From positions 22,390 through 86,389 of the IMG/VR virus record IMGVR_UViG_3300031992_000063: a stretch of 64,000 nucleotides of DNA; one strand, given 5' to 3'. The stretch comes from a virus. Lineage: Duplodnaviria; Heunggongvirae; Uroviricota; Caudoviricetes. Below the pieces are notes generated by a model that searched no databases, was not told the DNA's origin, and saw only the letters and a list, made by a program, of their open reading frames with translations. This document shows, one piece after another, positions 1 to 64,000 of this stretch; the stretch's first letter is position 1; each line of letters begins with the position of its first letter. The position numbers and the translations under genes are program-made.

Positions 1-3000
1 ACCAATTATACAACTGCTGCCACCACCGCTACTTAGAGTGGATAGTTAATTGTAACAAGTGGTGATAGTTCTAATAATGTAGCTATTGAATTATATAGAA
101 ATAGCAGTGCCTCATGGCAAATTTATAATTCTAGTGGAGAATTATAGTTTAATAATAATTATACTACAGCAGCTTAGACAACTTATTCTCGTAATGCGCT
201 TAAATTAAGTTATAATACTGGTAATGCAACATTTGCAGGGACAGTAACTGCTACTGGAGGTTTCAGCGGCAGTCTCACTGGTAATGCTACTACCGCTGGT
301 TCAGCAGGAAAATTAACTTATCAATCTAAAATTAATACTTTAGAAGCATTAGATGCTTTCCATGAAGCTTAGACTTTTAAAGTCGCTACTCTTGCTTATT
401 TAGAAGGACATTCAGGTACACTTACTAAAAATGATGGTATAATTATTTCAGTTCCTTGGAGTGAATCATACGGCCATTAGTTTTATGTTGATGATAATAG
501 TTATTAGTTACATCATAGATTTTTACGGCCAGTAACAGTTAATGATGTTTCTACTCCTACTTGGGCCGATTGGGTTTAGATTATTGATAGCTCTAATTAT
601 ACAAGTTATACTGTAAAAAAAGATGGTACGGGAGCATCAGGAACTTGGGGAATTTCAATTAGCGGTAAAGCGACTACCGCTGGTACTGCAGATAAAATCA
701 GTAATTTGACTACTGCAGATTAGGCTTCTTCTGCCGCAACTTGGCGTAGAGTATGGATTTCTTATAATGATAATGTATATGGACGTCCAGCTTACACTGA
801 TAATTTAGTTTATCAAACTTCAACTAATACATTAAAAACGCCACATTTGCTAATTGAGCATGTCTCTGGCGGTTAGGCTGAAATGCATATAACATATAGC
901 ACTACAATAGATTATTGGTGGGGTGTGGGCACCGGAAATGAAAATCATGGGCTATATGATGTAAAAGCAAACAAGTGGATACTTTCTGCAGGAAGTGCTA
1001 ATACTTGGAGTTTTGTAGGAAATGCTGATACAGCAACCACTGCAACAAATCTTTCAGCAAAGCCTTCACTTGCGGCAAGCGAGAATAATATTACAGTGAC
1101 CGCTGGCGGAAAAACTAGTGATGCTTTTACTGTACCATATGCATCTAAAGCTGATACAATTAATTTAATCACTAATGAATAGTTTACTACAGATGCAGCT
1201 GGATGGTATACTGTGGCTTCATATAACTCTGCCAGTAATACAACCAGAGGAGATTTATGGTTTGCAATTTCTCATGGAGGCGGCGATATGTCTCCTTTAA
1301 GCTGCTGGATTCATTGTATTTTAACCTGGTCTACTGGTTCAATGGTTGATGCGCAATTCTTTGGTTCTAATAATTATGTTAAAGGCGTACGAATGACTAA
1401 AGATAGCGAAAAGACTTATATAGAAGTTAAATTCGGATCTTAGATAAAAAGTTCAAGTGCATTAATTGTACCAAGAAATATATTTACATCATTTAGTAAT
1501 AATTCTTATACATGGCATACTGGGGCACTTACTGCTTCCGCGTCAAATCGTACTATTGGTACAGAATATTTACATAATGGAAGTAGTATTAGTGTTTAGA
1601 ATACAATTGCCGCAAGCACGTTTATGGGACCTTTATATGGTAATGCGTCATCAGCTAGTAATATTAGCGAAAAAACTCCAATACTTGCTGCTTCTATTGA
1701 AAGTAATGAAATAAAAATTATAGATTTAGGTAACAGCGCTCCAGTTGCAGGGGCAGCGTAGCGGCATGCCATTGATTTTAGATGGTATAATTCTCACTGG
1801 GCAATAGGTAATTTACGCAGTGGTAATACTCAAAGTGCTGGATTTGGATTTAGTTATAGTAGCGATAGTGGAACAACTTATTCTAATTTAGTTACTATTT
1901 CTACCTCAGGGGAAATTACAGCGACCGGAGGATTTAGTGGTGATTTAACCGGTAATGTTAGTGGTTCTTCTGGAAGTTGTACTGGAAACGCAGCAACCGC
2001 GACAGGTATTTCAAAAGCAGGGGGCTCTACTGCTAACTTCTGGCGGGGTGACAATACTTGGTCTGATACATTAGTTGGCCCATTATATATTAACAGTACA
2101 ACAGATGCAGGTGGCACTGGTGATACGGGAGCATTAATAATTGGTAGCAAAACGGCAGAAAATATTGCCATTGATACTAATGAAGTTATGGCCCGCAACA
2201 ATAAATCTACTGCAACATTGTACCTTAATAACGATGGCGGACTAGTATCTATTGGTAGCGGTGGTTTATCGACAAGTGGAAAAATTACTAGTACATTAGA
2301 AGGTACTGCTGCTTAGTTTGGCAAGAATTCTGTATTAACAGTGACTGATAATGCTACTATTGCAAATAGAGCAGTTGATATTAAAGGAAAATTAAATTTA
2401 GATAGAGTTAGTAGTGCATCTTTTGGGCGTATTAGTTATTATTCTCCTTCCTATACAACTTGGTTTGATTATATGTCAGAGTCGGGGAATGGTAATGCGC
2501 CAACTGGCGGTAAACCAAGTACTTTAGGTAATGTAACTACTTGGGCTATTAGACATTTAATTGAACAAAATTCTGGGTACGGTTGGATTTGGGAATCATG
2601 TGCTAACGGTGCAGCTTCGGCAAATACAGTAACGCCAACGCCACGTATGGCATTAAGTTCAAATAATGGCCAACTAAGAATTGCGCCAAGTGCCTCATCT
2701 ACAACGAATGAAAGTGGCGGGTTAATTATTGATAGCTCAGTAAATGGTAGCTCTGGTAATGTAGCTCTAGAATTATGGCGTGGAAGTAATGCTTCATGGC
2801 AAATTGCTAATGAAGGCGGCAATTTATATATCCGTAATAACTGGACTACGGCCAAATAGACTTCATATACGCAAACTTCAGTTACAATTAATTATAATAC
2901 TGGTAATACAACATTCGCAGGAACAGTAACTGCAACTAAAGGCTTTAGTGGCCCATTAACTGGTAATGTTACTGGAAACGTTAGCGGCTCTTCTGGTTCA

Positions 3001-3675
3001 TGTACTGGTAACGCAGCAACTGCGACTACAGCTACTTATATTAAATGTACTGATACTCGCAATACTGAACTTAATCCTACGGATCTGAATGCAGCTACAG
3101 GCGTGCGTTTTGATTTTAAAGCAAAAGGTACTATTAGCTTAACCGCTACTGATCCTTACGCAGGAGTAATGTCATTTCGCCCTTACGCCAGTAATAGCGA
3201 CTGGTCAGGTGGCAATGCTCATCAATTAGCGTTTAATAGTGAAGGACTACATTGGCGTAATGGCGGCGCATCTTGGGGAAATTGGAATTAGATATTAGAT
3301 AGTAGTAATACATATGCAGCTGACGCCAATGGCTCTACTATTTCTCTTTCTTGGGGTGGCACAGCAACTTTAGCTACTATTAAAGGCGCTACTGTAAAAA
3401 TAACAATGCCAAATAATCCTAATACTGATTCTTCTGTTAAACAATCTTCCTCCACCTTACAAAACAAATGGCGCAAAGTAATACTTGGTTATAGTGAATA
3501 TGCTGCTTCTAACACAGCTGTAGGAGATGCCGTAACCAATGTTACATATATGGCATAGGATGTTGCGGTTTAGCCGCATACTGGCGCGATGCGCGCTAAT
3601 TCTTACAAAGTAACCGACAACGTAACTCTCCAATGGAACTCCACCGATAGTTCACTAGATTTCGTATTCGCATAA
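1..3675 (+). CDS. Tail fibre / receptor-binding protein, 5'-partial, more than 1200 codons; TAG read as sense
   Basis: Frame 1 is open from nt 1 to TAA at 3673-3675 and is interrupted only by about 19 TAG codons. Gly/Ser/Thr/Asn-rich repetitive tail-fibre composition with duplicated modules such as ...SASWQI.N..G.L.F.NN.TTA.(TAG)T.Y... The ORF track splits it into fragments 883..1182, 1213..1443, 2341..2859 and 3103..3291, all in the same frame. Confidence 0.75.
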
Positions 3676-3690
3676 GGATGGTGAATTCAT

Positions 3691-4026
3691 ATGTACACAT
3701 TACAGCTTGCTGATGGTTCAGCAATAGAAAATTTAAGGCGCTTAAATCCAAGCACTTTTATATTAGATGATACTGGCGCGAATATCTATGCCCGTCTATC
3801 TGATAGTAATCTTGAATTCGCCACCTTACTAAATGGGGACGAATTGGATGATGTGCTTATTGATTATACATTATAGAATTATACTGTCTAGGGAGGAACA
3901 ATCCGTTTTAGGATTGCTCCTCTCTAGGCTTTGGAAGAGCAAGAAAAACATAAGATAGAGCGAGAAAGATTGAAGAGAAATCATTGGTATATGGCCTTGA
4001 GAGTGGAAAAGGAGATGGGGTTGTGA
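3691..4026 (+). CDS. Small tail-associated protein (about 111 aa) with 3 in-frame TAG
   Basis: ATG 3691 in frame 1 reads through TAG three times to TGA at 4024-4026. Its stop overlaps the next gene's GTG start (GTGA junction). Contains a 17-bp hairpin. Confidence 0.45.
3885..3930 (+). other. 17-bp imperfect hairpin inside the 3691..4026 gene
   Basis: CTAGGGAGGAACAATCC-GTTTTA-GGATTGCTCCTCTCTAG. Confidence 0.4.
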
Positions 4027-6419
4027 GCTTACGTTTATGGGCGCCATTAAATGGCGACTTGCGGCAGATTGGAGCTTCTAATGCAGTATTAACGAATGAT
4101 GGAGCTACTGTTGATAATAACGGGAAAATTGGTAAATGTTATTCATTTGCTAATACTCATATTATAGTTGATAGCACTGATATTCAAGATATTTTATCAT
4201 CAACAACTTAGCCATTTTCAATGGCTTGTTGGATATATTTAAACAGCGATGAAACTGATAGAGTTATTATATTTGGAAATTATAGCGCCAATCCTTTTGT
4301 AAACTGGGAATTAGCTGCAAATTGTACTTAGCGTTTATGCGCGGGAGGTACAAGTAATTATGCTAATCGTACTAATAGTACTGTAGTTCCAAAAACTACT
4401 TGGACACATATTGCGGTAACATACAACGGAGCTACTACTACTTTCTATTAGAATGGTACTTCTGTTGGTAGTGTTAATGGCGTAAATACATTAACAACCA
4501 AAACAGCAAGTTCTAGATTTTATTTAGGCAGCGACGTTCGCAATGATGCTACGCGGTTAAAGGGAAAAATGAATGATTTTAGATTTTACGATCATTGCCT
4601 TTCTGCCGCTGAAGTTAAGGAAATTAGTTAGGGGCTGGTATTGCATTATAAGTTGGATGGAGGGGTGTTTGGAAATCCAAATCTATTAACCAATACAGAA
4701 AGATTAGATGCTAATGTTACCAAACCTTCAGGAGTGACAATTACTTCAAATGGATACAATAATTTTACTACCGCTACATATAATAATACATCTGGTACTT
4801 CATATCATGAATTATTAAGTTGGAGTGGGAAAGTAACGGTTTCAGCAAATGAAGTATATACTGCTTCATTTTATGCTAAATCTCCAACATCTGCTACATT
4901 AACTACCTATTTTTATAACAATACTTCTGGAGTAGTTTAGAATCAACTAGCAAAATCTTCTACCGGAGTAACTAGTAATGGTAGCGATGGAGTAATTTCT
5001 ATGGCATTAACTCCAAATTGGCAACGATATTGGATTACTTGGACGTTTAATTCTGTAGCAACATCTGCTACGAAAACTTTACTTTTTCGTCTTTTAAAGG
5101 GCTAGGGTGAAGTCTCAGTATGTGGTATTAAACTTGAAAAGGGTAATGCCGCGACTCCTTGGTGTCCCGCAGATAGCGAGCTATCAATTGATAGGACAAT
5201 TGTTGAAGATAGTAGTGGCTATAATCACAATGCCATATCCAATGGCTCCGCTGTAGTAACTCTAGATTCTGATACTCCTAAATATTCAGCTTCTACAAAA
5301 TTTATATCTGGTTCTAGAATAGCGATGCCCGTTGCTTCATCTACATGTCTGCCCACAGACGCTATTACGGTCAGTATATGGTATAAATCATCCGGTGGTA
5401 CTGCTCGATTTTTATCATGCACTGAAGGCGGCGGTTGGAACTTTGAAGTCAATTCTTCTAAAGCTTCTTTTCCCTTTTATATAAAAGGAAAAGGATATGG
5501 TCGTGTTATTGCTACTTAGAACTTCTATTCAGATAACATATGGCATATGATAACAGCATCATATAATGGAGTGAGTACTGCTAAAATTTATTTAGATGGT
5601 TAGTTAAATAATACGGCTACTATTACTAGCGGATGGGAAAATATACCGATTTCATATGCTACCTCTACTCCATTAACTCTTGGGGCAGAAGCTTAGACAA
5701 TCGCATCTCCAATTGCGGGAACTTATGTAGGCAATTTGAGTGATTTAAGAATATATTGTACTGCATTAAGCGATGATGCGGTACTTGAACTATATCACAC
5801 TGGCGCAAAAGTAGACAATAAAGCCAATATTCACACATATGAGATTAATGAAAATGGCGCGAATAAATTAACCAAAACTGGCATCTTATATGATAATATG
5901 ATAGAATCTATTAAAGTTCTGCCAGACGGAAGTTATTGGCAACTTCTCTTATTTCATTACGTAGATAACGGCAATAACCTTTTCACTTCTTCCAATGCCA
6001 CCAATTGTAACGACTTCGGTTTATATAGCCGCCTAAAAGATATAAATAATTTTACCTATAATGGAAAATATGAGTTCTATGTAATCCAAGATGATATAGA
6101 ATACCGATGGACACAAACAAACCAGCCAACCGCTTCTTCAGTTTCAGGATTAACTACTGTTAGTGGCTATGCCAACCCAGTTAATGGTCTAGCTAAAGCA
6201 AGCCAATCATATACATATATTGGCTATGGTACTTGGTGGGGTGCTTGCGGTGCGTGGACTAAATATTCAACTGGCGGAAAAACTGGTATTCCAGGTTTTG
6301 GCACTCATGATGTCAATGGTATGTGTACGCGTTATTTGGCATTGTATGCACGAATAGAAAAACCAGACGCAAAATTATCAAATCAAACTGCTAATAGTTT
6401 TGAATTTATAGAACTCTAA
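4023..6419 (+). CDS. Tail fibre / receptor-binding protein with two LamG (concanavalin A-like lectin) domains; TAG read as sense
   Basis: Frame 3 is open from GTG 4023 (RBS AAAGGAG 9 nt upstream) to TAA at 6417-6419, with about 9 in-frame TAG. LamG signatures are WTHIAVTYNGATTTFY(TAG)NG...RFYLGSD...FRFYDHCLSAAEV and a second copy ...ITVSIWYKSSGG...KIYLDG... The ORF track fragments 3984, 4641, 5325 and 5736 are all in frame 3. Confidence 0.75.
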
Positions 6420-6422
6420 TAT

Positions 6423-6452
6423 TTGACAATTCATTAACTAATATGATATAAT
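6423..6452 (+). promoter_or_regulatory. Consensus sigma70/SigA-type promoter (TTGACA - 18 nt - TGaTATAAT)
   Basis: Member of the promoter family repeated about 23 times in this window. Confidence 0.6.
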
Positions 6453-6543
6453 ATAATTATAGTAAAGGGCTGCTGCTTCGCGCCGGTCGCTTTACTGAAC
6501 CTATAAGGGGTGTATAGGCCCCTTATTATTTTAATAAGGGGGG

Positions 6544-6702
6544 ATGACTTATAGCGTAGTTAAAATCAACCGTTATTCAAGGAAGTTTGAGAGTAACGGA
6601 TACGACATATACAACGGACTTATCGGCAACAGAAATGTCTACGTCTTTAATGAAAATAAATACTGGTGGCACTGGAGCAGATTAGACCAACGCAGGAATT
6701 AA
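6544..6702 (+). CDS. Small ORF (52 aa) downstream of a strong RBS; frame 1
   Basis: AAGGGGGG followed by ATG 6544. It overlaps the open 5' end of the frame-2 tail-fibre gene. This could be a real leader gene or an alternative-frame artefact. Confidence 0.25.
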   Translation: MTYSVVKINRYSRKFESNGYDIYNGLIGNRNVYVFNENKYWWHWSRLDQRRN

Positions 6703-9004
6703 TTTTTATAATGGTACAACATTAACTGGACATATGGGTAGTAGTAATACAGTTGTAGGAATTTACGGAGCTGACTCAATAGTTTTACGTCCAGGTGGAG
6801 CATCGGGAAATTCAACCAAAGGATTAAAATTATCTGCATCTAGTTTATTACCATAGCCCGCTAATACAATTGATCTCGGTGGTACTAGCAATTATTGGAA
6901 AACCGCATATTTAAGTGATATATATTTGTCAAGCGCTACCGCCTCATAGGCGATTGTTACGGATGCGGATAAGAAATTAGTAAGTAAACAATATACTCAA
7001 GACAACGTCGCATCCACTCTTGTATCTAGAGACGCAAGTGGTGATTTTAGTGCTCACACTATTACAGCGGCATTAAATGGTAATGCCTCAACTGCAACTA
7101 AACTTGCTGCCGCATGCACTATTTGGGGACATTCTTTTGATGGTAGTGGAGATATAGATGGTAATCCTATATTAAAAAATAGTGGTTCACGCTATCATTA
7201 TATTTATATTAAATAGCATAATACAGATAATACTGTCGGGGCTATAATGTACGATACTGGTAATGCTACCAATGTTACAGCCGGCCATTGGTATTTTTAT
7301 TCATATAGTCCAAAAGCAACAGCCGATAGTGGAACAAGTGGTCATTTTGAACGTTATCATTTACCAGCAGTAGATATAGGACGAACCAGCGATAAAACTT
7401 ATCAAATATTAACTGATAAATCTGTAGTTACAGTAGCATAGGGCGGTACTGGTATAACTACAGCTACATATAAAAATGCTATTATTGCGGGTAATGCCAG
7501 TACTGTGACAAATGCTTTTTAGGCTATTCGCACTAATAATGGAGCTTTTTATGCTACTGCGTAGGATGGAGCACCAAGTTTTGGCACATTACCAGTCGCA
7601 TAGGGCGGCACTGGCGCAACAAGTGCGGGTGCTGCTTATTCCAATATTAAGAATGGTAATTTTTTGTCTTGTAGTACCGCAATAGATGATGCCGCAAAAG
7701 TAGCTAGTTATACTGGTTTTGCACTAAAAACTGGAATAACTATAAGTATTAAATTTACACTATAGAATACCGCTGCAAATCCTACTTTAAATGTTAATGG
7801 TACCGGGGCAAAAGCAATTTATTGTAATGGAACAAGAGTAACCACTAAAGGTTTAGCACAAAATTACATTTATAGATTAATGTATGATGGAACTGATTGG
7901 CAAATTATAAATCCATAGAATAATTTAATTGGAACATGTGATACTGCAGTAGATACCACTGCTAAAACTTTAGATATTCCAGGATTTATACCATATACCG
8001 GAGCAACAGTATGGATTCAATTTACTAATAATAATAGTACTGCCACTCCAACTTTAAATATTAATGGTTATGGAGCGAAAAATATTTATAATGCTGGTGG
8101 ATAGACACGTACTCAATGGTATGTTTTTAATAAGAATCAATATCAAATTTTCATGTATGATGGTACTAAATTTAATATGACTGGTAATACTTTAAGACGT
8201 GAAATCTCTTTAGGAACTACTAGCTCACATGGATATGAAACAATCTTTTTAGGAAATAATATAGTTTCTACATCTCAAAATGGTATGACAGGAGTATTAG
8301 GATTATATAATGCCAAAACAAATGTTTTAAGAATTACAGCTGAAAAAAATAATTCTACTACTAATCGTTATTGGTATTTGCCTGATTTAAATTCTAATCG
8401 TTATTTTGTTACGCGTAATGCAGACGGTAGCCTAGGGAGTGAATCATAGCCAGTATATATTAGCGCTCACGCGGCAGTTAGCCTTTGTACTGCCACCCTT
8501 GATCTCGTCTATCCTGTCGGTTCTATCTACATTTCCACGGTTGCTGACAATCCGGGTGGCGGCGCAGATGCTATTTTTCCGAATACAACATGGGTGGCAT
8601 TTGGAAAAGGTAGAATGCTTATTGGATATGATGATGCACAAGGTAGCACCTTTGGTACTGGTGGCGCAGAAGGCGGAAGTACGACAAAATCGCTTGTTGA
8701 CGTTAATCTTCCTAGCCATTAGCATTTAATTAGTAGTGATAAAGTATCTACTAATAGTACTGGAGCACACCAACATAAAGGTTATAATGACTGGGTAGCA
8801 ACCACAAACGGAGGTTCTGGTCGTTTAACTGGCCAACAGAGCGGTTCTTCAAATACTTCAAATCCTATTACTCAATCTGCTGGCGATCATTCTCATACAG
8901 TTTCTGGTGTAACTGATTTTACTCCAGCAGAAGGCTCTGGTGCAGTTCCCTTTGATGTAATGAACCCTTATGTTGTAGTTTATATGTGGAAACGTACCGT
9001 GTAA
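6650..9004 (+). CDS. Tail fibre protein with a C-terminal HxH needle-type domain; TAG read as sense; N-terminus uncertain
   Basis: Frame 2 is open from 6548 to TAA at 9002-9004 with about 13 in-frame TAG. The first ATG is at 6650. Contains ...VA(TAG)GGTGITTA... and ...VA(TAG)GGTGATSAGAA... tail-fibre motifs. The C-terminal ...GAHQHKG...AGDHSHTVSG... HxH motifs resemble T4 gp37 and lambda Stf tips. Confidence 0.7.
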
Positions 9005-9020
9005 AAGGAGGACTTAATAA

Positions 9021-9551
9021 ATGATTAAAATTAACAATTTAGAACTTCAAGAAATATCTTGTTCCTATACAGATTCTACTTTACGAATTGTTGCGGATAT
9101 TTAGAATATAACTCTCCAAGAGCTTGAATCTTACTTTTCTTTTAATACCGATGCTACCATTGAACAATATATTAATGATACCCTTATCAATAAATGGTAT
9201 TATAAGGAATTTAAATCAATTGGTTATGAAAAAACAGAAACTGGGTGGCATATCAATTTAACTCTTGAAGCCTATGTTATCGCTCAAGACAATATTACCG
9301 ATATATATAATTTACTTCAAGAAAAAGAAGACGCTCTTCTAGAGATTGCTTCTTTAATAGACACATCAGACACTCAAACCAATAAAATTAACGAAGCAAT
9401 TGAAAATGTTAATAAACAGATTGAAGAGTTAAAAAATTCAATATTAAAACGATTTAATGAATTACAACAAACAATTTATAACTTAAGTAATAACCAAACA
9501 CGATTAACTACTCGTGTAACCAATCTTGAGTTAAATCAAGGAGGTCGTTAA
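9021..9551 (+). CDS. Tail-associated hypothetical protein (176 aa), C-terminal coiled coil, 1 in-frame TAG
   Basis: RBS AAGGAGG followed by ATG 9021. Frame 3 runs to TAA at 9549-9551 with one TAG at codon 30. Missing from the ORF track because the TAG splits it. Confidence 0.55.
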
Positions 9552-9552
9552 T

Positions 9553-9660
9553 ATGGTTCAAATTTATGTACGACGTATCCGTGAGAAAAAAATGACATTG
9601 CAAGATGTACCATAGAAATGGCGCGAACAAGTTAAAACATATCTTGAAAATAATTAATTA
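9553..9660 (+). CDS. XkdX-like small phage protein (35 aa), 1 in-frame TAG
   Basis: ATG 9553 lies 1 nt after the previous stop, with RBS AAGGAGG. MVQIYVRRIREKKMTLQDVP(TAG)KWREQVKTYLENN resembles the XkdX family that follows tail-fibre genes in Bacillus phages. Confidence 0.45.
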
Positions 9661-9699
9661 AAATTAATTCTAACCTCACATCTTATATATAGAACTTCT

Positions 9700-9737
9700 A
9701 TGCCTAAAAGTTAAAAAGCTTTTAGGCATAATTTTTA
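9700..9737 (+). terminator. Rho-independent terminator
   Basis: ATGCCTAAAAG-TTAAAA-AGCTTTTAGGCAT followed by AATTTTT. Confidence 0.6.
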
Positions 9738-9752
9738 AGGAGGAAAAGGAGA

Positions 9753-10715
9753 ATGGAGTATACACATAAAAGTTGGGCAAATGGTGAAGTAATCACCGCG
9801 GCAGCACTAAATAATATTGAAGACGGAGTGAAGCGCGCAAACGATGCTGTTGATGGTATGGTAGCCAATGGAGTTTCTTCTAATTCACTAAATATTAATA
9901 ATAAAATTACCGGTACCAATGATGGTATTTTAACAGTAGATAAGAAATTAATAGTTGGAAATAATGATAGTAGCTCTACAACAGTAGTTAGTTTAAAAGG
10001 AATCCTTGAAACTAATAGTGAGATTATATTACCGTCAACTTAGTCTGACAATGCTAATTCTGCTACAAGTAAATCATATGTGGATAGTGAAATTAACAAT
10101 AAAATCGCTAATGCTCTTAATGATTATCAAGTGAAATCAATTAGTGTAGGACAAACTGGTGGAATTTCCACTTCAACTACTGATAAAGTAGTAACTTTAA
10201 CGCTTGCTACTGCTTCGGATAAACAATTGGGTGGAATCAAAGTAGGTAAAAATTTAACAATAGATAACGGTGTATTAAGTGGTGGTTATTCTGCTGCTGA
10301 GCCTTATATGGATGAAAATAATCCTGGGGCAGATGGATTAATGACAGCGAGCGATAAAGCAAAATTAACCAGTATCGCCGCAGGAGCAACAGCAAATATT
10401 GGTACTGTTACTGGCATCAGGATAAATAGCGATAGAGCCTATGCTCCAGAAGCAAGTGGCTAGGTAAATATTCAAGGAATAGTAACCGGAATTAAGGTAA
10501 GCAATAACACTATTCTTTCTCCAAATCCAGAAGCAACCGGTGAAGATATCGGTGTCGTTGATATTAGCAGCCACTTTTCTACTAAAGCTAATATCGCTAG
10601 CCCAACTTTTACCGGCACCGCTACTTTTGAGAAAATTAAAATCGGTAATTACGAACTTGACGAAACAAAACTATCACAATTACTTGCACTGCTTGAAAAT
10701 AATGGAGGCGAATAA
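9753..10715 (+). CDS. Tail fibre-like protein with the 'GLMxAxDKxKL' phage tail repeat (320 aa), 2 in-frame TAG
   Basis: RBS GGAGGAAAAGGAG followed by ATG 9753. The frame is continuous through TAG at 10041 and 10461 to TAA. Motif ...ADGLMTASDKAKLTSIAAGATAN... Confidence 0.65.
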
Positions 10716-10717
10716 TT

Positions 10718-10909
10718 ATGACTATAATGTCTAAACGCGGTTCATCTGACAACGTTCTAACATACGAACACATCTGCGACACCGTAGATGACTTACAAAC
10801 GATTGACCCTAAATACATAACTCTCGGCTCCGTCGCAATTGTTCTTAAAGGCGCGGCCGGACTTGAAGTTTATATGGCTACTTCTGATAAAGAATGGATT
10901 CATCTATAA
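10718..10909 (+). CDS. Hypothetical protein (63 aa)
   Basis: ORF track entry. RBS GGAGG. Confidence 0.5.
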   Translation: MTIMSKRGSSDNVLTYEHICDTVDDLQTIDPKYITLGSVAIVLKGAAGLEVYMATSDKEWIHL

Positions 10910-10922
10910 GGAGGAATAATAT

Positions 10923-12845
10923 ATGGATATTATTGATGTAATGCTTGCGAAAGCATTGTCTCCGCAAGGATAGGTTGAATCTTATGCGCGGCAATCTGAA
11001 ACAGCAGTAGCCAATGCGAATAGCGCCGTTGCCGCCATTGATAGTATTACGCAACAGACCAATACAAACAATACAAAATCATAGGAAACTCTCGCGGCGG
11101 CAGAGCAAGCATTAGAGAATGCTTCTGCCGCAGAAGAGCGTATTCAAGCGGCGCTAGACTCAATTCAAGGTTCTTCTACAGAGCAAATTGATGAAGAAAT
11201 TGATAAAATTGCGTTAAGTCTTGCCGCGACTGCTAATGGCTCTAAATTGACGCTTACTACGCCCTCTGGCGCGAAAAAAGAAGTAGAAGGATGGGCAATG
11301 CCGCAACAGCAGCAGCAAACCTTGTATTCTACCACCGGTTCTCACACCGATGGCGCAATGACGCAGAAGGCAGTTACTGATGCCTTAACTTCTTTAGACA
11401 ATAAAATTAAAACCAGCGGTGGCACAAGTAGTGGTGGCGTCAGCAATCTCGGTACTGATGCCGCAGGGCGTATCGTAGTAGTTGGCGCAGATGGTAATAT
11501 CATTGCTGGTGATATCACCGAAGCCGCTATTGTTCAGGCGCTAATTAAAGCAGGTACATATACCGCAGATGGCACTCTTGGTCTTACTATTGACTATGAA
11601 AATAAATCTTTTGAGCGTACCCAAGATGCTATTGGTTTGCGCGCAGGAGAAAACTTTGATGGTTATGCTATGTATGGCGGCAGAATGCGTTGTAATGTAC
11701 GAGATGATGGTACAATCACTGCCTTCTATGGAGATTTAAATTATAAAGAAGATGGCTCTAATGGGCAGGTTATGATTTATCAACCCAAGTTCTATTACCA
11801 GCGTTCTTTTGTCAAGGAAACGCCATCAGCTCACGGAACTATTATTCGGCGCGAAAATCTTATACTTTCCGCGCAGGAGCGAGTAGGCTTCCAACTTCAT
11901 CCTTTGTTTAAATCTGGCGATGAAGAACTAGATTATGTATTACTTCCTGCTTATGAAGGTAGTGTATATGATGCTAGTGAAAGTGCCTATCTTCTAAATA
12001 ACGAAAGCACTGTGGATATCGCCCAAGACAAATTGAGTTCTATTGCCGGTGCGAAGCCTTTTAATGGCACACATATGTCCTTAACAGTAGATATGGTTAA
12101 AGCACTCGCCGCAAATCGCGGTGCTGGTTGGCAACTAACTAATGCCGAATCCGAGTCCGCTCTACAAATGCTAGAAACAGTTGAGTTCGGTTCTATGAAC
12201 GGACAAGCCGCATTAGAGAAAGGTCTTACAGAAATCAACCGTGCCAATTCAACAGATTGTAGCGCAATTACTGGTTCTACTTCAAGCTTAGGTAATACTA
12301 CTGGCGCGGCGGAATCCACTGTAATTGACCGCGATGGCACTAGAACAACCTCTTCTGTTGCCGGTTCTCGCGCAATTAGCTACCGTGGTATGGAAAATCC
12401 TTGGGGTGAAATGTGGAGACTTATTGGTAATGGAGAAATCCAGGGCAATGGAAATACTCTCGGCGGCGTTCCTTATATCAATGGTAACCCGCTTAATATT
12501 CACCTTCCTCACGCATCTTCTGCTTGGATTTCTGCTATGGGATATCAAAATCTTAAATACGATTGGATGTATCTTCCAATTGAATGTGCTACAAGCGCGA
12601 ATAGCGCAGTTCCAGTAGGCGATGCTCTCTGGACTACTCAAAATCTTAATGCTACTAACCTCTTAGCAGTTGGCGGTTCAATTAATGCGAATGATGCCGC
12701 AGGCCCATTCTATTATAGCGCTGACATCGGTATGACAAGTGAAATTCGTTATTTTAATGGGCGCATTATGTTTGTGCCAACAAAGAACTCCATTTATGAT
12801 GCTAATATCACTAAATGGCGCGCGCACTATAAGGAGGGACAGTAA
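10923..12845 (+). CDS. Receptor-binding tail protein (about 640 aa), 2 in-frame TAG near the N-terminus
   Basis: RBS AAGGAGGA followed by ATG 10923. It is in the same frame as ORF 11247..12845 and joined to it through TAG codons at about 10974 and 11082. Confidence 0.65.
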
Positions 12846-12846
12846 T

Positions 12847-13092
12847 ATGATAGATTATGGAAGACAGTTTGGCTTTGTTGAGCCGCAAGAAGTAGAATTT
12901 ACAGATACTTCTGTATTTGTTGCTTCTAATATTCAGCCTAAAAATAAAAATGTAGAAGACTTTCAAATTAATGGATACGAATATGACCTTGTACAATATA
13001 CAAAGGATGAATATTTAATGAAGCAAGCCAATAGTATTGCCGCCTTACAACAAGAACTCGCCGCGGCAAAGATATTATTGGGGGTGGAGTAA
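12847..13092 (+). CDS. Hypothetical small tail-associated protein (81 aa)
   Basis: ATG 1 nt after the upstream stop, with RBS AAGGAGGG. Confidence 0.5.
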   Translation: MIDYGRQFGFVEPQEVEFTDTSVFVASNIQPKNKNVEDFQINGYEYDLVQYTKDEYLMKQANSIAALQQELAAAKILLGVE

Positions 13093-13095
13093 TCA

Positions 13096-13506
13096 ATGAC
13101 TTTAATTGAACTCGCGCGCAAATTGCGCCCATATATAGAAAAAGCGGCTTTATCTTTATCAGATGAAGATGCGCTAGAAGCCGTTGATTTATTTCCCCGC
13201 TGGGATGTTAATCACGGCGAATATGTAAAAGATGATAAAGTGAGATTTGAGGGCGTATTATATAAATGTCTTCAACAGCATTTTCCATAGGCAGGTTGGG
13301 CGCCAACATTGGCACCAAGCCTATGGACGAAAGTACTTATTCCAGATGAAAATGTTATTCCTGAATGGGAGCAGCCCGATAGCACTAATCCTTATATGAA
13401 AGGCGATAAGGTAATGTTTGATGGGAAAGTATATGAAAGTGCTATTGATAATAATATTTGGTCGCCCACTGCTTATCCAGCCGGCTGGGCAGAGGTAAAT
13501 ATTTGA
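13096..13506 (+). CDS. Tandem CBM5/12-type carbohydrate (chitin)-binding domain protein (136 aa), 1 in-frame TAG
   Basis: ORFs 13096..13290 and 13309..13506 share a frame and are joined by TAG. Two repeats of the ChtBD3 pattern: ...VKDDKVRFEGVLYKCLQQHFP(TAG)AGWAPTLAPSLW... and ...YMKGDKVMFDGKVYESA...AGW. Confidence 0.65.
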
Positions 13507-13531
13507 CTTTTTCCTAAATTTATAATATAAT
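13503..13531 (+). promoter_or_regulatory. Consensus promoter (TTGACT-17-TATAAT)
   Basis: Promoter family member. The upstream gene's TGA stop lies inside AATATTTGACT. Confidence 0.55.
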
Positions 13532-13562
13532 AATTATACAATGAAGGAAAGGAGAAAAGAAT

Positions 13563-13844
13563 ATGAAGCAGAGAATTAATATTACAGTAGATGAAAATGA
13601 TGAAGTTGAGCGTCTATTTCTAACTTATAATTCATATATGAGTATGCTTCAATATCTTGCCAACACGGATATGGGCAGTACCCCCGTATATGATAAGAAA
13701 TGGAAAGAAGCATCAGACCTTTGGGTCCAATTGGATAAGAAAAAGCGCGAAATTGAACTTAAATACAAGCCCGCCGGAGACTGGGATAGTTATGAATTTG
13801 ATTTTGAAAATCAGCAGGTGGTGTTTGTAAAAGATGAGGCTTGA
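13563..13844 (+). CDS. Hypothetical protein (93 aa)
   Basis: ORF track entry. RBS GGAGA. Confidence 0.5.
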   Translation: MKQRINITVDENDEVERLFLTYNSYMSMLQYLANTDMGSTPVYDKKWKEASDLWVQLDKKKREIELKYKPAGDWDSYEFDFENQQVVFVKDEA

Positions 13845-15132
13845 TTTCTCCGATTAGATTATAAAGATGTATATGCGCGAAGACCCCGAAGCGACTTGTA
13901 GAAATATTACTTTTTAGGTAACGGATGATTGTTGCTTGAATTGTAGCTATTGCTATTAGACACACAAGGGTCATCGTATGATGAGTAAAGAAACCGCGAA
14001 AGAAATAGTAGATTTATTGTTTAAATTGTATGACGAAAACAATGAAGATACTGTCATAAATCATCATACATATGGTATTGTTTTGGACTTTATCGGCGGC
14101 GAACCATTTATGAATATTGATATCATATCTTTCGTTACTGAATACTTTATTCAGGAATGCGTTCGCCGCGACCATATTTGGCTTACTAATTTTCGTGTAT
14201 CTATGAGTTCCAATGGATTATTATATTTTGAGCCAAAAGTCTAGGAATACTTGCGTAAGTATAAAGACTTTGTTAGCTTAAATATAACAATTGATGGACC
14301 GAAAGAAATACATGATACTTGCCGCAAAGATTTTAGCGGCGAGGGTAGTTTTGATAGGTCAATAAAGGCATGGGAACATTGGTATCATGAGGTAAAGGTA
14401 AATATGCCAGATACAAAAGTAACGATTGCGCCCGAAAACCTATCCTAGCTTGAGTCAACATTTGATTTCTTTCTAGCCAATGGCTGTACTACTATTCACG
14501 CAAATCCAATCTTTGAGCATCCTTGGACTATTCGTGAGGCAAGTGAATATTATCATATATTAATTCGCCTTGCGGATAAACTATTAAAGGTTGAAGGCGC
14601 GGAAAGTTCCCTATTCTCCGACTTTAAAGGTAAGCCTTTGCCGCCAGAGGATACTAATAACTATTGCGGCGGCACTGCGGCAATGTTGGCTTTTGACCCA
14701 GATGGCAAAGCATATCCTTGCTTGCGCTATATGGCAAGTTCACTTTCACCAGAACGGGCGCCACTTGTAATTGGAGATACGCATGGAATATATAATACAC
14801 CAGAATACAAAGCAATATATGATGATATGAAGGCGGTAACGCGGCAATCGCAATCTTTACAAGAATGTTTAGATTGCCCTGTCGCATCCGGTTGTGCGTG
14901 GTGCTCGGCAGAAAACTACAATGAATTCGGCACCTATAACAAACGCTCTATTAACATATGTTGGATGCATCGCGCCGAAGCACTTGCGAATGTATATTAT
15001 TGGAATAAGTATTATAAATTACATAATATCAAAGATACATTCCCATTATATCTACCTAGAAATATAGCGGAAAAAATAATTACAAATCACGAATATAATG
15101 AGTTATATATATTATCACACTCTAATATTTGA
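13834..15132 (+). CDS. Radical SAM / SPASM-domain protein (anSME/peptide-maturase-like, about 432 aa) with 5 in-frame TAG
   Basis: ATG 13834 overlaps the upstream stop in an ATGA junction. Frame 1 is continuous through TAG at 13855, 13915, 13957, 14245 and 14446 to TGA at 15130-15132. CxxxCxxC = ...ITF(TAG)VTDDCCLNCSYCY(TAG)THKG. GGEP motif LDFIGGEPFMN. SPASM-like CGGTAAM...YPC and CLDCPVASGCAWCSAEN. Confidence 0.7.
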
Positions 15133-15157
15133 CTTTTGTAGAAATTTCTGCTATAAT
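15129..15157 (+). promoter_or_regulatory. Consensus promoter (TTGACT-17-TATAAT)
   Basis: Promoter family member. The rSAM gene's TGA stop lies inside AATATTTGACT. Confidence 0.55.
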
Positions 15158-15227
15158 ATATACAGAAAGTGGGTAAGGAACCAACTTTCTAAAAAATAAT
15201 TTTCATAACATAAGGAGGTTATGAGGT

Positions 15228-15566
15228 ATGAAGTATTATTCTGAAAAACTTCATAAGGTCTTTGACACCGTCGAAGCTTGTCAGCGTGCGGAGTTTGAAG
15301 AAAAGGAAAAGGAAAATCTTGAAAAAATCCAGAAGGAAAAGGCTCTAAGGGAAGCTAAGGAGCGCAAGGAAAAGGAAGCCGCAGAGCGTAAAGCTATGGC
15401 TGATAAGGTTGAGACTGCGCGCAAAGCTTATCTTGAAGCACAGAAAGCTTATAGGACTGAACTAGAAGCATTCTGCCAGAAGTATGGCACCTATCATTAT
15501 ACAGTGAGTGATGCCGATGAGGTTCCTTCTCTATTTGATGCTTTCAAGTATGCCTTTACTTGGTAA
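15228..15566 (+). CDS. Charged coiled-coil hypothetical protein (112 aa)
   Basis: ORF track entry. RBS AAGGAGG. Confidence 0.55.
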   Translation: MKYYSEKLHKVFDTVEACQRAEFEEKEKENLEKIQKEKALREAKERKEKEAAERKAMADKVETARKAYLEAQKAYRTELEAFCQKYGTYHYTVSDADEVPSLFDAFKYAFTW

Positions 15567-15605
15567 GTAAGGCTTAGGACTGAGCCTTATCAGTCCAACT
15601 TTCTT

Positions 15606-15694
15606 AGCCCCTTAGTTGAATGGCACAACAGCTGACTCTAAATCAGTAAGTGGGATTGACCCCGCGGGTGAGCGTTCGAGTCGCTCAGGGGCCG
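15606..15694 (+). tRNA. Candidate amber-suppressor tRNA, anticodon CUA (reads UAG); isotype undetermined
   Basis: Cloverleaf: AGCCCCT / TA / D stem GTTG-AATGGCA-CAAC / anticodon stem GCTGA, loop CTCTAAA (U33, CUA, A37), TCAGT / 22-nt variable region with GTGGG-ATTGAC-CCCGC helix / T arm GAGCG-TTCGAGT-CGCTC / AGGGGCC / G73. A1-C72 is unpaired. Confidence 0.6.
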
Positions 15695-15781
15695 CGTGGG
15701 AAGCGGACGGCTAGCTACCGAAACGAGATAAGGATGCCCTATCATCCAGCCAAATTTTATTTCTATAGGGAGGAATATAAA

Positions 15782-16450
15782 ATGACGGGATTTATCTATG
15801 TAATTACAAATGATGTAAATGGAAAGTAGTATGTTGGAAAAACTACTGATACTTTAGCCGGACGATTTAGTGACCATTGTAAAGATTCGGTTTTATCTAA
15901 ATGTAAAGGAAGACCTTTATATTATGCTATGAATAAATATGGGAAAGAACATTTTCATATTTCGTAGTTAGAAGAATGTGAACTAGATATTTTACCAGAA
16001 AGAGAATAGTTTTGGATAAAAGAATTAGATACTTATCATAATGGTTATAATGCCACTCTTGGAGGAGAAGGCAAGCAATATTATGATTATAATCTATTCG
16101 TTCAAGATTTTAATAATGGTATGAATATTAAAGAAATTGCTTAGAAATATCATTGTGGTACAGAAACAGTAAGCAAGGCTTTGCGAAAGGCGGGATTAGA
16201 TACTTTTCGCGGAAGTAAATATAATGCTCGTTCAAATAGGATTCCAATATTACAATTTTCGATGGATGATAATTTTTTACAGGAATTTGACTCAATTTGG
16301 ACAGCCGCTAAGTGGATAATGGAAAATCATTTTACCACCTCTACTAATCAAGGTCAAGTATAGAGTAATATTAGCGGAGCAGCGCGATAGATAGGATATA
16401 GAAAATCAGCATATGGATTTAAGTGGCGGCTAAAAGAAGAAGAAAATTAA
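15782..16450 (+). CDS. GIY-YIG homing endonuclease (I-TevI/Seg-like) with 6 in-frame TAG
   Basis: RBS GGGAGG followed by ATG 15782. GFIYVITNDVNGK(TAG)YVGKT...FHIS(TAG)LEECE...ERE(TAG)FWIKELDTYHNGYNATLGG, a C-terminal HTH (KEIA(TAG)KY...) and ...YGFKWRLKEEEN. Frame 2 is continuous to TAA at 16448-16450. Confidence 0.75.
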
Positions 16451-16515
16451 ATTAATTCGACACATACAGCAAACTTTGATGAAATAACTGGAAATTATCA
16501 GCGTGTCGAGTATTT

Positions 16516-16586
16516 GCGCCATTCGTATAGCGGTAATATGTCTGCCTTCCAAGCAGATGCGGCGGGTTCGAGTCTCGCATGGCGCT
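16516..16586 (+). tRNA. tRNA-Gly(TCC)
   Basis: GCGCCAT acceptor, D stem GTAT/ATGT, anticodon loop CTTCCAA, T arm GCGGG-TTCGAGT-CTCGC. Confidence 0.7.
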
Positions 16587-16696
16587 TTAATAAATTGGGA
16601 CGCTTCACCTAGCCAAAGCCGTTAATCGAGGCTATAAGTATCGATTGGAGTGAAGCAAATTTTACCTGTTGGGAGAAGGCTTGGGTAAAATATTTT

Positions 16697-16894
16697 ATGC
16701 GGTGGCGAAATAATTTTATGAAACAATCTGAAGCATATGAGTTATTGCGAAAAGAATATCTTTCAAAATTACAAGATATTGGTTGCGATGGATGTATAGC
16801 AGAATATTACTGCATTGAGAATCATCTCCGAACAGACCGTTTTCCGCAAAAGGACTGCTCTGAAAAACTTAAAGATTACCTTCAACGGTTGTAA
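16697..16894 (+). CDS. Hypothetical protein (65 aa)
   Basis: ORF track entry. Confidence 0.45.
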   Translation: MRWRNNFMKQSEAYELLRKEYLSKLQDIGCDGCIAEYYCIENHLRTDRFPQKDCSEKLKDYLQRL

Positions 16895-17027
16895 TTAAAA
16901 GGAGATAAATCTATGAGTGAAAAGCAATGTCCTCACTATGTTGATAGCCACTCTTGCTATTGGTGTATTTTTAAAAATACCGAAAATTGCCCGAAGCAAG
17001 AGCAATCTGAAATGATGAGGTGGCAAA

Positions 17028-17201
17028 ATGGCAATAATATTGAAGTGTGTTGATGTTCCTGTAGCATGTGCTGTATGTCCCTTTGCAGAACGTATGGATA
17101 ATATGAGAACATATTGTAAATGGTATCCAACAGAACGACCAACATGTGATGGAGAGGAAATTCCAGAATATTGTCCGATTGAGCAAGTTGTATGTGAGTA
17201 A
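17028..17201 (+). CDS. Small Cys-rich (zinc-ribbon-like) protein (57 aa)
   Basis: ATG 17028 reads MAIILKCVDVPVACAVCPF...CKWYPTERPTCDGEEIPEYCPIEQVVCE. A second Cys-rich ORF, 16913..17053, precedes it. Confidence 0.35.
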   Translation: MAIILKCVDVPVACAVCPFAERMDNMRTYCKWYPTERPTCDGEEIPEYCPIEQVVCE

Positions 17202-17203
17202 AT

Positions 17204-17291
17204 GACACTATGGCCGAGTTGGTATGGCACCGTCCTGCTAAGACGAGGTCATCTGTAAAAGGGTGCGAAGGTTCAAGTCCTTCTGGTGTCG
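17204..17291 (+). tRNA. tRNA-Ser(GCT), class II
   Basis: Anticodon loop CTGCTAA, long variable arm, T arm GAAGG-TTCAAGT-CCTTC, G73. Confidence 0.65.
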
Positions 17292-17540
17292 TTCGAGTCC
17301 CTCACTATCTCGGCGCAAAAAGTGAGAACGCAGGCAAGCACGTATGCTACCCGGGAGCCACAACCCCGTAAGTCAGCCTAGGATGACAGAGCGTGAGAAC
17401 CAGCGTTAGGTTACTAGAGAAAATATAACGACGAATTTGATGTTCCGTAAAAACATTCCGTAGGCCCACACGAAAATGAGGACGTAATGGCGACACGAAG
17501 ATTCGCTAGCGGACTTAGGAGTTGCGAACCTAGGTGGCCG
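17292..17540 (+). ncRNA. About 250-nt non-coding spacer; begins with a tRNA 3'-half-like fragment (TTCGAGTCCCTCAC)
   Basis: No ORF and no cloverleaf. Contains repeated TTCCGTA motifs. Confidence 0.25.
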
Positions 17541-17600
17541 TGATTTCCCATAATTTGAACGCTAACGCAATTAGACAAGTAAAATTATGGGATTTTTATT
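17541..17600 (+). terminator. Rho-independent terminator
   Basis: 10-bp stem CCCATAATTT...AAATTATGGG followed by ATTTTTATTTG. Confidence 0.55.
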
Positions 17601-17627
17601 TGACTTTTTCTGAAATTGTAGTATAAT
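17600..17627 (+). promoter_or_regulatory. Consensus promoter (TTGACT-16/17-TATAAT)
   Basis: Promoter family member. Followed by the conserved TATAGAAAGTGAGGGAGAG leader. Confidence 0.55.
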
Positions 17628-17651
17628 TATTATAGAAAGTGAGGGAGAGAA

Positions 17652-17819
17652 ATGGAAAGATTTACACTTGAATATGAACTTGATAATGATAGGGTTTCTA
17701 TTGAAAGATATAGAGAACAAGGTGAACCTCTTCGTTATGCAGAATATTGTGAAGCTTTTGTAGCTTTTATGACTGCGATTGGATATCCCCAGATAAAACA
17801 AGTATTTGACAAAGAATGA
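17652..17819 (+). CDS. Small hypothetical protein (55 aa)
   Basis: ATG 6 nt after a GGGAGAGA leader. Ends TGA at 17817-17819. Confidence 0.35.
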   Translation: MERFTLEYELDNDRVSIERYREQGEPLRYAEYCEAFVAFMTAIGYPQIKQVFDKE

Positions 17820-17834
17820 AAATTGAGGTATAAT
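17806..17834 (+). promoter_or_regulatory. Perfect consensus promoter TTGACA-17-TATAAT driving the tRNA array
   Basis: TTGACA at 17806-17811 and TATAAT at 17829-17834, immediately upstream of tRNA-Ile. Confidence 0.6.
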
Positions 17835-17847
17835 AAATATACCGAAA

Positions 17848-17921
17848 CGGGCACTAGCTCAGTTGGTGAGAGCATCGGTCTTATAAACCGGTGGTCCTTG
17901 GTTCGAATCCAAGGTGCCCGA
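17848..17921 (+). tRNA. tRNA-Ile(TAT), AUA-reading
   Basis: CGGGCAC acceptor, GCTC-AGTTGGTGA-GAGC, anticodon loop CTTATAA, CTTGG-TTCGAAT-CCAAG. Confidence 0.6.
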
Positions 17922-17927
17922 TTATAA

Positions 17928-18001
17928 TGGGGTGTAGCCAAGTAGGCGAAGGCACGAGACTTTGACTCTCGGATGCGTAGGTTCGAGCCCTACCACCCCA
18001 G
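17928..18001 (+). tRNA. tRNA-Gln(TTG)
   Basis: U1-A72, G73, anticodon loop CTTTGAC, GTAGG-TTCGAGC-CCTAC. Confidence 0.65.
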
Positions 18002-18006
18002 CTTAT

Positions 18007-18082
18007 GACCCCTTAGTCCAACCAGGCAGCAGACAATAGACTTAAAATCTATCAAGTATGGGTTCGAATCCCATAGGGGTTA
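18007..18082 (+). tRNA. Class-I-shaped tRNA with Leu-type anticodon TAA (reads UUA/UUG); A73
   Basis: GACCCCT acceptor, anticodon arm ATAGA-CTTAAAA-TCTAT, 5-nt variable loop, ATGGG-TTCGAAT-CCCAT. Confidence 0.45.
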
Positions 18083-18960
18083 CTTGTCATAGGCAGGGAA
18101 GCACGATACCCTGACGTGCCCGGGTCACGAAAGCTACTGTGTGCTAGTGGATATGACATCGGCTGAAAAACGAGAAGGCATGGGAAAATAGATTGGTAGT
18201 CCCGGGCAGTTATTAGGGTAACTCCCTAAACTGCAGAGGAAGCGGCTTCATCTACCGCTCTCGTCACATAGTGTAGGCCGTTAGTCTCGGAGAGACCGAG
18301 GATAAATAAGCGAGGCCGCTCTGTGAAGCGGGTTGCGACGAGCAACCTCCGTGGATACACGACCCACGTAAAAAAGGTGCCGCGCTGATAGACCGCAAGT
18401 TCGCAATAGTCTATCATCTGGAGCAATGACAGGACTTTATGCGTGAAACTAAGCTCCTCGGCATCCTCACCAATTTGAGGGGAGAAATCCAAAAAATGGG
18501 ATGGAACGCATACGCTGAGTAAAACTGCGTAACAAAAAGAGAAAGTAAGACGCTCAATAATGGTCTACAAGAAGCGCAAACTGTATGGCTTTGCATGTGC
18601 CAGATTGCTCGGCGCTTAATAAAAGAGGAGCAAAGTAAGTGCTAGTATTCCATAAAATGGGAATGAATGGTTCTCATTGCTAGCAATTCGCCCAATATAG
18701 CTCAAAGGCGAGAGCAACGTTCGCGGAGATGCAGTTCGAGTCTGCTGAGGGCTTCGCGCGAATATATCGGCAACTGATATAATGATTAACAAGAAGTTGC
18801 GGCCGTATCTCAGGGTCGTTCTGGGAAGAGGGAAAATATTAGTTTTGGGTTGTAGGTTCGACCCCTACTACACTGGGCAAAGCGCTCGGTGTAATCGAGA
18901 GGAATACCATAAAACTAATACGGCTTAGCTAGCCTGACCTCGGTCAGCTTGATAGCTACA
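18083..18960 (+). ncRNA. About 880-nt structured non-coding region (unidentified large RNA candidate)
   Basis: No ORF longer than 90 aa on the + strand; only spurious minus-strand ORFs. Dense local helices. An RNase P P4-like GUCCCGGGC at about 18199. A tRNA-like fragment (GCUCAAAGGCGAGAGC D arm plus GCAG-UUCGAGU-CUGC T arm) at about 18690-18750. A T-arm-like GUAGG-UUCGACC-CCUAC at about 18845. Confidence 0.3.
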
Positions 18961-18966
18961 AGTTGA

Positions 18967-19039
18967 CCTCTTTATAGCAGAATAGTGTAGAGGTCTAGCA
19001 CGATTGGTTCATATCCAATAGACATAGGTTCAAATCCTG
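18967..19039 (+). tRNA. tRNA-Met/Ile2(CAT)
   Basis: Anticodon loop TTCATAT, ATAGG-TTCAAAT-CCTGT. A1-A72 mismatch. Confidence 0.55.
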
Positions 19040-19158
19040 TTTCTGCAATCGGCTTCATAAATCATATGAACGCCTCCATAATAAATAAGAACTTTGGCCT
19101 TCTGTTCTCCTTTTAACAAAGGCTTGGGAAGGCACAATATTATACTGGATGTGATAAT

Positions 19159-19812
19159 ATGACATTTAATGTTACAGCTCAAGCTAATCTTGGCGTAGCC
19201 AATGTACAAATTCAGTATGATGGGTAGAAGCGATTAAAGTTGAGAATAATGTGCGGAAAAAAGTCTATATATTATGACCCCGTATCCAATATGGTAATAC
19301 CATTAACATTCGGAAATGGCACATATTCATTTCGACTGTATGAAAATACCATTGGTAATTCATATAAACTAATTGCTTCAAGGTCACGTTCTATTCATAT
19401 GAAGGATGTTAATGCCTATAAATTAAATGCTAACTATTTTGTTAATTTTGATGAAGCTTCCTCCTTCTTTCAAATTGCGAAAAAATTAAGAGATTGGACC
19501 GCAATTAAGAATTATATTAGTAATAATTTTAGATACGATTATATCAAAGCCTTAACTGCACCAAAATCTAAAAATCTAGTGCCTCCAGACTTAGAAAAAG
19601 TTTTTTCAGAGAAAAGTGGTATTTGTGACGGACTTGCGGCATTAACTGTAGCATTCGCGCGCATCTGCGGCATTCCTGCTACATTAGTAATGGGAAAGGC
19701 AGACAGAAATGCACATGCTTGGGTAAAAGTTGGCGATGAATTATTTGATCCTACTTATGTTATCCAACGGCGCAGAACAAAAATTAAATATGTAGAAGAA
19801 CGTGAGTATTAA
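19159..19812 (+). CDS. Transglutaminase-like cysteine peptidase domain protein (about 217 aa), 1 in-frame TAG
   Basis: ATG 19159 is in frame with ORF 19240..19812 through TAG at about 19225. Cys, His and Asp are present in GICDGLAAL...NAHAWVKVGDELFDPTYV. Confidence 0.5.
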
Positions 19813-19816
19813 TTAT

Positions 19817-19844
19817 TTGACTTTCTTACAAATTATGTTATAAT
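19817..19844 (+). promoter_or_regulatory. Consensus promoter (TTGACT-16-TGtTATAAT)
   Basis: Promoter family member, immediately upstream of the interrupted tRNA. Confidence 0.55.
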
Positions 19845-19864
19845 ATATTTGTAAGAAAGGGAAT

Positions 19865-20028
19865 GGCCCTATAGCTCAGTTGGTAGAGCATGCGGCTGGT
19901 CAGAATAGCCAAGTAGTAAGGCATACCATCCCAAGAGAATTATTCTCGTAAGAAGGTAATCGCAAGTGCAATTCTTGCTTCTGGCGCCATTAACCGCAGT
20001 GTCGTAGGTTCAAGTCCTACTGGGGCCG
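19865..20028 (+). tRNA. Interrupted tRNA: canonical acceptor, D, T and anticodon stems with an about 91-nt structured insertion in the anticodon loop; anticodon undetermined
   Basis: GGCCCTA / TA / GCTC-AGTTGGTA-GAGC / A / TGCGG [98 nt] CCGCA / GTGTC / GTAGG-TTCAAGT-CCTAC / TGGGGCC / G. The insert contains nested helices GAGAA-TTA-TTCTC and GCAAG-TGCAATT-CTTGC. Confidence 0.5.
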
Positions 20029-20075
20029 AACATCTTTCATCATCTTCAAACATCTTTTAACATCTTTCAATCACC
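20029..20075 (+). repeat. Four tandem copies of an 8-11 nt unit (ACATCTTTCA / CATCTTCAA / ACATCTTTTA / ACATCTTTCAA)
   Basis: Direct repeats between two tRNAs, followed by the hairpin GGCGC-GAGA-GCGCC. Confidence 0.5.
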
Positions 20076-20097
20076 TCTAGGCGCGAGAGCGCCACTT

Positions 20098-20169
20098 GGG
20101 CCTATCGTCCAATGGTTAGGACTCTAGACTGTTAATCTAGGTATCTTGGTTCGAATCCAAGTGGGCCCG
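20098..20169 (+). tRNA. tRNA-Asn(GTT)
   Basis: GGGCCTA acceptor, GTCC-AATGGTTA-GGAC, anticodon loop CTGTTAA, CTTGG-TTCGAAT-CCAAG. Confidence 0.7.
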
Positions 20170-20173
20170 CTTT

Positions 20174-20288
20174 AAAGACACATCAGCAACTCTTATTTGC
20201 TTCAGGAGCCCGTTAAGTGTTGGTCCAAATCCAGCCCGTCCTGCGTAGGACGGTAGCCCAATAGTAGAGGCGCGGTTATAAGTGTGTC
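20174..20288 (+). ncRNA. About 115-nt structured element closed by an 8-bp long-range stem (AAGACACA...TGTGTCTT)
   Basis: Contains the hairpin CCGTCC-TGCGTA-GGACGG. No canonical cloverleaf. Confidence 0.3.
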
Positions 20289-20296
20289 TTGTTCTT

Positions 20297-20369
20297 GGGT
20301 TGATAGTGATAATGGTTAGCACTTCTGCCTTGCAAGCAGAGAGTCAGGGTTCAATTCCCTGTCGATCCA
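20297..20369 (+). tRNA. tRNA-Ala(TGC)
   Basis: G3-U70 present, anticodon loop CTTGCAA, CAGGG-TTCAATT-CCCTG, A73. Confidence 0.65.
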
Positions 20370-20434
20370 CTTCGAAAGACATGACGGTCATTCGATATTT
20401 TTCAGCAGGGAACTGGAACCGCCCTGCTCCCCTT

Positions 20435-20506
20435 GACCTTATCGTATAATGGTTATTACGCTAGCTTGTCACGCTAGTAATCGCAGTTCAATTCTGCGTA
20501 AGGTCG
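20435..20506 (+). tRNA. tRNA-Asp(GTC)
   Basis: GACCTTA/TAAGGTC acceptor, anticodon loop TTGTCAC, CGCAG-TTCAATT-CTGCG, G73. Confidence 0.65.
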
Positions 20507-20517
20507 TTTGTCTTAGC

Positions 20518-21153
20518 ACGTAGACATTAAATATTCGTGTCGGCCCGGACTCTGTGACTGTAAACACAGGCAACCGTTAACACGGATTTAGCACTTCAAC
20601 TACCACTGGCGTGATTGGGAGGAGTGTTTATGGATGAACTTCCTAAACTATACTCCATAATCAAACGCGATATGTGGCTTGCGGAAAACGGTATATAAAG
20701 AAGCGAAGCAAAGTGCAGTTTCATCTTCAGCCAGAGATCTGGTGGCGTAAAGGCATCGTCGTAATTAGTATAAATGTTGCTCGGCAACCACGCAACCCGG
20801 CCGTGGGCAGAATAGCTGGGGTAAATTGAAGATGAAAATCCTCAGCTCATGTGCGTGCTACCCACGGGTAACACAATAGTCGTGAGTTGGATGGGACCGT
20901 ATTGCGGCAACGGTATATAAAGACGCATCGCATAAGCTCAGCTTGCCCGTTGGGATCTTAAGAGCGAGTAGCGAAAGTACTCAACAAAGAATGCTCCCAA
21001 CTCCGATTCTCCTAGACATGAGTGGTTGGATTACACGGTGAGAGTCCGTGATAAACACCAATAAAAGGTCTATTGCGCGCAAGGGTTTGTAGGTAGTTCC
21101 TCCTTCTGAGGGAAAAACCTTCTTATCTTACAATTATAAGGAGAATATAAGTA
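20518..21153 (+). ncRNA. About 635-nt non-coding structured region containing a duplicated about 35-nt motif
   Basis: No + strand ORF. TTGCGGaAAACGGTATATAAAGAaGC..CAG at about 20676 and TTGCGGcAACGGTATATAAAGAcGC..CAG at about 20905, about 228 nt apart. Confidence 0.3.
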
Positions 21154-21690
21154 ATGGACGCAAGACTTAAGATTCTACCACCTTGGACTATCGTTATTCG
21201 TAAGTTTGAGGCTCTATTTGACGGCGACCCACAGATTGCTTTTAATACAGATTTTTCCGGTTCTCACCCAACAGTTGTACTTGCCTGTAACAATGGCGAT
21301 AAAGTAAATGCTCTTTGCCAGATTTTGCCAGATGAAATTAAGTTTGGTAATGTTACACTAAAGGTTATGGTTGATGGTACTCCATCTAATCGTGTTTTCA
21401 CAAGTAAGGTTGAACTATTTAATACTGCTTTTAGCGGCAATCCTGCCTTTGCTTATGCCGTATGTCCTGCAGAAGAAGGCTATCAGTGGATTGGCACTAC
21501 CTATGTAGTATTTAACAACTGTGTAGTGCAGTTTGCCGCAGATAATCTAAATGACTGTCACGGCATTATTAGTACCTTATATGAAACTATTGCCGAAGAA
21601 CTTCTAACAGGCCCGGCAACAGAAGGCGTATTCTATAATACAAATGTAGAGCGCGCTAATCTTGGTAAGCCACTCGGTGAATGGCCGTAA
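21154..21690 (+). CDS. Hypothetical protein (178 aa)
   Basis: ORF track entry. RBS AAGGAG. Confidence 0.55.
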   Translation: MDARLKILPPWTIVIRKFEALFDGDPQIAFNTDFSGSHPTVVLACNNGDKVNALCQILPDEIKFGNVTLKVMVDGTPSNRVFTSKVELFNTAFSGNPAFAYAVCPAEEGYQWIGTTYVVFNNCVVQFAADNLNDCHGIISTLYETIAEELLTGPATEGVFYNTNVERANLGKPLGEWP

Positions 21691-22330
21691 ATTTAAAAAT
21701 AATGACACTTACAGCAACTTTTTGGAACAAGATTTTCTGTATAAAAATTTTATAAAGGTGTCATGATAGTTTAGACGCTTACAGCAACTATTTAATACAA
21801 TTTGTGCCATATTTTTACAAATAATATTGTGCGTCTAGATTTTTAGCCATTGCGAGGATAGTTGCCCGCAACATCCTACGTTTTATCATATGAAATGGCT
21901 CGCGCGATTGCTGACGGCAGTAGAGCGCGCGTTATAAATATCGGAACTTGCCGTTTCCTTGCCATACGGTGGTAGTTCCGTTCAAGGCAGAAAACCTGCG
22001 GTCCAGCTGGACGCGATGATGGCTAGTTTGGGGTTTTACGCCACGCTTTTAGGAAGCGCAACCCGCTAGAACGAGATTCTAGCACGCCTCTCCCTATCCC
22101 TATACGCCTCTTAACAATGCGCACCACATAGGGCATTCTGTTAGAGCCTTACACGCCTCTTAACAATGCGGACCAAGTAAGGACATTTAGTCTCGATTAG
22201 TAAAACTTGTATACCGGTTACCTCTAAGCTAAGTTACGAGTTATAGGCTTTAATAAATATAGGAGCAATGAGCGGCTACTTTGCTTAATATTCGGCCCGC
22301 TGACGAGCGTCTATGACAAATCCTATATTT
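21691..22330 (+). ncRNA. About 640-nt non-coding region with two pairs of direct repeats
   Basis: AC(A/G)CTTACAGCAACT(T/A)TTT at about 21705 and 21770. ACGCCTCTTAACAATGCG(C/G)ACCA at about 22105 and 22152. GC-rich hairpins such as CGCGCG...CGCGCG. Confidence 0.3.
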
Positions 22331-22332
22331 AT

Positions 22333-22411
22333 GCCCGAGTGGCGGAATGGCAGACGCGCCTGACTCAAAATCAGGTTCGTAAGAGTGTGGGTTCAAGTCC
22401 CACCCCGGGCA
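22333..22411 (+). tRNA. tRNA-Leu(CAA), class II
   Basis: Anticodon loop CTCAAAA, 11-nt variable arm, GTGGG-TTCAAGT-CCCAC, A73. Confidence 0.7.
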
Positions 22412-22429
22412 CTTTAAAGGAGTGATTAT

Positions 22430-22858
22430 ATGAAAATACTACGAATACTTTTGTTGGCTTTAATTTTTACCTTTATCCCAGTCGGTTCTGCCGCAGCAGC
22501 GCCATCAAGAACAACCGAAAATGCTATTGTTCTCTCGCCGGACTATTAGTTTGAAATAGCAGAAGAGAATGAAGAGTGGCCTGAAATTTTAGAACTCATA
22601 GACGAAACATCAGAAGAATATGAGTTAATTGAGGCTATTAAGGTTAATATTGATGTGCCATGTGAATGGCTATATGTAAAGCTCGTTTATCCGCTTACGA
22701 CAGAGCAAGAACCGTTTGTACTTATTGTTAATGATAATAAGGAAATTACTAAACAGGAAATTGGCTTTGATGAGGATGGACGAGCTTGTATTGATTTCAT
22801 TAACTATGATACTGGCGAATATTGGATTTGTTTTTATGTTCTAATCGCAGAATAAATT
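22430..22858 (+). CDS. Secreted small protein (signal peptide; about 142 aa), 1 in-frame TAG
   Basis: RBS AAAGGAG followed by ATG 22430, reading MKILRILLLALIFTFIPVGSAAAAPS... It is in frame with ORF 22655..22855 through TAG at about 22547 and ends TAA. Confidence 0.5.
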
Positions 22859-22860
22859 AT

Positions 22861-22888
22861 TTGACTTTTATAAAAAATATGTTATAAT
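22861..22888 (+). promoter_or_regulatory. Consensus promoter (TTGACT-16-TGtTATAAT)
   Basis: Promoter family member, upstream of tRNA-Thr. Confidence 0.55.
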
Positions 22889-22946
22889 ATAATTGTAATA
22901 AAGGGAAAGATAATATTTATGCTGGCCCGTGTGATGGCCAGTAAAT

Positions 22947-23018
22947 GCTCCTATCGTACAACGGCTAGTACTGCTGCCTTGTAAGCAGCAAATGGCGGTT
23001 CGAATCCGTCTGGGAGCT
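22947..23018 (+). tRNA. tRNA-Thr(TGT)
   Basis: Anticodon loop CTTGTAA, GGCGG-TTCGAAT-CCGTC. Confidence 0.65.
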
Positions 23019-23111
23019 TTGTAATTTAGGGAACAAGTTACCGTAAAAGACTTGCGCGCACAGCGGACCTGTAACGGGGAGAGGAGGTCGTAAATATCCC
23101 CTTTCCGCCAT

Positions 23112-23186
23112 GCGCCATTAGCACAGTGGTAATGCAGCTGACTCTTAATCAGCGAATTCTGGGTTCGAATCCCTGATGGCGCACCA
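23112..23186 (+). tRNA. tRNA-Lys(CTT) with encoded CCA
   Basis: GCGCCAT/ATGGCGC acceptor, anticodon loop CTCTTAA, TTCGAAT T loop, ACCA at the 3' end. Confidence 0.65.
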
Positions 23187-23399
23187 TTAAATGACAATAC
23201 ATTACCCTCTACACTGTGTAGAGATGGAGTGTGAGTCGCACCTACGGGGTGTCTGGGTCCTAATGTAGCACCAGATAGTAGGAGTTAATCGCCCTATAAG
23301 GCTCACTAAGTCATTCATTTTATATTATATGGAACTAATTCACTCAGAGTTCCTGCGGTTCAAGAGTGAGGCTTGCGGCGCCTTAGACCGCTATTATAT
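23187..23399 (+). ncRNA. Structured spacer with several hairpins, including an about 75-nt element closed by the GTGAGTC/GGCTCAC stem
   Basis: CTCTACA-CTG-TGTAGAG and GGAACT...AGTTCC hairpins. No cloverleaf. Confidence 0.2.
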
Positions 23400-23508
23400 G
23401 CGGTGGTATCCAAGTAGACAAAGGGGCCAGCCGGTAAGTCTGGTGCCTGCGCCGGTATGCTAGCTAAACCGTAGGCTTCGCAGGTGCAAATCCTGACCCG
23501 CCGCACCA
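23400..23508 (+). ncRNA. tRNA-like gene (106 nt plus encoded CCA) with tRNA acceptor, D and T arms but a non-canonical, enlarged anticodon/variable region
   Basis: GCGGTGG...CCGCCGC-A-CCA acceptor. D arm TCCA-AGTAGACAA-AGGG (tRNA-Gln-like). T-like arm GCAGG-TGCAAAT-CCTG. Internal helices GCCAG/CTGGT and GCCTGCG/CGTAGGC. Confidence 0.35.
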
Positions 23509-23511
23509 TAT

Positions 23512-23584
23512 GCCTCTGTAGCTCAGTTGGAAGAGCACGTCCTTGGTAAGGACGAGGTCCCGAGTTCAAGTCTCGGCGGCGGCT
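23512..23584 (+). tRNA. tRNA-Thr(GGT)
   Basis: GCTC-AGTTGGAA-GAGC, anticodon loop TTGGTAA, CCGAG-TTCAAGT-CTCGG. Confidence 0.6.
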
Positions 23585-23828
23585 TTGGGTACTATTCCCC
23601 TTCCAAAGAATAGTCGTAGGACTAAGCCGGGTGGAAAGAAATCCGTGGCACAATACCGGTGTATAACGTTAGACCCAGGTAGGTTAAGGTTGCAGGTATG
23701 GGAAAACTGCGTAAAATGAATGTCGCCTTATGTTAGTGCCTCATGCGTAGACGTGTCGCTTTAGCTCATCAAGATAGCAGAGGTGTGGTGTGGTAGACCA
23801 CAGGGATGGAACCCTAAATTTACTATAC

Positions 23829-23901
23829 GCTCCTGTAGCGCAGTTGGTAGCGCAACGGACTTTTAATCCGTGTGTCGTGGGTTCGATTCCCACCAGGGGC
23901 A
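23829..23901 (+). tRNA. tRNA-Lys(TTT)
   Basis: GCGC-AGTTGGTA-GCGC, anticodon loop CTTTTAA, GTGGG-TTCGATT-CCCAC. Coordinate cross-checked against ORF 23790. Confidence 0.7.
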
Positions 23902-24003
23902 CGATGCTCGTTAATAGGGACGAGTATGATGGGTTCGCGGCCATCATTCCTATTCGGTTATTTTTGGTACCGGTTTATACGTAAGCCAAAACTGGTACGG
24001 CCT

Positions 24004-24074
24004 AGGAGCATAGCGTAATGGTAGCGTATCGGTCTCCAAAACCGTTGGTCTAGGTTCGAATCCTAGTGCTCCTG
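24004..24074 (+). tRNA. tRNA-Trp(CCA)
   Basis: AGGAGCA/TGCTCCT acceptor, anticodon loop CTCCAAA, CTAGG-TTCGAAT-CCTAG. Confidence 0.6.
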
Positions 24075-24244
24075 TTATCTAGTACAACAGCATAGCGTAC
24101 CAGGGAGACCTCTTATTACAGGCTCGGTTAGCCACGAGTCCAAGGGTAAGATTGGAATTCGACCCACGCTTCCTGCGCTCCGAGGTTAGCCCGCGGCTGG
24201 TGGTGTGGCAACCATTTGGCTATGGGTATTAGCAGGAGCTAATA

Positions 24245-24273
24245 TTTGACAATTACTAAAATTATGTTATAAT
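24245..24273 (+). promoter_or_regulatory. Consensus promoter (TTGACA-17-TGtTATAAT)
   Basis: Promoter family member. Confidence 0.55.
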
Positions 24274-24307
24274 TTATTTGTAAGAAAGAAAGAAAGGGAA
24301 TTAAAGT

Positions 24308-24529
24308 ATGAGAATTACACCCTGTCCTAAATGTGGAAGAATTCCTAAAATTGTTGAGTGCTGTCGGGCAAAAAATGGAGCAAGACGTAGAATTGTTTTT
24401 TGCCCTAATCTCTGTATTATTTGTACTCCTCGTGTATATTACACTTCTTTTACCTTTATCGGTGACGGAGATGACAACGCTGTTTATAAACTGTGGAATG
24501 AGAAAGTGAGGGCAAGTAAGAATGCGTGA
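24308..24529 (+). CDS. Cys-rich small protein, possibly Lar-family restriction-alleviation-like (73 aa)
   Basis: CPKCG...C..C plus a C-terminal ...AVYKLWNEK resembling the Lar-family ...AWNRR tail. Confidence 0.35.
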   Translation: MRITPCPKCGRIPKIVECCRAKNGARRRIVFCPNLCIICTPRVYYTSFTFIGDGDDNAVYKLWNEKVRASKNA

Positions 24530-24725
24530 TCCCAATCGTATTGATAAGTTTTGTAATGAACTCGCGCAGCTCTGGCACAAGGTTCCAGATTGGCGTTTTG
24601 GTCAGCTTATGTGTAATCTTCTTGGAGAATATACGAGAGCCACGAAGAAAGACCCTTTCTTTCCAGAAGATAATGAACTAATGAATTTTTTCAAAAACTA
24701 CTTTAGGAGAGATACCGATGAATAA
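24522..24725 (+). CDS. Hypothetical protein (67 aa)
   Basis: ORF track entry, overlapping the upstream stop. Confidence 0.45.
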   Translation: MRDPNRIDKFCNELAQLWHKVPDWRFGQLMCNLLGEYTRATKKDPFFPEDNELMNFFKNYFRRDTDE

Positions 24726-24969
24726 TGAAGTAATTAATAGTATGGATGTTGATGAATTACGAAATTATGCGTTTCATCTTCAAGAACTTGATGACGCAAG
24801 ACGGCAGTATATTGGCGCCCAAAGGGATATGATTGATATCCTTCAACAGCTTTATAATTGCCAGCTATATCGTGATGATAGTAATGTGAAACTTAATTCT
24901 AAATTAGCCATTGTTCAACGACTCCAAGAAGAATTAACGACAAAATATTCAGAAAAGCCTGTGAAATAA
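24718..24969 (+). CDS. Hypothetical protein (83 aa)
   Basis: ORF track entry. Confidence 0.45.
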   Translation: MNNEVINSMDVDELRNYAFHLQELDDARRQYIGAQRDMIDILQQLYNCQLYRDDSNVKLNSKLAIVQRLQEELTTKYSEKPVK

Positions 24970-25186
24970 TAATGACCATTACAGAATCCACCTGATATGG
25001 CTGTGGCTACAAGGCGCGGAAAGGTGGCGGCAATCTCTAGCCCGAGCAAGTTGAAATGATATACACCCTTGGGATGAAATGCATCACTAATGTAAGAGTG
25101 AGATATCACGTGAGAACGTATAGATATATAATGTAGCCGTGCTCCCAGTGGCATGTACCGTAACGTTGGACACTGGGCAAGCTTGT

Positions 25187-25257
25187 AGGAAACTGGTGTA
25201 ATGGTAACACACCCGGCTCCAACCCGGCAGATTAGCGTTCAAGTCGTTAGTTTCCTG
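25187..25257 (+). tRNA. tRNA-Trp(CCA), second copy
   Basis: GTGT-AATGGTA-ACAC, anticodon loop CTCCAAC, TAGCG-TTCAAGT-CGTTA. Confidence 0.55.
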
Positions 25258-25331
25258 TTTTAAGACTCGTGCAGCAACACTATTATTTGTAATTGACTTT
25301 TAATCAATCCGACAGAACGAGTCTTGTATAT

Positions 25332-25405
25332 GCCCGAGTAATCGAATTGGCATAGATATCTGGCTTAGAACCAGAGTTTTGTGGGTTCAACTCCCTCCTC
25401 GGGTA
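25332..25405 (+). tRNA. Class-I-shaped tRNA with Leu-type anticodon TAG (reads CUA/CUG); A73; acceptor identical to tRNA-Leu(CAA)
   Basis: GCCCGAG acceptor, anticodon arm TCTGG-CTTAGAA-CCAGA, 5-nt variable loop (GTTTT), GTGGG-TTCAACT-CCCTC. Confidence 0.45.
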
Positions 25406-25424
25406 CTTAATTTGGAGGTTAAAT

Positions 25425-25730
25425 ATGAATAAATATCCAATAATCACTTTATGCGGTAGTACTCGCTTTAAGGAGGACTTTGAGCGTGTTAATCGCGAAC
25501 TTACACTTCAGGGTAATATTGTTATTAGTGTTGGTTGCTTTGGTCATTCTGGTGATGTTTTTTCAGAGGCCGACAAGGTAATGCTTGATGATATTCATAA
25601 ACGCAAGATTGATATGGCTGACGCGATTTATGTAATCAATAAGAATGGTTATATTGGTGAAAGCACGAAGAGTGAAATTAAATATGCATTGGAGCATCAT
25701 AAAGCAGTAATGTTTATGGAGGCGCCATGA
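25425..25730 (+). CDS. Nucleoside 2-deoxyribosyltransferase-like / DUF4406-like protein (101 aa)
   Basis: ...ITLCGSTRF...ADAIYVINKNGYIGESTKSEIKYALEHHKAV. Confidence 0.4.
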   Translation: MNKYPIITLCGSTRFKEDFERVNRELTLQGNIVISVGCFGHSGDVFSEADKVMLDDIHKRKIDMADAIYVINKNGYIGESTKSEIKYALEHHKAVMFMEAP

Positions 25731-25972
25731 GGAAAGGCAGGGGCATTGACCATAATTGGCAAGTATGTAAATATCTTGGTGATATTGCCTTATATGCTAG
25801 ATGTAAATGTGGTTTTTATTATTCTTGTTCTTCCAGTAAACGCAATGAAGATGGAACTTGGAGTTTTGAGCAAGAAATTACAAAATTATATCACTATTGT
25901 CCTAACTGTGGCGCTCATAAAAAATATTATAACGAAACGCCGCAACAAGTAAATAAATATCTCTGGGAGTGA
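25727..25972 (+). CDS. Zinc-ribbon hypothetical protein (81 aa)
   Basis: CKCG...YHYCPNCGAHK. Confidence 0.45.
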   Translation: MRKGRGIDHNWQVCKYLGDIALYARCKCGFYYSCSSSKRNEDGTWSFEQEITKLYHYCPNCGAHKKYYNETPQQVNKYLWE

Positions 25973-25976
25973 TAGT

Positions 25977-26261
25977 ATGAGAGCTACTGCTGAAAAACGC
26001 CATAACGATTGGAAAAAAGCTATCCGTAAACGCCATATTGATAGGATAACAAGTTTTCCTGGCTCAGATGACTTATATGACAACCTCCATCAGTATTCCA
26101 AGAACAAAGTACATTGTTCTTGCCCTATATGCCGCGCGAAAACTAATAATAAAGATGGAAAAGGTTGGGCTCCAGTTAAAAATTGGTCTAGACATGATAA
26201 GCGCCAATTTGAATCAATGGAAAATCAAATACTTGACAATGAAGAGGAAAATGTGATATAA
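25977..26261 (+). CDS. Zinc-ribbon hypothetical protein (94 aa)
   Basis: CSCPICRAK. Confidence 0.45.
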   Translation: MRATAEKRHNDWKKAIRKRHIDRITSFPGSDDLYDNLHQYSKNKVHCSCPICRAKTNNKDGKGWAPVKNWSRHDKRQFESMENQILDNEEENVI

Positions 26262-26275
26262 TAATTATAGTGAAA

Positions 26276-26292
26276 GGAGGAAACTCCTTTTT
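26276..26292 (+). terminator. Rho-independent terminator
   Basis: GGAG-GAAA-CTCC followed by TTTTT. Confidence 0.5.
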
Positions 26293-26295
26293 ATC

Positions 26296-26364
26296 GAGGA
26301 TGTAGTGTAATGGTAACACGGGTCGCTTGGGACGACCAGTAGGCGTTCGAGTCGCACATCTTCG
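26296..26364 (+). tRNA. tRNA-Pro(TGG) with irregular T stem
   Basis: GTGT-AATGGTA-ACAC D arm (paralogous to Trp copy 2), anticodon arm GGTCG-CTTGGGA-CGACC, TTCGAGT T loop. Confidence 0.45.
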
Positions 26365-26369
26365 ACTTA

Positions 26370-26467
26370 TAGACCATTACAGCAATATTTTATGGGTAAA
26401 AGAAAACTTCTGAAAATAAGTTAACTGAAAGGGTTCAAGTCCCTTAAATAAATGGTCTAGTTTTTTT
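26370..26467 (+). ncRNA. tRNA-like element closed by a 9-bp stem, with a T-arm mimic (AAGGG-TTCAAGT-CCCTT), ending in a T7 run
   Basis: TAGACCATT...AAATGGTCTA long-range stem followed by GTTTTTTT. Possibly a terminator. Confidence 0.3.
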
Positions 26468-26480
26468 AAGGAGAAAATAA

Positions 26481-26615
26481 ATGAAACGATTTTGTATTTT
26501 TCATCGGTATAGGTTTAATTACTACTTAGTTACATTTAACTAGAAACAATTAATTGTTTGGTTTAGATGTACTAAATGTGGAAAAGAACGCGTAAAATGC
26601 TTTGAAGGAGAATAA
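26481..26615 (+). CDS. Small zinc-ribbon protein (44 aa), 1 in-frame TAG
   Basis: RBS AAGGAGA followed by ATG, then CxxxH...CTKCGKERVKC. Ends TAA immediately before the RBS of ORF 26621. Confidence 0.35.
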
Positions 26616-26620
26616 CAAGC

Positions 26621-26863
26621 ATGAAAGAAAATAAGTATGAAATTCATGTAGATGATATCGAACCATTTGTTAATGAAGTATATAGCGGATTTAAAATTTT
26701 ATGGAGCGGTAATATTGGTTGGGGAGAATATACTCTTTATAAAAAGATTGGAAATGACGATGAATGGTTTTGGGATGATGAATGCATGGAAAATCCTAAA
26801 GGCGATAAAGCATTTTTAAAATTATTACTTAATGATTTTGCTACTCAAATCGAGGTAAAATAA
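26621..26863 (+). CDS. Hypothetical protein (80 aa)
   Basis: ORF track entry. RBS GAAGGAG. Confidence 0.5.
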   Translation: MKENKYEIHVDDIEPFVNEVYSGFKILWSGNIGWGEYTLYKKIGNDDEWFWDDECMENPKGDKAFLKLLLNDFATQIEVK

Positions 26864-27310
26864 ATGAAATTATATACATCATACTGGGCGCAAGTTCGTA
26901 ATTTTCCAACAAACTTAATTGTTCTAAATACAACCATTTGGCCGCCTCGATGGTACAATGTGGGTGGAATAGATAAGCGTGGAGTAATTAGTCTTCATTG
27001 TGAACCATTGCGTCCGGGCCATTCATGTGATGGCTTATGTGATGGGCGTTGCGAACCGCGGCATCCGCAAGACTGCGCTTTTCTGCGCGAATACCGTAAG
27101 CAACTTGATGCCATTGATTTTGATGACTTTATACAGCATCTACTTGATTTATAGGCTCGCTTGCTTGAAGATTTTCCAGACAGAAAAGAATTAGATTTCG
27201 CTTTCATCTTCTTTGAAAAATATGATAATCCGTGTAGTGAGCGATGGGCAGTTCAAGATTGGCTTCGCGCGCACGGAGTTGAAATTGAAGAATGGCATCC
27301 TAATATTTGA
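26864..27310 (+). CDS. Cys-rich hypothetical protein (148 aa), 1 in-frame TAG
   Basis: ORF 26864..27154 continues in frame through TAG at 27152 to TGA at 27308-27310, which is embedded in the next promoter's -35. Confidence 0.5.
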
Positions 27311-27334
27311 CTTTTTGTAAAAATTCTGATATAA
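27306..27334 (+). promoter_or_regulatory. Consensus promoter (TTGACT-17-TGaTATAAT)
   Basis: Promoter family member. Followed by the TATAGAAAGTGAGGGAAAG leader. Confidence 0.55.
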
Positions 27335-27360
27335 TTTTTATAGAAAGTGAGGGAAAGAAC

Positions 27361-27723
27361 ATGTATAAGTATAGTATGGTATCTCATAGTCGCAGAAAGC
27401 ATCAACGTTGGCTTAATCGTTATTGTCGCTATGTAAATAGAGTAATAGAAGAAGACTCATTGTGGCGTGGCCGCTTCTATATTACACAACTTCAGTCAGA
27501 TATGGAATGGTTTGAAGATGGTAGCGGCGGTATTATTCATGCTCTTATCCAGATGAAAGATAGAAAGACTGACATTACTTTTGAAAAGTGGTATGACGGC
27601 CTTGATATGACTTGGGAATTTTGGATTGATTTTAATAATTTTATTGTCAATAAAGTAAGAGTTTGGGAAGAAAAGCCTAATCCTTATGATAATATAATTG
27701 ATTATAGAAAGAGGGCAAAGTAA
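27361..27723 (+). CDS. Hypothetical protein (120 aa)
   Basis: ATG 27361 after the GAGGGAAAG leader. The ORF track 27307 start is upstream of the promoter. Confidence 0.5.
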   Translation: MYKYSMVSHSRRKHQRWLNRYCRYVNRVIEEDSLWRGRFYITQLQSDMEWFEDGSGGIIHALIQMKDRKTDITFEKWYDGLDMTWEFWIDFNNFIVNKVRVWEEKPNPYDNIIDYRKRAK

Positions 27724-27724
27724 T

Positions 27725-27958
27725 ATGTATTATATGTATAAAGTTTGTTATTATGATTCTTACAGCGATGAAGAAAAATACAGCAAGGGAATTGTGTGTG
27801 CGACTAATTATGGGACCGCCGCAGACCGTGTAATTCATTCTTATGGAGAAGATAATGTATTGAATCTCTTTCTTAAAGAAATGATGACCAGCAGTATGGA
27901 TGATAAGGATTATTGCCTCTCCGAAGAGGATATTAAGTCCGTCTTTGAAGAAGAATAA
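27725..27958 (+). CDS. Hypothetical protein (77 aa)
   Basis: ATG 2 nt after the upstream stop, in frame with ORF 27698. Confidence 0.45.
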   Translation: MYYMYKVCYYDSYSDEEKYSKGIVCATNYGTAADRVIHSYGEDNVLNLFLKEMMTSSMDDKDYCLSEEDIKSVFEEE

Positions 27959-27959
27959 T

Positions 27960-28341
27960 ATACACCGCTAGATGGGTACAAGCGGTATAAAAGTATGCAA
28001 CCATCTCTCATAAGTAGGGAATAGGAAGTTTGAATCCAGCTATATGAGATGAATCCTGAAGCCCATGACTCTAAGGGACGATGCGTGAATGGCACTACTC
28101 AACCTTTTTCCTAAAATAGTAGCCTAAAAAGAGTCTGAAACGCTAGGTAGCCGAGCAGCGGCATAGGCTCGTTAAATATTTGCCGTATTCAAGCCGAGAT
28201 ACCAGCCACTCGGCTATATAAATCAACGACTGTGTATCATAGGTGTGATGGCGGCGGCACCTAAAATCGCCACCGTGCGGCGCCAGTGGGATAATGTAGC
28301 ATCAACCCTACAAAAGTTGCCCCTTTAAGACTGGCAGACGA
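27960..28341 (+). ncRNA. About 380-nt non-coding structured region (unidentified)
   Basis: No ORF. GC-rich hairpins ACCGCT...AGCGGT and CGGCGGCACC...GGTGCGGCGCC. Confidence 0.25.
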
Positions 28342-28372
28342 TCGGCGGCAAGAAATTGCCGCCTCTTTTTTA
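28342..28372 (+). terminator. Rho-independent terminator
   Basis: GGCGGCAAGAAATTGCCGCC followed by TCTTTTTTATTTG. Confidence 0.6.
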
Positions 28373-28400
28373 TTTGACTTTTTAAAAAATTATGATATAA
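28373..28400 (+). promoter_or_regulatory. Consensus promoter (TTGACT-16-TGaTATAAT)
   Basis: Promoter family member. Confidence 0.55.
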
Positions 28401-28426
28401 TTTTTATATAAGAAAGGGGAACAAAT

Positions 28427-28657
28427 ATGAGTAATAAAATTTATGATATTTTTAACCCAAATTCTGATTATAATAAATATGTTATTGAAAAGGTTAATAA
28501 AGAATTTATTGATAATAGAGAATGCTTTGTATGTAAACATTGTATAGATATATCTGATGATAGGAATACTTGTCATTTATGTGAATATACGCATGATTTA
28601 TTACCAAAAGAATTAACATGTTTACTTTGGGAATTGGAGGAAGAAAATGAATCTTAA
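28427..28657 (+). CDS. Cys-rich zinc-finger protein (76 aa)
   Basis: CFVCKHC...CHLCEY. Confidence 0.5.
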   Translation: MSNKIYDIFNPNSDYNKYVIEKVNKEFIDNRECFVCKHCIDISDDRNTCHLCEYTHDLLPKELTCLLWELEEENES

Positions 28658-29459
28658 TATTTATACAGAAGAAATGGCAAAATCGGCACTAGATAAGGCA
28701 TTCTTTATTGATAAAATTCCGGGCGCAAAATGCGTAATTGATTTTGGTTGTGCTGATGGCGCGATGATTAGATTTTTAGCGCCACTGTTCCCATCTATTG
28801 AGTTCTTTGGATATGATAGTAATGACGAACTTATTGAAATGGGCGAACAGGCGCTGTCAGAAGAAATTAGCAATGTATCATTTTGGCGAAAGGGAGAACT
28901 ACCTAGGATGATACATTGGATAAAAGACTCGTATTCTATGAATGAAGTTTGTCTTAATTTTTCATCCGTGCTGCATGAAGTATTTTCATTTAATAATGGT
29001 ATTGACGAAATTAAAACTCTGATTAAAGAAATTACACCTAAATATATTACTATTCGTGATATGTATTGGCATGCAGGGCCAGGCGTTAATTATCTAAGAT
29101 GCCAGGAAAAACGCATCAGAGAAGCGGTTCTGCCGCAATACCTTGAAGAATATGAAAATCATTTTGACTACATTCATAGCCCGAAAAATATTACTCACTT
29201 CCTTATGAAATATCAGTGGAAAGATAATGGATGGGAAGATGAATTAAAAGAAAATTATTACTCTTGGGATATCAATGATTTGCTTAAAATTGTTGATAAT
29301 GTTGAGTATGATAAAGAACATGGCGACCAGACTTGCTATGACCTTGTATTTTCTAACTATTACCAGCTTCCATATCTTACAGAAAAATGGCTTAACGAAT
29401 ATGGAATTTACAATGTAAACGCGCATACGCACGCGCAGTTTATTCTTAGGAGGATGTAA
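28647..29459 (+). CDS. Class I SAM-dependent methyltransferase (270 aa)
   Basis: Motif I VIDFGCADGAMI. Confidence 0.55.
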   Translation: MNLNIYTEEMAKSALDKAFFIDKIPGAKCVIDFGCADGAMIRFLAPLFPSIEFFGYDSNDELIEMGEQALSEEISNVSFWRKGELPRMIHWIKDSYSMNEVCLNFSSVLHEVFSFNNGIDEIKTLIKEITPKYITIRDMYWHAGPGVNYLRCQEKRIREAVLPQYLEEYENHFDYIHSPKNITHFLMKYQWKDNGWEDELKENYYSWDINDLLKIVDNVEYDKEHGDQTCYDLVFSNYYQLPYLTEKWLNEYGIYNVNAHTHAQFILRRM

Positions 29460-29460
29460 T

Positions 29461-29991
29461 ATGGCAACTTTATATATTCTATGCGGTCCCAGCGGATGCG
29501 GAAAAACTACTTGGGCGTGGAAATTTATGGGCGATGACATAGATGTCCGTTATGTTTCCCGCGATGAAATTCGTTTTAGTATGCTTAAAGAAGATGAAGA
29601 TTATTTTGCTCACGAGAAGGAAGTGTTCCGTAAGTTCGTAGGAACAATCGCGCAGACGCTTATTGATGACTTTGATGTAATTGCCGATGCTACTCATCTT
29701 ACAGAGGCTTCACGCAAAAAGCTTATTCGCGCAATTGATGAATATATCACGGACTATTCCATTACCTATGTAGTATTTTATACTCCAATTCAAAAGTGCT
29801 ATGAGAATGACGCTACTAGAACTGGAATAAGATATGTAGGAGAGCAGGTAATTCAAGGAATGTTCCGTTCCTTCAAGGCGCCGACTCTTAAAGAAGATTC
29901 TCGCGCAATTAAGATTATTGAAGTTGGAGAAGGAAAAGAAGATTTTTCCTATTTGATTGAACCTTATAGAAAGGAGTATGAAGATGACTAA
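29461..29991 (+). CDS. P-loop kinase (polynucleotide kinase-like, 176 aa)
   Basis: Walker A LYILCGPSGCGKTT. Adjacent to the phosphoesterase, mirroring the T4 Pnk domain pair. Confidence 0.55.
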   Translation: MATLYILCGPSGCGKTTWAWKFMGDDIDVRYVSRDEIRFSMLKEDEDYFAHEKEVFRKFVGTIAQTLIDDFDVIADATHLTEASRKKLIRAIDEYITDYSITYVVFYTPIQKCYENDATRTGIRYVGEQVIQGMFRSFKAPTLKEDSRAIKIIEVGEGKEDFSYLIEPYRKEYEDD

Positions 29992-30553
29992 TATTTGGCT
30001 TACATCGGATTTACACCTAATGCACTCTAAGTCCTTCCTTTGGGAACCTCGCGGCTTTTCTTCTACGGAAGAAATGTGCGAAGCTATCGTAGAAAGATGG
30101 AATTCGGTTGTTGATAAAGGAGATTTGGTATATAACCTTGGTGATATTGCGCTTTCAGATACAGATGCGGCAATTCCTTATCTTCAGCGGCTTAATGGTT
30201 ATCAGGTATGGCTTAGGGGCAACCACGATACTGATAATCGTGTAAATAAAGTGCTTGACGCTTGCCCCAACATTCATCTTCTTGGCACGCCTGACACTTC
30301 CTATGCTACTGTAATTAAATCGGGTAAGTGGCATTTTTATCTTTCTCACTATCCTACTTATACTTGTAATAATGAGCCTTGGCGCAAGGTAGCAAATCTT
30401 TGCGGCCATAGTCATACGCAGGATAAATGGGCAGATTGGGATAAAATGTGCTACCATGTAGAAATGGACGCGCATAATTGTTATCCAGTAAATCTGGAAG
30501 AAATTAAAAATGACATTTACGAGAAGCGTATTCAAGAGCAGACAAATATTTGA
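29957..30553 (+). CDS. Calcineurin-like metallophosphoesterase (198 aa)
   Basis: DLHLMH, GDIA, GNHD and GHSH motifs. Confidence 0.65.
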   Translation: MNLIERSMKMTNIWLTSDLHLMHSKSFLWEPRGFSSTEEMCEAIVERWNSVVDKGDLVYNLGDIALSDTDAAIPYLQRLNGYQVWLRGNHDTDNRVNKVLDACPNIHLLGTPDTSYATVIKSGKWHFYLSHYPTYTCNNEPWRKVANLCGHSHTQDKWADWDKMCYHVEMDAHNCYPVNLEEIKNDIYEKRIQEQTNI

Positions 30554-30577
30554 CTTCTACTGAAATTATAGTATAAT
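30550..30577 (+). promoter_or_regulatory. Consensus promoter (TTGACT-16-TATAAT)
   Basis: Promoter family member. The phosphoesterase gene's TGA lies inside AATATTTGACT. Confidence 0.55.
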
Positions 30578-30638
30578 ATATACATAAAGAAAAAACCTAC
30601 GGCCTTGTATAAGGCTAAGATGAAAAGGAGAAAATAAA

Positions 30639-32132
30639 ATGAGTGAATTTCTTAATGCGATGAAGAGCGAATTTAACTACGGCTATACTGAGAACGGCGG
30701 TATCAAGCATACTTCAACTTTGAATAGCGTGCTTGATATGTTTGCTATGGGTGGCTCTATGCGTAATCGTCCGGAAGAGGATATTATTCGTATGTTTAAG
30801 AAGGCATACGAAGAAGATGCTACTCTTGCTCTAAAGTGCCTCTTCTATCTGCGCGATTGCCGCGGCGGCCAGGGACAGCGTCGTTTCTTCCGCATCTGCT
30901 TCAAGTGGCTTGCTGACCATCACTGCGCTGAGGTGGTCCATCTAATTCCTTTTGTAGCAACCTACGGGCGCTATGATGACCTTTATACTCTGTTTGGTAC
31001 TGCTTGTCAGACCGATATGCTTGAATACTTTGAAAAGGTAATTAAGCAGAATGAGGACCATCTTGTATATAAGTGGCTTCCTTCTATCAATACTTCCTCT
31101 TACGAAACCCAGAAGCGCGGTCGTATCATCGCTACTTGGCTTGGTATGACTGAACGCCAGTATCGTAAGATGCTGTCTGAAGGCCGTAAGGCTTGTAAGC
31201 TTGTTGAAACTCTCATGAGCCAGCAGCGCTGGAATGAGATTGAATTTAATAAGCTACCCTCTCGCGCAGGTATTCTGTATAAGAAGGCGTTCATGCGCCG
31301 TGAAGAAACCAGAGAACGCTATGCTGCGTTTATGGATAGCAAGGAAACCAAGGTTAATGCTGGCGTGCTTAACCCCGTAGATATCGCACACCAGATTTTC
31401 AACAGCTACAATCCCTCTAAGACCGAACGAAAGGCTTGGGATAAGTATTGGGAATGTCTTCCCGACTACTACAACGGTCGCGAAGAGCCTGGCATTGCTG
31501 TTGTAGATGTTAGCGGCAGTATGTTTGGAACTCCTATAGAAGCGGCAGTCTCTCTTGGCGCTTATATCGCAGAACGCGGATATGGTCCTTTCAAGAACCA
31601 TTTCATTACTTTCAGCGGCAATCCCGAACTTATTGAGTTTAGTGGAATTGATTTGTATGATAAGTTTGTTCGCGCGCAGAGAGCAGACTGGGGCGGTAAT
31701 ACAAATATTGAGGCGGTTTTTGACCTGCTTCTAAATACCGCAATTAAGTCTCACATGTCAGCAGATAAGATGCCCAAGACTCTGTATATCTTCTCTGACA
31801 TGGAGTTTGACCACTGTATGACTTATGGCCCTGTTGTTTATGACCGTTGGGTTAGCGGTAATGCTATCATCGATGAAAAGCGGCTTCTTACTGTCATTGA
31901 AGCACAGGCAGAAAAGTGGACACGAAATGGCTATGAACTTCCTCGTGTAATCTTCTGGAACCTTAATGCTCGTCATGACAACATCCCCGCACTTGGTGGT
32001 AGATTCTCATATGTAAGTGGCTTCTCACCCGTTATGATTTCTACTATCCTTGGCGGCAAGGATGGATGGGACCTATGCCTTGAAAAGCTTAATAGTGATA
32101 GATACAGCGTAATTGCTAGTGTCTTAGTATAA
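30639..32132 (+). CDS. DUF2828-like protein with vWA/MIDAS domain (497 aa)
   Basis: MIDAS motif VVDVSGSM. Large helical N-terminal domain. Confidence 0.55.
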   Translation: MSEFLNAMKSEFNYGYTENGGIKHTSTLNSVLDMFAMGGSMRNRPEEDIIRMFKKAYEEDATLALKCLFYLRDCRGGQGQRRFFRICFKWLADHHCAEVVHLIPFVATYGRYDDLYTLFGTACQTDMLEYFEKVIKQNEDHLVYKWLPSINTSSYETQKRGRIIATWLGMTERQYRKMLSEGRKACKLVETLMSQQRWNEIEFNKLPSRAGILYKKAFMRREETRERYAAFMDSKETKVNAGVLNPVDIAHQIFNSYNPSKTERKAWDKYWECLPDYYNGREEPGIAVVDVSGSMFGTPIEAAVSLGAYIAERGYGPFKNHFITFSGNPELIEFSGIDLYDKFVRAQRADWGGNTNIEAVFDLLLNTAIKSHMSADKMPKTLYIFSDMEFDHCMTYGPVVYDRWVSGNAIIDEKRLLTVIEAQAEKWTRNGYELPRVIFWNLNARHDNIPALGGRFSYVSGFSPVMISTILGGKDGWDLCLEKLNSDRYSVIASVLV

Positions 32133-32145
32133 TTGGAGGATGTAA

Positions 32146-32547
32146 ATGATTAACATTCACGCAGGCCAGAGAGTCCTGTATAAACATAATGGACAGTGGA
32201 GGGTTGGAGAATTGGATTCAATCCCCCCTGTCATTAATGAAAAAGGTCTATTTGTCTATGTTATTCCACACGAATTTATTGGGAAGCCAAAAGACGAAGT
32301 TGCTTATGTTGAAGACGCGGAAATTAATAATCTATATTTAGATGCCAAGCCAGTAGAAGATTGGATGGCAGAATATAATCAGCTAATTTCAATGAATGAT
32401 TATATAGATATTGTTAATGACGAAGACTTTGACAAGAATGCCGAAAACGCATATGTATCTGATGGAGAATATTATTATTATTCAATTAACAAATTCACAG
32501 AACAGTGGCTTAAAAAGCAACCATTTGCTTATGTAGTGAGGTTTTAA
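32146..32547 (+). CDS. Hypothetical protein (133 aa)
   Basis: ORF track entry. RBS GGAGGA. Confidence 0.5.
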   Translation: MINIHAGQRVLYKHNGQWRVGELDSIPPVINEKGLFVYVIPHEFIGKPKDEVAYVEDAEINNLYLDAKPVEDWMAEYNQLISMNDYIDIVNDEDFDKNAENAYVSDGEYYYYSINKFTEQWLKKQPFAYVVRF

Positions 32548-32548
32548 T

Positions 32549-33175
32549 ATGGATAATAAACTAACATTTCATAAAATATTAAAGCATTGGAAAACAATTC
32601 GTATTCATAGAAAATGGGTAAGACATTATTGTCATATTGCCGGTATTACTTGGCGCGGAATTACTCATGACCTATCTAAATATTCGCCAACAGAATTTTT
32701 TGAATCCGCGCGCTATTGGACAGGAACACATTCGCCTATTGAAGAAGTGAAGCGAGAGAAAGGAGTATCTCGCGCCTGGCTTCATCATCGCGGCAGAAAC
32801 ACACATCATTGGGCGTATTGGGCAGATAATTTTAGTGAAGGATTTGTCATCCACCCTATGCCAATGGATGACTTTGTAGAAATGGTGTGTGATTTTCTTG
32901 GAGCCGGACGGGCATATTCAGGAAAGTGCTTTTCTTATAGCAACGAGCGCAGTTGGTGGCTCAAAGAGCGCGATGGCGGCAATGCCGCTATGAACCCAAT
33001 TAATAAGAAAATGTTAGATATAATTTTCTCTGACCTAGAATACGCCGAAAATCATCTAATATCTGGTTGCCCTACTAGTCTTATCACGATGGGGCCTGAA
33101 GATTTAATCAAAACCGGATATTTCCAAGAGATTTGGCGCACATGTATGAAAGAGTATGAAAATAGTCAAGTATAA
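32549..33175 (+). CDS. Hypothetical protein (208 aa), His-rich (possible HD-type hydrolase)
   Basis: ITHDLSKY...WLHHRGRNTHHW. Confidence 0.4.
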   Translation: MDNKLTFHKILKHWKTIRIHRKWVRHYCHIAGITWRGITHDLSKYSPTEFFESARYWTGTHSPIEEVKREKGVSRAWLHHRGRNTHHWAYWADNFSEGFVIHPMPMDDFVEMVCDFLGAGRAYSGKCFSYSNERSWWLKERDGGNAAMNPINKKMLDIIFSDLEYAENHLISGCPTSLITMGPEDLIKTGYFQEIWRTCMKEYENSQV

Positions 33176-33179
33176 TACT

Positions 33180-33208
33180 TGACTATTTTTAATTTTATGT
33201 TATAATTT
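33180..33208 (+). promoter_or_regulatory. Consensus promoter (TTGACT-17-TGtTATAAT)
   Basis: Promoter family member. Confidence 0.55.
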
Positions 33209-33234
33209 TTATGTAAGAAAGAGAGGGAGAGAAA

Positions 33235-33960
33235 ATGGCAGTAGCGCGTTCGTATGAAAAGTTTGAGATTCAGGGTGAGCCTTTTAAAGAGTCTGGGCGT
33301 TGGTATGTAAATGTTATGGCGCCGAAGGGTCTTAAAAAGGTGCGTTGGTATTCTGACGCCGAGCGTGCTGCCCAAGATAGGAAGGCAGGAGTAGAAGAAT
33401 CAGTATTTGACTTCAATGCCAAGCACGCATTTGGTTTTGATGAAGCCGGATATATTACAATTTATAAGGGCAACACCGAAGAAATTCGCGATTGGGCGCA
33501 GTCAGTATGGCCGCCTCGCGCTTGGTACAATTTGATTTTTGATTTCTATACTCCTTCTAGTATGGAAGTTAAGGATTTGCCCGCCTCTATTACCCCAATT
33601 AAACTGACTTGGGAAGAAGTACAAGACGAAGGATATCATATTAAGCCTTACGACACAGTAAGAGAATATGTACTTTCTCTTATCAAAGATAACTATGGCG
33701 CGGAAAGTACATTTCAAGGCACGCCCAATACTTGGATTGAAAGAGACTTGGTGGTATATTCTAAACAGACTGCTAATAATAGTTATGGAGAAAAGCATAC
33801 TTACATGCTTATGGATGCTAACCAAAATTTTTATCAGTGGGCAACCAATGCTAAAAATTATGATGTTGGTACCACAATAAAATTGAAGATGAAAATAAAA
33901 AGTCATACAGTTGTAGATAATGTTAAAACAACAATTGTATGGTATTGTAAGGAGATTTAA
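33235..33960 (+). CDS. Hypothetical protein (241 aa)
   Basis: ORF track entry. Confidence 0.5.
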   Translation: MAVARSYEKFEIQGEPFKESGRWYVNVMAPKGLKKVRWYSDAERAAQDRKAGVEESVFDFNAKHAFGFDEAGYITIYKGNTEEIRDWAQSVWPPRAWYNLIFDFYTPSSMEVKDLPASITPIKLTWEEVQDEGYHIKPYDTVREYVLSLIKDNYGAESTFQGTPNTWIERDLVVYSKQTANNSYGEKHTYMLMDANQNFYQWATNAKNYDVGTTIKLKMKIKSHTVVDNVKTTIVWYCKEI

Positions 33961-33961
33961 A

Positions 33962-34159
33962 ATGGTTATATTAGCATAGTATTATAATGGCTCTATTCAT
34001 AGATGTGAATGCGGCGCATTATTAGGCTATACACCAGAAGATATTAATGAAGGACAATTTATATATTGCCCTGTATGTCATATAAGATAGAAAACAATGA
34101 TGAACTTAAACTATGATGGACTAATTACAGAGGAGAAAAAGAATGACACTGTGGTTTGA
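33962..34159 (+). CDS. Small zinc-ribbon protein (65 aa), 2 in-frame TAG
   Basis: ATG overlaps the upstream TAA. CECG...CPVCH. Reads through 2 TAG to TGA and overlaps the start of ORF 34143. Confidence 0.3.
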
Positions 34160-34379
34160 AAATAGTTTGGGCGATATGCGCCAAGTGGCTCATTGCGATA
34201 CTTGGGAAGAAGTTAACCTATCAATACAAGATTTTATTGAGCAGGCTAATGCCGCAAAGGCTCCTGGCGCGCCAAAATTTAAAGTTTATTATATGAGAAG
34301 TTGGAAAGATAATACTACCGGAATGACAAAAATTGATATTGGTAGTTGGAGTGAATTCTTTTATGTAAGTGAGGAATAA
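34143..34379 (+). CDS. Hypothetical protein (78 aa)
   Basis: ORF track entry. RBS GAGGAG. Confidence 0.5.
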   Translation: MTLWFENSLGDMRQVAHCDTWEEVNLSIQDFIEQANAAKAPGAPKFKVYYMRSWKDNTTGMTKIDIGSWSEFFYVSEE

Positions 34380-34381
34380 AA

Positions 34382-34651
34382 ATGATTGTAAGCGCAGCAG
34401 TTCGGATATTTGATTTAAAGCAAAATAAAATTTGGGATATTCCGTGTCATCGGCATTGGCAAGCATTCTATATTCTAAAAGAATTTAACTATGTTAAGAA
34501 TGTAGATTATAAGGAAATAGCCCAGGGTTTTCTTGATGAAGAAGATAACTTCTATGACCGAGTTGCCGCATATAAACATGCTTGGCAATGTAGCCAAATT
34601 AAAGAAGAAGAATATAAGCCACGCGAACTCTTTAGTGAAGATTTGTGGTAA
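34382..34651 (+). CDS. Hypothetical protein (89 aa)
   Basis: ORF track entry. Confidence 0.5.
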   Translation: MIVSAAVRIFDLKQNKIWDIPCHRHWQAFYILKEFNYVKNVDYKEIAQGFLDEEDNFYDRVAAYKHAWQCSQIKEEEYKPRELFSEDLW

Positions 34652-34673
34652 GTAATTGACTTTTTCTAAAATT
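34645..34673 (+). promoter_or_regulatory. Consensus promoter (TTGACT-17-TGtTATAAT)
   Basis: Promoter family member. Confidence 0.55.
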
Positions 34674-34715
34674 ATGTTATAATATATCTATAAGAAAGGA
34701 AAGGAATGAAAATAA

Positions 34716-36092
34716 ATGAGCGTACATTGTGGTTATATTATTCAGGTAAAGGACCTTCGTCCGCATCCCAATGCTGACCGGCTTCAACTTCTTCATATAT
34801 TTGAGACCGATACTTGCGTTGGACTGGATGTAAAGGTTGGAGATATTGGCATGTATGTGCCTGCCGATATCAAGCTCGGAGAGCGTTTTTGTCAGGTAAA
34901 TGGACTTCTGCGGCAGAAAGATGAAAATGGAAACCCTATCGGAAATGGTTATCTTGACCCGCAGAAGCGTAATGTAAAGGCAATCAATCTGCGCGGACAG
35001 CGGTCGGATGGTATCTATCTACCTATCACTTCTCTAATGGATTTTTGTAAGATTTCCGACCTAAAGGTTGGCGACCAAATTACTGTTCTTAATGGTGAAA
35101 CCATTTGTGAGAAGTACATTCCGCGTGTTAATCCTGCTCGCGCCGGCTCTATGCCGCATCTTAAGGGAGTAAAGAAGAATATTTGTCCTCTGTTCGCAGA
35201 ACATGTAGAGACCGAGCAGCTTGCTTATAATCTTGATAAGTTTCATACTGGCGATATCGTACAGCTAACCCTCAAGATGCATGGTACCTCTCAGCGCACT
35301 GGTAATCTGCCAGTAATTCATGAACGCAAGCAGAACTTTATTCAGAAACTATTTCATCGTCCTGTAAAGACCTACACCGAATATGAAAACATTACCGGTA
35401 CTCGTCGTGTAGTTCTCGCGGGCGAACGCAAGGGTGGATTTTATGAAAGCGATGATTTTCGCTATGCTATGGCTGCTAAGTTTGACGGTAAACTTCCTCG
35501 CGGCATTACTGTCTACTATGAAGTGGTGGGTTTCCAGGGACCTAACGGCGCTTCAATTATGGGCCAAGTCGCTAATAGCAAGATTAAAGACAAGGCATTC
35601 GCACAGCAATACGGAGAAATGACTACCTTCTCTTATGGATGCGTACAAGACCATAAGTATGAAATGGAAGAACCTCTTGAGACTGGCGTATATCATCCTT
35701 GTTGCGAACTTTATGTTTATCGTATCACTATGACCAATGAAGATGGATTTGTAATGGAATTCTCTCCTGACCAGATTAAGCTTTGTTGCGAACAGTGGGG
35801 CGTAAATGTTGTTCCTGAATTTGAGCGCTTTATTATTCCTGACGGTGTAAATCCGGGAGAATATGTAGTGCGTAAGGTTGAAGAGTACTATGATGGCCCT
35901 GACCCTATCGGAAAGACTCATGTGCGTGAAGGCGTAGTTGCTCGTATTTGTAATCGGTCTAACTTTGCGGTGTATAAGCATAAGAACTTCTCCTTCAAGG
36001 TACTGGAAGGCATTGCGAAGGATGAAGCAGCCGCACCTGATATGGAAGAAGCGCAGGAAATTGTTGAGGAAGATAATAATGAATCAATGTGA
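34716..36092 (+). CDS. RNA ligase (Rnl2-like nucleotidyltransferase) with N-terminal tRNA-binding OB domain (458 aa)
   Basis: N-terminus GYIIQVKDLRPHPNADRLQLLHI...VGDIGMYVPADIKLG resembles the tRNA_bind/EMAP fold. Motif I KMHGTS = KxHG. Confidence 0.55.
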   Translation: MSVHCGYIIQVKDLRPHPNADRLQLLHIFETDTCVGLDVKVGDIGMYVPADIKLGERFCQVNGLLRQKDENGNPIGNGYLDPQKRNVKAINLRGQRSDGIYLPITSLMDFCKISDLKVGDQITVLNGETICEKYIPRVNPARAGSMPHLKGVKKNICPLFAEHVETEQLAYNLDKFHTGDIVQLTLKMHGTSQRTGNLPVIHERKQNFIQKLFHRPVKTYTEYENITGTRRVVLAGERKGGFYESDDFRYAMAAKFDGKLPRGITVYYEVVGFQGPNGASIMGQVANSKIKDKAFAQQYGEMTTFSYGCVQDHKYEMEEPLETGVYHPCCELYVYRITMTNEDGFVMEFSPDQIKLCCEQWGVNVVPEFERFIIPDGVNPGEYVVRKVEEYYDGPDPIGKTHVREGVVARICNRSNFAVYKHKNFSFKVLEGIAKDEAAAPDMEEAQEIVEEDNNESM

Positions 36093-36231
36093 TAAATGCC
36101 CTTATCTTAAAGACCAATTTGGCAATTTCGTAATGTGCGTTAAAACATCCCGTTTTATAAATTGGGAATATTGGAACAATATTGAACCAGAAGATTGTCC
36201 TTTAAAAGAGGAGGCCAAAGAACTTGAATAA
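36079..36231 (+). CDS. Small Cys-rich protein (50 aa)
   Basis: ATG 36079 with RBS GAGGAAG. Internal start within ORF 35938..36231. Confidence 0.4.
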   Translation: MNQCDKCPYLKDQFGNFVMCVKTSRFINWEYWNNIEPEDCPLKEEAKELE

Positions 36232-36409
36232 AATATGGTTTGGATGGCTTCATATTCCTGGTGGCGGCGTCGCTTGCGCGAAAATCTGTAATTACGACAA
36301 AGCCACCCAAACTTGTACTCTTATATTTAGTGGCGGCTTTACAGTGATAGAAGTGCCATTTAAAGATATGGAACCTATTAATGGATGTAAATTACCTTGG
36401 GAGGATTAA
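36224..36409 (+). CDS. Hypothetical protein (61 aa)
   Basis: ORF track entry. Confidence 0.45.
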   Translation: MNKIWFGWLHIPGGGVACAKICNYDKATQTCTLIFSGGFTVIEVPFKDMEPINGCKLPWED

Positions 36410-36537
36410 AAAATGACTAACGAAGTTCTTATTAAAAAGTATCAAGCAAGAATTAACCTACTAAATGCCCGTGATGCAGAAGGCAATCGCGGCATTGTCA
36501 ACAAACTTAAAAGAAAGATTCGGAGGCTTGAAAAGTA

Positions 36538-37470
36538 ATGGGACTATTAATTTTAGCTTTCTTCGCACTTATTAGTGGCTTTATTGCCGCCGCAGTGGTT
36601 GACAGAAGGCGACATCCTTCATTGAAGATTGCTTTGCCGCTAATAGGCATTGTACTTGCCGTTATTTTGGCAATTTGCGCTTGTATTTCATATGTTCCTA
36701 CTGGATATACTGGTATCGTAACTACCTTTGGTAAGGTACATGATGAAGTGCTTGACGCAGGAATTAAGTTCCATGCGCCGTGGGACAATGTAATTAAAAT
36801 GGATAATCGTGAACAGAAAGTTTCCTTTAGCCTACAAGCTTTCTCATCTGATATCCAAGAAGTATCTATTGCTGGGTCTGTTAATTTAAATATTAACAAG
36901 ACCGTAGCAATGGATTTATATAAAAATGTCGGTACGGATTATCTTAATATTATTGCGATGCCGCGTATCCTTGAGGATGTAAAGACAGTATTTAGTCAGT
37001 ATACTGCTGAAAACCTTATTGCCGAGCGCAATACTCTATCAGTTAAAATTGCTAATTTGCTTAGTGAAGATTTAAAGAAACAGGGCTTAAATATTATTAG
37101 TGTAGCAATTGAAGATGTAGATTTCTCTGATGCTTATACAAATAGTGTAGAAGCAAAGCAGGTTGCTACACAGGAAAAGCAGCGCGCTCAGACGCAGCAG
37201 GAGCAGCAGACTATGGAAGCTACACAGAAAGCCGAACGCGACCGCATTGCCGCGCAGGCCGCCGCAGATGTGGCTAAGATTGAAGCAGACGCAAAAGCTT
37301 ATGCTATTCAGGTTGAGGCAGAAGCAAAGGCAGAAGCCAATAAGAAAATGAACCAGTCGCTAACGCCTGAACTAATTGAATATACAAAAATTAATACATG
37401 GAATGGACAACTGCCCACAATTACTGGCGGGGCAACTCCTATTATTAATCTCACCGAAGAGGGCGAATAA
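36538..37470 (+). CDS. SPFH/band-7 (prohibitin/HflC-like) membrane protein (310 aa)
   Basis: N-terminal TM, SPFH core ...TGYTGIVTTFGKVHDEVLDAGIKFHAPWDNV..., Ala/Gln/Glu-rich C-terminal coiled coil. Confidence 0.65.
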   Translation: MGLLILAFFALISGFIAAAVVDRRRHPSLKIALPLIGIVLAVILAICACISYVPTGYTGIVTTFGKVHDEVLDAGIKFHAPWDNVIKMDNREQKVSFSLQAFSSDIQEVSIAGSVNLNINKTVAMDLYKNVGTDYLNIIAMPRILEDVKTVFSQYTAENLIAERNTLSVKIANLLSEDLKKQGLNIISVAIEDVDFSDAYTNSVEAKQVATQEKQRAQTQQEQQTMEATQKAERDRIAAQAAADVAKIEADAKAYAIQVEAEAKAEANKKMNQSLTPELIEYTKINTWNGQLPTITGGATPIINLTEEGE

Positions 37471-37484
37471 TGCCCTCTTTTTAT
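37457..37484 (+). terminator. Rho-independent terminator
   Basis: GAGGGCGAATAATGCCCTC followed by TTTTTATTTG. Confidence 0.6.
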
Positions 37485-37511
37485 TTGACTTTTTTTAGAA
37501 CTATGTTATAA
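37484..37511 (+). promoter_or_regulatory. Consensus promoter (TTGACT-16-TGtTATAAT)
   Basis: Promoter family member. Confidence 0.55.
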
Positions 37512-37543
37512 TTAAATTATGAGGTGAAGAAATATGAAACAGG

Positions 37544-38389
37544 ATGAGAATAATGCATAATATATATTATTTTACAGACATACATGGCATCCGTGCATTA
37601 TATGATGCCATAATAGAATATTGCTTTAAAGAAGATGATAGTCCCACTATTATTTTCGGCGGCGATGCTATTGACAGAGGAACAGATGGATATAGCATTA
37701 TGAAAGAAATGCTTGACAATCCAAATATTATTTATCTCAAAGGCAATCATGAAGATATTTTTATCAAGGCGGCGCGGCAACTTAAAGAAAAATTTGATTT
37801 TACAAATACTACTCGCGAACGCGCTTATACTGTATTAAAATCAACAATGATGTTTGATTATAAATATAATGATATCCAGCTTTCAATTAATAACGGTGGG
37901 ATGGAAACATTAACAGATTGGATAATGGATGGAATGCCAATGGATGTTGTAGAAAAAATTGACAATCTTCCTTATACACTTAGTTATGAGCATTATGATT
38001 TTTGTCATGCAGGTGGAGTTTATCCTACTTTTATGCGCGTAAATGAGTGTGAATATCACGAGATTACACCAGATAAAGATGATACAGATTTTCTATTATG
38101 GGATAGACATGCCTTTAGTTATGGATGGGCGCCCGGTAGAACATGTATTCATGGGCATACTCCTACTAGTGTATTATTGCGGCATTTCGGAAAAGGGTGT
38201 ATTGTCGCAAAACCATATAAATATTGCGGACGTTTTAATCCAGATTATACTGGAGATAAAATTGATATGGATACAGGTGTGGCGTTTACTAATAGAATTT
38301 TTGTACTTAATGTGCTTACGGGTAAAGCACAAGGGTTTAAGCTTAAAAAAAATGGACAAGTAAAACAGATTGAAACAATTCAACTGTAA
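37544..38389 (+). CDS. Ser/Thr protein phosphatase-type metallophosphoesterase (281 aa)
   Basis: DIHG...GGDAIDRG...GNHE motifs. Confidence 0.65.
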   Translation: MRIMHNIYYFTDIHGIRALYDAIIEYCFKEDDSPTIIFGGDAIDRGTDGYSIMKEMLDNPNIIYLKGNHEDIFIKAARQLKEKFDFTNTTRERAYTVLKSTMMFDYKYNDIQLSINNGGMETLTDWIMDGMPMDVVEKIDNLPYTLSYEHYDFCHAGGVYPTFMRVNECEYHEITPDKDDTDFLLWDRHAFSYGWAPGRTCIHGHTPTSVLLRHFGKGCIVAKPYKYCGRFNPDYTGDKIDMDTGVAFTNRIFVLNVLTGKAQGFKLKKNGQVKQIETIQL

Positions 38390-38415
38390 TTTTAGAACTT
38401 ATTTATGTAGAAGAA

Positions 38416-38447
38416 GGCTGCCGAGAGGCAGTTTTATTTTTTAATTA
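38416..38447 (+). terminator. Rho-independent terminator
   Basis: GCTGCC-GAGA-GGCAGT followed by TTTATTTTTT. Confidence 0.55.
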
Positions 38448-38467
38448 TTTTTAAGAGGAGTGTTAAT

Positions 38468-40426
38468 ATGGACAAAAACTTATATATGTCAAGAAAAGGA
38501 TATACAGGATATTATATACCTTCCCCAAGTGATCCATATGTTTATTTAACTTCTCTAATGAATGATGGAATTAATTTATCTGCTCGTATTGGAAGCTTGT
38601 TTAATGCTCAACTAGGAATTACTAATTCTCCAACCGGAAATGCTTTTAATACAAATATGTTTTAGTCACCATCAAATGCAGAAGAAACAAGTCTTAATTT
38701 TTTAAAAGAAGTTGCAGCATCATAGAGGGCACATGAAATATAGTTTATAGATGCTAGAATTAAAGAATTAAAATCATTAGGGAAAATTGGCTCAGAAGAA
38801 TAGATTATTATTGATGCTTTAGAGGTTATAAAAGATAATCCTAAGAATTTTGATTATAAAACTTTTATTACAGCTTTTAACATGGTCATTACTAATCTTA
38901 ACAAGTATAAATCAAGATTACAAGGATTTAATAAAACTTCTGTTGTTAATACACCTTAGGTAAATTTAGTTTAGTAGCTAGAAACTACTTTAAATGATTT
39001 CTCATCCTATAGAGTAAATTTTACTTTACATCAAGAAGAAATGATTAGACAATTAACATTATTATTTTTATAGCGGCCAGAAGGATAGCAATTTATTGCA
39101 GCGCAAATTGGAAAAAAAGGAGTTAGTAATGTTGCAGCCGCAACCGCTATGATACAACAACAATTAGCTTAGTTTTTATATGATAAAGGCTATTTAAAAT
39201 ATAGTAAAGACGAATATTCATTTGAAAATTTTATAAAAACTATTGACAAATTAAAAACTAAATTTAACGAATTTGAAACAGATACTAATATTAATAGTAT
39301 TTACCAAGACTAGCAATTATTAGATGAAATAATACAAATGTATGGTATCACAGTAACTGATAAAGTAAGAGAATATAAACGTAATGTTTCACAAAAAGCT
39401 AAAAAAGCACTTGATAAAGTTAGAAATCAATTACAAAATGATCCTATTATAAATAAAAATAAATATTTCTAGAATCTATTAAAACATGTACACGTTGCCT
39501 GGAAACCAAATACAAACTTTGATAATAAATTAGCTTTTCATAATGAACTAGTATCTAGCTTAGCATCAGCATTTAATTCGCATAAACATTTAGGTAATCT
39601 AAATTTAGCAACAGATATGCTATTAGGCCATATTGTTATAAATAATGGTATGCCAGATGAACAGGCTAATAATATAGTATAGAATACATTAAATAGCATT
39701 TATGATGATTTATCATCTAATTCTATAGGGCATGATGCAAACAAAATTTCAAAAGAATATTTGGATCAAATGGAATAGCTTAATAATTCATTAGAAGGAT
39801 TATCACACGCATTTGTTTTTCATGAATCTAATAAATCATTTAATACATTGGAGCGAGGAAAATGGCCGCAAGCAAATGGAAAAAATATACTTTTCGGAAG
39901 AAAAAATTTAAATTTATTTAATTATATTAATTCAATTAATAATTTAGGAGCATAGTTAGGAATTAGCACTGATTGGCTAACATTCGCTGCTTATAACTTA
40001 GCAGACAATACTTTAGGCGCAATTAATAAAAATCCTCTTGAATCATACTTTGCGATTTTTGCAGGTATGCTTATGTTTGATGATTTTGCAATTATTGGTC
40101 GAGATATAGCTGAAAATTCTATGTATAATAATGTTACTAACATTCATTTATATAAATTACAGGATACTTATTTTCCAGCTTCTGTTTTTTTAGATGCAAC
40201 TTATCAAGCATTAATGGCTGGCAAAGATGCAATTCAAAGTAATATTTTAAATGGCAATGCTTTTACAGTATCTATTTAGGCTCCTAATGTACCCTATACT
40301 CGTCAGGAAGCACCTCGTCTTAAAGATAGATGGCCAGTTCTACGAGACTTTGCATAGTCACATAATAAAATTAGTATTGAATTTGCTGCAGGCTTTTTAA
40401 CTTTAATGCGTAATATATTACCGTAA
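38468..40426 (+). CDS. Large TAG-rich hypothetical protein (about 652 aa; about 20 in-frame TAG including a TAG-TAG doublet), AT-rich
   Basis: RBS AGGAGT followed by ATG 38468. Frame 2 is open to TAA at 40424-40426 and interrupted only by TAG. The ORF track shows only fragments 38468..38665 and 40067..40279 of this frame. Confidence 0.5.
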
Positions 40427-40489
40427 TAATCTCTATCCCCAAAAGGATAGAGTTTATATATAAAATCTCCCCAAAGGAGGTGAACCTCT

Positions 40490-40933
40490 ATGACCCAAGG
40501 ACAACTTGAACGCGTATTAGATTGGCTCGTACATAATTTCGTGCAAGTTCTTCTAATATTTTCCATTTTCATTCAAATCACTCCGATTAAATGGAATCCA
40601 ATTTCATCATTCGTAAAATGGATTGGTAAACTACTTACACATGATATAAATAAAAAATTAGAGAATGTTGAGGATTCCGTTGAAGAAATTAAAACGGATA
40701 TTGATGCGAATGAAAAAGACAGAATTCGTTGGGAGATTTTAGAGTTCGCAAATTCATGTAGAAATGGAATAAATCACTCACATGATGAGTTTAGGCATAT
40801 TTCCGACCTACATGATAAATATGTGAAACTTCTAAAACGAACCGACGATCAAAATGGCGTATTCAATACAGAATACGAGTGGATACAATCTATTTATAAA
40901 AAGAGACTAGATCAAAACGACTTTCTTAAATAA
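40490..40933 (+). CDS. Membrane-anchored hypothetical protein (147 aa)
   Basis: RBS GGAGGTG. N-terminal TM (LLIFSIFIQI) then coiled coil. Confidence 0.5.
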   Translation: MTQGQLERVLDWLVHNFVQVLLIFSIFIQITPIKWNPISSFVKWIGKLLTHDINKKLENVEDSVEEIKTDIDANEKDRIRWEILEFANSCRNGINHSHDEFRHISDLHDKYVKLLKRTDDQNGVFNTEYEWIQSIYKKRLDQNDFLK

Positions 40934-40962
40934 TTGACTTTTTTCTTAATTTATTATATAAT
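40934..40962 (+). promoter_or_regulatory. Consensus promoter (TTGACT-17-TATAAT)
   Basis: Promoter family member. The upstream gene ends AAATAATTGACT. Confidence 0.55.
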
Positions 40963-40995
40963 AAATTATAACAAAGAACAGGAGAGAAAGTTGTA

Positions 40996-41511
40996 ATGAT
41001 ACAGGAAAAACGTAGTGCTGAACAAATTTCAACCCTAGAAATCTATACAGATGGGTCATGTAAAAGCCTAGGAAATACTCGCTTCGGCGGGTGGAGTTTT
41101 ATCGCATTACGCGGTGGGGTGTTTCTATATAGAGCTTCCGGCTGCGAAGAAGGTACCACAAATCAGCGAATGGAATTAATGGCAATTCGCAATGCTTTAG
41201 AATTCGCGCGGCAAAACCGGCATCCCAACGAACGAACTATTATATATAGTGATTCCGCTTACGCAATTAATTGCTTTGAAAAACATTGGTATGAAACTTG
41301 GCTAAAAAACGGCTGGACTAACGCTAGAGGAGACCCAGTCGCAAATGCCAAGCTTTGGATGGAAATTATTCCATACTTTGACAATTTTTGGTATTATTTT
41401 ACAAAAGTCAAAGCACATGCCAATAATTATTGGAATAATGAGTGCGACCGTCTCGCGCAGCTTGAGGCGCAAACACTTAAAGATAATTTTAGAGGTATAA
41501 ATAATGAATAA
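40996..41511 (+). CDS. rnhA: Ribonuclease H (RNase HI-like, 171 aa)
   Basis: IYTDGSC...GGWSF...NQRMELMA...IYSDSAY...KVKAH...NECDRLA. Confidence 0.75.
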   Translation: MIQEKRSAEQISTLEIYTDGSCKSLGNTRFGGWSFIALRGGVFLYRASGCEEGTTNQRMELMAIRNALEFARQNRHPNERTIIYSDSAYAINCFEKHWYETWLKNGWTNARGDPVANAKLWMEIIPYFDNFWYYFTKVKAHANNYWNNECDRLAQLEAQTLKDNFRGINNE

Positions 41512-41824
41512 AGAAATTTATCAAGTAGAACGAGACGAGTATGCCGGGCTAATTGGAGAAATGAAGACTTCCTGTTTTGATATGGAAAAAGAATATAATG
41601 AAGATAATGTTCATATTAAACTTGTAAGCAAAAAAACAGGTCATATAATCACTGAACGTATCATTGATGCAGAGCAGAATGAAACCTATTATATTTACGA
41701 GCTGCCCGAAAACGATGAACGAATGGCGCCCAAAAAGATTCGGCAATATCATCTTGAAAGCAAAGAAGAAGTACAAGCCTTTTTTGACATCCTTAATAAA
41801 CTTCAAAAGGAGGGTCCTAAATGA
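41504..41824 (+). CDS. Hypothetical protein (106 aa)
   Basis: ORF track entry. Confidence 0.5.
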   Translation: MNKEIYQVERDEYAGLIGEMKTSCFDMEKEYNEDNVHIKLVSKKTGHIITERIIDAEQNETYYIYELPENDERMAPKKIRQYHLESKEEVQAFFDILNKLQKEGPK

Positions 41825-42018
41825 CGGAACTGTTTCCAGATATTAGCGAATAGTTGCGCGCTGATGCTGAAATTGCTTGGCGGCTTGCTTCCTCTTTGCC
41901 GCCTGTAAGCGCAACAAAATTTCTAGAGGCTTATACAGCCTATAATCACACTGAAGAAGAGTAGGATTATTTAAAATTTTATTTTAATATAGAAATGGAG
42001 AAAATAGAAAATGAATAA
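41821..42018 (+). CDS. Small hypothetical protein (65 aa), 2 in-frame TAG
   Basis: ATGA overlap with the upstream stop. Reads through TAG at 41851 and 41962 to TAA and overlaps ATG 42011. Confidence 0.3.
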
Positions 42019-42574
42019 AGTTATTATTATTTCTGGTAAGTCTGGCGCAGGCAAAGACATGATTGGACATTTTATGAAGGAAGAACTTGAGAAGCATCAT
42101 CAGCGAGTACTTGTTATCCATTATGCAGATGCTGTAAAATGGGTACTTCGTGATTACTTTAATTGGGATGGAAAGAAAGATGAGCGCGGGCGCACGCTTC
42201 TCCAGCATATTGGAACTGATGTAGTGCGCGCTAAGTATCCTAATTTCTGGGTAAATATTGTAGCCGATTTGGTTTCAGCTTTTGAAGATGAATTTGATGT
42301 AGCAATTATTCCAGACGCACGCTTTGAAAATGAAGTTCAGATAGTAATGGAAAAATTTCCTTCTCTTACTTGTATTAGAGTAGAACGAACAAATGCGGAT
42401 GGAACGGCTTGGGTAAATCCTGTCTTTACGCCTGAACAGTTAGTTCATCCGAGTGAAACCTCTCTAGATGATTTTTCCTTTAATTATATTGTTCATAATG
42501 AGGCTGGATTGGAAGAACTTAAAGATAGCGCGGTTGCTATTCTTGAAGACCTCAATCTAATTGAAAAGGAGTAA
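42011..42574 (+). CDS. P-loop dNMP kinase-like protein (187 aa)
   Basis: Walker A IIISGKSGAGKD. Confidence 0.5.
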   Translation: MNKVIIISGKSGAGKDMIGHFMKEELEKHHQRVLVIHYADAVKWVLRDYFNWDGKKDERGRTLLQHIGTDVVRAKYPNFWVNIVADLVSAFEDEFDVAIIPDARFENEVQIVMEKFPSLTCIRVERTNADGTAWVNPVFTPEQLVHPSETSLDDFSFNYIVHNEAGLEELKDSAVAILEDLNLIEKE

Positions 42575-42576
42575 TT

Positions 42577-43761
42577 ATGCTACTAAGAGAATTAGACCCA
42601 GAAAAGTACTGGAGTTTTCCTTCAACCTATTCAAAAGAAAAGCGCGAACTTGAACTAAGTAAAATGATTAACTCCGGTTTATATAGTTTTCAGCTCAAAA
42701 CAGACGGGAACTATAGTGCTTTTATCTGTGATTTTGATGGAGATAAGCGTATTATTAGTCGCGGCGTTAGCACTGTTACTAAAGAATTCGGCCGCATTGA
42801 AGATAGACTATTCTTCTTTAATGCGGTTGCTGCCGCATTTGATAAGCCCACACGCATTATGGGTGAAGTATATTATGATAAAGGAATTGACAGAAATGTT
42901 GGTTCTGTATTGCGCGCGAGTCCAATAAAATCAAAGAGCATTCAAGACTCAGAGTTTTATATTGAAGCATCTAAAAATATCAAATTTTCAGCTAAAGATA
43001 AGCGAGATATTGAGAACAATGAGTTTCGCAATCAAAAGCTTAAGTGGCGTATTTTTGATATCTGGTTTTATGATGGGCAGGACTTAATGAATACGCCTTG
43101 GATTGAGCGGCAGAAATATGTTAAGGCTGCCGCGGAGCGCATTAATCATCCTTTGGTAACTTATGTTCATTATTATCCAATGGATGAAAACTTTTATGAT
43201 AAACTTAATATGATATTTTCTGCGGGAGGAGAAGGTGTTGTTTGCTACAAGAATTCTGGATTACCAGAACCAGGTAAGCGAACCGCACATAAGACTCTCA
43301 AAGTGAAGCGAGAACTTGAGAACCTTATTGACTGTGTAATTACAGGCACTGAACCCGCCGCTGAAGATTATAGCGGAAAAGATGTTGGTACATGGATGTA
43401 TTGGCGAGACACCCGTACTGGCGAAAAACTACAGGGACAACTGTTTGGTGATTATCAATCTGGGCGCACGATTAAACCAATTAGCCGTGGTGCGTATATG
43501 GAATGGCCCGGAGCCATCTATGTAAGCGTATATGATAATAATCATCAACTACAACAGTTATGTAAAGTTGCCGGTTTAACGGATGATTTTAAAGAACAAT
43601 TAAAGAATAACTTTAATGAATGGTATTTATGCCCGGTTACTATTGGCGGCATGGCCCTTAGTAATGCGAATGGCTTAAGTATCCGCCACCCTTACTTAAA
43701 ATCAATTCGTAAAGGCGATATTTCCCCTGAAGATTGTACGCTATCAAAAATTATTAACTAA
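42577..43761 (+). CDS. ATP-dependent DNA ligase (394 aa)
   Basis: Motif I KTDGN (KxDG), III MGEVYY, IV EGVVCYK, V LKVK. Confidence 0.6.
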   Translation: MLLRELDPEKYWSFPSTYSKEKRELELSKMINSGLYSFQLKTDGNYSAFICDFDGDKRIISRGVSTVTKEFGRIEDRLFFFNAVAAAFDKPTRIMGEVYYDKGIDRNVGSVLRASPIKSKSIQDSEFYIEASKNIKFSAKDKRDIENNEFRNQKLKWRIFDIWFYDGQDLMNTPWIERQKYVKAAAERINHPLVTYVHYYPMDENFYDKLNMIFSAGGEGVVCYKNSGLPEPGKRTAHKTLKVKRELENLIDCVITGTEPAAEDYSGKDVGTWMYWRDTRTGEKLQGQLFGDYQSGRTIKPISRGAYMEWPGAIYVSVYDNNHQLQQLCKVAGLTDDFKEQLKNNFNEWYLCPVTIGGMALSNANGLSIRHPYLKSIRKGDISPEDCTLSKIIN

Positions 43762-43790
43762 GCATTTTTAAAAAATGCTGAGGAGGACTT

Positions 43791-44396
43791 ATGGATTTAG
43801 AAGAACTATTTGGCTCGGTAGAAAAATATGGTTTTGATCCAGTAATGTATCAGTATTTTCATCAGCTTCTAGATAATAGAACAATTGTTATGAATGAATA
43901 TGTAACTGATGCTACTGTAGAAAAGGTATTCCTTCCAATGCGTGAATTTGAAAAGGACGATTCAAAAGACCCCGTCACGATTATATTAAATTCTTGCGGT
44001 GGCGATGTATCAAATGGTTTCTACCTAGCCCAATATATTTCTCAGTATTCCAAACCATTACATATTATCGTTCCAGGAATTGCCGCAAGTATGGCAGGAA
44101 TTATTCTTGCTGGCGGCGGGAAAAATGAGAATGTAACAAGATATTGTTTCCCAGCGTCATATGTATTACTACATGATGGATATGTCGCTTTGGAGTCTAG
44201 TGAAGCACGAACCGCGGATGACATTATGGATTTTAATAAACGAGTAGATGCTGATATTCGTCAATTTATTATTGACAATACTAACATTAGTGCCGAGTTA
44301 TATGATAAACATGCTCGTCAGCAGTGGTTTATCAAATCAACCGAGATGAAAGAACTTGGACTAATTGATCGCATTTACGGAGTTGATGATAAATGA
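43791..44396 (+). CDS. clpP: ClpP-family serine protease (201 aa)
   Basis: ClpP/S14 core ...ILNSCGGDVSNGFYLAQYI...HIIVPGIAASMAGIILAGG... Confidence 0.65.
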   Translation: MDLEELFGSVEKYGFDPVMYQYFHQLLDNRTIVMNEYVTDATVEKVFLPMREFEKDDSKDPVTIILNSCGGDVSNGFYLAQYISQYSKPLHIIVPGIAASMAGIILAGGGKNENVTRYCFPASYVLLHDGYVALESSEARTADDIMDFNKRVDADIRQFIIDNTNISAELYDKHARQQWFIKSTEMKELGLIDRIYGVDDK

Positions 44397-45631
44397 TTAA
44401 ACATTGGGCAGATACATCTGCTGTTTTACATTGGAACGCGGCTGAAGCTCAGGTAGCTATCAGCCCTTTAACTTTATCTGAATTAGAACATATTAAAACC
44501 AATGATCATGCTTCTTAGGAATTAAAATATAATGCTCGTGAGGCAATTAGGAAAATTGTTAGCGGTGCTTGCTATTCTGTGATTACATCTAATAATCATA
44601 AAATAGATAAGATGCTTAAAAAATATAATTTCCTAAGTGATATCAATGACCATCGTATCCTTTGCGCCGCAGAATTATATGCGGAAGAAAATGGAGAAGA
44701 TGTTATATTCATGACTTGCGATGCCGCTCAATACACATTCGCGCTACAAATGCCTCGTTTAATGGCAGTTTATACAGCCAACGAGAAGCCAAAGGAAGAT
44801 GAATGGTGTGGTTGGGCAAAATACTATCCTGATGATAATGAATTATCAATGTTATACTCTGATCCAAAGATAAATATACTTAAGGCTAAAAATAATGAGT
44901 TTTGCGAAATTTATAAAAACAGTGAATTAAAAGATATCCTATTCTGGACGGGTAATGAATATCGGCCTTTAAAATATAAAGAAATGAAAAATCCATATCT
45001 TAATGAAATTTTAAAACCACGCAATCTAGAATAGAAAATGGCATTTGATTTATTGTAGAATAAAAATATAAGAGTAAAATTATTAACATCTGCTTGGGGT
45101 GGTGGAAAAACTCTTATTGCTTTAACATATGGACTTGAATAGGTTGGAAAAGGTAATTTTAAAAAATTATTATTTATTCGCAATAATATCATAGTTGCTA
45201 ATACTAATGACATAGGTTTTTTGCCAGGAGACTTGCGTGAAAAAATGTCAATTTGGGGAGGTCCTTTAACAGACCATCTAGGTGGGCAGGAAATGCTAGA
45301 TTCTCTTATTGATTCTGGTATAATTGAAATTTTTCCATTATCACATATTAGAGGAAGGTCAATTAAAGATACTATTGTCATTTGCGATGAATGTGAAAAT
45401 ATGGATGATAAATTAGTTACATTACTCATGAGTCGTATTGAGGACGGCAGCGAATTAATTTTTTGCGGAGATGTAGCTCAAATAGACTCTCATAAGTTTG
45501 AACAAAACAATGGAATACGGTCAATGATATGTCATTTAAATGATGACCCTTTATTTGGCATGGTTAAGTTATTAAAATCAGAGCGTGGTCCCGTTGCAGC
45601 ATTGTGTGATAAAATGAGACCACCAGTTTAA
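44393..45631 (+). CDS. PhoH2-like protein (N-terminal PIN domain plus C-terminal PhoH ATPase, about 412 aa) with 4 in-frame TAG
   Basis: ATGA overlap start. ORFs 44579..45034 and 45221..45631 are in frame with the intervening segments through TAG codons. PhoH part GGGKTLIALTYGLE(TAG)VGKG...GFLPGDLREKM...IFCGDVAQIDS. Confidence 0.6.
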
Positions 45632-45634
45632 TAC

Positions 45635-45663
45635 TTGACTTTTTAATATGAATATGATATAAT
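45635..45663 (+). promoter_or_regulatory. Consensus promoter (TTGACT-17-TGaTATAAT)
   Basis: Promoter family member. Confidence 0.55.
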
Positions 45664-45756
45664 TATAAAAAGGGGAAGCGGGAGAGTAATTAACTCCTGA
45701 GATAATGTTGCTCACTCAACAAGCCCTTATTTTAACACTTAGTGAGGAGTGATAAT

Positions 45757-46572
45757 ATGTGGAAAATTTATAAGCACACTTTTCCAAATGGAAAGATTTA
45801 TATAGGACAAACTAAAAAAAGTTTATTAGCACGTTTTCAAAATGGACGAGGATATAAGAGCTGTCCGTTAATGTAGCGAGCAATTGATAAGTATGGATGG
45901 GAAAATGTTACTACTGAATTATTAGAAGATAAAATCCCCACCTTGGAAGCCGCTAATGAAAGGGAATAGTATTATATAGAATTATATGACGCTACAAACC
46001 CAATGATTGGATATAATATTTCTCCAGGTGGAGGAATTCTTTCTATAATAGATTATGACGCTATTTATCAAGAATGGATAAGTCACCCAGAACTTGGAGT
46101 AAAGGCAATAGCCACCAAATTAAATTATGATAGAAATACTATTGCCCGAGCCTTAGATGCCTACGGAGTTGATATTGCTGATAGAATGTCGCGTGTAGCC
46201 TCTTCTATTAGTCAATCATAGCGTAAATATGACCGTACGGCAATTTATAATGCTTGGAAAATTACACCAGATTATAAAACCCTTATGAAACAATTTAATT
46301 GCTCGGTAGATACCATTAGAAGGGCTCTTAAGGAAAATAATGTTTCAGAACAAGAAAGGCGCACTTTTGGCTAGCTTAATCAATAGGGATGCAATCGTAA
46401 AAAAATTAATCAGTATGATCTAAATGGAAACTTTATACAAACTTTCAATAGTATAGCAGAAGCTAACCTTTCATTAGGCAAGCAACCAAATTCTTCTAAT
46501 ATTATAAGCGCATGTAAAGGAAGACGTAAAACTGCCTATGGTTATAAATGGGCTTATTCAGAAAACATTTGA
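45757..46572 (+). CDS. GIY-YIG homing endonuclease, second copy (about 271 aa), with 5 in-frame TAG
   Basis: RBS GAGGAG followed by ATG 45757. KIYKHTFPNGKIYIGQTK...CPLM(TAG)RAIDKYGWE...ERE(TAG)YYIELYDATNPMIGYNISPGG, a C-terminal NUMOD-like DNA-binding region and ...YGYKWAYSENI. Ends TGA at 46570-46572. Confidence 0.7.
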
Positions 46573-46576
46573 CAAG

Positions 46577-46608
46577 TGGGCGCCATTTTGGCGCCCACTT
46601 TTTTATTT
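46577..46608 (+). terminator. Rho-independent terminator
   Basis: AAGTGGGCGCC-ATTTT-GGCGCCCACTT followed by TTTTTATTTG. Confidence 0.65.
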
Positions 46609-46636
46609 GACTTTTTTCTAAATTTAAGGTATAATA
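46608..46636 (+). promoter_or_regulatory. Consensus promoter (TTGACT-17-TATAAT)
   Basis: Promoter family member. Confidence 0.55.
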
Positions 46637-46669
46637 AAAGAAAAAAGGAGAAATATTGGGAGGAATAAT

Positions 46670-46825
46670 ATGAAGGATTTATATGACAAGATGATTGACG
46701 AATATTTTAATCGTCATCCAGATGCCGGACTTGCTTGGTGGATGCTACCATTAGACCAGCAGCCAGAAGACTTTAAGCAGGAGATGTATGACATTCTTTG
46801 GGACTTGACACATAAGGAGGAATAA
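46670..46825 (+). CDS. Small hypothetical protein (51 aa)
   Basis: RBS GGGAGGAATAAT followed by ATG. Ends TAA just before the RBS of ORF 46827. Confidence 0.35.
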   Translation: MKDLYDKMIDEYFNRHPDAGLAWWMLPLDQQPEDFKQEMYDILWDLTHKEE

Positions 46826-46826
46826 T

Positions 46827-47378
46827 ATGAAAATTTATTTAGCCGGCCCTATCTTTACCTATGGCGATTTGCTTCGTAATACTGAATGGGCAAAGAAAAT
46901 TCGTGATGCTATTCCAGATGTTGATTTATATTCTCCCGTGGAAAATACCGATATTAACGGTGTTGAAGGAAAGAAGAAGTTTGCTGGTTCTCAGGAAATT
47001 GCGAATGGCGATAATATTCGCTTAAACGCAACAGATATTCTTATTGCCTGTATAGACGGAGATGTTTTGCCTAGTGGTACTTGCGCCGAAATTGGTAAAT
47101 TTCATGAGAAAATTGAGCGTGGCGACCATAAATATATTGTTGGTATCTGTACAGATAATAGGCAAATGTATTTAACACATAGCGAAGCAAAGGACAAAGG
47201 TGGCGCTGCCGCATTAGGAGAACAGCAATACAGCTATCAAAACTTATATGTAACCGGACTTATCAAACAAGGCGGTATTCTCGTATCAAATATAGAAGAT
47301 GCTATTGCTTTTGTAAAGGAAAAAGAATATGAATTTGATACAACTATGCCTAATGAGTCCGTGTCAGATTGGAGGTAA
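46827..47378 (+). CDS. Nucleoside 2-deoxyribosyltransferase (183 aa)
   Basis: MKIYLAGPIFTYGDL...ILIACIDGDVLPSGTCAEIGKF. Confidence 0.65.
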   Translation: MKIYLAGPIFTYGDLLRNTEWAKKIRDAIPDVDLYSPVENTDINGVEGKKKFAGSQEIANGDNIRLNATDILIACIDGDVLPSGTCAEIGKFHEKIERGDHKYIVGICTDNRQMYLTHSEAKDKGGAAALGEQQYSYQNLYVTGLIKQGGILVSNIEDAIAFVKEKEYEFDTTMPNESVSDWR

Positions 47379-47380
47379 AT

Positions 47381-47770
47381 ATGAATATAAATACGACAGA
47401 TAAAGTTTAGACTGGAGAGTCAACTGCAGGAACTAGTACAAGTACAACTTATACTTACGGTAATCCTTCTTATCGCGCTGAAAAAGGTTGGGAGTGCCCT
47501 CGCTGCGGCCGCATTAATGCACCTTGGGTAAGATAGTGCGATTGTATCAGAAATAATTGGAATGTCACTTGCGATGATACCACTGGTGATGATTGGTGGA
47601 AAAAATATGTAACTTGCACGAGTAACGATACTTTTAAAATTCACCCCTACGAAATAACATATACTACGGCCCATAATCCTATTGTTGGTGGTAGTGATTA
47701 TTGGGATAATACAGAAAAAATATGGTCTAATGTATTAAAAAATGTAAGTAATATAAAGGAAGTTTATTAA
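47381..47770 (+). CDS. Zinc-ribbon protein (about 129 aa), 2 in-frame TAG
   Basis: RBS GGAGGT followed by ATG. GWECPRCGRINAPWVR(TAG)CDC. Ends TAA 2 nt before ATG 47773. Confidence 0.4.
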
Positions 47771-47772
47771 AT

Positions 47773-48219
47773 ATGAACGATATTATTCATTTACAATTAA
47801 ACAACTGGTTTTCTGGGCGCGATTATCCATCAGAAGAACCGTTCATTTATTGGATTTCAAATAATAAATTCTGCGATGATGAATGGTGTAAGGAAAATCA
47901 GCTCTGCGTAAATGCCGCATACCTTGATGCTTCAATTAACTGGTGTATTGCGGCACCGCGTGCTTGGGTAGAAGAACATTGTCCTATTATTCTATCTGAA
48001 GGTAATTTTACTTATTTTACACAGCAATCTTATTGGAATGATGAAATAGATAAAGCAGAATGGAAAACAATCCAGCATGTTAAGTGGTATTCTGAATTTA
48101 TCGTACGCGGAAATGAAGGACGGTGGGGTACTCACTTTCCAGAATATAAAGAAGAAAATTATGGTGTTCATTGGGAAGTAGAAGATGAAGATGGACATTA
48201 TTATGTAGAAGGAGACTAA
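47773..48219 (+). CDS. Hypothetical protein (148 aa)
   Basis: ORF track entry. Confidence 0.5.
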   Translation: MNDIIHLQLNNWFSGRDYPSEEPFIYWISNNKFCDDEWCKENQLCVNAAYLDASINWCIAAPRAWVEEHCPIILSEGNFTYFTQQSYWNDEIDKAEWKTIQHVKWYSEFIVRGNEGRWGTHFPEYKEENYGVHWEVEDEDGHYYVEGD

Positions 48220-48225
48220 TTTATT

Positions 48226-49518
48226 ATGAGTAATTTAATTTATGAAGTAAACGACAAACCAAAGACAATGAAAGAATATCTAGGATATTCATTTCAGGTT
48301 CTATTTTCTTGTATCACAGCAACACTACTAATTGCGCTAATTTGCGGCACAAATCTTAGTGCGGGTTTAGTCGCCGCAGGTATCTCTACGATTTTCTTTC
48401 TCTGTATCACAAAATTCTCTGCGCCGATTGTTATCTCTAATAGTGGAGCTACTGTTAGTGCTGTTATTGGCGCAATTATGCTATGTAGCGGAGTAGAAAA
48501 GAATTTGCTTGGTGTAATGTTCGGCGGACTCACAATTGCTATTATTTATTGTCTCGCCGCAGTAGCTATTAAAAAATTTGGCATTGGTTGGATAACAAAA
48601 TTAATTACACCAGTAATGTCTGGCGCAATTATTCTTATTATCTCTATTCAACTTGGCTTTTTTATTCCTACTTACGCGCAGGTTAATGGAGTTTATTCTC
48701 CTCTTGGCGTAGGAATTACTTTCCTTAGTATGCTATTTGTACTACTATTTGCTTTTTATGGAAAAGGGTTAATGAAGAGATGGCCTATCCTATTCGGCGT
48801 ACTTTGTAGTTATATTGTTTGTATTATTTTAACTGTTACGAATGTTGCTGATTTAGTTAATCTTAATCACTTTAAAAATATACAACTCTTTATGGTTCCT
48901 GACTTTGCGTTCTTCCACATTAATTTCAATACTTTTGACTGGTCAGTAATGCCACAAATTTTACTCAGCTTTACATTAGTAGCCCTTGGCGCGCTTGCTG
49001 AACACCTTGGCGATATGATTAATGCTTCCAATATTTGTGAAAGAAATTTCTTAGAGACACCTGGCTTACAGAAAACATTAGTCGGCGATGGAATTGGCTC
49101 ATTTATTGGCACAATTATCGGCGCACAACCTAATACCACTTATACAGAAAACCTATCAACTATTCTTATTAGCAAATGTGCTAGTGTCTATGTCACGCTT
49201 CTTGCCGCAATTGAGCTAATTTTACTAGGCTTCTTTGGTCCATTTAATAGTTTTATTCAAGCACTTCCTAATGCTACCTTCGCAGGTGCATCCATTTGCT
49301 GCTATGGTATGATTGGCGCATCAGCTATTAAATTTCTAAAGCAAACCAATATCAATTTTAATAATGAAAAAACTATTTGGATTTTCGCGGTAATGTTGAT
49401 GGTTGGTACTTCTGGTTTATCCATTAACTATCGCTCATTTGGAATTAGCGGCATTTGTCTAGCAATTATTACTGGCATTATTCTTAACTTAATTATTAAG
49501 GAGAAAGAAAATGTATAA
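48226..49518 (+). CDS. Nucleobase permease (NCS2/AzgA-like membrane transporter, 430 aa)
   Basis: About 12 predicted TM helices with NCS2-type glycine-rich segments. Confidence 0.5.
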   Translation: MSNLIYEVNDKPKTMKEYLGYSFQVLFSCITATLLIALICGTNLSAGLVAAGISTIFFLCITKFSAPIVISNSGATVSAVIGAIMLCSGVEKNLLGVMFGGLTIAIIYCLAAVAIKKFGIGWITKLITPVMSGAIILIISIQLGFFIPTYAQVNGVYSPLGVGITFLSMLFVLLFAFYGKGLMKRWPILFGVLCSYIVCIILTVTNVADLVNLNHFKNIQLFMVPDFAFFHINFNTFDWSVMPQILLSFTLVALGALAEHLGDMINASNICERNFLETPGLQKTLVGDGIGSFIGTIIGAQPNTTYTENLSTILISKCASVYVTLLAAIELILLGFFGPFNSFIQALPNATFAGASICCYGMIGASAIKFLKQTNINFNNEKTIWIFAVMLMVGTSGLSINYRSFGISGICLAIITGIILNLIIKEKENV

Positions 49519-49792
49519 CTCTTTATTTGAAATTCAACGCGCATGGCCGCTTGGCACAGTAGTTGCTGAAGAGCCTATATTTCAGCGCTTCTATTGTGCT
49601 GATGAGATTACATTTAATAAAATTAAAGAATGGTTTAATGGCGATGAAGTAAAACAAACTTCTCCACATCATGTCACGGTTACACGATTATCAAAAAAAA
49701 CTATAGAAGGATATCTGTATAATGGCGAACAATGGTTTCCTATGACACAAAATGGTACGGAATGGTCTATTTATATACCAGAGGAGTTTTAA
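49511..49792 (+). CDS. Hypothetical protein (93 aa)
   Basis: ORF track entry. Confidence 0.5.
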   Translation: MYNSLFEIQRAWPLGTVVAEEPIFQRFYCADEITFNKIKEWFNGDEVKQTSPHHVTVTRLSKKTIEGYLYNGEQWFPMTQNGTEWSIYIPEEF

Positions 49793-49794
49793 TA

Positions 49795-50004
49795 ATGTGC
49801 GGATTTGGTAATAGAACCTGTGGAATATGTGCTAATGCCAATGGTTGCCTTGCTTCCATGAATGACGACTATTTCTGCCTCGCTTCTAAACAAGAAGTAC
49901 AAAAGCGTTTAGAAGAAGGCCACTATGCTGATGATACATTGATTATGAAACAATATTTAGAAATTCCGGATGATTATATTAAATCATGTATGGCATGGGC
50001 ATAA
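49795..50004 (+). CDS. Cys-rich hypothetical protein (69 aa)
   Basis: Internal ATG of ORF 49732..50004, placed right after the upstream stop. MCGFGNRTCGICANANGC. Confidence 0.4.
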   Translation: MCGFGNRTCGICANANGCLASMNDDYFCLASKQEVQKRLEEGHYADDTLIMKQYLEIPDDYIKSCMAWA

Positions 50005-50006
50005 AT

Positions 50007-50040
50007 AGTAGGAGCTCAAACAATTGAGCTCCTATTATTT
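50007..50040 (+). terminator. Rho-independent terminator
   Basis: AGGAGCTC-AAACAATT-GAGCTCCT followed by ATTATTTG. Confidence 0.55.
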
Positions 50041-50066
50041 GACTTTTTCTAAAATTATGTTATAAT
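50038..50066 (+). promoter_or_regulatory. Consensus promoter (TTGACT-17-TGtTATAAT)
   Basis: Promoter family member. Confidence 0.55.
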
Positions 50067-50090
50067 AATTATAGAAAAAAGGAAAGGAGA

Positions 50091-50426
50091 ATGAAAATGG
50101 GTTTGGATATTTATATTTTCAAAGCTCGTACCAAGAAAGCATTTGAGGCCGATAATTGGTATAATTCCGATGCAGTACAAGAAGTATATTATGCTAGAAA
50201 ATTCTGGGACCTTCTAAGCGCAGCGTCATTCATTGATATAAATAATGATTGCGGCGAATATCTTGAACTTTCGCGCGAAAATGTTGAAGAACTGATTGAA
50301 ATTGCTACCCATAATGAAGATTATTTTGGTGGCTTTGAGACAGTACCTCGCTTATGCGAGATTCTGCGAGATTTTGAAGAAACCGAAGAAAACGGCTATC
50401 ATTATTATATGGAGTTTGATTACTAA
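50091..50426 (+). CDS. Hypothetical protein (111 aa)
   Basis: ORF track entry. RBS AAGGAGA. Confidence 0.5.
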   Translation: MKMGLDIYIFKARTKKAFEADNWYNSDAVQEVYYARKFWDLLSAASFIDINNDCGEYLELSRENVEELIEIATHNEDYFGGFETVPRLCEILRDFEETEENGYHYYMEFDY

Positions 50427-50905
50427 TGACATTTAAAGATTGTGCTAAATATTATCCCCTTGATTATACTTATGTTGGAGATTATAGTTTAAACGAAACT
50501 TATACGAAGGACCAGCTTGATTCAGATACGATTGCTGAGGCGCTTGAATGGAATGATGAGAGCGCAATCCCGTTTATCGTATATGATGCTGCCACACAAA
50601 AATTTGAGAATTGGTATTATGCTTTTTGGTGTGTAAAAGGTTATCTTAATGAAACCTATGAAATGGATGGATTTTATCCAGCAACGAATAGTGAGTCTTT
50701 TGGATGGGAAAAAGTAGACCCAAATAGCATTATTTACGCACCAGACGATGAACTCGCAAATGAATTGGGCTTCGGGCCGGATATGGGAAAAAATGATGAT
50801 TTTCGGCGCGAACAGGTTGCGTATGGATTTGATGTAGAAGCTTATACAAACGGAACCATCTTTACTACTCGTGAAAAACTAGAAAAATTTTTAAGTGAAG
50901 AATAA
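50426..50905 (+). CDS. Hypothetical acidic protein (159 aa)
   Basis: ORF track entry. Confidence 0.5.
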   Translation: MTFKDCAKYYPLDYTYVGDYSLNETYTKDQLDSDTIAEALEWNDESAIPFIVYDAATQKFENWYYAFWCVKGYLNETYEMDGFYPATNSESFGWEKVDPNSIIYAPDDELANELGFGPDMGKNDDFRREQVAYGFDVEAYTNGTIFTTREKLEKFLSEE

Positions 50906-50977
50906 TTTTATATTACCTATTCTATAAGAGTAGGTAATTTACTATACCCAAGTTTATGCCAATGAGGCAGGTAGAAA

Positions 50978-51199
50978 ATGACAAGAGATATTATAAATGA
51001 ATTTGAGCTATTTATTTATCAGCAAGGATGGACGCAAACTGACGCGGCAGAGAAAATCGGGTGTTCACAAGAACATTTAAGTAGGATTTTTCGTAGATTA
51101 AGAAATCCATCAGCAAAATTACTAGATAGAATGGAAATATTACTAGAGGAGCAACGATATGGCGAATTACGCAAATCAAAAAAGGATGGATATTCTTAA
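50978..51199 (+). CDS. Helix-turn-helix transcriptional regulator (73 aa)
   Basis: ...WTQTDAAEKIGCSQEHLSRIFRR... (XRE-like). Confidence 0.55.
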   Translation: MTRDIINEFELFIYQQGWTQTDAAEKIGCSQEHLSRIFRRLRNPSAKLLDRMEILLEEQRYGELRKSKKDGYS

Positions 51200-51521
51200 T
51201 GCGGATTTGTTAGAGCATAAGAAAAATACAGAAACGGACGGGTATTATTATCCTATGGATTATAAATATATAGATGCCGCCGCGTCAGAATTGAATGGCA
51301 ATGCCTTTAAGATTTGGCTTTATTTACTCCGATGGCGAAATAAAGGATATGTATTTTTCTCTCCCGCAGCAATTGAACATGCTATGGGTATCAAAAAGTC
51401 TAGTGTCAGCGACTCTGTCGCAGAACTTAAAAGAAAAGGAGTTATAATAGAAGATGCTGAGAGCCCGAATAAATTATATTTTAATGCCGTGCCTGATACA
51501 TGGCGCCAAAAATATGATTAA
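51159..51521 (+). CDS. Replication initiator-like winged-helix protein (120 aa)
   Basis: Winged-helix-type segment. Placed immediately upstream of the iteron array. Confidence 0.4.
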   Translation: MANYANQKRMDILNADLLEHKKNTETDGYYYPMDYKYIDAAASELNGNAFKIWLYLLRWRNKGYVFFSPAAIEHAMGIKKSSVSDSVAELKRKGVIIEDAESPNKLYFNAVPDTWRQKYD

Positions 51522-51524
51522 CGA

Positions 51525-51665
51525 TTTTCGTACCATTCATTCCGAAAATCGTACCATTCACTTTTATTGATACGAAAATCGTACCATTCGCGTCCGAAAA
51601 CCGTACCAATCAGTACGAAAACCGTTCCATTCGTCCGAAAATCGTACCAATGGTCCGAAAAACCT
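51525..51665 (+). repeat. Iteron array: about 6 direct repeats of about 19-21 nt, (C/A)CGAAAA(T/C)CGTACCA(T/A)T(C/G)
   Basis: ccgaaaatcgtaccattca / acgaaaatcgtaccattcg / ccgaaaaccgtaccaatca / acgaaaaccgttccattcg / ccgaaaatcgtaccaatgg / ccgaaaaacc. Confidence 0.6.
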
Positions 51666-51740
51666 GGGAGTAATATTAATATATAATTAATATATAAATA
51701 ATAAAAATAATAATATTTAAATAATGATATGGCGCTGCGC
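51666..51740 (+). other. AT-rich DNA-unwinding element adjacent to the iterons; together a candidate origin of replication
   Basis: taatattaatatataattaatatataaataataaaaataataatatttaaataatgatat. Confidence 0.5.
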
Positions 51741-51891
51741 GCAGAGGAGAACAATATGTGCCAAATTATAACAACTGGTTTTTGCCCTTACGCAGATAAT
51801 GAAGAAGGAATAACATGCGATGATTGTCCGTGGTCTGAGCCTGATAAGGAAACCGAATTTTTTAAAAAATATTTTGAGGAGCTAGAAAAAT

Positions 51892-52185
51892 ATGCTAGAA
51901 AAAATTAAAGCATGGCTTATTCATAAATTAGGTGGATATACATATAAATATACAATTGAGCCAAAGGTAATACATTCAACTTATCCAATTAAATTGTGTA
52001 AAACAATAATTACATATAGAGATGATTATCCTTTAACAGAAATTGAACTGGCGCACCAAGCCGCCATACAGATTGCGGATGCTATTATACGGGACCGCCT
52101 CTACGAATATGAAGAAGAAACTGATATGCTCCGTGAAGGAATGCATGTACGCCACTATACAGTTTATATCGCAGCTAAACATTGA
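51892..52185 (+). CDS. Hypothetical protein (97 aa)
   Basis: ORF track entry. A 49-aa Cys-rich ORF, 51757..51906, precedes it. Confidence 0.45.
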   Translation: MLEKIKAWLIHKLGGYTYKYTIEPKVIHSTYPIKLCKTIITYRDDYPLTEIELAHQAAIQIADAIIRDRLYEYEEETDMLREGMHVRHYTVYIAAKH

Positions 52186-52210
52186 CTTTTAATTTAAATT
52201 GAAGTATAAT
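52183..52210 (+). promoter_or_regulatory. Consensus promoter (TTGACT-16-TATAAT)
   Basis: Promoter family member. Confidence 0.55.
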
Positions 52211-52240
52211 ATAAAAAAGAGGAAAGAGGATAAAGTAGAA

Positions 52241-52516
52241 ATGATTGATCGTGAGAAAGTTATTAAAGGGTTGGAGTCTTGTGCAAAATGGATGGGAGAA
52301 AATGATGATAATGCTTGTAATAGTTGCCCTTATCATCATAGTCACTTCAGTTATGATGACAATAATTGTATTGCCATAGTTAATAATGATGCTATTACCC
52401 TACTGAAAGAACAGAAAACCTCGCGAAGCAATATTTCCAAAAAGCAGATGGAAGGTTGGTTGAAAGATAGACAGTATAGCGAATGGGCTAATAGAGCACA
52501 TGAGATGGGTGTATGA
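52241..52516 (+). CDS. Cys/His-rich hypothetical protein (about 91 aa)
   Basis: ATG 52241 downstream of the promoter. The ORF track start at 52199 precedes the transcription start. Confidence 0.45.
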   Translation: MIDREKVIKGLESCAKWMGENDDNACNSCPYHHSHFSYDDNNCIAIVNNDAITLLKEQKTSRSNISKKQMEGWLKDRQYSEWANRAHEMGV

Positions 52517-52525
52517 GGAAGTGAA

Positions 52526-52834
52526 ATGGGAATGAGTGCAACAGAGAATGTTATCAATGATTTGAACACGGCAAAATTCATATTGGGCAATACGCAGATA
52601 ACACTTACTCGAGAACTACGCATCAGAATTGGGCAGGCTATAAATAGCGCCATTGATTTGCTGGAAGAGCAGAAACCTGTTGAGCCAATAGATATTATAG
52701 ATGAAAAATATCCTGTAGGAGATAGCAATAGATATAAAGGATATCGTTGCGGTAAATGCCAAGAAATTATTTCATGGGATGCTAATTACTGCCCCTATTG
52801 CGGGAGAAAGGTGAAGTGGGAATGCGCGAACTAA
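52526..52834 (+). CDS. Zinc-ribbon protein (102 aa)
   Basis: CGKCQ...CPYCGRK. Confidence 0.45.
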   Translation: MGMSATENVINDLNTAKFILGNTQITLTRELRIRIGQAINSAIDLLEEQKPVEPIDIIDEKYPVGDSNRYKGYRCGKCQEIISWDANYCPYCGRKVKWECAN

Positions 52835-53121
52835 TTTATCGAGATGACTGCGACCTCAATGCGCCATCACTGGATAGAGATGGTATGATACGCGACCTAA
52901 TGAATGAATATTCTTTAAATTGGGACGAATGCGATGAAGAAAAAGTCTTTGAGTTCGCAAAAGAACTTATGGAGAAAGCACAAAATATAATTGATACTGC
53001 ACCAACAATCGCTACTGATGAAGTTATGGCATATAAATGCCCTGAATGTAGAGTGGTAAGTATCTTATATAATCCAGAGTATGAATCATACTGCCCGAAT
53101 TGCGACATAAGGAGAAGATAA
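52798..53121 (+). CDS. Zinc-ribbon protein (107 aa)
   Basis: CPECR...CPNCD. Confidence 0.45.
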   Translation: MREKGEVGMRELIYRDDCDLNAPSLDRDGMIRDLMNEYSLNWDECDEEKVFEFAKELMEKAQNIIDTAPTIATDEVMAYKCPECRVVSILYNPEYESYCPNCDIRRR

Positions 53122-53459
53122 TGGAAATATTAGTTGATTATGGTCCTGTTACGGAAGCAGGAATATTAGGAATATTAATAATAGCTATAGCTACCTTTAC
53201 ATTTATGATTGGTCTTGCGGGAATGTTTTTTGAACACGAAAAAGTTGGAATTATTTGTTTATCAATATTTATAATACTTGTAGTAGTTGGTATTACTTTT
53301 AAAACGAATCTATATGAAATTCCTACAGGTAAATATAAATACATAGTAGAAATTACAGATGAAAATAAATACAAAGAATTAGTACAAAAAGATTATACAT
53401 TCGTACGCGTGTATGATAATAGAGAGATTTATACAATTGTAGGAGATGAACTTAAATGA
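53100..53459 (+). CDS. Two-TM membrane protein (119 aa)
   Basis: ORF track entry. Hydrophobic N-terminal half. Confidence 0.5.
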   Translation: MRHKEKIMEILVDYGPVTEAGILGILIIAIATFTFMIGLAGMFFEHEKVGIICLSIFIILVVVGITFKTNLYEIPTGKYKYIVEITDENKYKELVQKDYTFVRVYDNREIYTIVGDELK

Positions 53460-53746
53460 AAGTAATTGCTAGACCACTTGGAACTGGTAAAACACGAGAA
53501 CTAATGGAAGCCGCCATTGAAGCCGATGGTATGATTCTAACAACCAATAAGCGAGCTTTGGCCGCAAAAGCGCAGGCATACGGCTTTGACTCTTTAGACA
53601 TTATTGACCTAGCAGATGTACTTTATGGTAATTTTGACCCAGAAAAACCTCTATTTATTCATAAACTAGAAGATGTAGCAGAAGAATATATTTCAAAGGA
53701 CTTTAACCTAAAACTTGCTGGCTTTAGCATTAGAATGGGAGAATAA
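53456..53746 (+). CDS. Hypothetical protein (96 aa)
   Basis: ORF track entry. Confidence 0.5.
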   Translation: MKVIARPLGTGKTRELMEAAIEADGMILTTNKRALAAKAQAYGFDSLDIIDLADVLYGNFDPEKPLFIHKLEDVAEEYISKDFNLKLAGFSIRMGE

Positions 53747-53747
53747 T

Positions 53748-54116
53748 ATGTACGATTATAGAAGAGCAATAACTAACGATATTAAAGAATATATTAATGA
53801 TAATCAGATGTTCCAAGAACCAGATGAAACATATGATGACTACATTCAGCGGCTTGAAGAAGACCTCTGGGATGTAGATGAGATTACTGGTAATGGTCCG
53901 TTCTACTATGCTTCCGAAGAAGAATGCGAAGATTATGTAGGACATGGACTTAGATACCTTGTTGAAGTGCTAACAGATTGGGATTTAGAACTGGCAAAGA
54001 ATGAGAATTTTCATGGTGCGCCCGCGCGCTATCTAGACTGTTTAATTAGATGTTATCTTCTTTATGAATGTATTGAAAAGGCGGTGAATGAACTTGGATA
54101 CACCTTTGAAATATAA
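53748..54116 (+). CDS. Hypothetical acidic protein (about 122 aa)
   Basis: ATG with RBS GGGAGAATAAT. Internal start of ORF 53715. Confidence 0.45.
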   Translation: MYDYRRAITNDIKEYINDNQMFQEPDETYDDYIQRLEEDLWDVDEITGNGPFYYASEEECEDYVGHGLRYLVEVLTDWDLELAKNENFHGAPARYLDCLIRCYLLYECIEKAVNELGYTFEI

Positions 54117-54264
54117 TTTAGAACTTGAAAAAGACAAAAGATGTTGGCTTTATAAATATGGATGCCCATGTCGTACCGCAGTATGCTGGGGATTACCTGA
54201 CGACGGATGCCCAGTATATGAGTGGTTTAAGCAAGTCATTGAATATCAGAAGCAATTAAGTAAT

Positions 54265-54292
54265 TGACTTTTAATAAAATTATGATATAATA
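54265..54292 (+). promoter_or_regulatory. Consensus promoter (TTGACT-16-TGaTATAAT)
   Basis: Promoter family member. Confidence 0.55.
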
Positions 54293-54323
54293 TATGTATA
54301 AGAAAAAGGAAAGGAGTGAGTAA

Positions 54324-56189
54324 ATGTCCCAGTCATATGATATTAACTCTATTCAAAGTTTAGACTTCCGCGAAGGTGTCCGTACTAGAATTCAGATGTA
54401 TCTTGGAAGCGATGATAACGAAGGAACTTATCAGGCATTAAAAGAGATTATCAATAACAGTACTGATGAAGCGCTTGCGGGATATGGCAAAAAGATAATA
54501 ATTACTTTAGAGCCCGCCACTAACGGTATCAGCGTTAGAGATTATGGGCGCGGAGTTCCATTCGGTATTAGAGAAGATGGAGAGAACGTACTTGTCTCTA
54601 TCTTTACTAAATCACATACTGGCGGCAAGTTCTCACATGATGCTTATAAGAATGCTTCAGGATTAAATGGAATTGGCGGTTCGTGCGTTTGTCTTTCCTC
54701 TACACGATTTGAAGTTACTAGTATTCGTGATGGAGCAAAGGCAACAGCAACCTTCAATAAAGGGATTTTGGATAGTTATGAAGAAAGAAAAGTGAGTGGT
54801 CTAAAAAATGGCACTTATATTTTCTTCATTCCAGACCCTGAAGTATTCTCAAATGGTCCAATTGGTTATGATTTTAACCGAATCTGTCAGGATATTAAAG
54901 ATATTTCATATCTTTATCCAGGCATTGAATTTATAGTATCAAATGAAAATGATGAGAAAACTTATTGCGCGAAAAATGGTATTATTGATTTTGTCGCTGA
55001 GAATGTAAAAAAGCCGCTTCAAAAAAGTATTATTACAGGTTCGGCGACAGATGGTACCGACAGTTTGGAGATTGCTTTTCAATGGGGCACGAAGCATGAA
55101 ACCAGTTATGTTTTTGTCAACGGTCTTAGATGTCCCGAGGGTGGTAGTCCAATTACTGGTGCGAGAAGCGCAATCACCAAGACATTCAATACACTTGCGA
55201 ATGCCTCCTTTGATGGTGAATATATTCGTAAGAATCTATTTTATGTAATTAATTGTAAAGTAGAAAATCCATCTTTTGCGAATCAGACCAAGTCTAAAAT
55301 CAATAACGCCTCATTACGAACCTTAGCTTCAACCGCATTCTCCAACGCGCTTAAAGATATGGCAACTCAGCATTCAAATGAATTTAATGCGATTGTAGAA
55401 ATGCTTCGTAAAATTGAGAAGGCGGAAGCCGCCGCGACAAAAGCAAGAGATGCCATTCTTAATATGGAGAAAAAGGAAACCGAACAGCGTAAGCGTAAGG
55501 TTACTTCTTCAGATAAATATAAGGATTGTGAAAAGCACTGTCAAGATTCAATGCTAATTATTTGTGAAGGTAATTCCGCATTAGGTGGCCTGATGCCCGC
55601 GCGTGATGTTAAGACAGAAGCATTATATGCTGTGCGCGGTAAGGTTAAAAACTTGATGAAGCATCCGCTAGATGAATGCCTGGAAAATCAGGAAGTCTCT
55701 GATATCATTATGGCGCTTGGATGCGGCATTCAGGAAAGGTATAGTAGTAAGAAACTTAATTATGGAAAAGTCGCGATTGCGGTTGACGCAGACGTTGACG
55801 GCTATAATATTATGTGCCTTATTACAACTCTCTTCTATGTCCTAATGCCGAAATTCATTGAAGAAGGAAGACTTGGTTGGCTGCGGGCGCCCCTTTACAG
55901 ATTGAGTAAAGGAAAGCAGCATGTATATGCGTATGATGAGGATGAGCTTACAGAATTAAGAAAAACTCATGCTGGATGGGAGCAATCAAGATACAAAGGA
56001 TTGGGGGAGATGCGCGCTGAGGATATGGAGGAGTCTATGCTTCATCCGAAAAATAGGCGGCTGGATATTCTTACAATTGGCGATGCTGAAGCTGCGGCAG
56101 ATTGTTTACAAATGTTGATGGGCACGGAAGTTGAAGGGCGCCGAGACTTCTTATTTGAGAACGTGGATTTTAGTATTTTGAATAATTAA
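54324..56189 (+). CDS. Type II DNA topoisomerase, ATPase plus TOPRIM subunit (GyrB/ParE-like; T4 gp39/gp60-like), 621 aa
   Basis: GHKL ...INNSTDEALAGYGKKIIITLEP...VRDYGRGVP... and TOPRIM ...MLIICEGNSALGG... Confidence 0.75.
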   Translation: MSQSYDINSIQSLDFREGVRTRIQMYLGSDDNEGTYQALKEIINNSTDEALAGYGKKIIITLEPATNGISVRDYGRGVPFGIREDGENVLVSIFTKSHTGGKFSHDAYKNASGLNGIGGSCVCLSSTRFEVTSIRDGAKATATFNKGILDSYEERKVSGLKNGTYIFFIPDPEVFSNGPIGYDFNRICQDIKDISYLYPGIEFIVSNENDEKTYCAKNGIIDFVAENVKKPLQKSIITGSATDGTDSLEIAFQWGTKHETSYVFVNGLRCPEGGSPITGARSAITKTFNTLANASFDGEYIRKNLFYVINCKVENPSFANQTKSKINNASLRTLASTAFSNALKDMATQHSNEFNAIVEMLRKIEKAEAAATKARDAILNMEKKETEQRKRKVTSSDKYKDCEKHCQDSMLIICEGNSALGGLMPARDVKTEALYAVRGKVKNLMKHPLDECLENQEVSDIIMALGCGIQERYSSKKLNYGKVAIAVDADVDGYNIMCLITTLFYVLMPKFIEEGRLGWLRAPLYRLSKGKQHVYAYDEDELTELRKTHAGWEQSRYKGLGEMRAEDMEESMLHPKNRRLDILTIGDAEAAADCLQMLMGTEVEGRRDFLFENVDFSILNN

Positions 56190-56208
56190 ATTTTTATGGA
56201 GATAAAAT

Positions 56209-56724
56209 ATGAAAACTGGACTTTGCGGATTATATAGATTTAAAAATAAGCAAGGTGAAATTATTTATATTGGTAAGGCTGATGATATTCATAAACGATT
56301 AAAAGGGCATAAACATCTTGAACCAGAACAATATCAAGAGGTATCAACTATTGAATATGCTATAGTTAATAATAAAGCAGATAGAGATATTATAGAGACT
56401 ATGTTAATTTCACAAATTAATCCCAAATATAATACAACACAAAAGTATACAGAACAAGCAAGTTTAATAATAGATGGAGAGATAATGCTTTTATGGCAAA
56501 AAGTTGATCCCAAAGAATATAATTTTCAAGCAAAGAAAAAAGAACATAGAGGCACAGGAGTACAAGGTCGTCCACGTATAGAAGTACCACCATTATTTTA
56601 CGAGTTATATCCTAAATGGAAAAATGGTGAAATAACAGCCACTGCTATGGCAAAAGAAGTTGGTTTAACTCACTGTACATTTTATCGTCGTGTAAAAGAA
56701 TATGAAGCTACTTTAAATAAGTAA
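56209..56724 (+). CDS. GIY-YIG nuclease with C-terminal HTH (171 aa), AT-rich, no TAG
   Basis: GLYRFKNKQGEIIYIGKADDIHKRLKGH...ETMLISQINPKYNT. C-terminal ...ITATAMAKEVGLTHCTFYRRVKEY. Confidence 0.65.
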   Translation: MKTGLCGLYRFKNKQGEIIYIGKADDIHKRLKGHKHLEPEQYQEVSTIEYAIVNNKADRDIIETMLISQINPKYNTTQKYTEQASLIIDGEIMLLWQKVDPKEYNFQAKKKEHRGTGVQGRPRIEVPPLFYELYPKWKNGEITATAMAKEVGLTHCTFYRRVKEYEATLNK

Positions 56725-56758
56725 GAAGTTCCCTTATTTAAGAATATGAATTTTAGTA

Positions 56759-57928
56759 TTGAGAATAATTAAGATGGATAATAAATATTACGTTTACAAA
56801 TATTATATTAATGACCAATTATTATATGTAGGACGAACTAATAACTTTATAGAACGATTTAAACAGCATTTGCGGGAAAATTCAGAATATAATAAAGTAA
56901 CTAGAATTGATATAGCCACTTTTGATTTAGATGGCGATATGATGTTATATGAAAAATATTATATTACGAAATTTCATCCGCCTTTAAATAAGAAGGATAT
57001 GCAATTTTCTAGTCCATCTTTTAAATTACCTGAACCTGAATGGATAAGTTATACTAGAGAAGAATTTGATAATATTTCCTCTCAATATAAAAAAAATAAC
57101 TATGGAAAACTCGTAGAAAACAAAATTAAATTATCAAAAATTATTCTCCCAGATAATACAGTTAAAATTCCTGGTAATATCCCGTTATCTTGGTTTAAAC
57201 AGTTTGATATGAATACACAAGTATTTAATTATAATGAAAAATATAGTATTTATTTTACAAGTGCCTATGATACTGCTACACCAAAAGAACAGAAAAAGAT
57301 GTATAAATGGGATAAAAATGAGATAATTAATTACTGGTGTTTAATAGCAGAAAATAAATTAGATAAAATTCCTTATATTAAAGATTATCCATATGATGCT
57401 CCAACATTAAATTTAACAATTAAAAAAAATAATTCTGACATAATGTATTGTTCTTTAGATTGGTTCAGAATCACTTTGGATAAAAATCAAGGATTTTATT
57501 ATTTTGGGCCATATTTTAAAAATAAAATTATTAGTGAAGATGGTATATTTAATATTGAAAAAGAAATTCAAGAGTATGAAATAATAGAACTATTTCATAC
57601 ACCAACAGTATCAAAAGTTTTAAAAGATGCATTGGGTAATGATGAGATTGAAGTAAAAAAAATTCTTTCTTGGAATATATTATATGTATCGTATAAAAAC
57701 AATATAATAGATACTGCCATTATTAAAATAAATTTCTTATCTACTGAAGATGATGAAACAATATTTGAAAATAATTTATTAATTATTAATCAAGAAGAGA
57801 TTTCAGATTCCGATCATATGATAGCACAAAATTATGCTCCTTGTGGTGTTTTAAGAAAATATAAAAATACTTTTATTCGTGATAAATATTTTGAAAAACT
57901 ATTAATTGACAATTCTCTAAATTTATGA
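56759..57928 (+). CDS. GIY-YIG domain protein (389 aa), very AT-rich
   Basis: YVYKYYINDQLLYVGRTNNFIERFKQH...EKYYITKFHPPLNKKD. Confidence 0.6.
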   Translation: MRIIKMDNKYYVYKYYINDQLLYVGRTNNFIERFKQHLRENSEYNKVTRIDIATFDLDGDMMLYEKYYITKFHPPLNKKDMQFSSPSFKLPEPEWISYTREEFDNISSQYKKNNYGKLVENKIKLSKIILPDNTVKIPGNIPLSWFKQFDMNTQVFNYNEKYSIYFTSAYDTATPKEQKKMYKWDKNEIINYWCLIAENKLDKIPYIKDYPYDAPTLNLTIKKNNSDIMYCSLDWFRITLDKNQGFYYFGPYFKNKIISEDGIFNIEKEIQEYEIIELFHTPTVSKVLKDALGNDEIEVKKILSWNILYVSYKNNIIDTAIIKINFLSTEDDETIFENNLLIINQEEISDSDHMIAQNYAPCGVLRKYKNTFIRDKYFEKLLIDNSLNL

Positions 57929-57934
57929 TATAAT
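57906..57934 (+). promoter_or_regulatory. Consensus promoter (TTGACA-17-TGaTATAAT)
   Basis: Promoter family member. Followed by the ATAGAAAGTGAGAAAG leader. Confidence 0.55.
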
Positions 57935-57964
57935 AAATATAGAAAGTGAGAAAGAATAATATTT

Positions 57965-58180
57965 ATGGATAAAAAAATCATAAATTATAATGTACTAGTT
58001 CGTAATGGTATGGGATGTATGAATAGACATATTCTCGAACAAAATGCTGAATATACTATTGCATATTGTACTTTACATAATAAAGAAATTAGTCAACATG
58101 GTTATGATTGTATGTCGTGTGAATATAATCCGTATTATAAAAATAAAAATATACTTAAAGGAGGCGACAGAGATGACTGA
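57965..58180 (+). CDS. Cys-rich zinc-finger protein (71 aa)
   Basis: CMNRH...CTLH...CMSCEY. Confidence 0.45.
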   Translation: MDKKIINYNVLVRNGMGCMNRHILEQNAEYTIAYCTLHNKEISQHGYDCMSCEYNPYYKNKNILKGGDRDD

Positions 58181-59339
58181 CAAAGCACAGCAAGCGTTAG
58201 AGAGTATTAAGAAAAATTTTTCAAATGCCTCTTTTACATTAAAAGATTTAAATGAGAAAAGCCAAGAACAATATTTTAGTGCTTCTTTAACTTCTTTAGT
58301 AAAAGAACATTATTTACTAAAACTTAATACTAAACCAGTAAAATATCAATTATCGAATATAAATATTGATGTTAGTGATAAATTTCTAGAAAAAGAAAAA
58401 GAAAAAGAAAAAGAAAAAGAAAAAGAAAAAGAAAAAGAAAAGGAAAAAGAAAAAGAAAAACCTATAAATAAATATCCAATTAATATATAGCTATTACATG
58501 GAGATAGTAGAATAGAATTACAACAAATTGCAAACAATTCAATAGATTGTGTTATAACAGATCCTCCATATTTTATTGATGGTATGGGTGATAACTGGCA
58601 AGTAGATAAATTAAAAGAAAAAGCTAGTAAGGCAAATGTAGTACAGTCAATGCCAGTTGGAATGAAATTTGATCCGAAACAAGGTATTGAATTACAGAAA
58701 TTTATGGAAGTAATTTCAAAAGAAATATATCGTATTTTAAAACCTGGCGGATTCTATATTAGTTTTTCTCAAGCACGATTATATCATAGAATGGCAATGG
58801 CAGTAGAAAATTGCGGATTTGAAATAAGGGATATGCTTATTTGGAAACGAGAAGGACAAGCAAAAGCATTTTCACAAAATCATTTTGTACATAAAATGAA
58901 TATTTCAGAAGAAGAAAAAGAAAAAATAATAACTTCTCTAGGAGATAGAAAAACACCGCAATTAAAGCCTCAAATTGAACCAATGGTACTAGCTCAAAAG
59001 CCAAAAGAAGGTACATTTGTACAAAATTGGTTAAAATATAATATTGGATTAATAGATACTACTCAATCTCTTGATGGAATGTTTCCTGGGAATGTAATGG
59101 AAGTACCAAAAGAAAAAAATGCAGTTGCTCATTTTACAGTAAAACCAGTTAAATTAATAGAGCATTTAATTAAAATCTTTTCTCCAGAGGGCGCGATAAT
59201 TTGTGATCCATTTTTAGGAAGTGGAACTACTGGAATAGCTTGCATACATACTAATCGTAATTTTATTGGAATTGAATTAAATGATGAATATTTTTCATTA
59301 GCAAAAGAAAGGATCGAAAAAGAGAATGGAACTAATTGA
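58173..59339 (+). CDS. DNA methyltransferase (DPPY-type N6-A/N4-C) fused through a sense TAG to an N-terminal domain carrying an (EK)13 repeat; about 388 aa
   Basis: RBS GGAGG followed by ATG 58173 ...(EK)n...PINI(TAG)LLHGDSRIELQQIANNSIDCVITDPPYF... (MTase N-terminal signature and motif IV) ...ICDPFLGSGTTGIAC (motif I). ORF 58584..59339 is in the same frame. No independent start codon lies between the TAG and the DPPY motif. Confidence 0.6.
58389..58458 (+). repeat. Hexanucleotide tandem repeat (GAAAAA/AAAGAA)x12 encoding (EK)n
   Basis: gaaaaagaaaaagaaaaa... inside the methyltransferase fusion gene. Confidence 0.7.
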
Positions 59340-60039
59340 TAAATATATTCCATTAACAAAAGAAGAAATAATCAATGATTACATAAAAATTAAAGAATAT
59401 CATCAAAAATATCTTCAATCTTATGGAATTATTATGCCAGCTGAAAATACTAATGCGGCATATCAATTGATATATTTATATCATTTTTTAGGAAAAGCAA
59501 TTCATAAAGATGTTATATCTAATTTTGTATTATCACAAAATCCTAAAGCAAGCGGAGATCAGCAGGTTCGCCATCTTGGTGCACAAAAAGGTTATTGTGT
59601 GATTTATAATGGAGAAGTGTATAATGGAGAAAAGGTAAAAAAAGGATATTATTGTTTATTTACTTTAGAAAAACCAAATCCAGCTTGGATTAACAAGCAA
59701 GAAGCTAGAGCCATTTCAATTACTACAGATGACTTTGAATTACTAAAAAAGAATTACAATAATTGTTGTGCTACTTGTGGAGCAAAAGAAGGGTCTATTC
59801 ATAGATATAGTGGTCAAAAAGTTAAATTACAAAAAGGACATTGTAATCCAAATTTACCTTTAAAAAGTGGTAATATTATTCCACAATGTCAATATTGTAA
59901 TCAAAATATATATAAAGATGATTTTATTTTTACATTAGAAGGACGACCACAAAGTATTAATAATCCGAAATATATTTTGAAAAGCTCAGAAAAAGTACAA
60001 CTGGCAATGTATGAAATTTTAAAAGAAAAATTTCAATAA
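59326..60039 (+). CDS. Putative restriction endonuclease partner of the methyltransferase (237 aa), Cys4 zinc motif
   Basis: Overlaps the methyltransferase stop. CCATCGAK...HC...CQYCN. Confidence 0.4.
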   Translation: MELIDKYIPLTKEEIINDYIKIKEYHQKYLQSYGIIMPAENTNAAYQLIYLYHFLGKAIHKDVISNFVLSQNPKASGDQQVRHLGAQKGYCVIYNGEVYNGEKVKKGYYCLFTLEKPNPAWINKQEARAISITTDDFELLKKNYNNCCATCGAKEGSIHRYSGQKVKLQKGHCNPNLPLKSGNIIPQCQYCNQNIYKDDFIFTLEGRPQSINNPKYILKSSEKVQLAMYEILKEKFQ

Positions 60040-60068
60040 TTGACAATTCTTCAAATTCATGATATAAT
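60040..60068 (+). promoter_or_regulatory. Consensus promoter (TTGACA-17-TGaTATAAT)
   Basis: Promoter family member. Confidence 0.55.
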
Positions 60069-60094
60069 AAAGTATAAAGAAAAGGAGTGAGATA

Positions 60095-62164
60095 ATGATT
60101 AAAAATGTAGACTTTCAACGCACCATTGAGGATGCATTCTTAAAGTATGGCGCATCAATTGCGCAAGAGAGGTCTTTACCTGATGTAAGAGATATGCTGA
60201 AAATTGGTTTGCGGCAGGGTCTATACGCACAATTTACCAACAAACTCACTCATAAAGATAAGTTCCAGAAGGCGCAGAAGAGCGTCGCTGCGGCAATGTC
60301 GCAATCATATGTTCACGGCGATGTAGCAATGTACGACGCTCTTATTCGCGCCGCTCGTCCTTGGTCAAGCCGCTACCCATTGGAAGATGTCCAAGGCAGC
60401 TACGGCAATCCCTCATCTCCAGATAGTCATGCTGCCGCCCGTTATGTTGAAATGAAGTCTGGCGAAATCGCTGATTATATGTTTAACGGGCTAAAGAAAA
60501 ATGCTATCACCGAATGGTATGACAACTATGATAGTACAGAACAAATTCCATCTGTATTTCCTTCTATTGGATATTGGAATATTGTTAATGGATGTCAGGG
60601 CATTGCGGTTGCTATGGCAACTTCCGTTCCTCAGTTTAACCTCAAAGAAGTGAATGATGCGTTAATTAAAATTATTAAAAATCCAGACGTATCATTTAAT
60701 GAAATTTATTGTGCCCCAGACTTCGCAACTGGCGGCCTTATCACTAATGCGGATGAAGTTAAGGAAAGCTTAAAGAATGGAAAAGGAAAATCTATTCGTT
60801 TGCGCGCAAAGATGACATATCTCCCAAAGGAACATGCGCTTCAAGCAACTGAGCTTCCATATGGTGTATTTACGAATACAGTAATGGACCAACTTGCTTC
60901 ACTAGTAAATGATAATCCAGAATATGGCATTGATAAAGTTATTGATTATACCAAGCAGGAAGCAGATATTCGTATCTATCTTTCTAAGGGACAAAATCCT
61001 GATAAAATGATTGCGAAACTTTATCATGATACCATGCTAGAAAATCATTATTCTATCAATATGATTTTGCTAGATAAAGGTCGTTTTCCAAAGGTATTTG
61101 GATGGCGCGATGCATGTGATGCTTATATTACACATATCCGTAATTGTAAGCGTAACATGATCCAGTTTGACTTGGATAAAGCACTCGCGCGCGAAAATAT
61201 CGTCAATGGATTGCTTTTAGCAGTGGCAAATATTGATGATATTGTTGCTATTATTCGTGCTTCCGAAAGTCCGAAAGAAGCCGCGGAAGCGCTTATAGCT
61301 AAATATAAGTTTAACAAGCCACAAGTTGAAGCTATTCTCGCTATGAAGCTATCGGCCCTAACAAGAATTGACGGCGTAAAATTAAATGAAGAACTGGAAG
61401 AACTTGTTAAATTTATTGCGGAATGTAGATACATATTAAATGAACCTGCCGCGTTAGATGAAAAATTGATTGAGGCATTGAATAATGTTTCGCAGAAATT
61501 TGGTGATGCTCGTAGAACAAGAGTAGAGAATATTCTTGGAGACGAAGAAGAACCAGAAGAAATTAAAGAAGAAGATGTTATTGTTCTTCAGAATGGTAAT
61601 AATATCAAGATAATTAAAAAAGGTGAAAAGTGCGGAAAGGCACAAGATGCTTTTTATAGTACAAACCTAGGGTCTTTGATATTAATTACTGACGCTGGGA
61701 AAATGTATAGTGAAACAATTCATAAAATTAAATATAATCAAGTAGTAAAACTTACAGATATATTCCCAATTGGCGCCGAAAAGCCTCTTCTTCTAATTGA
61801 TAGTCGTACATTTAATGCCTTCCAATCTATAACTTGTGTAACGAAAAATGGGTTTATTAAAAAGAGTCATACCTCTGAGTATCTTACTCGCGCAAAGAAG
61901 GGCATCGGAGTTATTAAACTAGATGATGACGCGCTAGTATCTGTTATCCTTAGTAGCGATGATGATGATAAAGTAGTTGTTGTAAGTAATACCGATTATT
62001 ATAATTGCTATTCATTGTCAGAAATTGGATACACTGGGCGTATGACAAAAGGCGTAAAAGCAATTAAACTAGATAAAGATGGTTATGTAAAACAGGCTTT
62101 CTGGACTGGTGATAATAAATATAAAATTACTGGAAGAGCAGTAAAAGGAGTAAAAAATGGATAA
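60095..62164 (+). CDS. Type II DNA topoisomerase, DNA breakage-reunion subunit (GyrA/ParC-like; T4 gp52-like), 689 aa
   Basis: ...YVHGDVAMYDALIRAARPWSSRYPL... matches the GyrA HPHGDxAxYxxxVRMAQ region. Confidence 0.75.
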   Translation: MIKNVDFQRTIEDAFLKYGASIAQERSLPDVRDMLKIGLRQGLYAQFTNKLTHKDKFQKAQKSVAAAMSQSYVHGDVAMYDALIRAARPWSSRYPLEDVQGSYGNPSSPDSHAAARYVEMKSGEIADYMFNGLKKNAITEWYDNYDSTEQIPSVFPSIGYWNIVNGCQGIAVAMATSVPQFNLKEVNDALIKIIKNPDVSFNEIYCAPDFATGGLITNADEVKESLKNGKGKSIRLRAKMTYLPKEHALQATELPYGVFTNTVMDQLASLVNDNPEYGIDKVIDYTKQEADIRIYLSKGQNPDKMIAKLYHDTMLENHYSINMILLDKGRFPKVFGWRDACDAYITHIRNCKRNMIQFDLDKALARENIVNGLLLAVANIDDIVAIIRASESPKEAAEALIAKYKFNKPQVEAILAMKLSALTRIDGVKLNEELEELVKFIAECRYILNEPAALDEKLIEALNNVSQKFGDARRTRVENILGDEEEPEEIKEEDVIVLQNGNNIKIIKKGEKCGKAQDAFYSTNLGSLILITDAGKMYSETIHKIKYNQVVKLTDIFPIGAEKPLLLIDSRTFNAFQSITCVTKNGFIKKSHTSEYLTRAKKGIGVIKLDDDALVSVILSSDDDDKVVVVSNTDYYNCYSLSEIGYTGRMTKGVKAIKLDKDGYVKQAFWTGDNKYKITGRAVKGVKNG

Positions 62165-62534
62165 AAGATACGTGGAACTGTTTAAGGAGCTCGCCAAGGC
62201 CACTGCCGTATCGGCAGAACAGGTAATGGATTATGATAGAGCTAAGAACGATGAAGAAGGGCTGAAAACCGCACAGACAATGCGCGATGATTATAACGCT
62301 CTTCACGATAAAATTAATGATGGTTCAGAACTTGATAAAGCTGATTTTGCTAAGCTACTAGTTGGCGCAATGATTATTGTAAATCAGATTCAGGACCGTC
62401 TTGCTACTTTACAGAAGGCAATGTCTGGTTATCAGACTGACCTTGTCCCCAAGCTTAATAAAATTATTGAAGCTGAAACTGAGGATGAGGTAAAGAAAAT
62501 CGCAATTGAAGAGTTTAGTATTAAGGAAGATTAA
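62157..62534 (+). CDS. Hypothetical coiled-coil protein (125 aa)
   Basis: ORF track entry. Confidence 0.5.
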   Translation: MDKRYVELFKELAKATAVSAEQVMDYDRAKNDEEGLKTAQTMRDDYNALHDKINDGSELDKADFAKLLVGAMIIVNQIQDRLATLQKAMSGYQTDLVPKLNKIIEAETEDEVKKIAIEEFSIKED

Positions 62535-62537
62535 TAC

Positions 62538-62566
62538 TTGACTTTTTAAGAAATTTATTATATAAT
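62538..62566 (+). promoter_or_regulatory. Consensus promoter (TTGACT-17-TATAAT)
   Basis: Promoter family member. Confidence 0.55.
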
Positions 62567-62614
62567 AATTACAGAACAAAGGGGAAACCCGAGAAAAAAA
62601 AAGGAGAAGAAAAA

Positions 62615-62980
62615 ATGACAGTAAATTCAGAAAAGGTACTCAATTACATGAAGGAACATTATGGCGAAGAACTCACAAAGAAGGGCATTGCGGAAGCACT
62701 AGATGTGCCATTTGCGTCTGTAACAGGCTCAATGAATGCTCTTATTAAGAATGGTTATGCGGTAACAACTCGTAAGGAAACTGTTGAGGATGCTCCCGCA
62801 ACGGAAACTCGCAAGGCTAAGACCCACGATGTACTATATCATATGCTTACAGAAGCAGGTCTAGCTTATGACCCAGTGGCTGAGGAAGCTCGTAAGGTAG
62901 CTGAGAAGGAAGCCGCAAAGGCAGCTCGTGCCGCAGAACGTGCCGCTAAGAAGGCTGCTAAGGAAGCCGCCGCAGAATAA
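62615..62980 (+). CDS. Histone-like DNA-binding protein with Ala/Lys-rich C-terminal tail (121 aa)
   Basis: ...AEKEAAKAARAAERAAKKAAKEAAAE. Confidence 0.45.
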   Translation: MTVNSEKVLNYMKEHYGEELTKKGIAEALDVPFASVTGSMNALIKNGYAVTTRKETVEDAPATETRKAKTHDVLYHMLTEAGLAYDPVAEEARKVAEKEAAKAARAAERAAKKAAKEAAAE

Positions 62981-63021
62981 TTTTAAATTAAAATAAAGAA
63001 AAGAAAAAGGAGTAAAGTAAA

Positions 63022-63918
63022 ATGAAAAGTATTGGTATTCAGTCAAAGAATCAGATGAATCTAGTTGGTAAGCTTCTAAATGTTGATTTTGGAGAGGGCA
63101 AGCTCTCTGATGGTCGTGAATATAAGCGCGCGACCGTAACAATTCGTGTAACTCAGCCAGTTGATGGTAAGGAAGAGACAAGCGAAATTCCGGTAGGTTT
63201 CTTCGCTACACCTTATACTTCTACTGGTAAGCAGAATCCGGCTTACAAGTCTCTTCTAGACCTACAGAATCTGAAGACGGCACAGAATGTTGGTATTGAT
63301 GCCGCAGACCAGGTTCGTATTACAAGTGGCGTTCTAAGTGAAAATAACTTTGTATCTCGTAGCGGTAATCTTATTACCGGTTGGCAGATTCGCGGTTCTT
63401 TCATTAATGCCGCAAAGATGGCAGATATTGCCTCATTTGTAACTGAAATTTTCATCATTGATATGCATGATGAAGAGGATAGAAATGGTGAACCTACTGG
63501 TCGTCTCGTAGTTCGCGGCGGCGTGGTTCAGTATAATAGCAAGCTAGATGTTATTGACTTTATTGTTGAAGCACCTGACAAGGTTGAATTTATTTCTCGT
63601 AATTGGGAAAATGGTACAACTGTTACAGTTAAGGGTCGTGTTCGTGTAACTTCTCATGAGACTGAAAGTTCTAGTGAGAGCAGTAGCTGGGGCGAAGATA
63701 TTCCCGATACCACGACTACTTTCGTTCGTGAGCTAATTATCACTGGTGGCGACGATGGTCCTAAGGATGAGGAATTTAGTTATGACCCTGCGGAAATCAA
63801 GAAGGCATTCAATCAGCGTAAGGCTGCGATTGAGCAGATGCAGATTGATGCTCGTGCTCGTACGAGCAAGCAGGGTGGTAGTAACCAGACTAGCGCAAAG
63901 AAGTATGATTGGGAGTAA
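63022..63918 (+). CDS. Single-stranded DNA-binding protein-like (OB folds, acidic C-terminus), 298 aa
   Basis: Acidic tail ...DDGPKDEEFSYDP. Placed next to replication genes. Confidence 0.45.
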   Translation: MKSIGIQSKNQMNLVGKLLNVDFGEGKLSDGREYKRATVTIRVTQPVDGKEETSEIPVGFFATPYTSTGKQNPAYKSLLDLQNLKTAQNVGIDAADQVRITSGVLSENNFVSRSGNLITGWQIRGSFINAAKMADIASFVTEIFIIDMHDEEDRNGEPTGRLVVRGGVVQYNSKLDVIDFIVEAPDKVEFISRNWENGTTVTVKGRVRVTSHETESSSESSSWGEDIPDTTTTFVRELIITGGDDGPKDEEFSYDPAEIKKAFNQRKAAIEQMQIDARARTSKQGGSNQTSAKKYDWE

Positions 63919-63959
63919 GGCGTAAGCCTTACCCCACTCTTTTAAGAGGTGAGATTAAA

Positions 63960-64000
63960 TGGCAGAAATTGATATCTTCTCTTTGGAACCTTCTAAGATT
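63960..64000 (+). CDS. 5' end of the next gene (MAEIDIFSLEPSKI...), truncated by the window
   Basis: ATG 63960 after a hairpin. Confidence 0.3.

What the first reader, a model, noticed from the sequence alone, without database searches (positions are those of the whole stretch)
58173..59339. DNA methyltransferase joined by a sense TAG to an N-terminal domain with an (EK)13 hexanucleotide repeat
ORF 58584..59339 is a DPPY-motif DNA methyltransferase whose conserved N-terminal signature (LLHGDS...SIDCVITDPPY) begins immediately after a TAG. There is no ATG, GTG or TTG between that TAG and the DPPY motif, and the frame runs upstream to ATG 58173 behind a GGAGG RBS. The upstream part encodes a 105-aa domain ending in (EK)13, specified by a perfect (GAAAAA)12-type repeat at 58389-58458. 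In a standard-code reading the methyltransferase would lack its N-terminus and a start codon. With TAG as sense it becomes a 388-aa fusion. The in-frame hexanucleotide repeat could vary in length by slippage without frameshifting. The putative endonuclease partner follows at 59326..60039.
Basis: seen in the sequence. Interest (0 to 1): 0.6.

Follow-up and report, generated by a model that had tools for sequence, protein, structure and literature searches.

The report
Amber codon read as glutamine in phage methyltransferase
The in-frame TAG is an ordinary glutamine codon in a phage that has reassigned TAG across its genome, so the gene encodes one 388-residue protein, a small DNA-binding-type domain joined to a DNA methyltransferase; this is a known kind of recoding, not a special join.

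Summary
ATG 58173 follows GGAGG, an in-frame hexanucleotide repeat lies at 58388-58460, TAG is at 58488-58490, and the methyltransferase N-terminus (LLHGDS...DPPY) follows with no ATG/GTG/TTG before DPPY. Two details need correcting: the repeat encodes (EK)12, not 13, and it has one A>G change.

The TAG is not special to this gene. The window comes from a large phage (contigs up to ~184 kb) that uses TAG as a sense codon. At least 89 in-frame TAGs lie in 15 of 44 curated genes, concentrated in tail-fibre-like genes, and a tRNA with anticodon CUA lies at 15606-15695.

Codon comparison with relatives shows TAG = Gln. The closest relative has CAA at the junction and carries a TAG where the window has CAA. 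In orthologues at least 75% identical, 12 of 14 TAG replacements are CAA or CAG.

The fusion is conserved. Relatives 78-95% identical in the methyltransferase part carry the same ~65-residue winged-helix-type N-terminal domain. Two of them have no TAG in the gene.

The EK repeat is unique to this strain and identical in two other assemblies. The overlapping downstream gene looks like a winged-helix plus HNH-type nuclease.

Verdict: a new member of a known kind (code-15-type phage), moderate-low interest. The suppressor tRNA's long variable arm is the most unusual side observation.

The parts
57906..57934 (+). Perfect sigma-70-type promoter-like site (TTGACA-17-TATAAT with TG), upstream of the three-gene cassette
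   Evidence: Matches 12/12. A near-identical 29-mer recurs at 60040, with 0 such pairs expected by chance. It belongs to a family of 24 sites on the + strand. Function is inferred.
57965..58180 (+). 71-aa Cys-rich ORF whose TGA overlaps the methyltransferase ATG (ATGACTGA)
   Evidence: ORF list and sequence. No Pfam or PHROG match. Absent at this position in L008 and L010.
58160..58164 (+). GGAGG ribosome-binding site, 8 nt before ATG 58173
   Evidence: Sequence.
58173..59339 (+). Single 388-codon gene: winged-helix domain, (EK)12 linker and beta-class DNA methyltransferase, with TAG 58488 read as Gln
   Evidence: A gene caller called it as one 388-aa gene in the identical ENA contig L042.
58173..58358 (+). 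N-terminal winged-helix-type domain (residues 1-62)
   Evidence: AlphaFold2 gives H-H-H-beta-beta topology with pLDDT 82-90 over residues 1-60. All top Foldseek hits are winged-helix domains, with TM 0.6-0.67 and E >= 0.017. The domain is conserved in P0001-3, P0006-8 and P0010, and also sits on a different methyltransferase, P0121.
58388..58460 (+). In-frame hexanucleotide repeat (GAAAAA)12 with one A>G, encoding (EK)12 in the interdomain linker
   Evidence: TRF score 139 and translation. Absent from relatives, which have unrelated linkers.
58488..58490 (+). In-frame TAG, decoded as glutamine (codon 106), in the linker two residues before the methyltransferase core
   Evidence: L007 has CAA here and has TAG at codon 31, where the window has CAA. 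Genome-wide TAG to CAA/CAG exchanges.
58491..59336 (+). DNA methyltransferase domain (PF01555 N6_N4_Mtase), with DPPY at 58560-58571 and FLGSGTTG near the C-terminus
   Evidence: Pfam 133.8 bits against a cut-off of 26.7. PHROG_67, E 1e-63. PDB relatives are DpnA, CcrM and M.MboIIA.
59326..60039 (+). 237-aa partner gene overlapping the methyltransferase stop by 14 nt; predicted winged-helix N-terminal part plus an HNH-like Zn-binding C-terminal part
60040..60068 (+). Second copy of the 29-nt promoter-like element, upstream of gyrA
15606..15695 (+). tRNA with anticodon CUA (reads UAG); long variable arm, A1.C72 mismatch, G73. It is the only amber suppressor seen in the window.
   Evidence: ARAGORN. 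Rfam tRNA model, 51.7 bits. A family of such tRNAs occurs in 14 IMG/VR phage contigs, with compensatory changes in the acceptor, D and T stems.

Best explanation
The window belongs to a large phage that decodes TAG as glutamine (the code-15 type of recoding). It uses a phage-encoded tRNA(CUA) and terminates genes with TAA or TGA.

In that code, 58173..59339 is one ordinary gene of 388 codons. Its product has three parts:
- an N-terminal winged-helix-type domain of about 62 residues;
- a low-complexity linker containing (EK)12 and the TAG-encoded Gln106;
- a beta-class (DPPY ... FxGxG) DNA N6-adenine/N4-cytosine methyltransferase.

The TAG is a synonymous variant of CAA/CAG that arose by drift in this lineage. 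It is not a conserved regulatory join.

The gene sits in a three-gene cassette with overlapping stops and starts: a 71-aa ORF, the methyltransferase, and a winged-helix/HNH-like partner. A consensus sigma-70-type promoter precedes the cassette.

Shown: the TAG, the genome-wide recoding, TAG = Gln from codon exchanges, the conserved fusion, and the methyltransferase family.

Inferred: that this tRNA is the decoder, the winged-helix function (DNA targeting or autoregulation), the nuclease activity of the partner, and promoter use.
For: 1. **Genome-wide recoding.** With TAG as sense, long ORFs appear: 1..3675 (19 TAGs), 3954..6419 (9), 6548..9004 (14), 38468..40426 (17). At least 89 in-frame TAGs lie in 15 of 44 curated genes.

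2. **A tRNA(CUA) is encoded at 15606-15695**.

3. **TAG = Gln.**
   - L007 has CAA at the junction codon, and has TAG where the window has CAA.
   - In orthologues at least 75% identical, 12 of 14 TAG replacements are CAA or CAG.
   - No TAT/TAC replacement was seen at any identity level, and only one Ser codon, in a gene 61% identical.
   - A near-identical strain (L038) differs by CAG/TAG at 14152.
   - A TAG in the PhoH-like gene aligns with the conserved Q of PDB 3b85.

4. **The fusion is conserved.** P0001 (95% identical in the methyltransferase part), P0002 and P0003 (87%), and P0006-8 and P0010 (about 78%) are 369-374 aa with the same N-terminal domain. L008, L009 and L010 translate in the standard code with AAT at the junction.

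5. **No standard-code alternative start.** There is no ATG/GTG/TTG between the TAG and DPPY.

6. **The N-terminal part is coding in frame.** Its score is 0.31 against -1.16 and -1.02. Against L007 it shows 14 synonymous and 13 non-synonymous codon differences.

7. **The sequence is identical in other assemblies**.

8. **Published precedent.** TAG-to-Gln recoded phages with suppressor tRNAs and TAG-rich structural genes are described in bioRxiv 10.1101/2021.08.26.457843. Differing TAG patterns between orthologous ORFs of close relatives are described in PMC10607447.
Against: - There is no protein-level evidence for Gln at this codon or for the 388-aa product.
- The only suppressor tRNA in the window is structurally atypical for a Gln acceptor. 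It has a long variable arm, so its charging is uncertain, and about 120 kb of the genome is unseen.
- The junction residue is Asn in the relatives L008, L009 and L010. This site alone therefore does not fix the amino acid.
- Three TAG-AAG (Lys) pairs were also seen.
- The assemblies that confirm the TAG may derive from related samples.
Confidence: 0.88

Rival explanations
1. Programmed two-product switch. Early in infection, or when the host release factor RF1 outcompetes the suppressor tRNA, translation stops at TAG 58488 and yields a free 105-aa winged-helix-(EK)12 protein. Later, suppression yields the full methyltransferase. The TAG at the domain boundary would then time or dose methylation.
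For: - The TAG lies in the interdomain linker, so termination would release an intact folded domain.
- The cassette has a 12/12 sigma-70-type promoter typical of the TAG-free, presumably early genes. It is one of only two TAG-containing genes between 46.8 and 64 kb.
- A temporal role for recoded stops has been proposed in general.
- A 99-aa protein, P0124, that aligns with this domain over its first ~65 residues exists in the databases.
Against: - The position is not conserved. The closest relative has CAA at the junction and its TAG at codon 31, where termination would give a useless 30-residue peptide. L008, L009 and L010 have no TAG in the gene.
- The suppressor tRNA also lies downstream of a sigma-70-type promoter-like site at 15129. 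No obvious temporal separation is encoded.
- P0124 could itself be a product truncated at a TAG by a standard-code gene caller.
Confidence: 0.08
2. Pseudogene or nonsense mutation (or sequencing error). The methyltransferase is inactivated by a premature stop, and the upstream ORF is an unrelated small gene.
For: Under table 11 the ORF list splits the region into a 148-aa ORF (105 aa from ATG 58173) and a 251-aa ORF that lacks DPPY. Some homologues are stand-alone enzymes with their own ATG.
Against: - Sense TAGs occur across the genome and a tRNA(CUA) is encoded.
- The fused architecture is conserved in relatives without any stop.
- TAG and CAA exchange reciprocally with L007.
- The methyltransferase part is 95% identical in protein to P0001, while the region is only 79% identical in DNA to L007.
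- The TAG is identical in three other assemblies.
Confidence: 0.02
3. Separate initiation of the methyltransferase at a non-canonical codon after the TAG. The candidate is ATA 58512, 8 nt after GGAG 58500-58503. The upstream ORF would be an independent gene ending at TAG.
For: GGAG at 58500-58503 has suitable spacing to ATA 58512. Stand-alone homologues start within a few residues of this region.
Against: - ATA is a very poor initiator (established knowledge).
- Such a start would delete the conserved LLHGDS segment, which aligns with IIHGDC of CcrM.
- The GGAG is simply the Gly-Asp codons (GGA GAT) of that conserved motif.
- The closest relatives are continuous fusions.
- TAG does not act as a terminator elsewhere. 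For example, 41962 is CAG in L011.
Confidence: 0.02

Closest known systems
TAG-to-glutamine recoded phages (genetic code 15 type): crAss-like, Lak, Garnet/Amethyst/Topaz groups and the phAss-1 group (bioRxiv 10.1101/2021.08.26.457843; PMC9523058; PMC10607447)
   Same: - Low-GC phage, with in-frame TAGs concentrated in structural genes.
- Replication genes are largely TAG-free.
- A phage-encoded tRNA(CUA) is present.
- TAG aligns with Gln.
- Orthologues in close relatives differ in which Gln positions are TAG.
- The best GenBank phage match for gyrB is phAss-1, itself TAG-recoded.
   Different: - Only distantly related to any described phage: gyrB is 35% identical to phAss-1.
- The suppressor tRNA seen here has a long variable arm, unlike a canonical tRNA-Gln.
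- TAG also occurs in homing-endonuclease, PhoH-like, radical-SAM and methyltransferase genes, not only in virion genes.
Beta-class N6-adenine/N4-cytosine DNA methyltransferases (Pfam PF01555; DpnA, CcrM, M.MboIIA, M.RsrI, M.PvuII)
   Same: Motif IV (DPPY) is N-terminal and motif I (FLGSGTTG) is C-terminal. The Pfam match covers the full profile length, and the sequence is similar to DpnA and CcrM structures.
   Different: It carries an extra N-terminal winged-helix-type domain and an (EK)12 linker. Most homologues, including one 82% identical (P0004), lack this domain. Specificity is unknown.
Methyltransferases with an appended helix-turn-helix regulatory region (e.g. M.SsoII-type autoregulating C5 methyltransferases; from my own knowledge, not tested here)
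   Same: A small DNA-binding-type domain sits at the N-terminus of a methyltransferase, within a methyltransferase/nuclease gene pair. It could bind the cassette's own promoter.
   Different: The enzyme class is different (beta N6/N4, not C5). The domain is a winged helix with no sequence match to any Pfam family. No operator was identified. The regulatory role is conjecture.
Phase-variable methyltransferases with simple-sequence repeats (phasevarions; from my own knowledge)
   Same: A simple-sequence repeat lies inside the coding region of a DNA methyltransferase.
   Different: The unit is 6 nt, so slippage cannot switch the frame ON/OFF. It would only change linker length. No length variants were seen in the two other assemblies that span it, and relatives have no repeat.
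Programmed stop-codon readthrough extensions (e.g. Q-beta A1 protein, retroviral gag-pol; from my own knowledge)
   Same: A stop codon separates an upstream module from a downstream domain in the same frame.
   Different: Here the codon is reassigned across the genome, not leaky at one site. Its position is not conserved between close relatives.

Membership tests
Code-15-type (TAG to Gln) recoded phage | Many in-frame TAGs inside otherwise intact, conserved protein-coding genes | tested here: met
   At least 89 in-frame TAGs in 15 of 44 curated genes. ORFs of 650-1225 codons appear only if TAG is sense.
Code-15-type (TAG to Gln) recoded phage | TAG positions correspond to glutamine in homologues | tested here: met
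   In orthologues at least 75% identical, 12 of 14 TAG replacements are CAA or CAG. TAG and CAA exchange reciprocally in this very gene. A conserved PhoH Q aligns with a TAG.
Code-15-type (TAG to Gln) recoded phage | Phage-encoded amber suppressor tRNA (anticodon CUA) | tested here: met
   tRNA(CUA) at 15606-15695 by ARAGORN and Rfam. Its long variable arm is atypical, so Gln charging is not shown.
Code-15-type (TAG to Gln) recoded phage | TAG not used as a terminator; genes end in TAA or TGA | tested here: inconclusive
   All 44 curated genes end in TAA or TGA, but they were delimited that way. One candidate TAG terminator, at 41962, is CAG in L011 and so is sense.
Code-15-type (TAG to Gln) recoded phage | Peptide evidence for Gln at TAG | not testable with these tools
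   Needs metaproteomics, as in PMC9523058.
Beta-class DNA methyltransferase (PF01555 N6_N4_Mtase) | Profile match above the curated threshold over the whole domain | tested here: met
   133.8 bits against a cut-off of 26.7, covering profile positions 1-221 of 221.
Beta-class DNA methyltransferase (PF01555 N6_N4_Mtase) | Catalytic motif IV (D/S-PP-Y/F) placed before the SAM-binding motif I (FxGxG) | tested here: met
   DPPY at residues 130-133, and DPFLGSGTTG near the C-terminus.
Beta-class DNA methyltransferase (PF01555 N6_N4_Mtase) | Methyl transfer to DNA, and the target sequence | not testable with these tools
   Needs methylome sequencing or an enzyme assay.
Type II restriction-modification pair | Methyltransferase gene adjacent to a nuclease gene, with the pair conserved | tested here: met
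   The partner overlaps the methyltransferase stop in the window, L007, L008 and L010. Partner and methyltransferase homologues share contigs of the same lengths (176438, 160003, 27134, 9805, 10450, 3518, 2201), including methyltransferases without the winged-helix domain.
Type II restriction-modification pair | The partner is a nuclease (HNH / beta-beta-alpha-Me fold with catalytic His and metal ligands) | tested here: inconclusive
   Invariant CxxC...H...N...CxxCN. The leading Foldseek hits are HNH nucleases (Cas9, McrA, Cap5; PacI at rank 24), but all have E >= 0.03. PHROG hits to endonuclease VII and HNH have E 2e-4 and 7e-3. No Pfam or NCBIfam match.
Winged-helix DNA-binding domain (N-terminal 62 residues) | H1-(S1)-H2-H3-S2-wing-S3 topology and structural match to known winged helices | tested here: met
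   The model has H3-15, H23-30, H36-44, E48-51 and E57-60. The top 50 PDB hits are nearly all winged-helix domains, with TM up to 0.67 and probability about 1.0. E-values are weak (>= 0.017), so this is a fold assignment, not proof of homology or of DNA binding.
Phase-variable (contingency) methyltransferase locus | Repeat-length changes switch the reading frame ON/OFF | tested here: not met
   The unit is 6 nt and in frame, so slippage preserves the frame.
Phase-variable (contingency) methyltransferase locus | Repeat-length polymorphism in populations | tested here: inconclusive
   L005 and L042 have the same length as the window. The Logan unitigs break inside the repeat. Raw reads were not available.
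Site-specific programmed readthrough | Stop codon conserved at the same position in relatives | tested here: not met
   The junction codon is CAA in L007 and AAT in L008, L009 and L010.

The most novel reading that the evidence does not exclude
The TAG in this gene, and the ~90 others in the window, may be decoded by a natural type-II-like tRNA. It has a long variable arm and is 89-96 nt long. Its anticodon is CUA and its acceptor end resembles tRNA-Gln: a weak 1:72 pair (U-A, A-U, or A.C in this phage), G2:C71 and mostly G73.

If this tRNA is really charged with glutamine, it would be a class of Gln acceptor with a long variable arm. That class is conserved in many large phages and is not described in the recoding papers I could search.

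If instead it is charged with another amino acid, TAG would be ambiguously decoded in phages that also carry a short Gln-like tRNA(CUA).
Probability: 0.35. Interest if true: 0.6.

Novelty: new member of a known kind. Interest (0 to 1): 0.3.

Why it matters
**For annotation.** Standard-code gene calling breaks this methyltransferase, and dozens of other genes in this phage, into fragments. One public gene call (JGI contig L005) gives a 251-aa product without its catalytic DPPY motif. Reading TAG as Gln restores a conserved two-domain enzyme.

**For biology.**
- It adds a distant lineage of large phages, apparently rumen-associated and about 184 kb, to the known TAG-to-Gln recoded phages.
- It shows sense TAGs drifting among Gln positions even in a replication-module gene.
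- It defines an uncharacterised family of winged-helix-methyltransferase fusions, paired with a winged-helix/HNH-like partner.

The specific 'join by TAG' carries no special mechanism. The unusual suppressor tRNA is the feature most worth follow-up.

Tried and rejected
- **Word-index homologue search with the N-terminal 74 residues** found nothing. The exhaustive HMMER search gave only 4 weak hits, two of them relevant: P0121 and P0124.
- **GenBank phages (blastn, distant mode)** gave no relative of the locus beyond short conserved methyltransferase segments.
- **Pfam, NCBIfam and PHROGs for the N-terminal domain** gave only low-complexity or sub-threshold hits.
- **Shared recognition module.** I tested whether the winged-helix domains of the methyltransferase and its partner are related. 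hhalign gives probability 0.1%, so this is rejected.
- **Exact-sequence look-ups to find more contigs spanning the repeat.** gyrA and the 105-aa ORF are not on record. The 71-aa ORF gave L042-L044.
- **Origin of the long tRNA(CUA) from tRNA-Tyr.** I considered that it derives from a bacterial-type tRNA-Tyr (GUA to CUA), with acceptor-end changes like the classical su+3 glutamine-mischarging mutants (from my own memory). The anticodon arm matches a phage tRNA-Tyr in L020. The D-arm, with a 4-bp stem and small loop, looks class-I-like. This is unresolved.
- **Sequencing error and pseudogene readings** are rejected.
- **The two-product switch** is considered unlikely because the TAG position is not conserved.
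Full report
**1. The observation.**

Reading 57900-60200 and the ORF list confirms the anatomy.
- GGAGG lies at 58160-58164 and ATG at 58173.
- The frame is open to TGA 59337-59339, interrupted only by TAG at 58488-58490.
- The codons after the TAG encode LLHGDSRIELQQIANNSIDCVITDPPY (DPPY at 58560-58571).
- The first ATG/GTG/TTG after the TAG is ATG 58584, beyond DPPY.

Tandem Repeats Finder reports a period-6 array at 58388-58460, with 12.2 copies and 97% matches. It is the only such array in the window. It encodes (EK)12, not (EK)13, and one unit is GAAAAG.

Pfam places N6_N4_Mtase (PF01555) at residues 124-379 of the 388-residue read-through product, with 133.8 bits against a threshold of 26.7.

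The segment upstream of the TAG scores as coding in the same frame: 0.31 against -1.16 and -1.02.

The same TAG and the same repeat length occur in JGI contig L005, ENA contig L042 (6216/6216 identical) and Logan contig L006. An assembly error is therefore unlikely. These samples may be related.

**2. The TAG is one of many.**

The window has 37% G+C, and all its genes are on the + strand. With TAG treated as sense, very long ORFs appear:

| ORF | In-frame TAGs |
|---|---|
| 1..3675 | 19 |
| 3954..6419 | 9 |
| 6548..9004 | 14 |
| 38468..40426 | 17 |

Smaller numbers occur in other genes: a radical-SAM gene, two GIY-YIG homing-endonuclease genes and a PIN-PhoH gene, among others. In a curated list of 44 genes, 15 contain at least 89 in-frame TAGs.

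Other genes have none. These include RNA and DNA ligases, ClpP, a permease, gyrB and gyrA.

TAG-rich genes almost lack CAG. TAG-free genes often prefer CAG.

A tRNA array lies at 15.6-26.4 kb and starts with a tRNA of anticodon CUA at 15606-15695.

**3. Which amino acid.**

Codon-by-codon comparison with related contigs gives the answer.
- In the heavily recoded gene 38468..40426 (95% protein identity to L011), all four TAG/non-TAG differences are CAG.
- Across all orthologues at least 75% identical, 12 of 14 differences are CAA or CAG. The other two are AAG and AAT.
- No TAT/TAC replacement was seen at any identity level. The single Ser codon is in a gene 61% identical.
- A near-identical strain (L038) differs from the window by CAG against TAG at 14152.
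- A TAG of the PhoH-like protein aligns with the conserved Q of PDB 3b85.

This matches published TAG-to-Gln recoding in phages.

**4. The gene itself in relatives.**

The homologue search with the methyltransferase part returned two architectures among close relatives. Identities are over the methyltransferase part.

| Proteins | Identity | Length | Architecture |
|---|---|---|---|
| P0001 | 95% | 372 aa | Same N-terminal domain |
| P0002, P0003 | 87% | 370 and 369 aa | Same N-terminal domain |
| P0006-8, P0010 | ~78% | 374 aa | Same N-terminal domain |
| P0004, P0005, P0009 | 78-82% | 285-288 aa | Own ATG, just before the conserved N-terminal segment |
| IMG/VR locus L001 | 58% | 296 aa | Own ATG, just before the conserved N-terminal segment |

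The DNA is decisive.
- In L007 (P0001) the junction codon is CAA where the window has TAG.
- L007 has a TAG at codon 31, where the window has CAA.
- In L008/L009 (P0003) and L010 (P0002) the junction codon is AAT. Those genes have no TAG and translate in the standard code.

In L008 and L010 the gene lies between gyrB and a 240-254-aa partner, with gyrA further downstream. L007 begins at the gene and shows the same partner and gyrA.

So the fusion is the native architecture in this lineage. The TAG is a drifting synonymous Gln codon and its position is not conserved. The (EK)12 repeat is specific to this strain; relatives have unrelated linkers of similar length.

**5. The domains.**

A small alignment of the N-terminal domain gave an AlphaFold2 model with three helices followed by a beta hairpin. 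pLDDT is 82-90 over residues 1-60 and disordered beyond 64. The best PDB matches are nearly all winged-helix domains: RIOK2 N-terminal domain, Z-alpha, MarR, AspA and TubR. TM is up to 0.67 and E >= 0.017. This is a fold assignment, not proof of DNA binding.

The exhaustive HMMER search found the same domain on a different methyltransferase (P0121, with an NPPF motif). It also found the domain at the start of a 99-aa protein, P0124. In P0027 a helix-rich domain sits at the C-terminus instead; its kinship to the N-terminal domain is my visual impression only. The domain seems to be a mobile accessory module of phage methyltransferases.

The downstream 237-aa gene overlaps the methyltransferase stop by 14 nt. 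It is conserved as a pair with methyltransferase homologues, including those lacking the winged helix.
- Its model is confident, with pLDDT 94.
- The C-terminal half carries invariant CxxC...H...N...CxxCN.
- The leading Foldseek hits are HNH nucleases (Cas9, EcoKMcrA, Cap5; PacI at rank 24), but none is significant.
- PHROG hits to endonuclease VII and HNH are weak.

A nuclease role is plausible but not established.

**6. Expression context.**

A perfect TTGACA-17-TATAAT element with a TG extension lies at 57906. A near-identical 29-mer lies at 60040 before gyrA. Both belong to a family of 24 sites on the + strand that match sigma-70 at 11/12 or better. These sites precede most TAG-free genes, the tRNAs and a few TAG-containing genes.

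The 71-aa ORF (57965..58180), the methyltransferase and the partner overlap stop-to-start. This suggests a translationally coupled cassette.

Relative to L008 and L010, the window has two GIY-YIG genes and the 71-aa ORF inserted between gyrB and the methyltransferase.

**7. Mechanism and rivals.**

Best explanation: ordinary decoding of TAG as Gln, giving one 388-aa winged-helix-linker-methyltransferase protein.

A programmed two-product switch at the domain boundary cannot be excluded but is unlikely. The TAG position differs in the nearest relative and is absent in others. The suppressor tRNA also lies behind a sigma-70-type site.

The pseudogene, sequencing-error and non-canonical internal-start readings are contradicted by the comparative data.

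**8. The suppressor tRNA.**

ARAGORN folds the tRNA(CUA) as a 90-nt tRNA with a 5-bp long variable arm, an A1.C72 mismatch and G73.

The same anticodon arm occurs in 30 IMG/VR contigs. Fourteen carry a comparable 89-96-nt tRNA(CUA). Three of them (L012, L037, L039) also carry a short, Gln-like tRNA(CUA); L038 carries a second, unrelated short tRNA(CUA).

The family shows compensatory changes in the acceptor, D and T stems. The 1:72 pair is mostly weak (U-A, A-U, G.U, A.C). In most members the discriminator is G73, and in about half the 2:71 pair is G:C, as in tRNA-Gln.

I found no mention of a long variable arm in the phage-recoding papers searched. Whether this tRNA is charged with Gln is open. 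About 120 kb of the genome lies outside the window.

**9. Novelty and score.**

The phenomenon is established: TAG-to-Gln recoding, a suppressor tRNA, TAG-rich late genes and variable TAG patterns among relatives. This phage is only distantly related to described ones; gyrB is 35% identical to phAss-1.

The finding is therefore a correct reading of a known kind of recoding in a new lineage. It has a modestly interesting uncharacterised domain fusion and an unusual tRNA as a side lead.

Noticed in passing
window 15606-15695; L012-L039 (IMG/VR): The amber-suppressor tRNA(CUA) has a long variable arm (90 nt), an A1.C72 mismatch and G73. A conserved family of 89-96-nt tRNA(CUA) genes exists in 14 IMG/VR phage contigs (15 to 172 kb). 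Three of these contigs (L012, L037, L039) also carry a short Gln-like tRNA(CUA). This is odd for a codon that behaves as Gln.
   Followed up: partly
window 15162-15224: Rfam cow-rumen-4 RNA (RF02948, 63.8 bits against a gathering score of 48.5). It lies directly after a promoter-like site at 15129 and about 380 nt upstream of the suppressor tRNA.
   Followed up: no
window 19865-20028: A tRNA (Rfam, 51.6 bits) with an insertion of about 91 nt in the anticodon loop, which may be an intron. ARAGORN does not report it, and its anticodon was not determined.
   Followed up: partly
window 22098-22134: A marginal Rfam abiF RNA match (37.9 bits against a gathering score of 37), inside the tRNA region.
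   Followed up: no
window, 24 sites on the + strand (e.g. 13503, 15129, 17806, 24246, 34656, 50039, 54264, 57906, 60040): A conserved promoter family, TTGAC(T/A)TTTT...AAATT.TG.TATAAT, matching sigma-70 at 11/12 or better. It precedes most TAG-free genes and the tRNA clusters. Only one site (6423) lies within the tail-fibre block 1-13 kb, and none precedes gene 38468-40426.
   Followed up: partly
window, gene by gene (e.g. 1-3675 against 63016-63918): Gln codon usage is bimodal. TAG-rich genes use CAA and TAG with almost no CAG (13/0/19 for CAA/CAG/TAG in gene 1-3675). Several TAG-free genes use mostly CAG (0 CAA and 14 CAG in 63016-63918). This is consistent with CAG-to-TAG conversion in one gene class.
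   Followed up: partly
window 56209-56724, 56759-57928, 57965-58180: Two GIY-YIG homing-endonuclease-like genes and a 71-aa Cys-rich ORF lie between gyrB and the methyltransferase. In the relatives L008 and L010 the methyltransferase directly follows gyrB.
   Followed up: partly
window 51571-51661: Tandem 20/41-nt repeats (CGAAAACCGTACCAATCGTC-like, about 4 copies) in an intergenic region. They look iteron-like and could mark an origin or a regulatory site.
   Followed up: no
window 38468-40426: A 652-aa protein with 17 sense TAGs and no PHROG match. It is 95% identical to a protein in IMG/VR contig L011. It is the most heavily recoded gene outside the fibre block, and its function is unknown.
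   Followed up: no
P0121 and P0027: The same small N-terminal domain is fused to an unrelated NPPF-motif methyltransferase (P0121). In P0027 a helix-rich domain sits at the C-terminus of a close homologue instead; its kinship to the N-terminal domain is only a visual impression. P0121 at least suggests a mobile accessory module of phage methyltransferases.
   Followed up: partly
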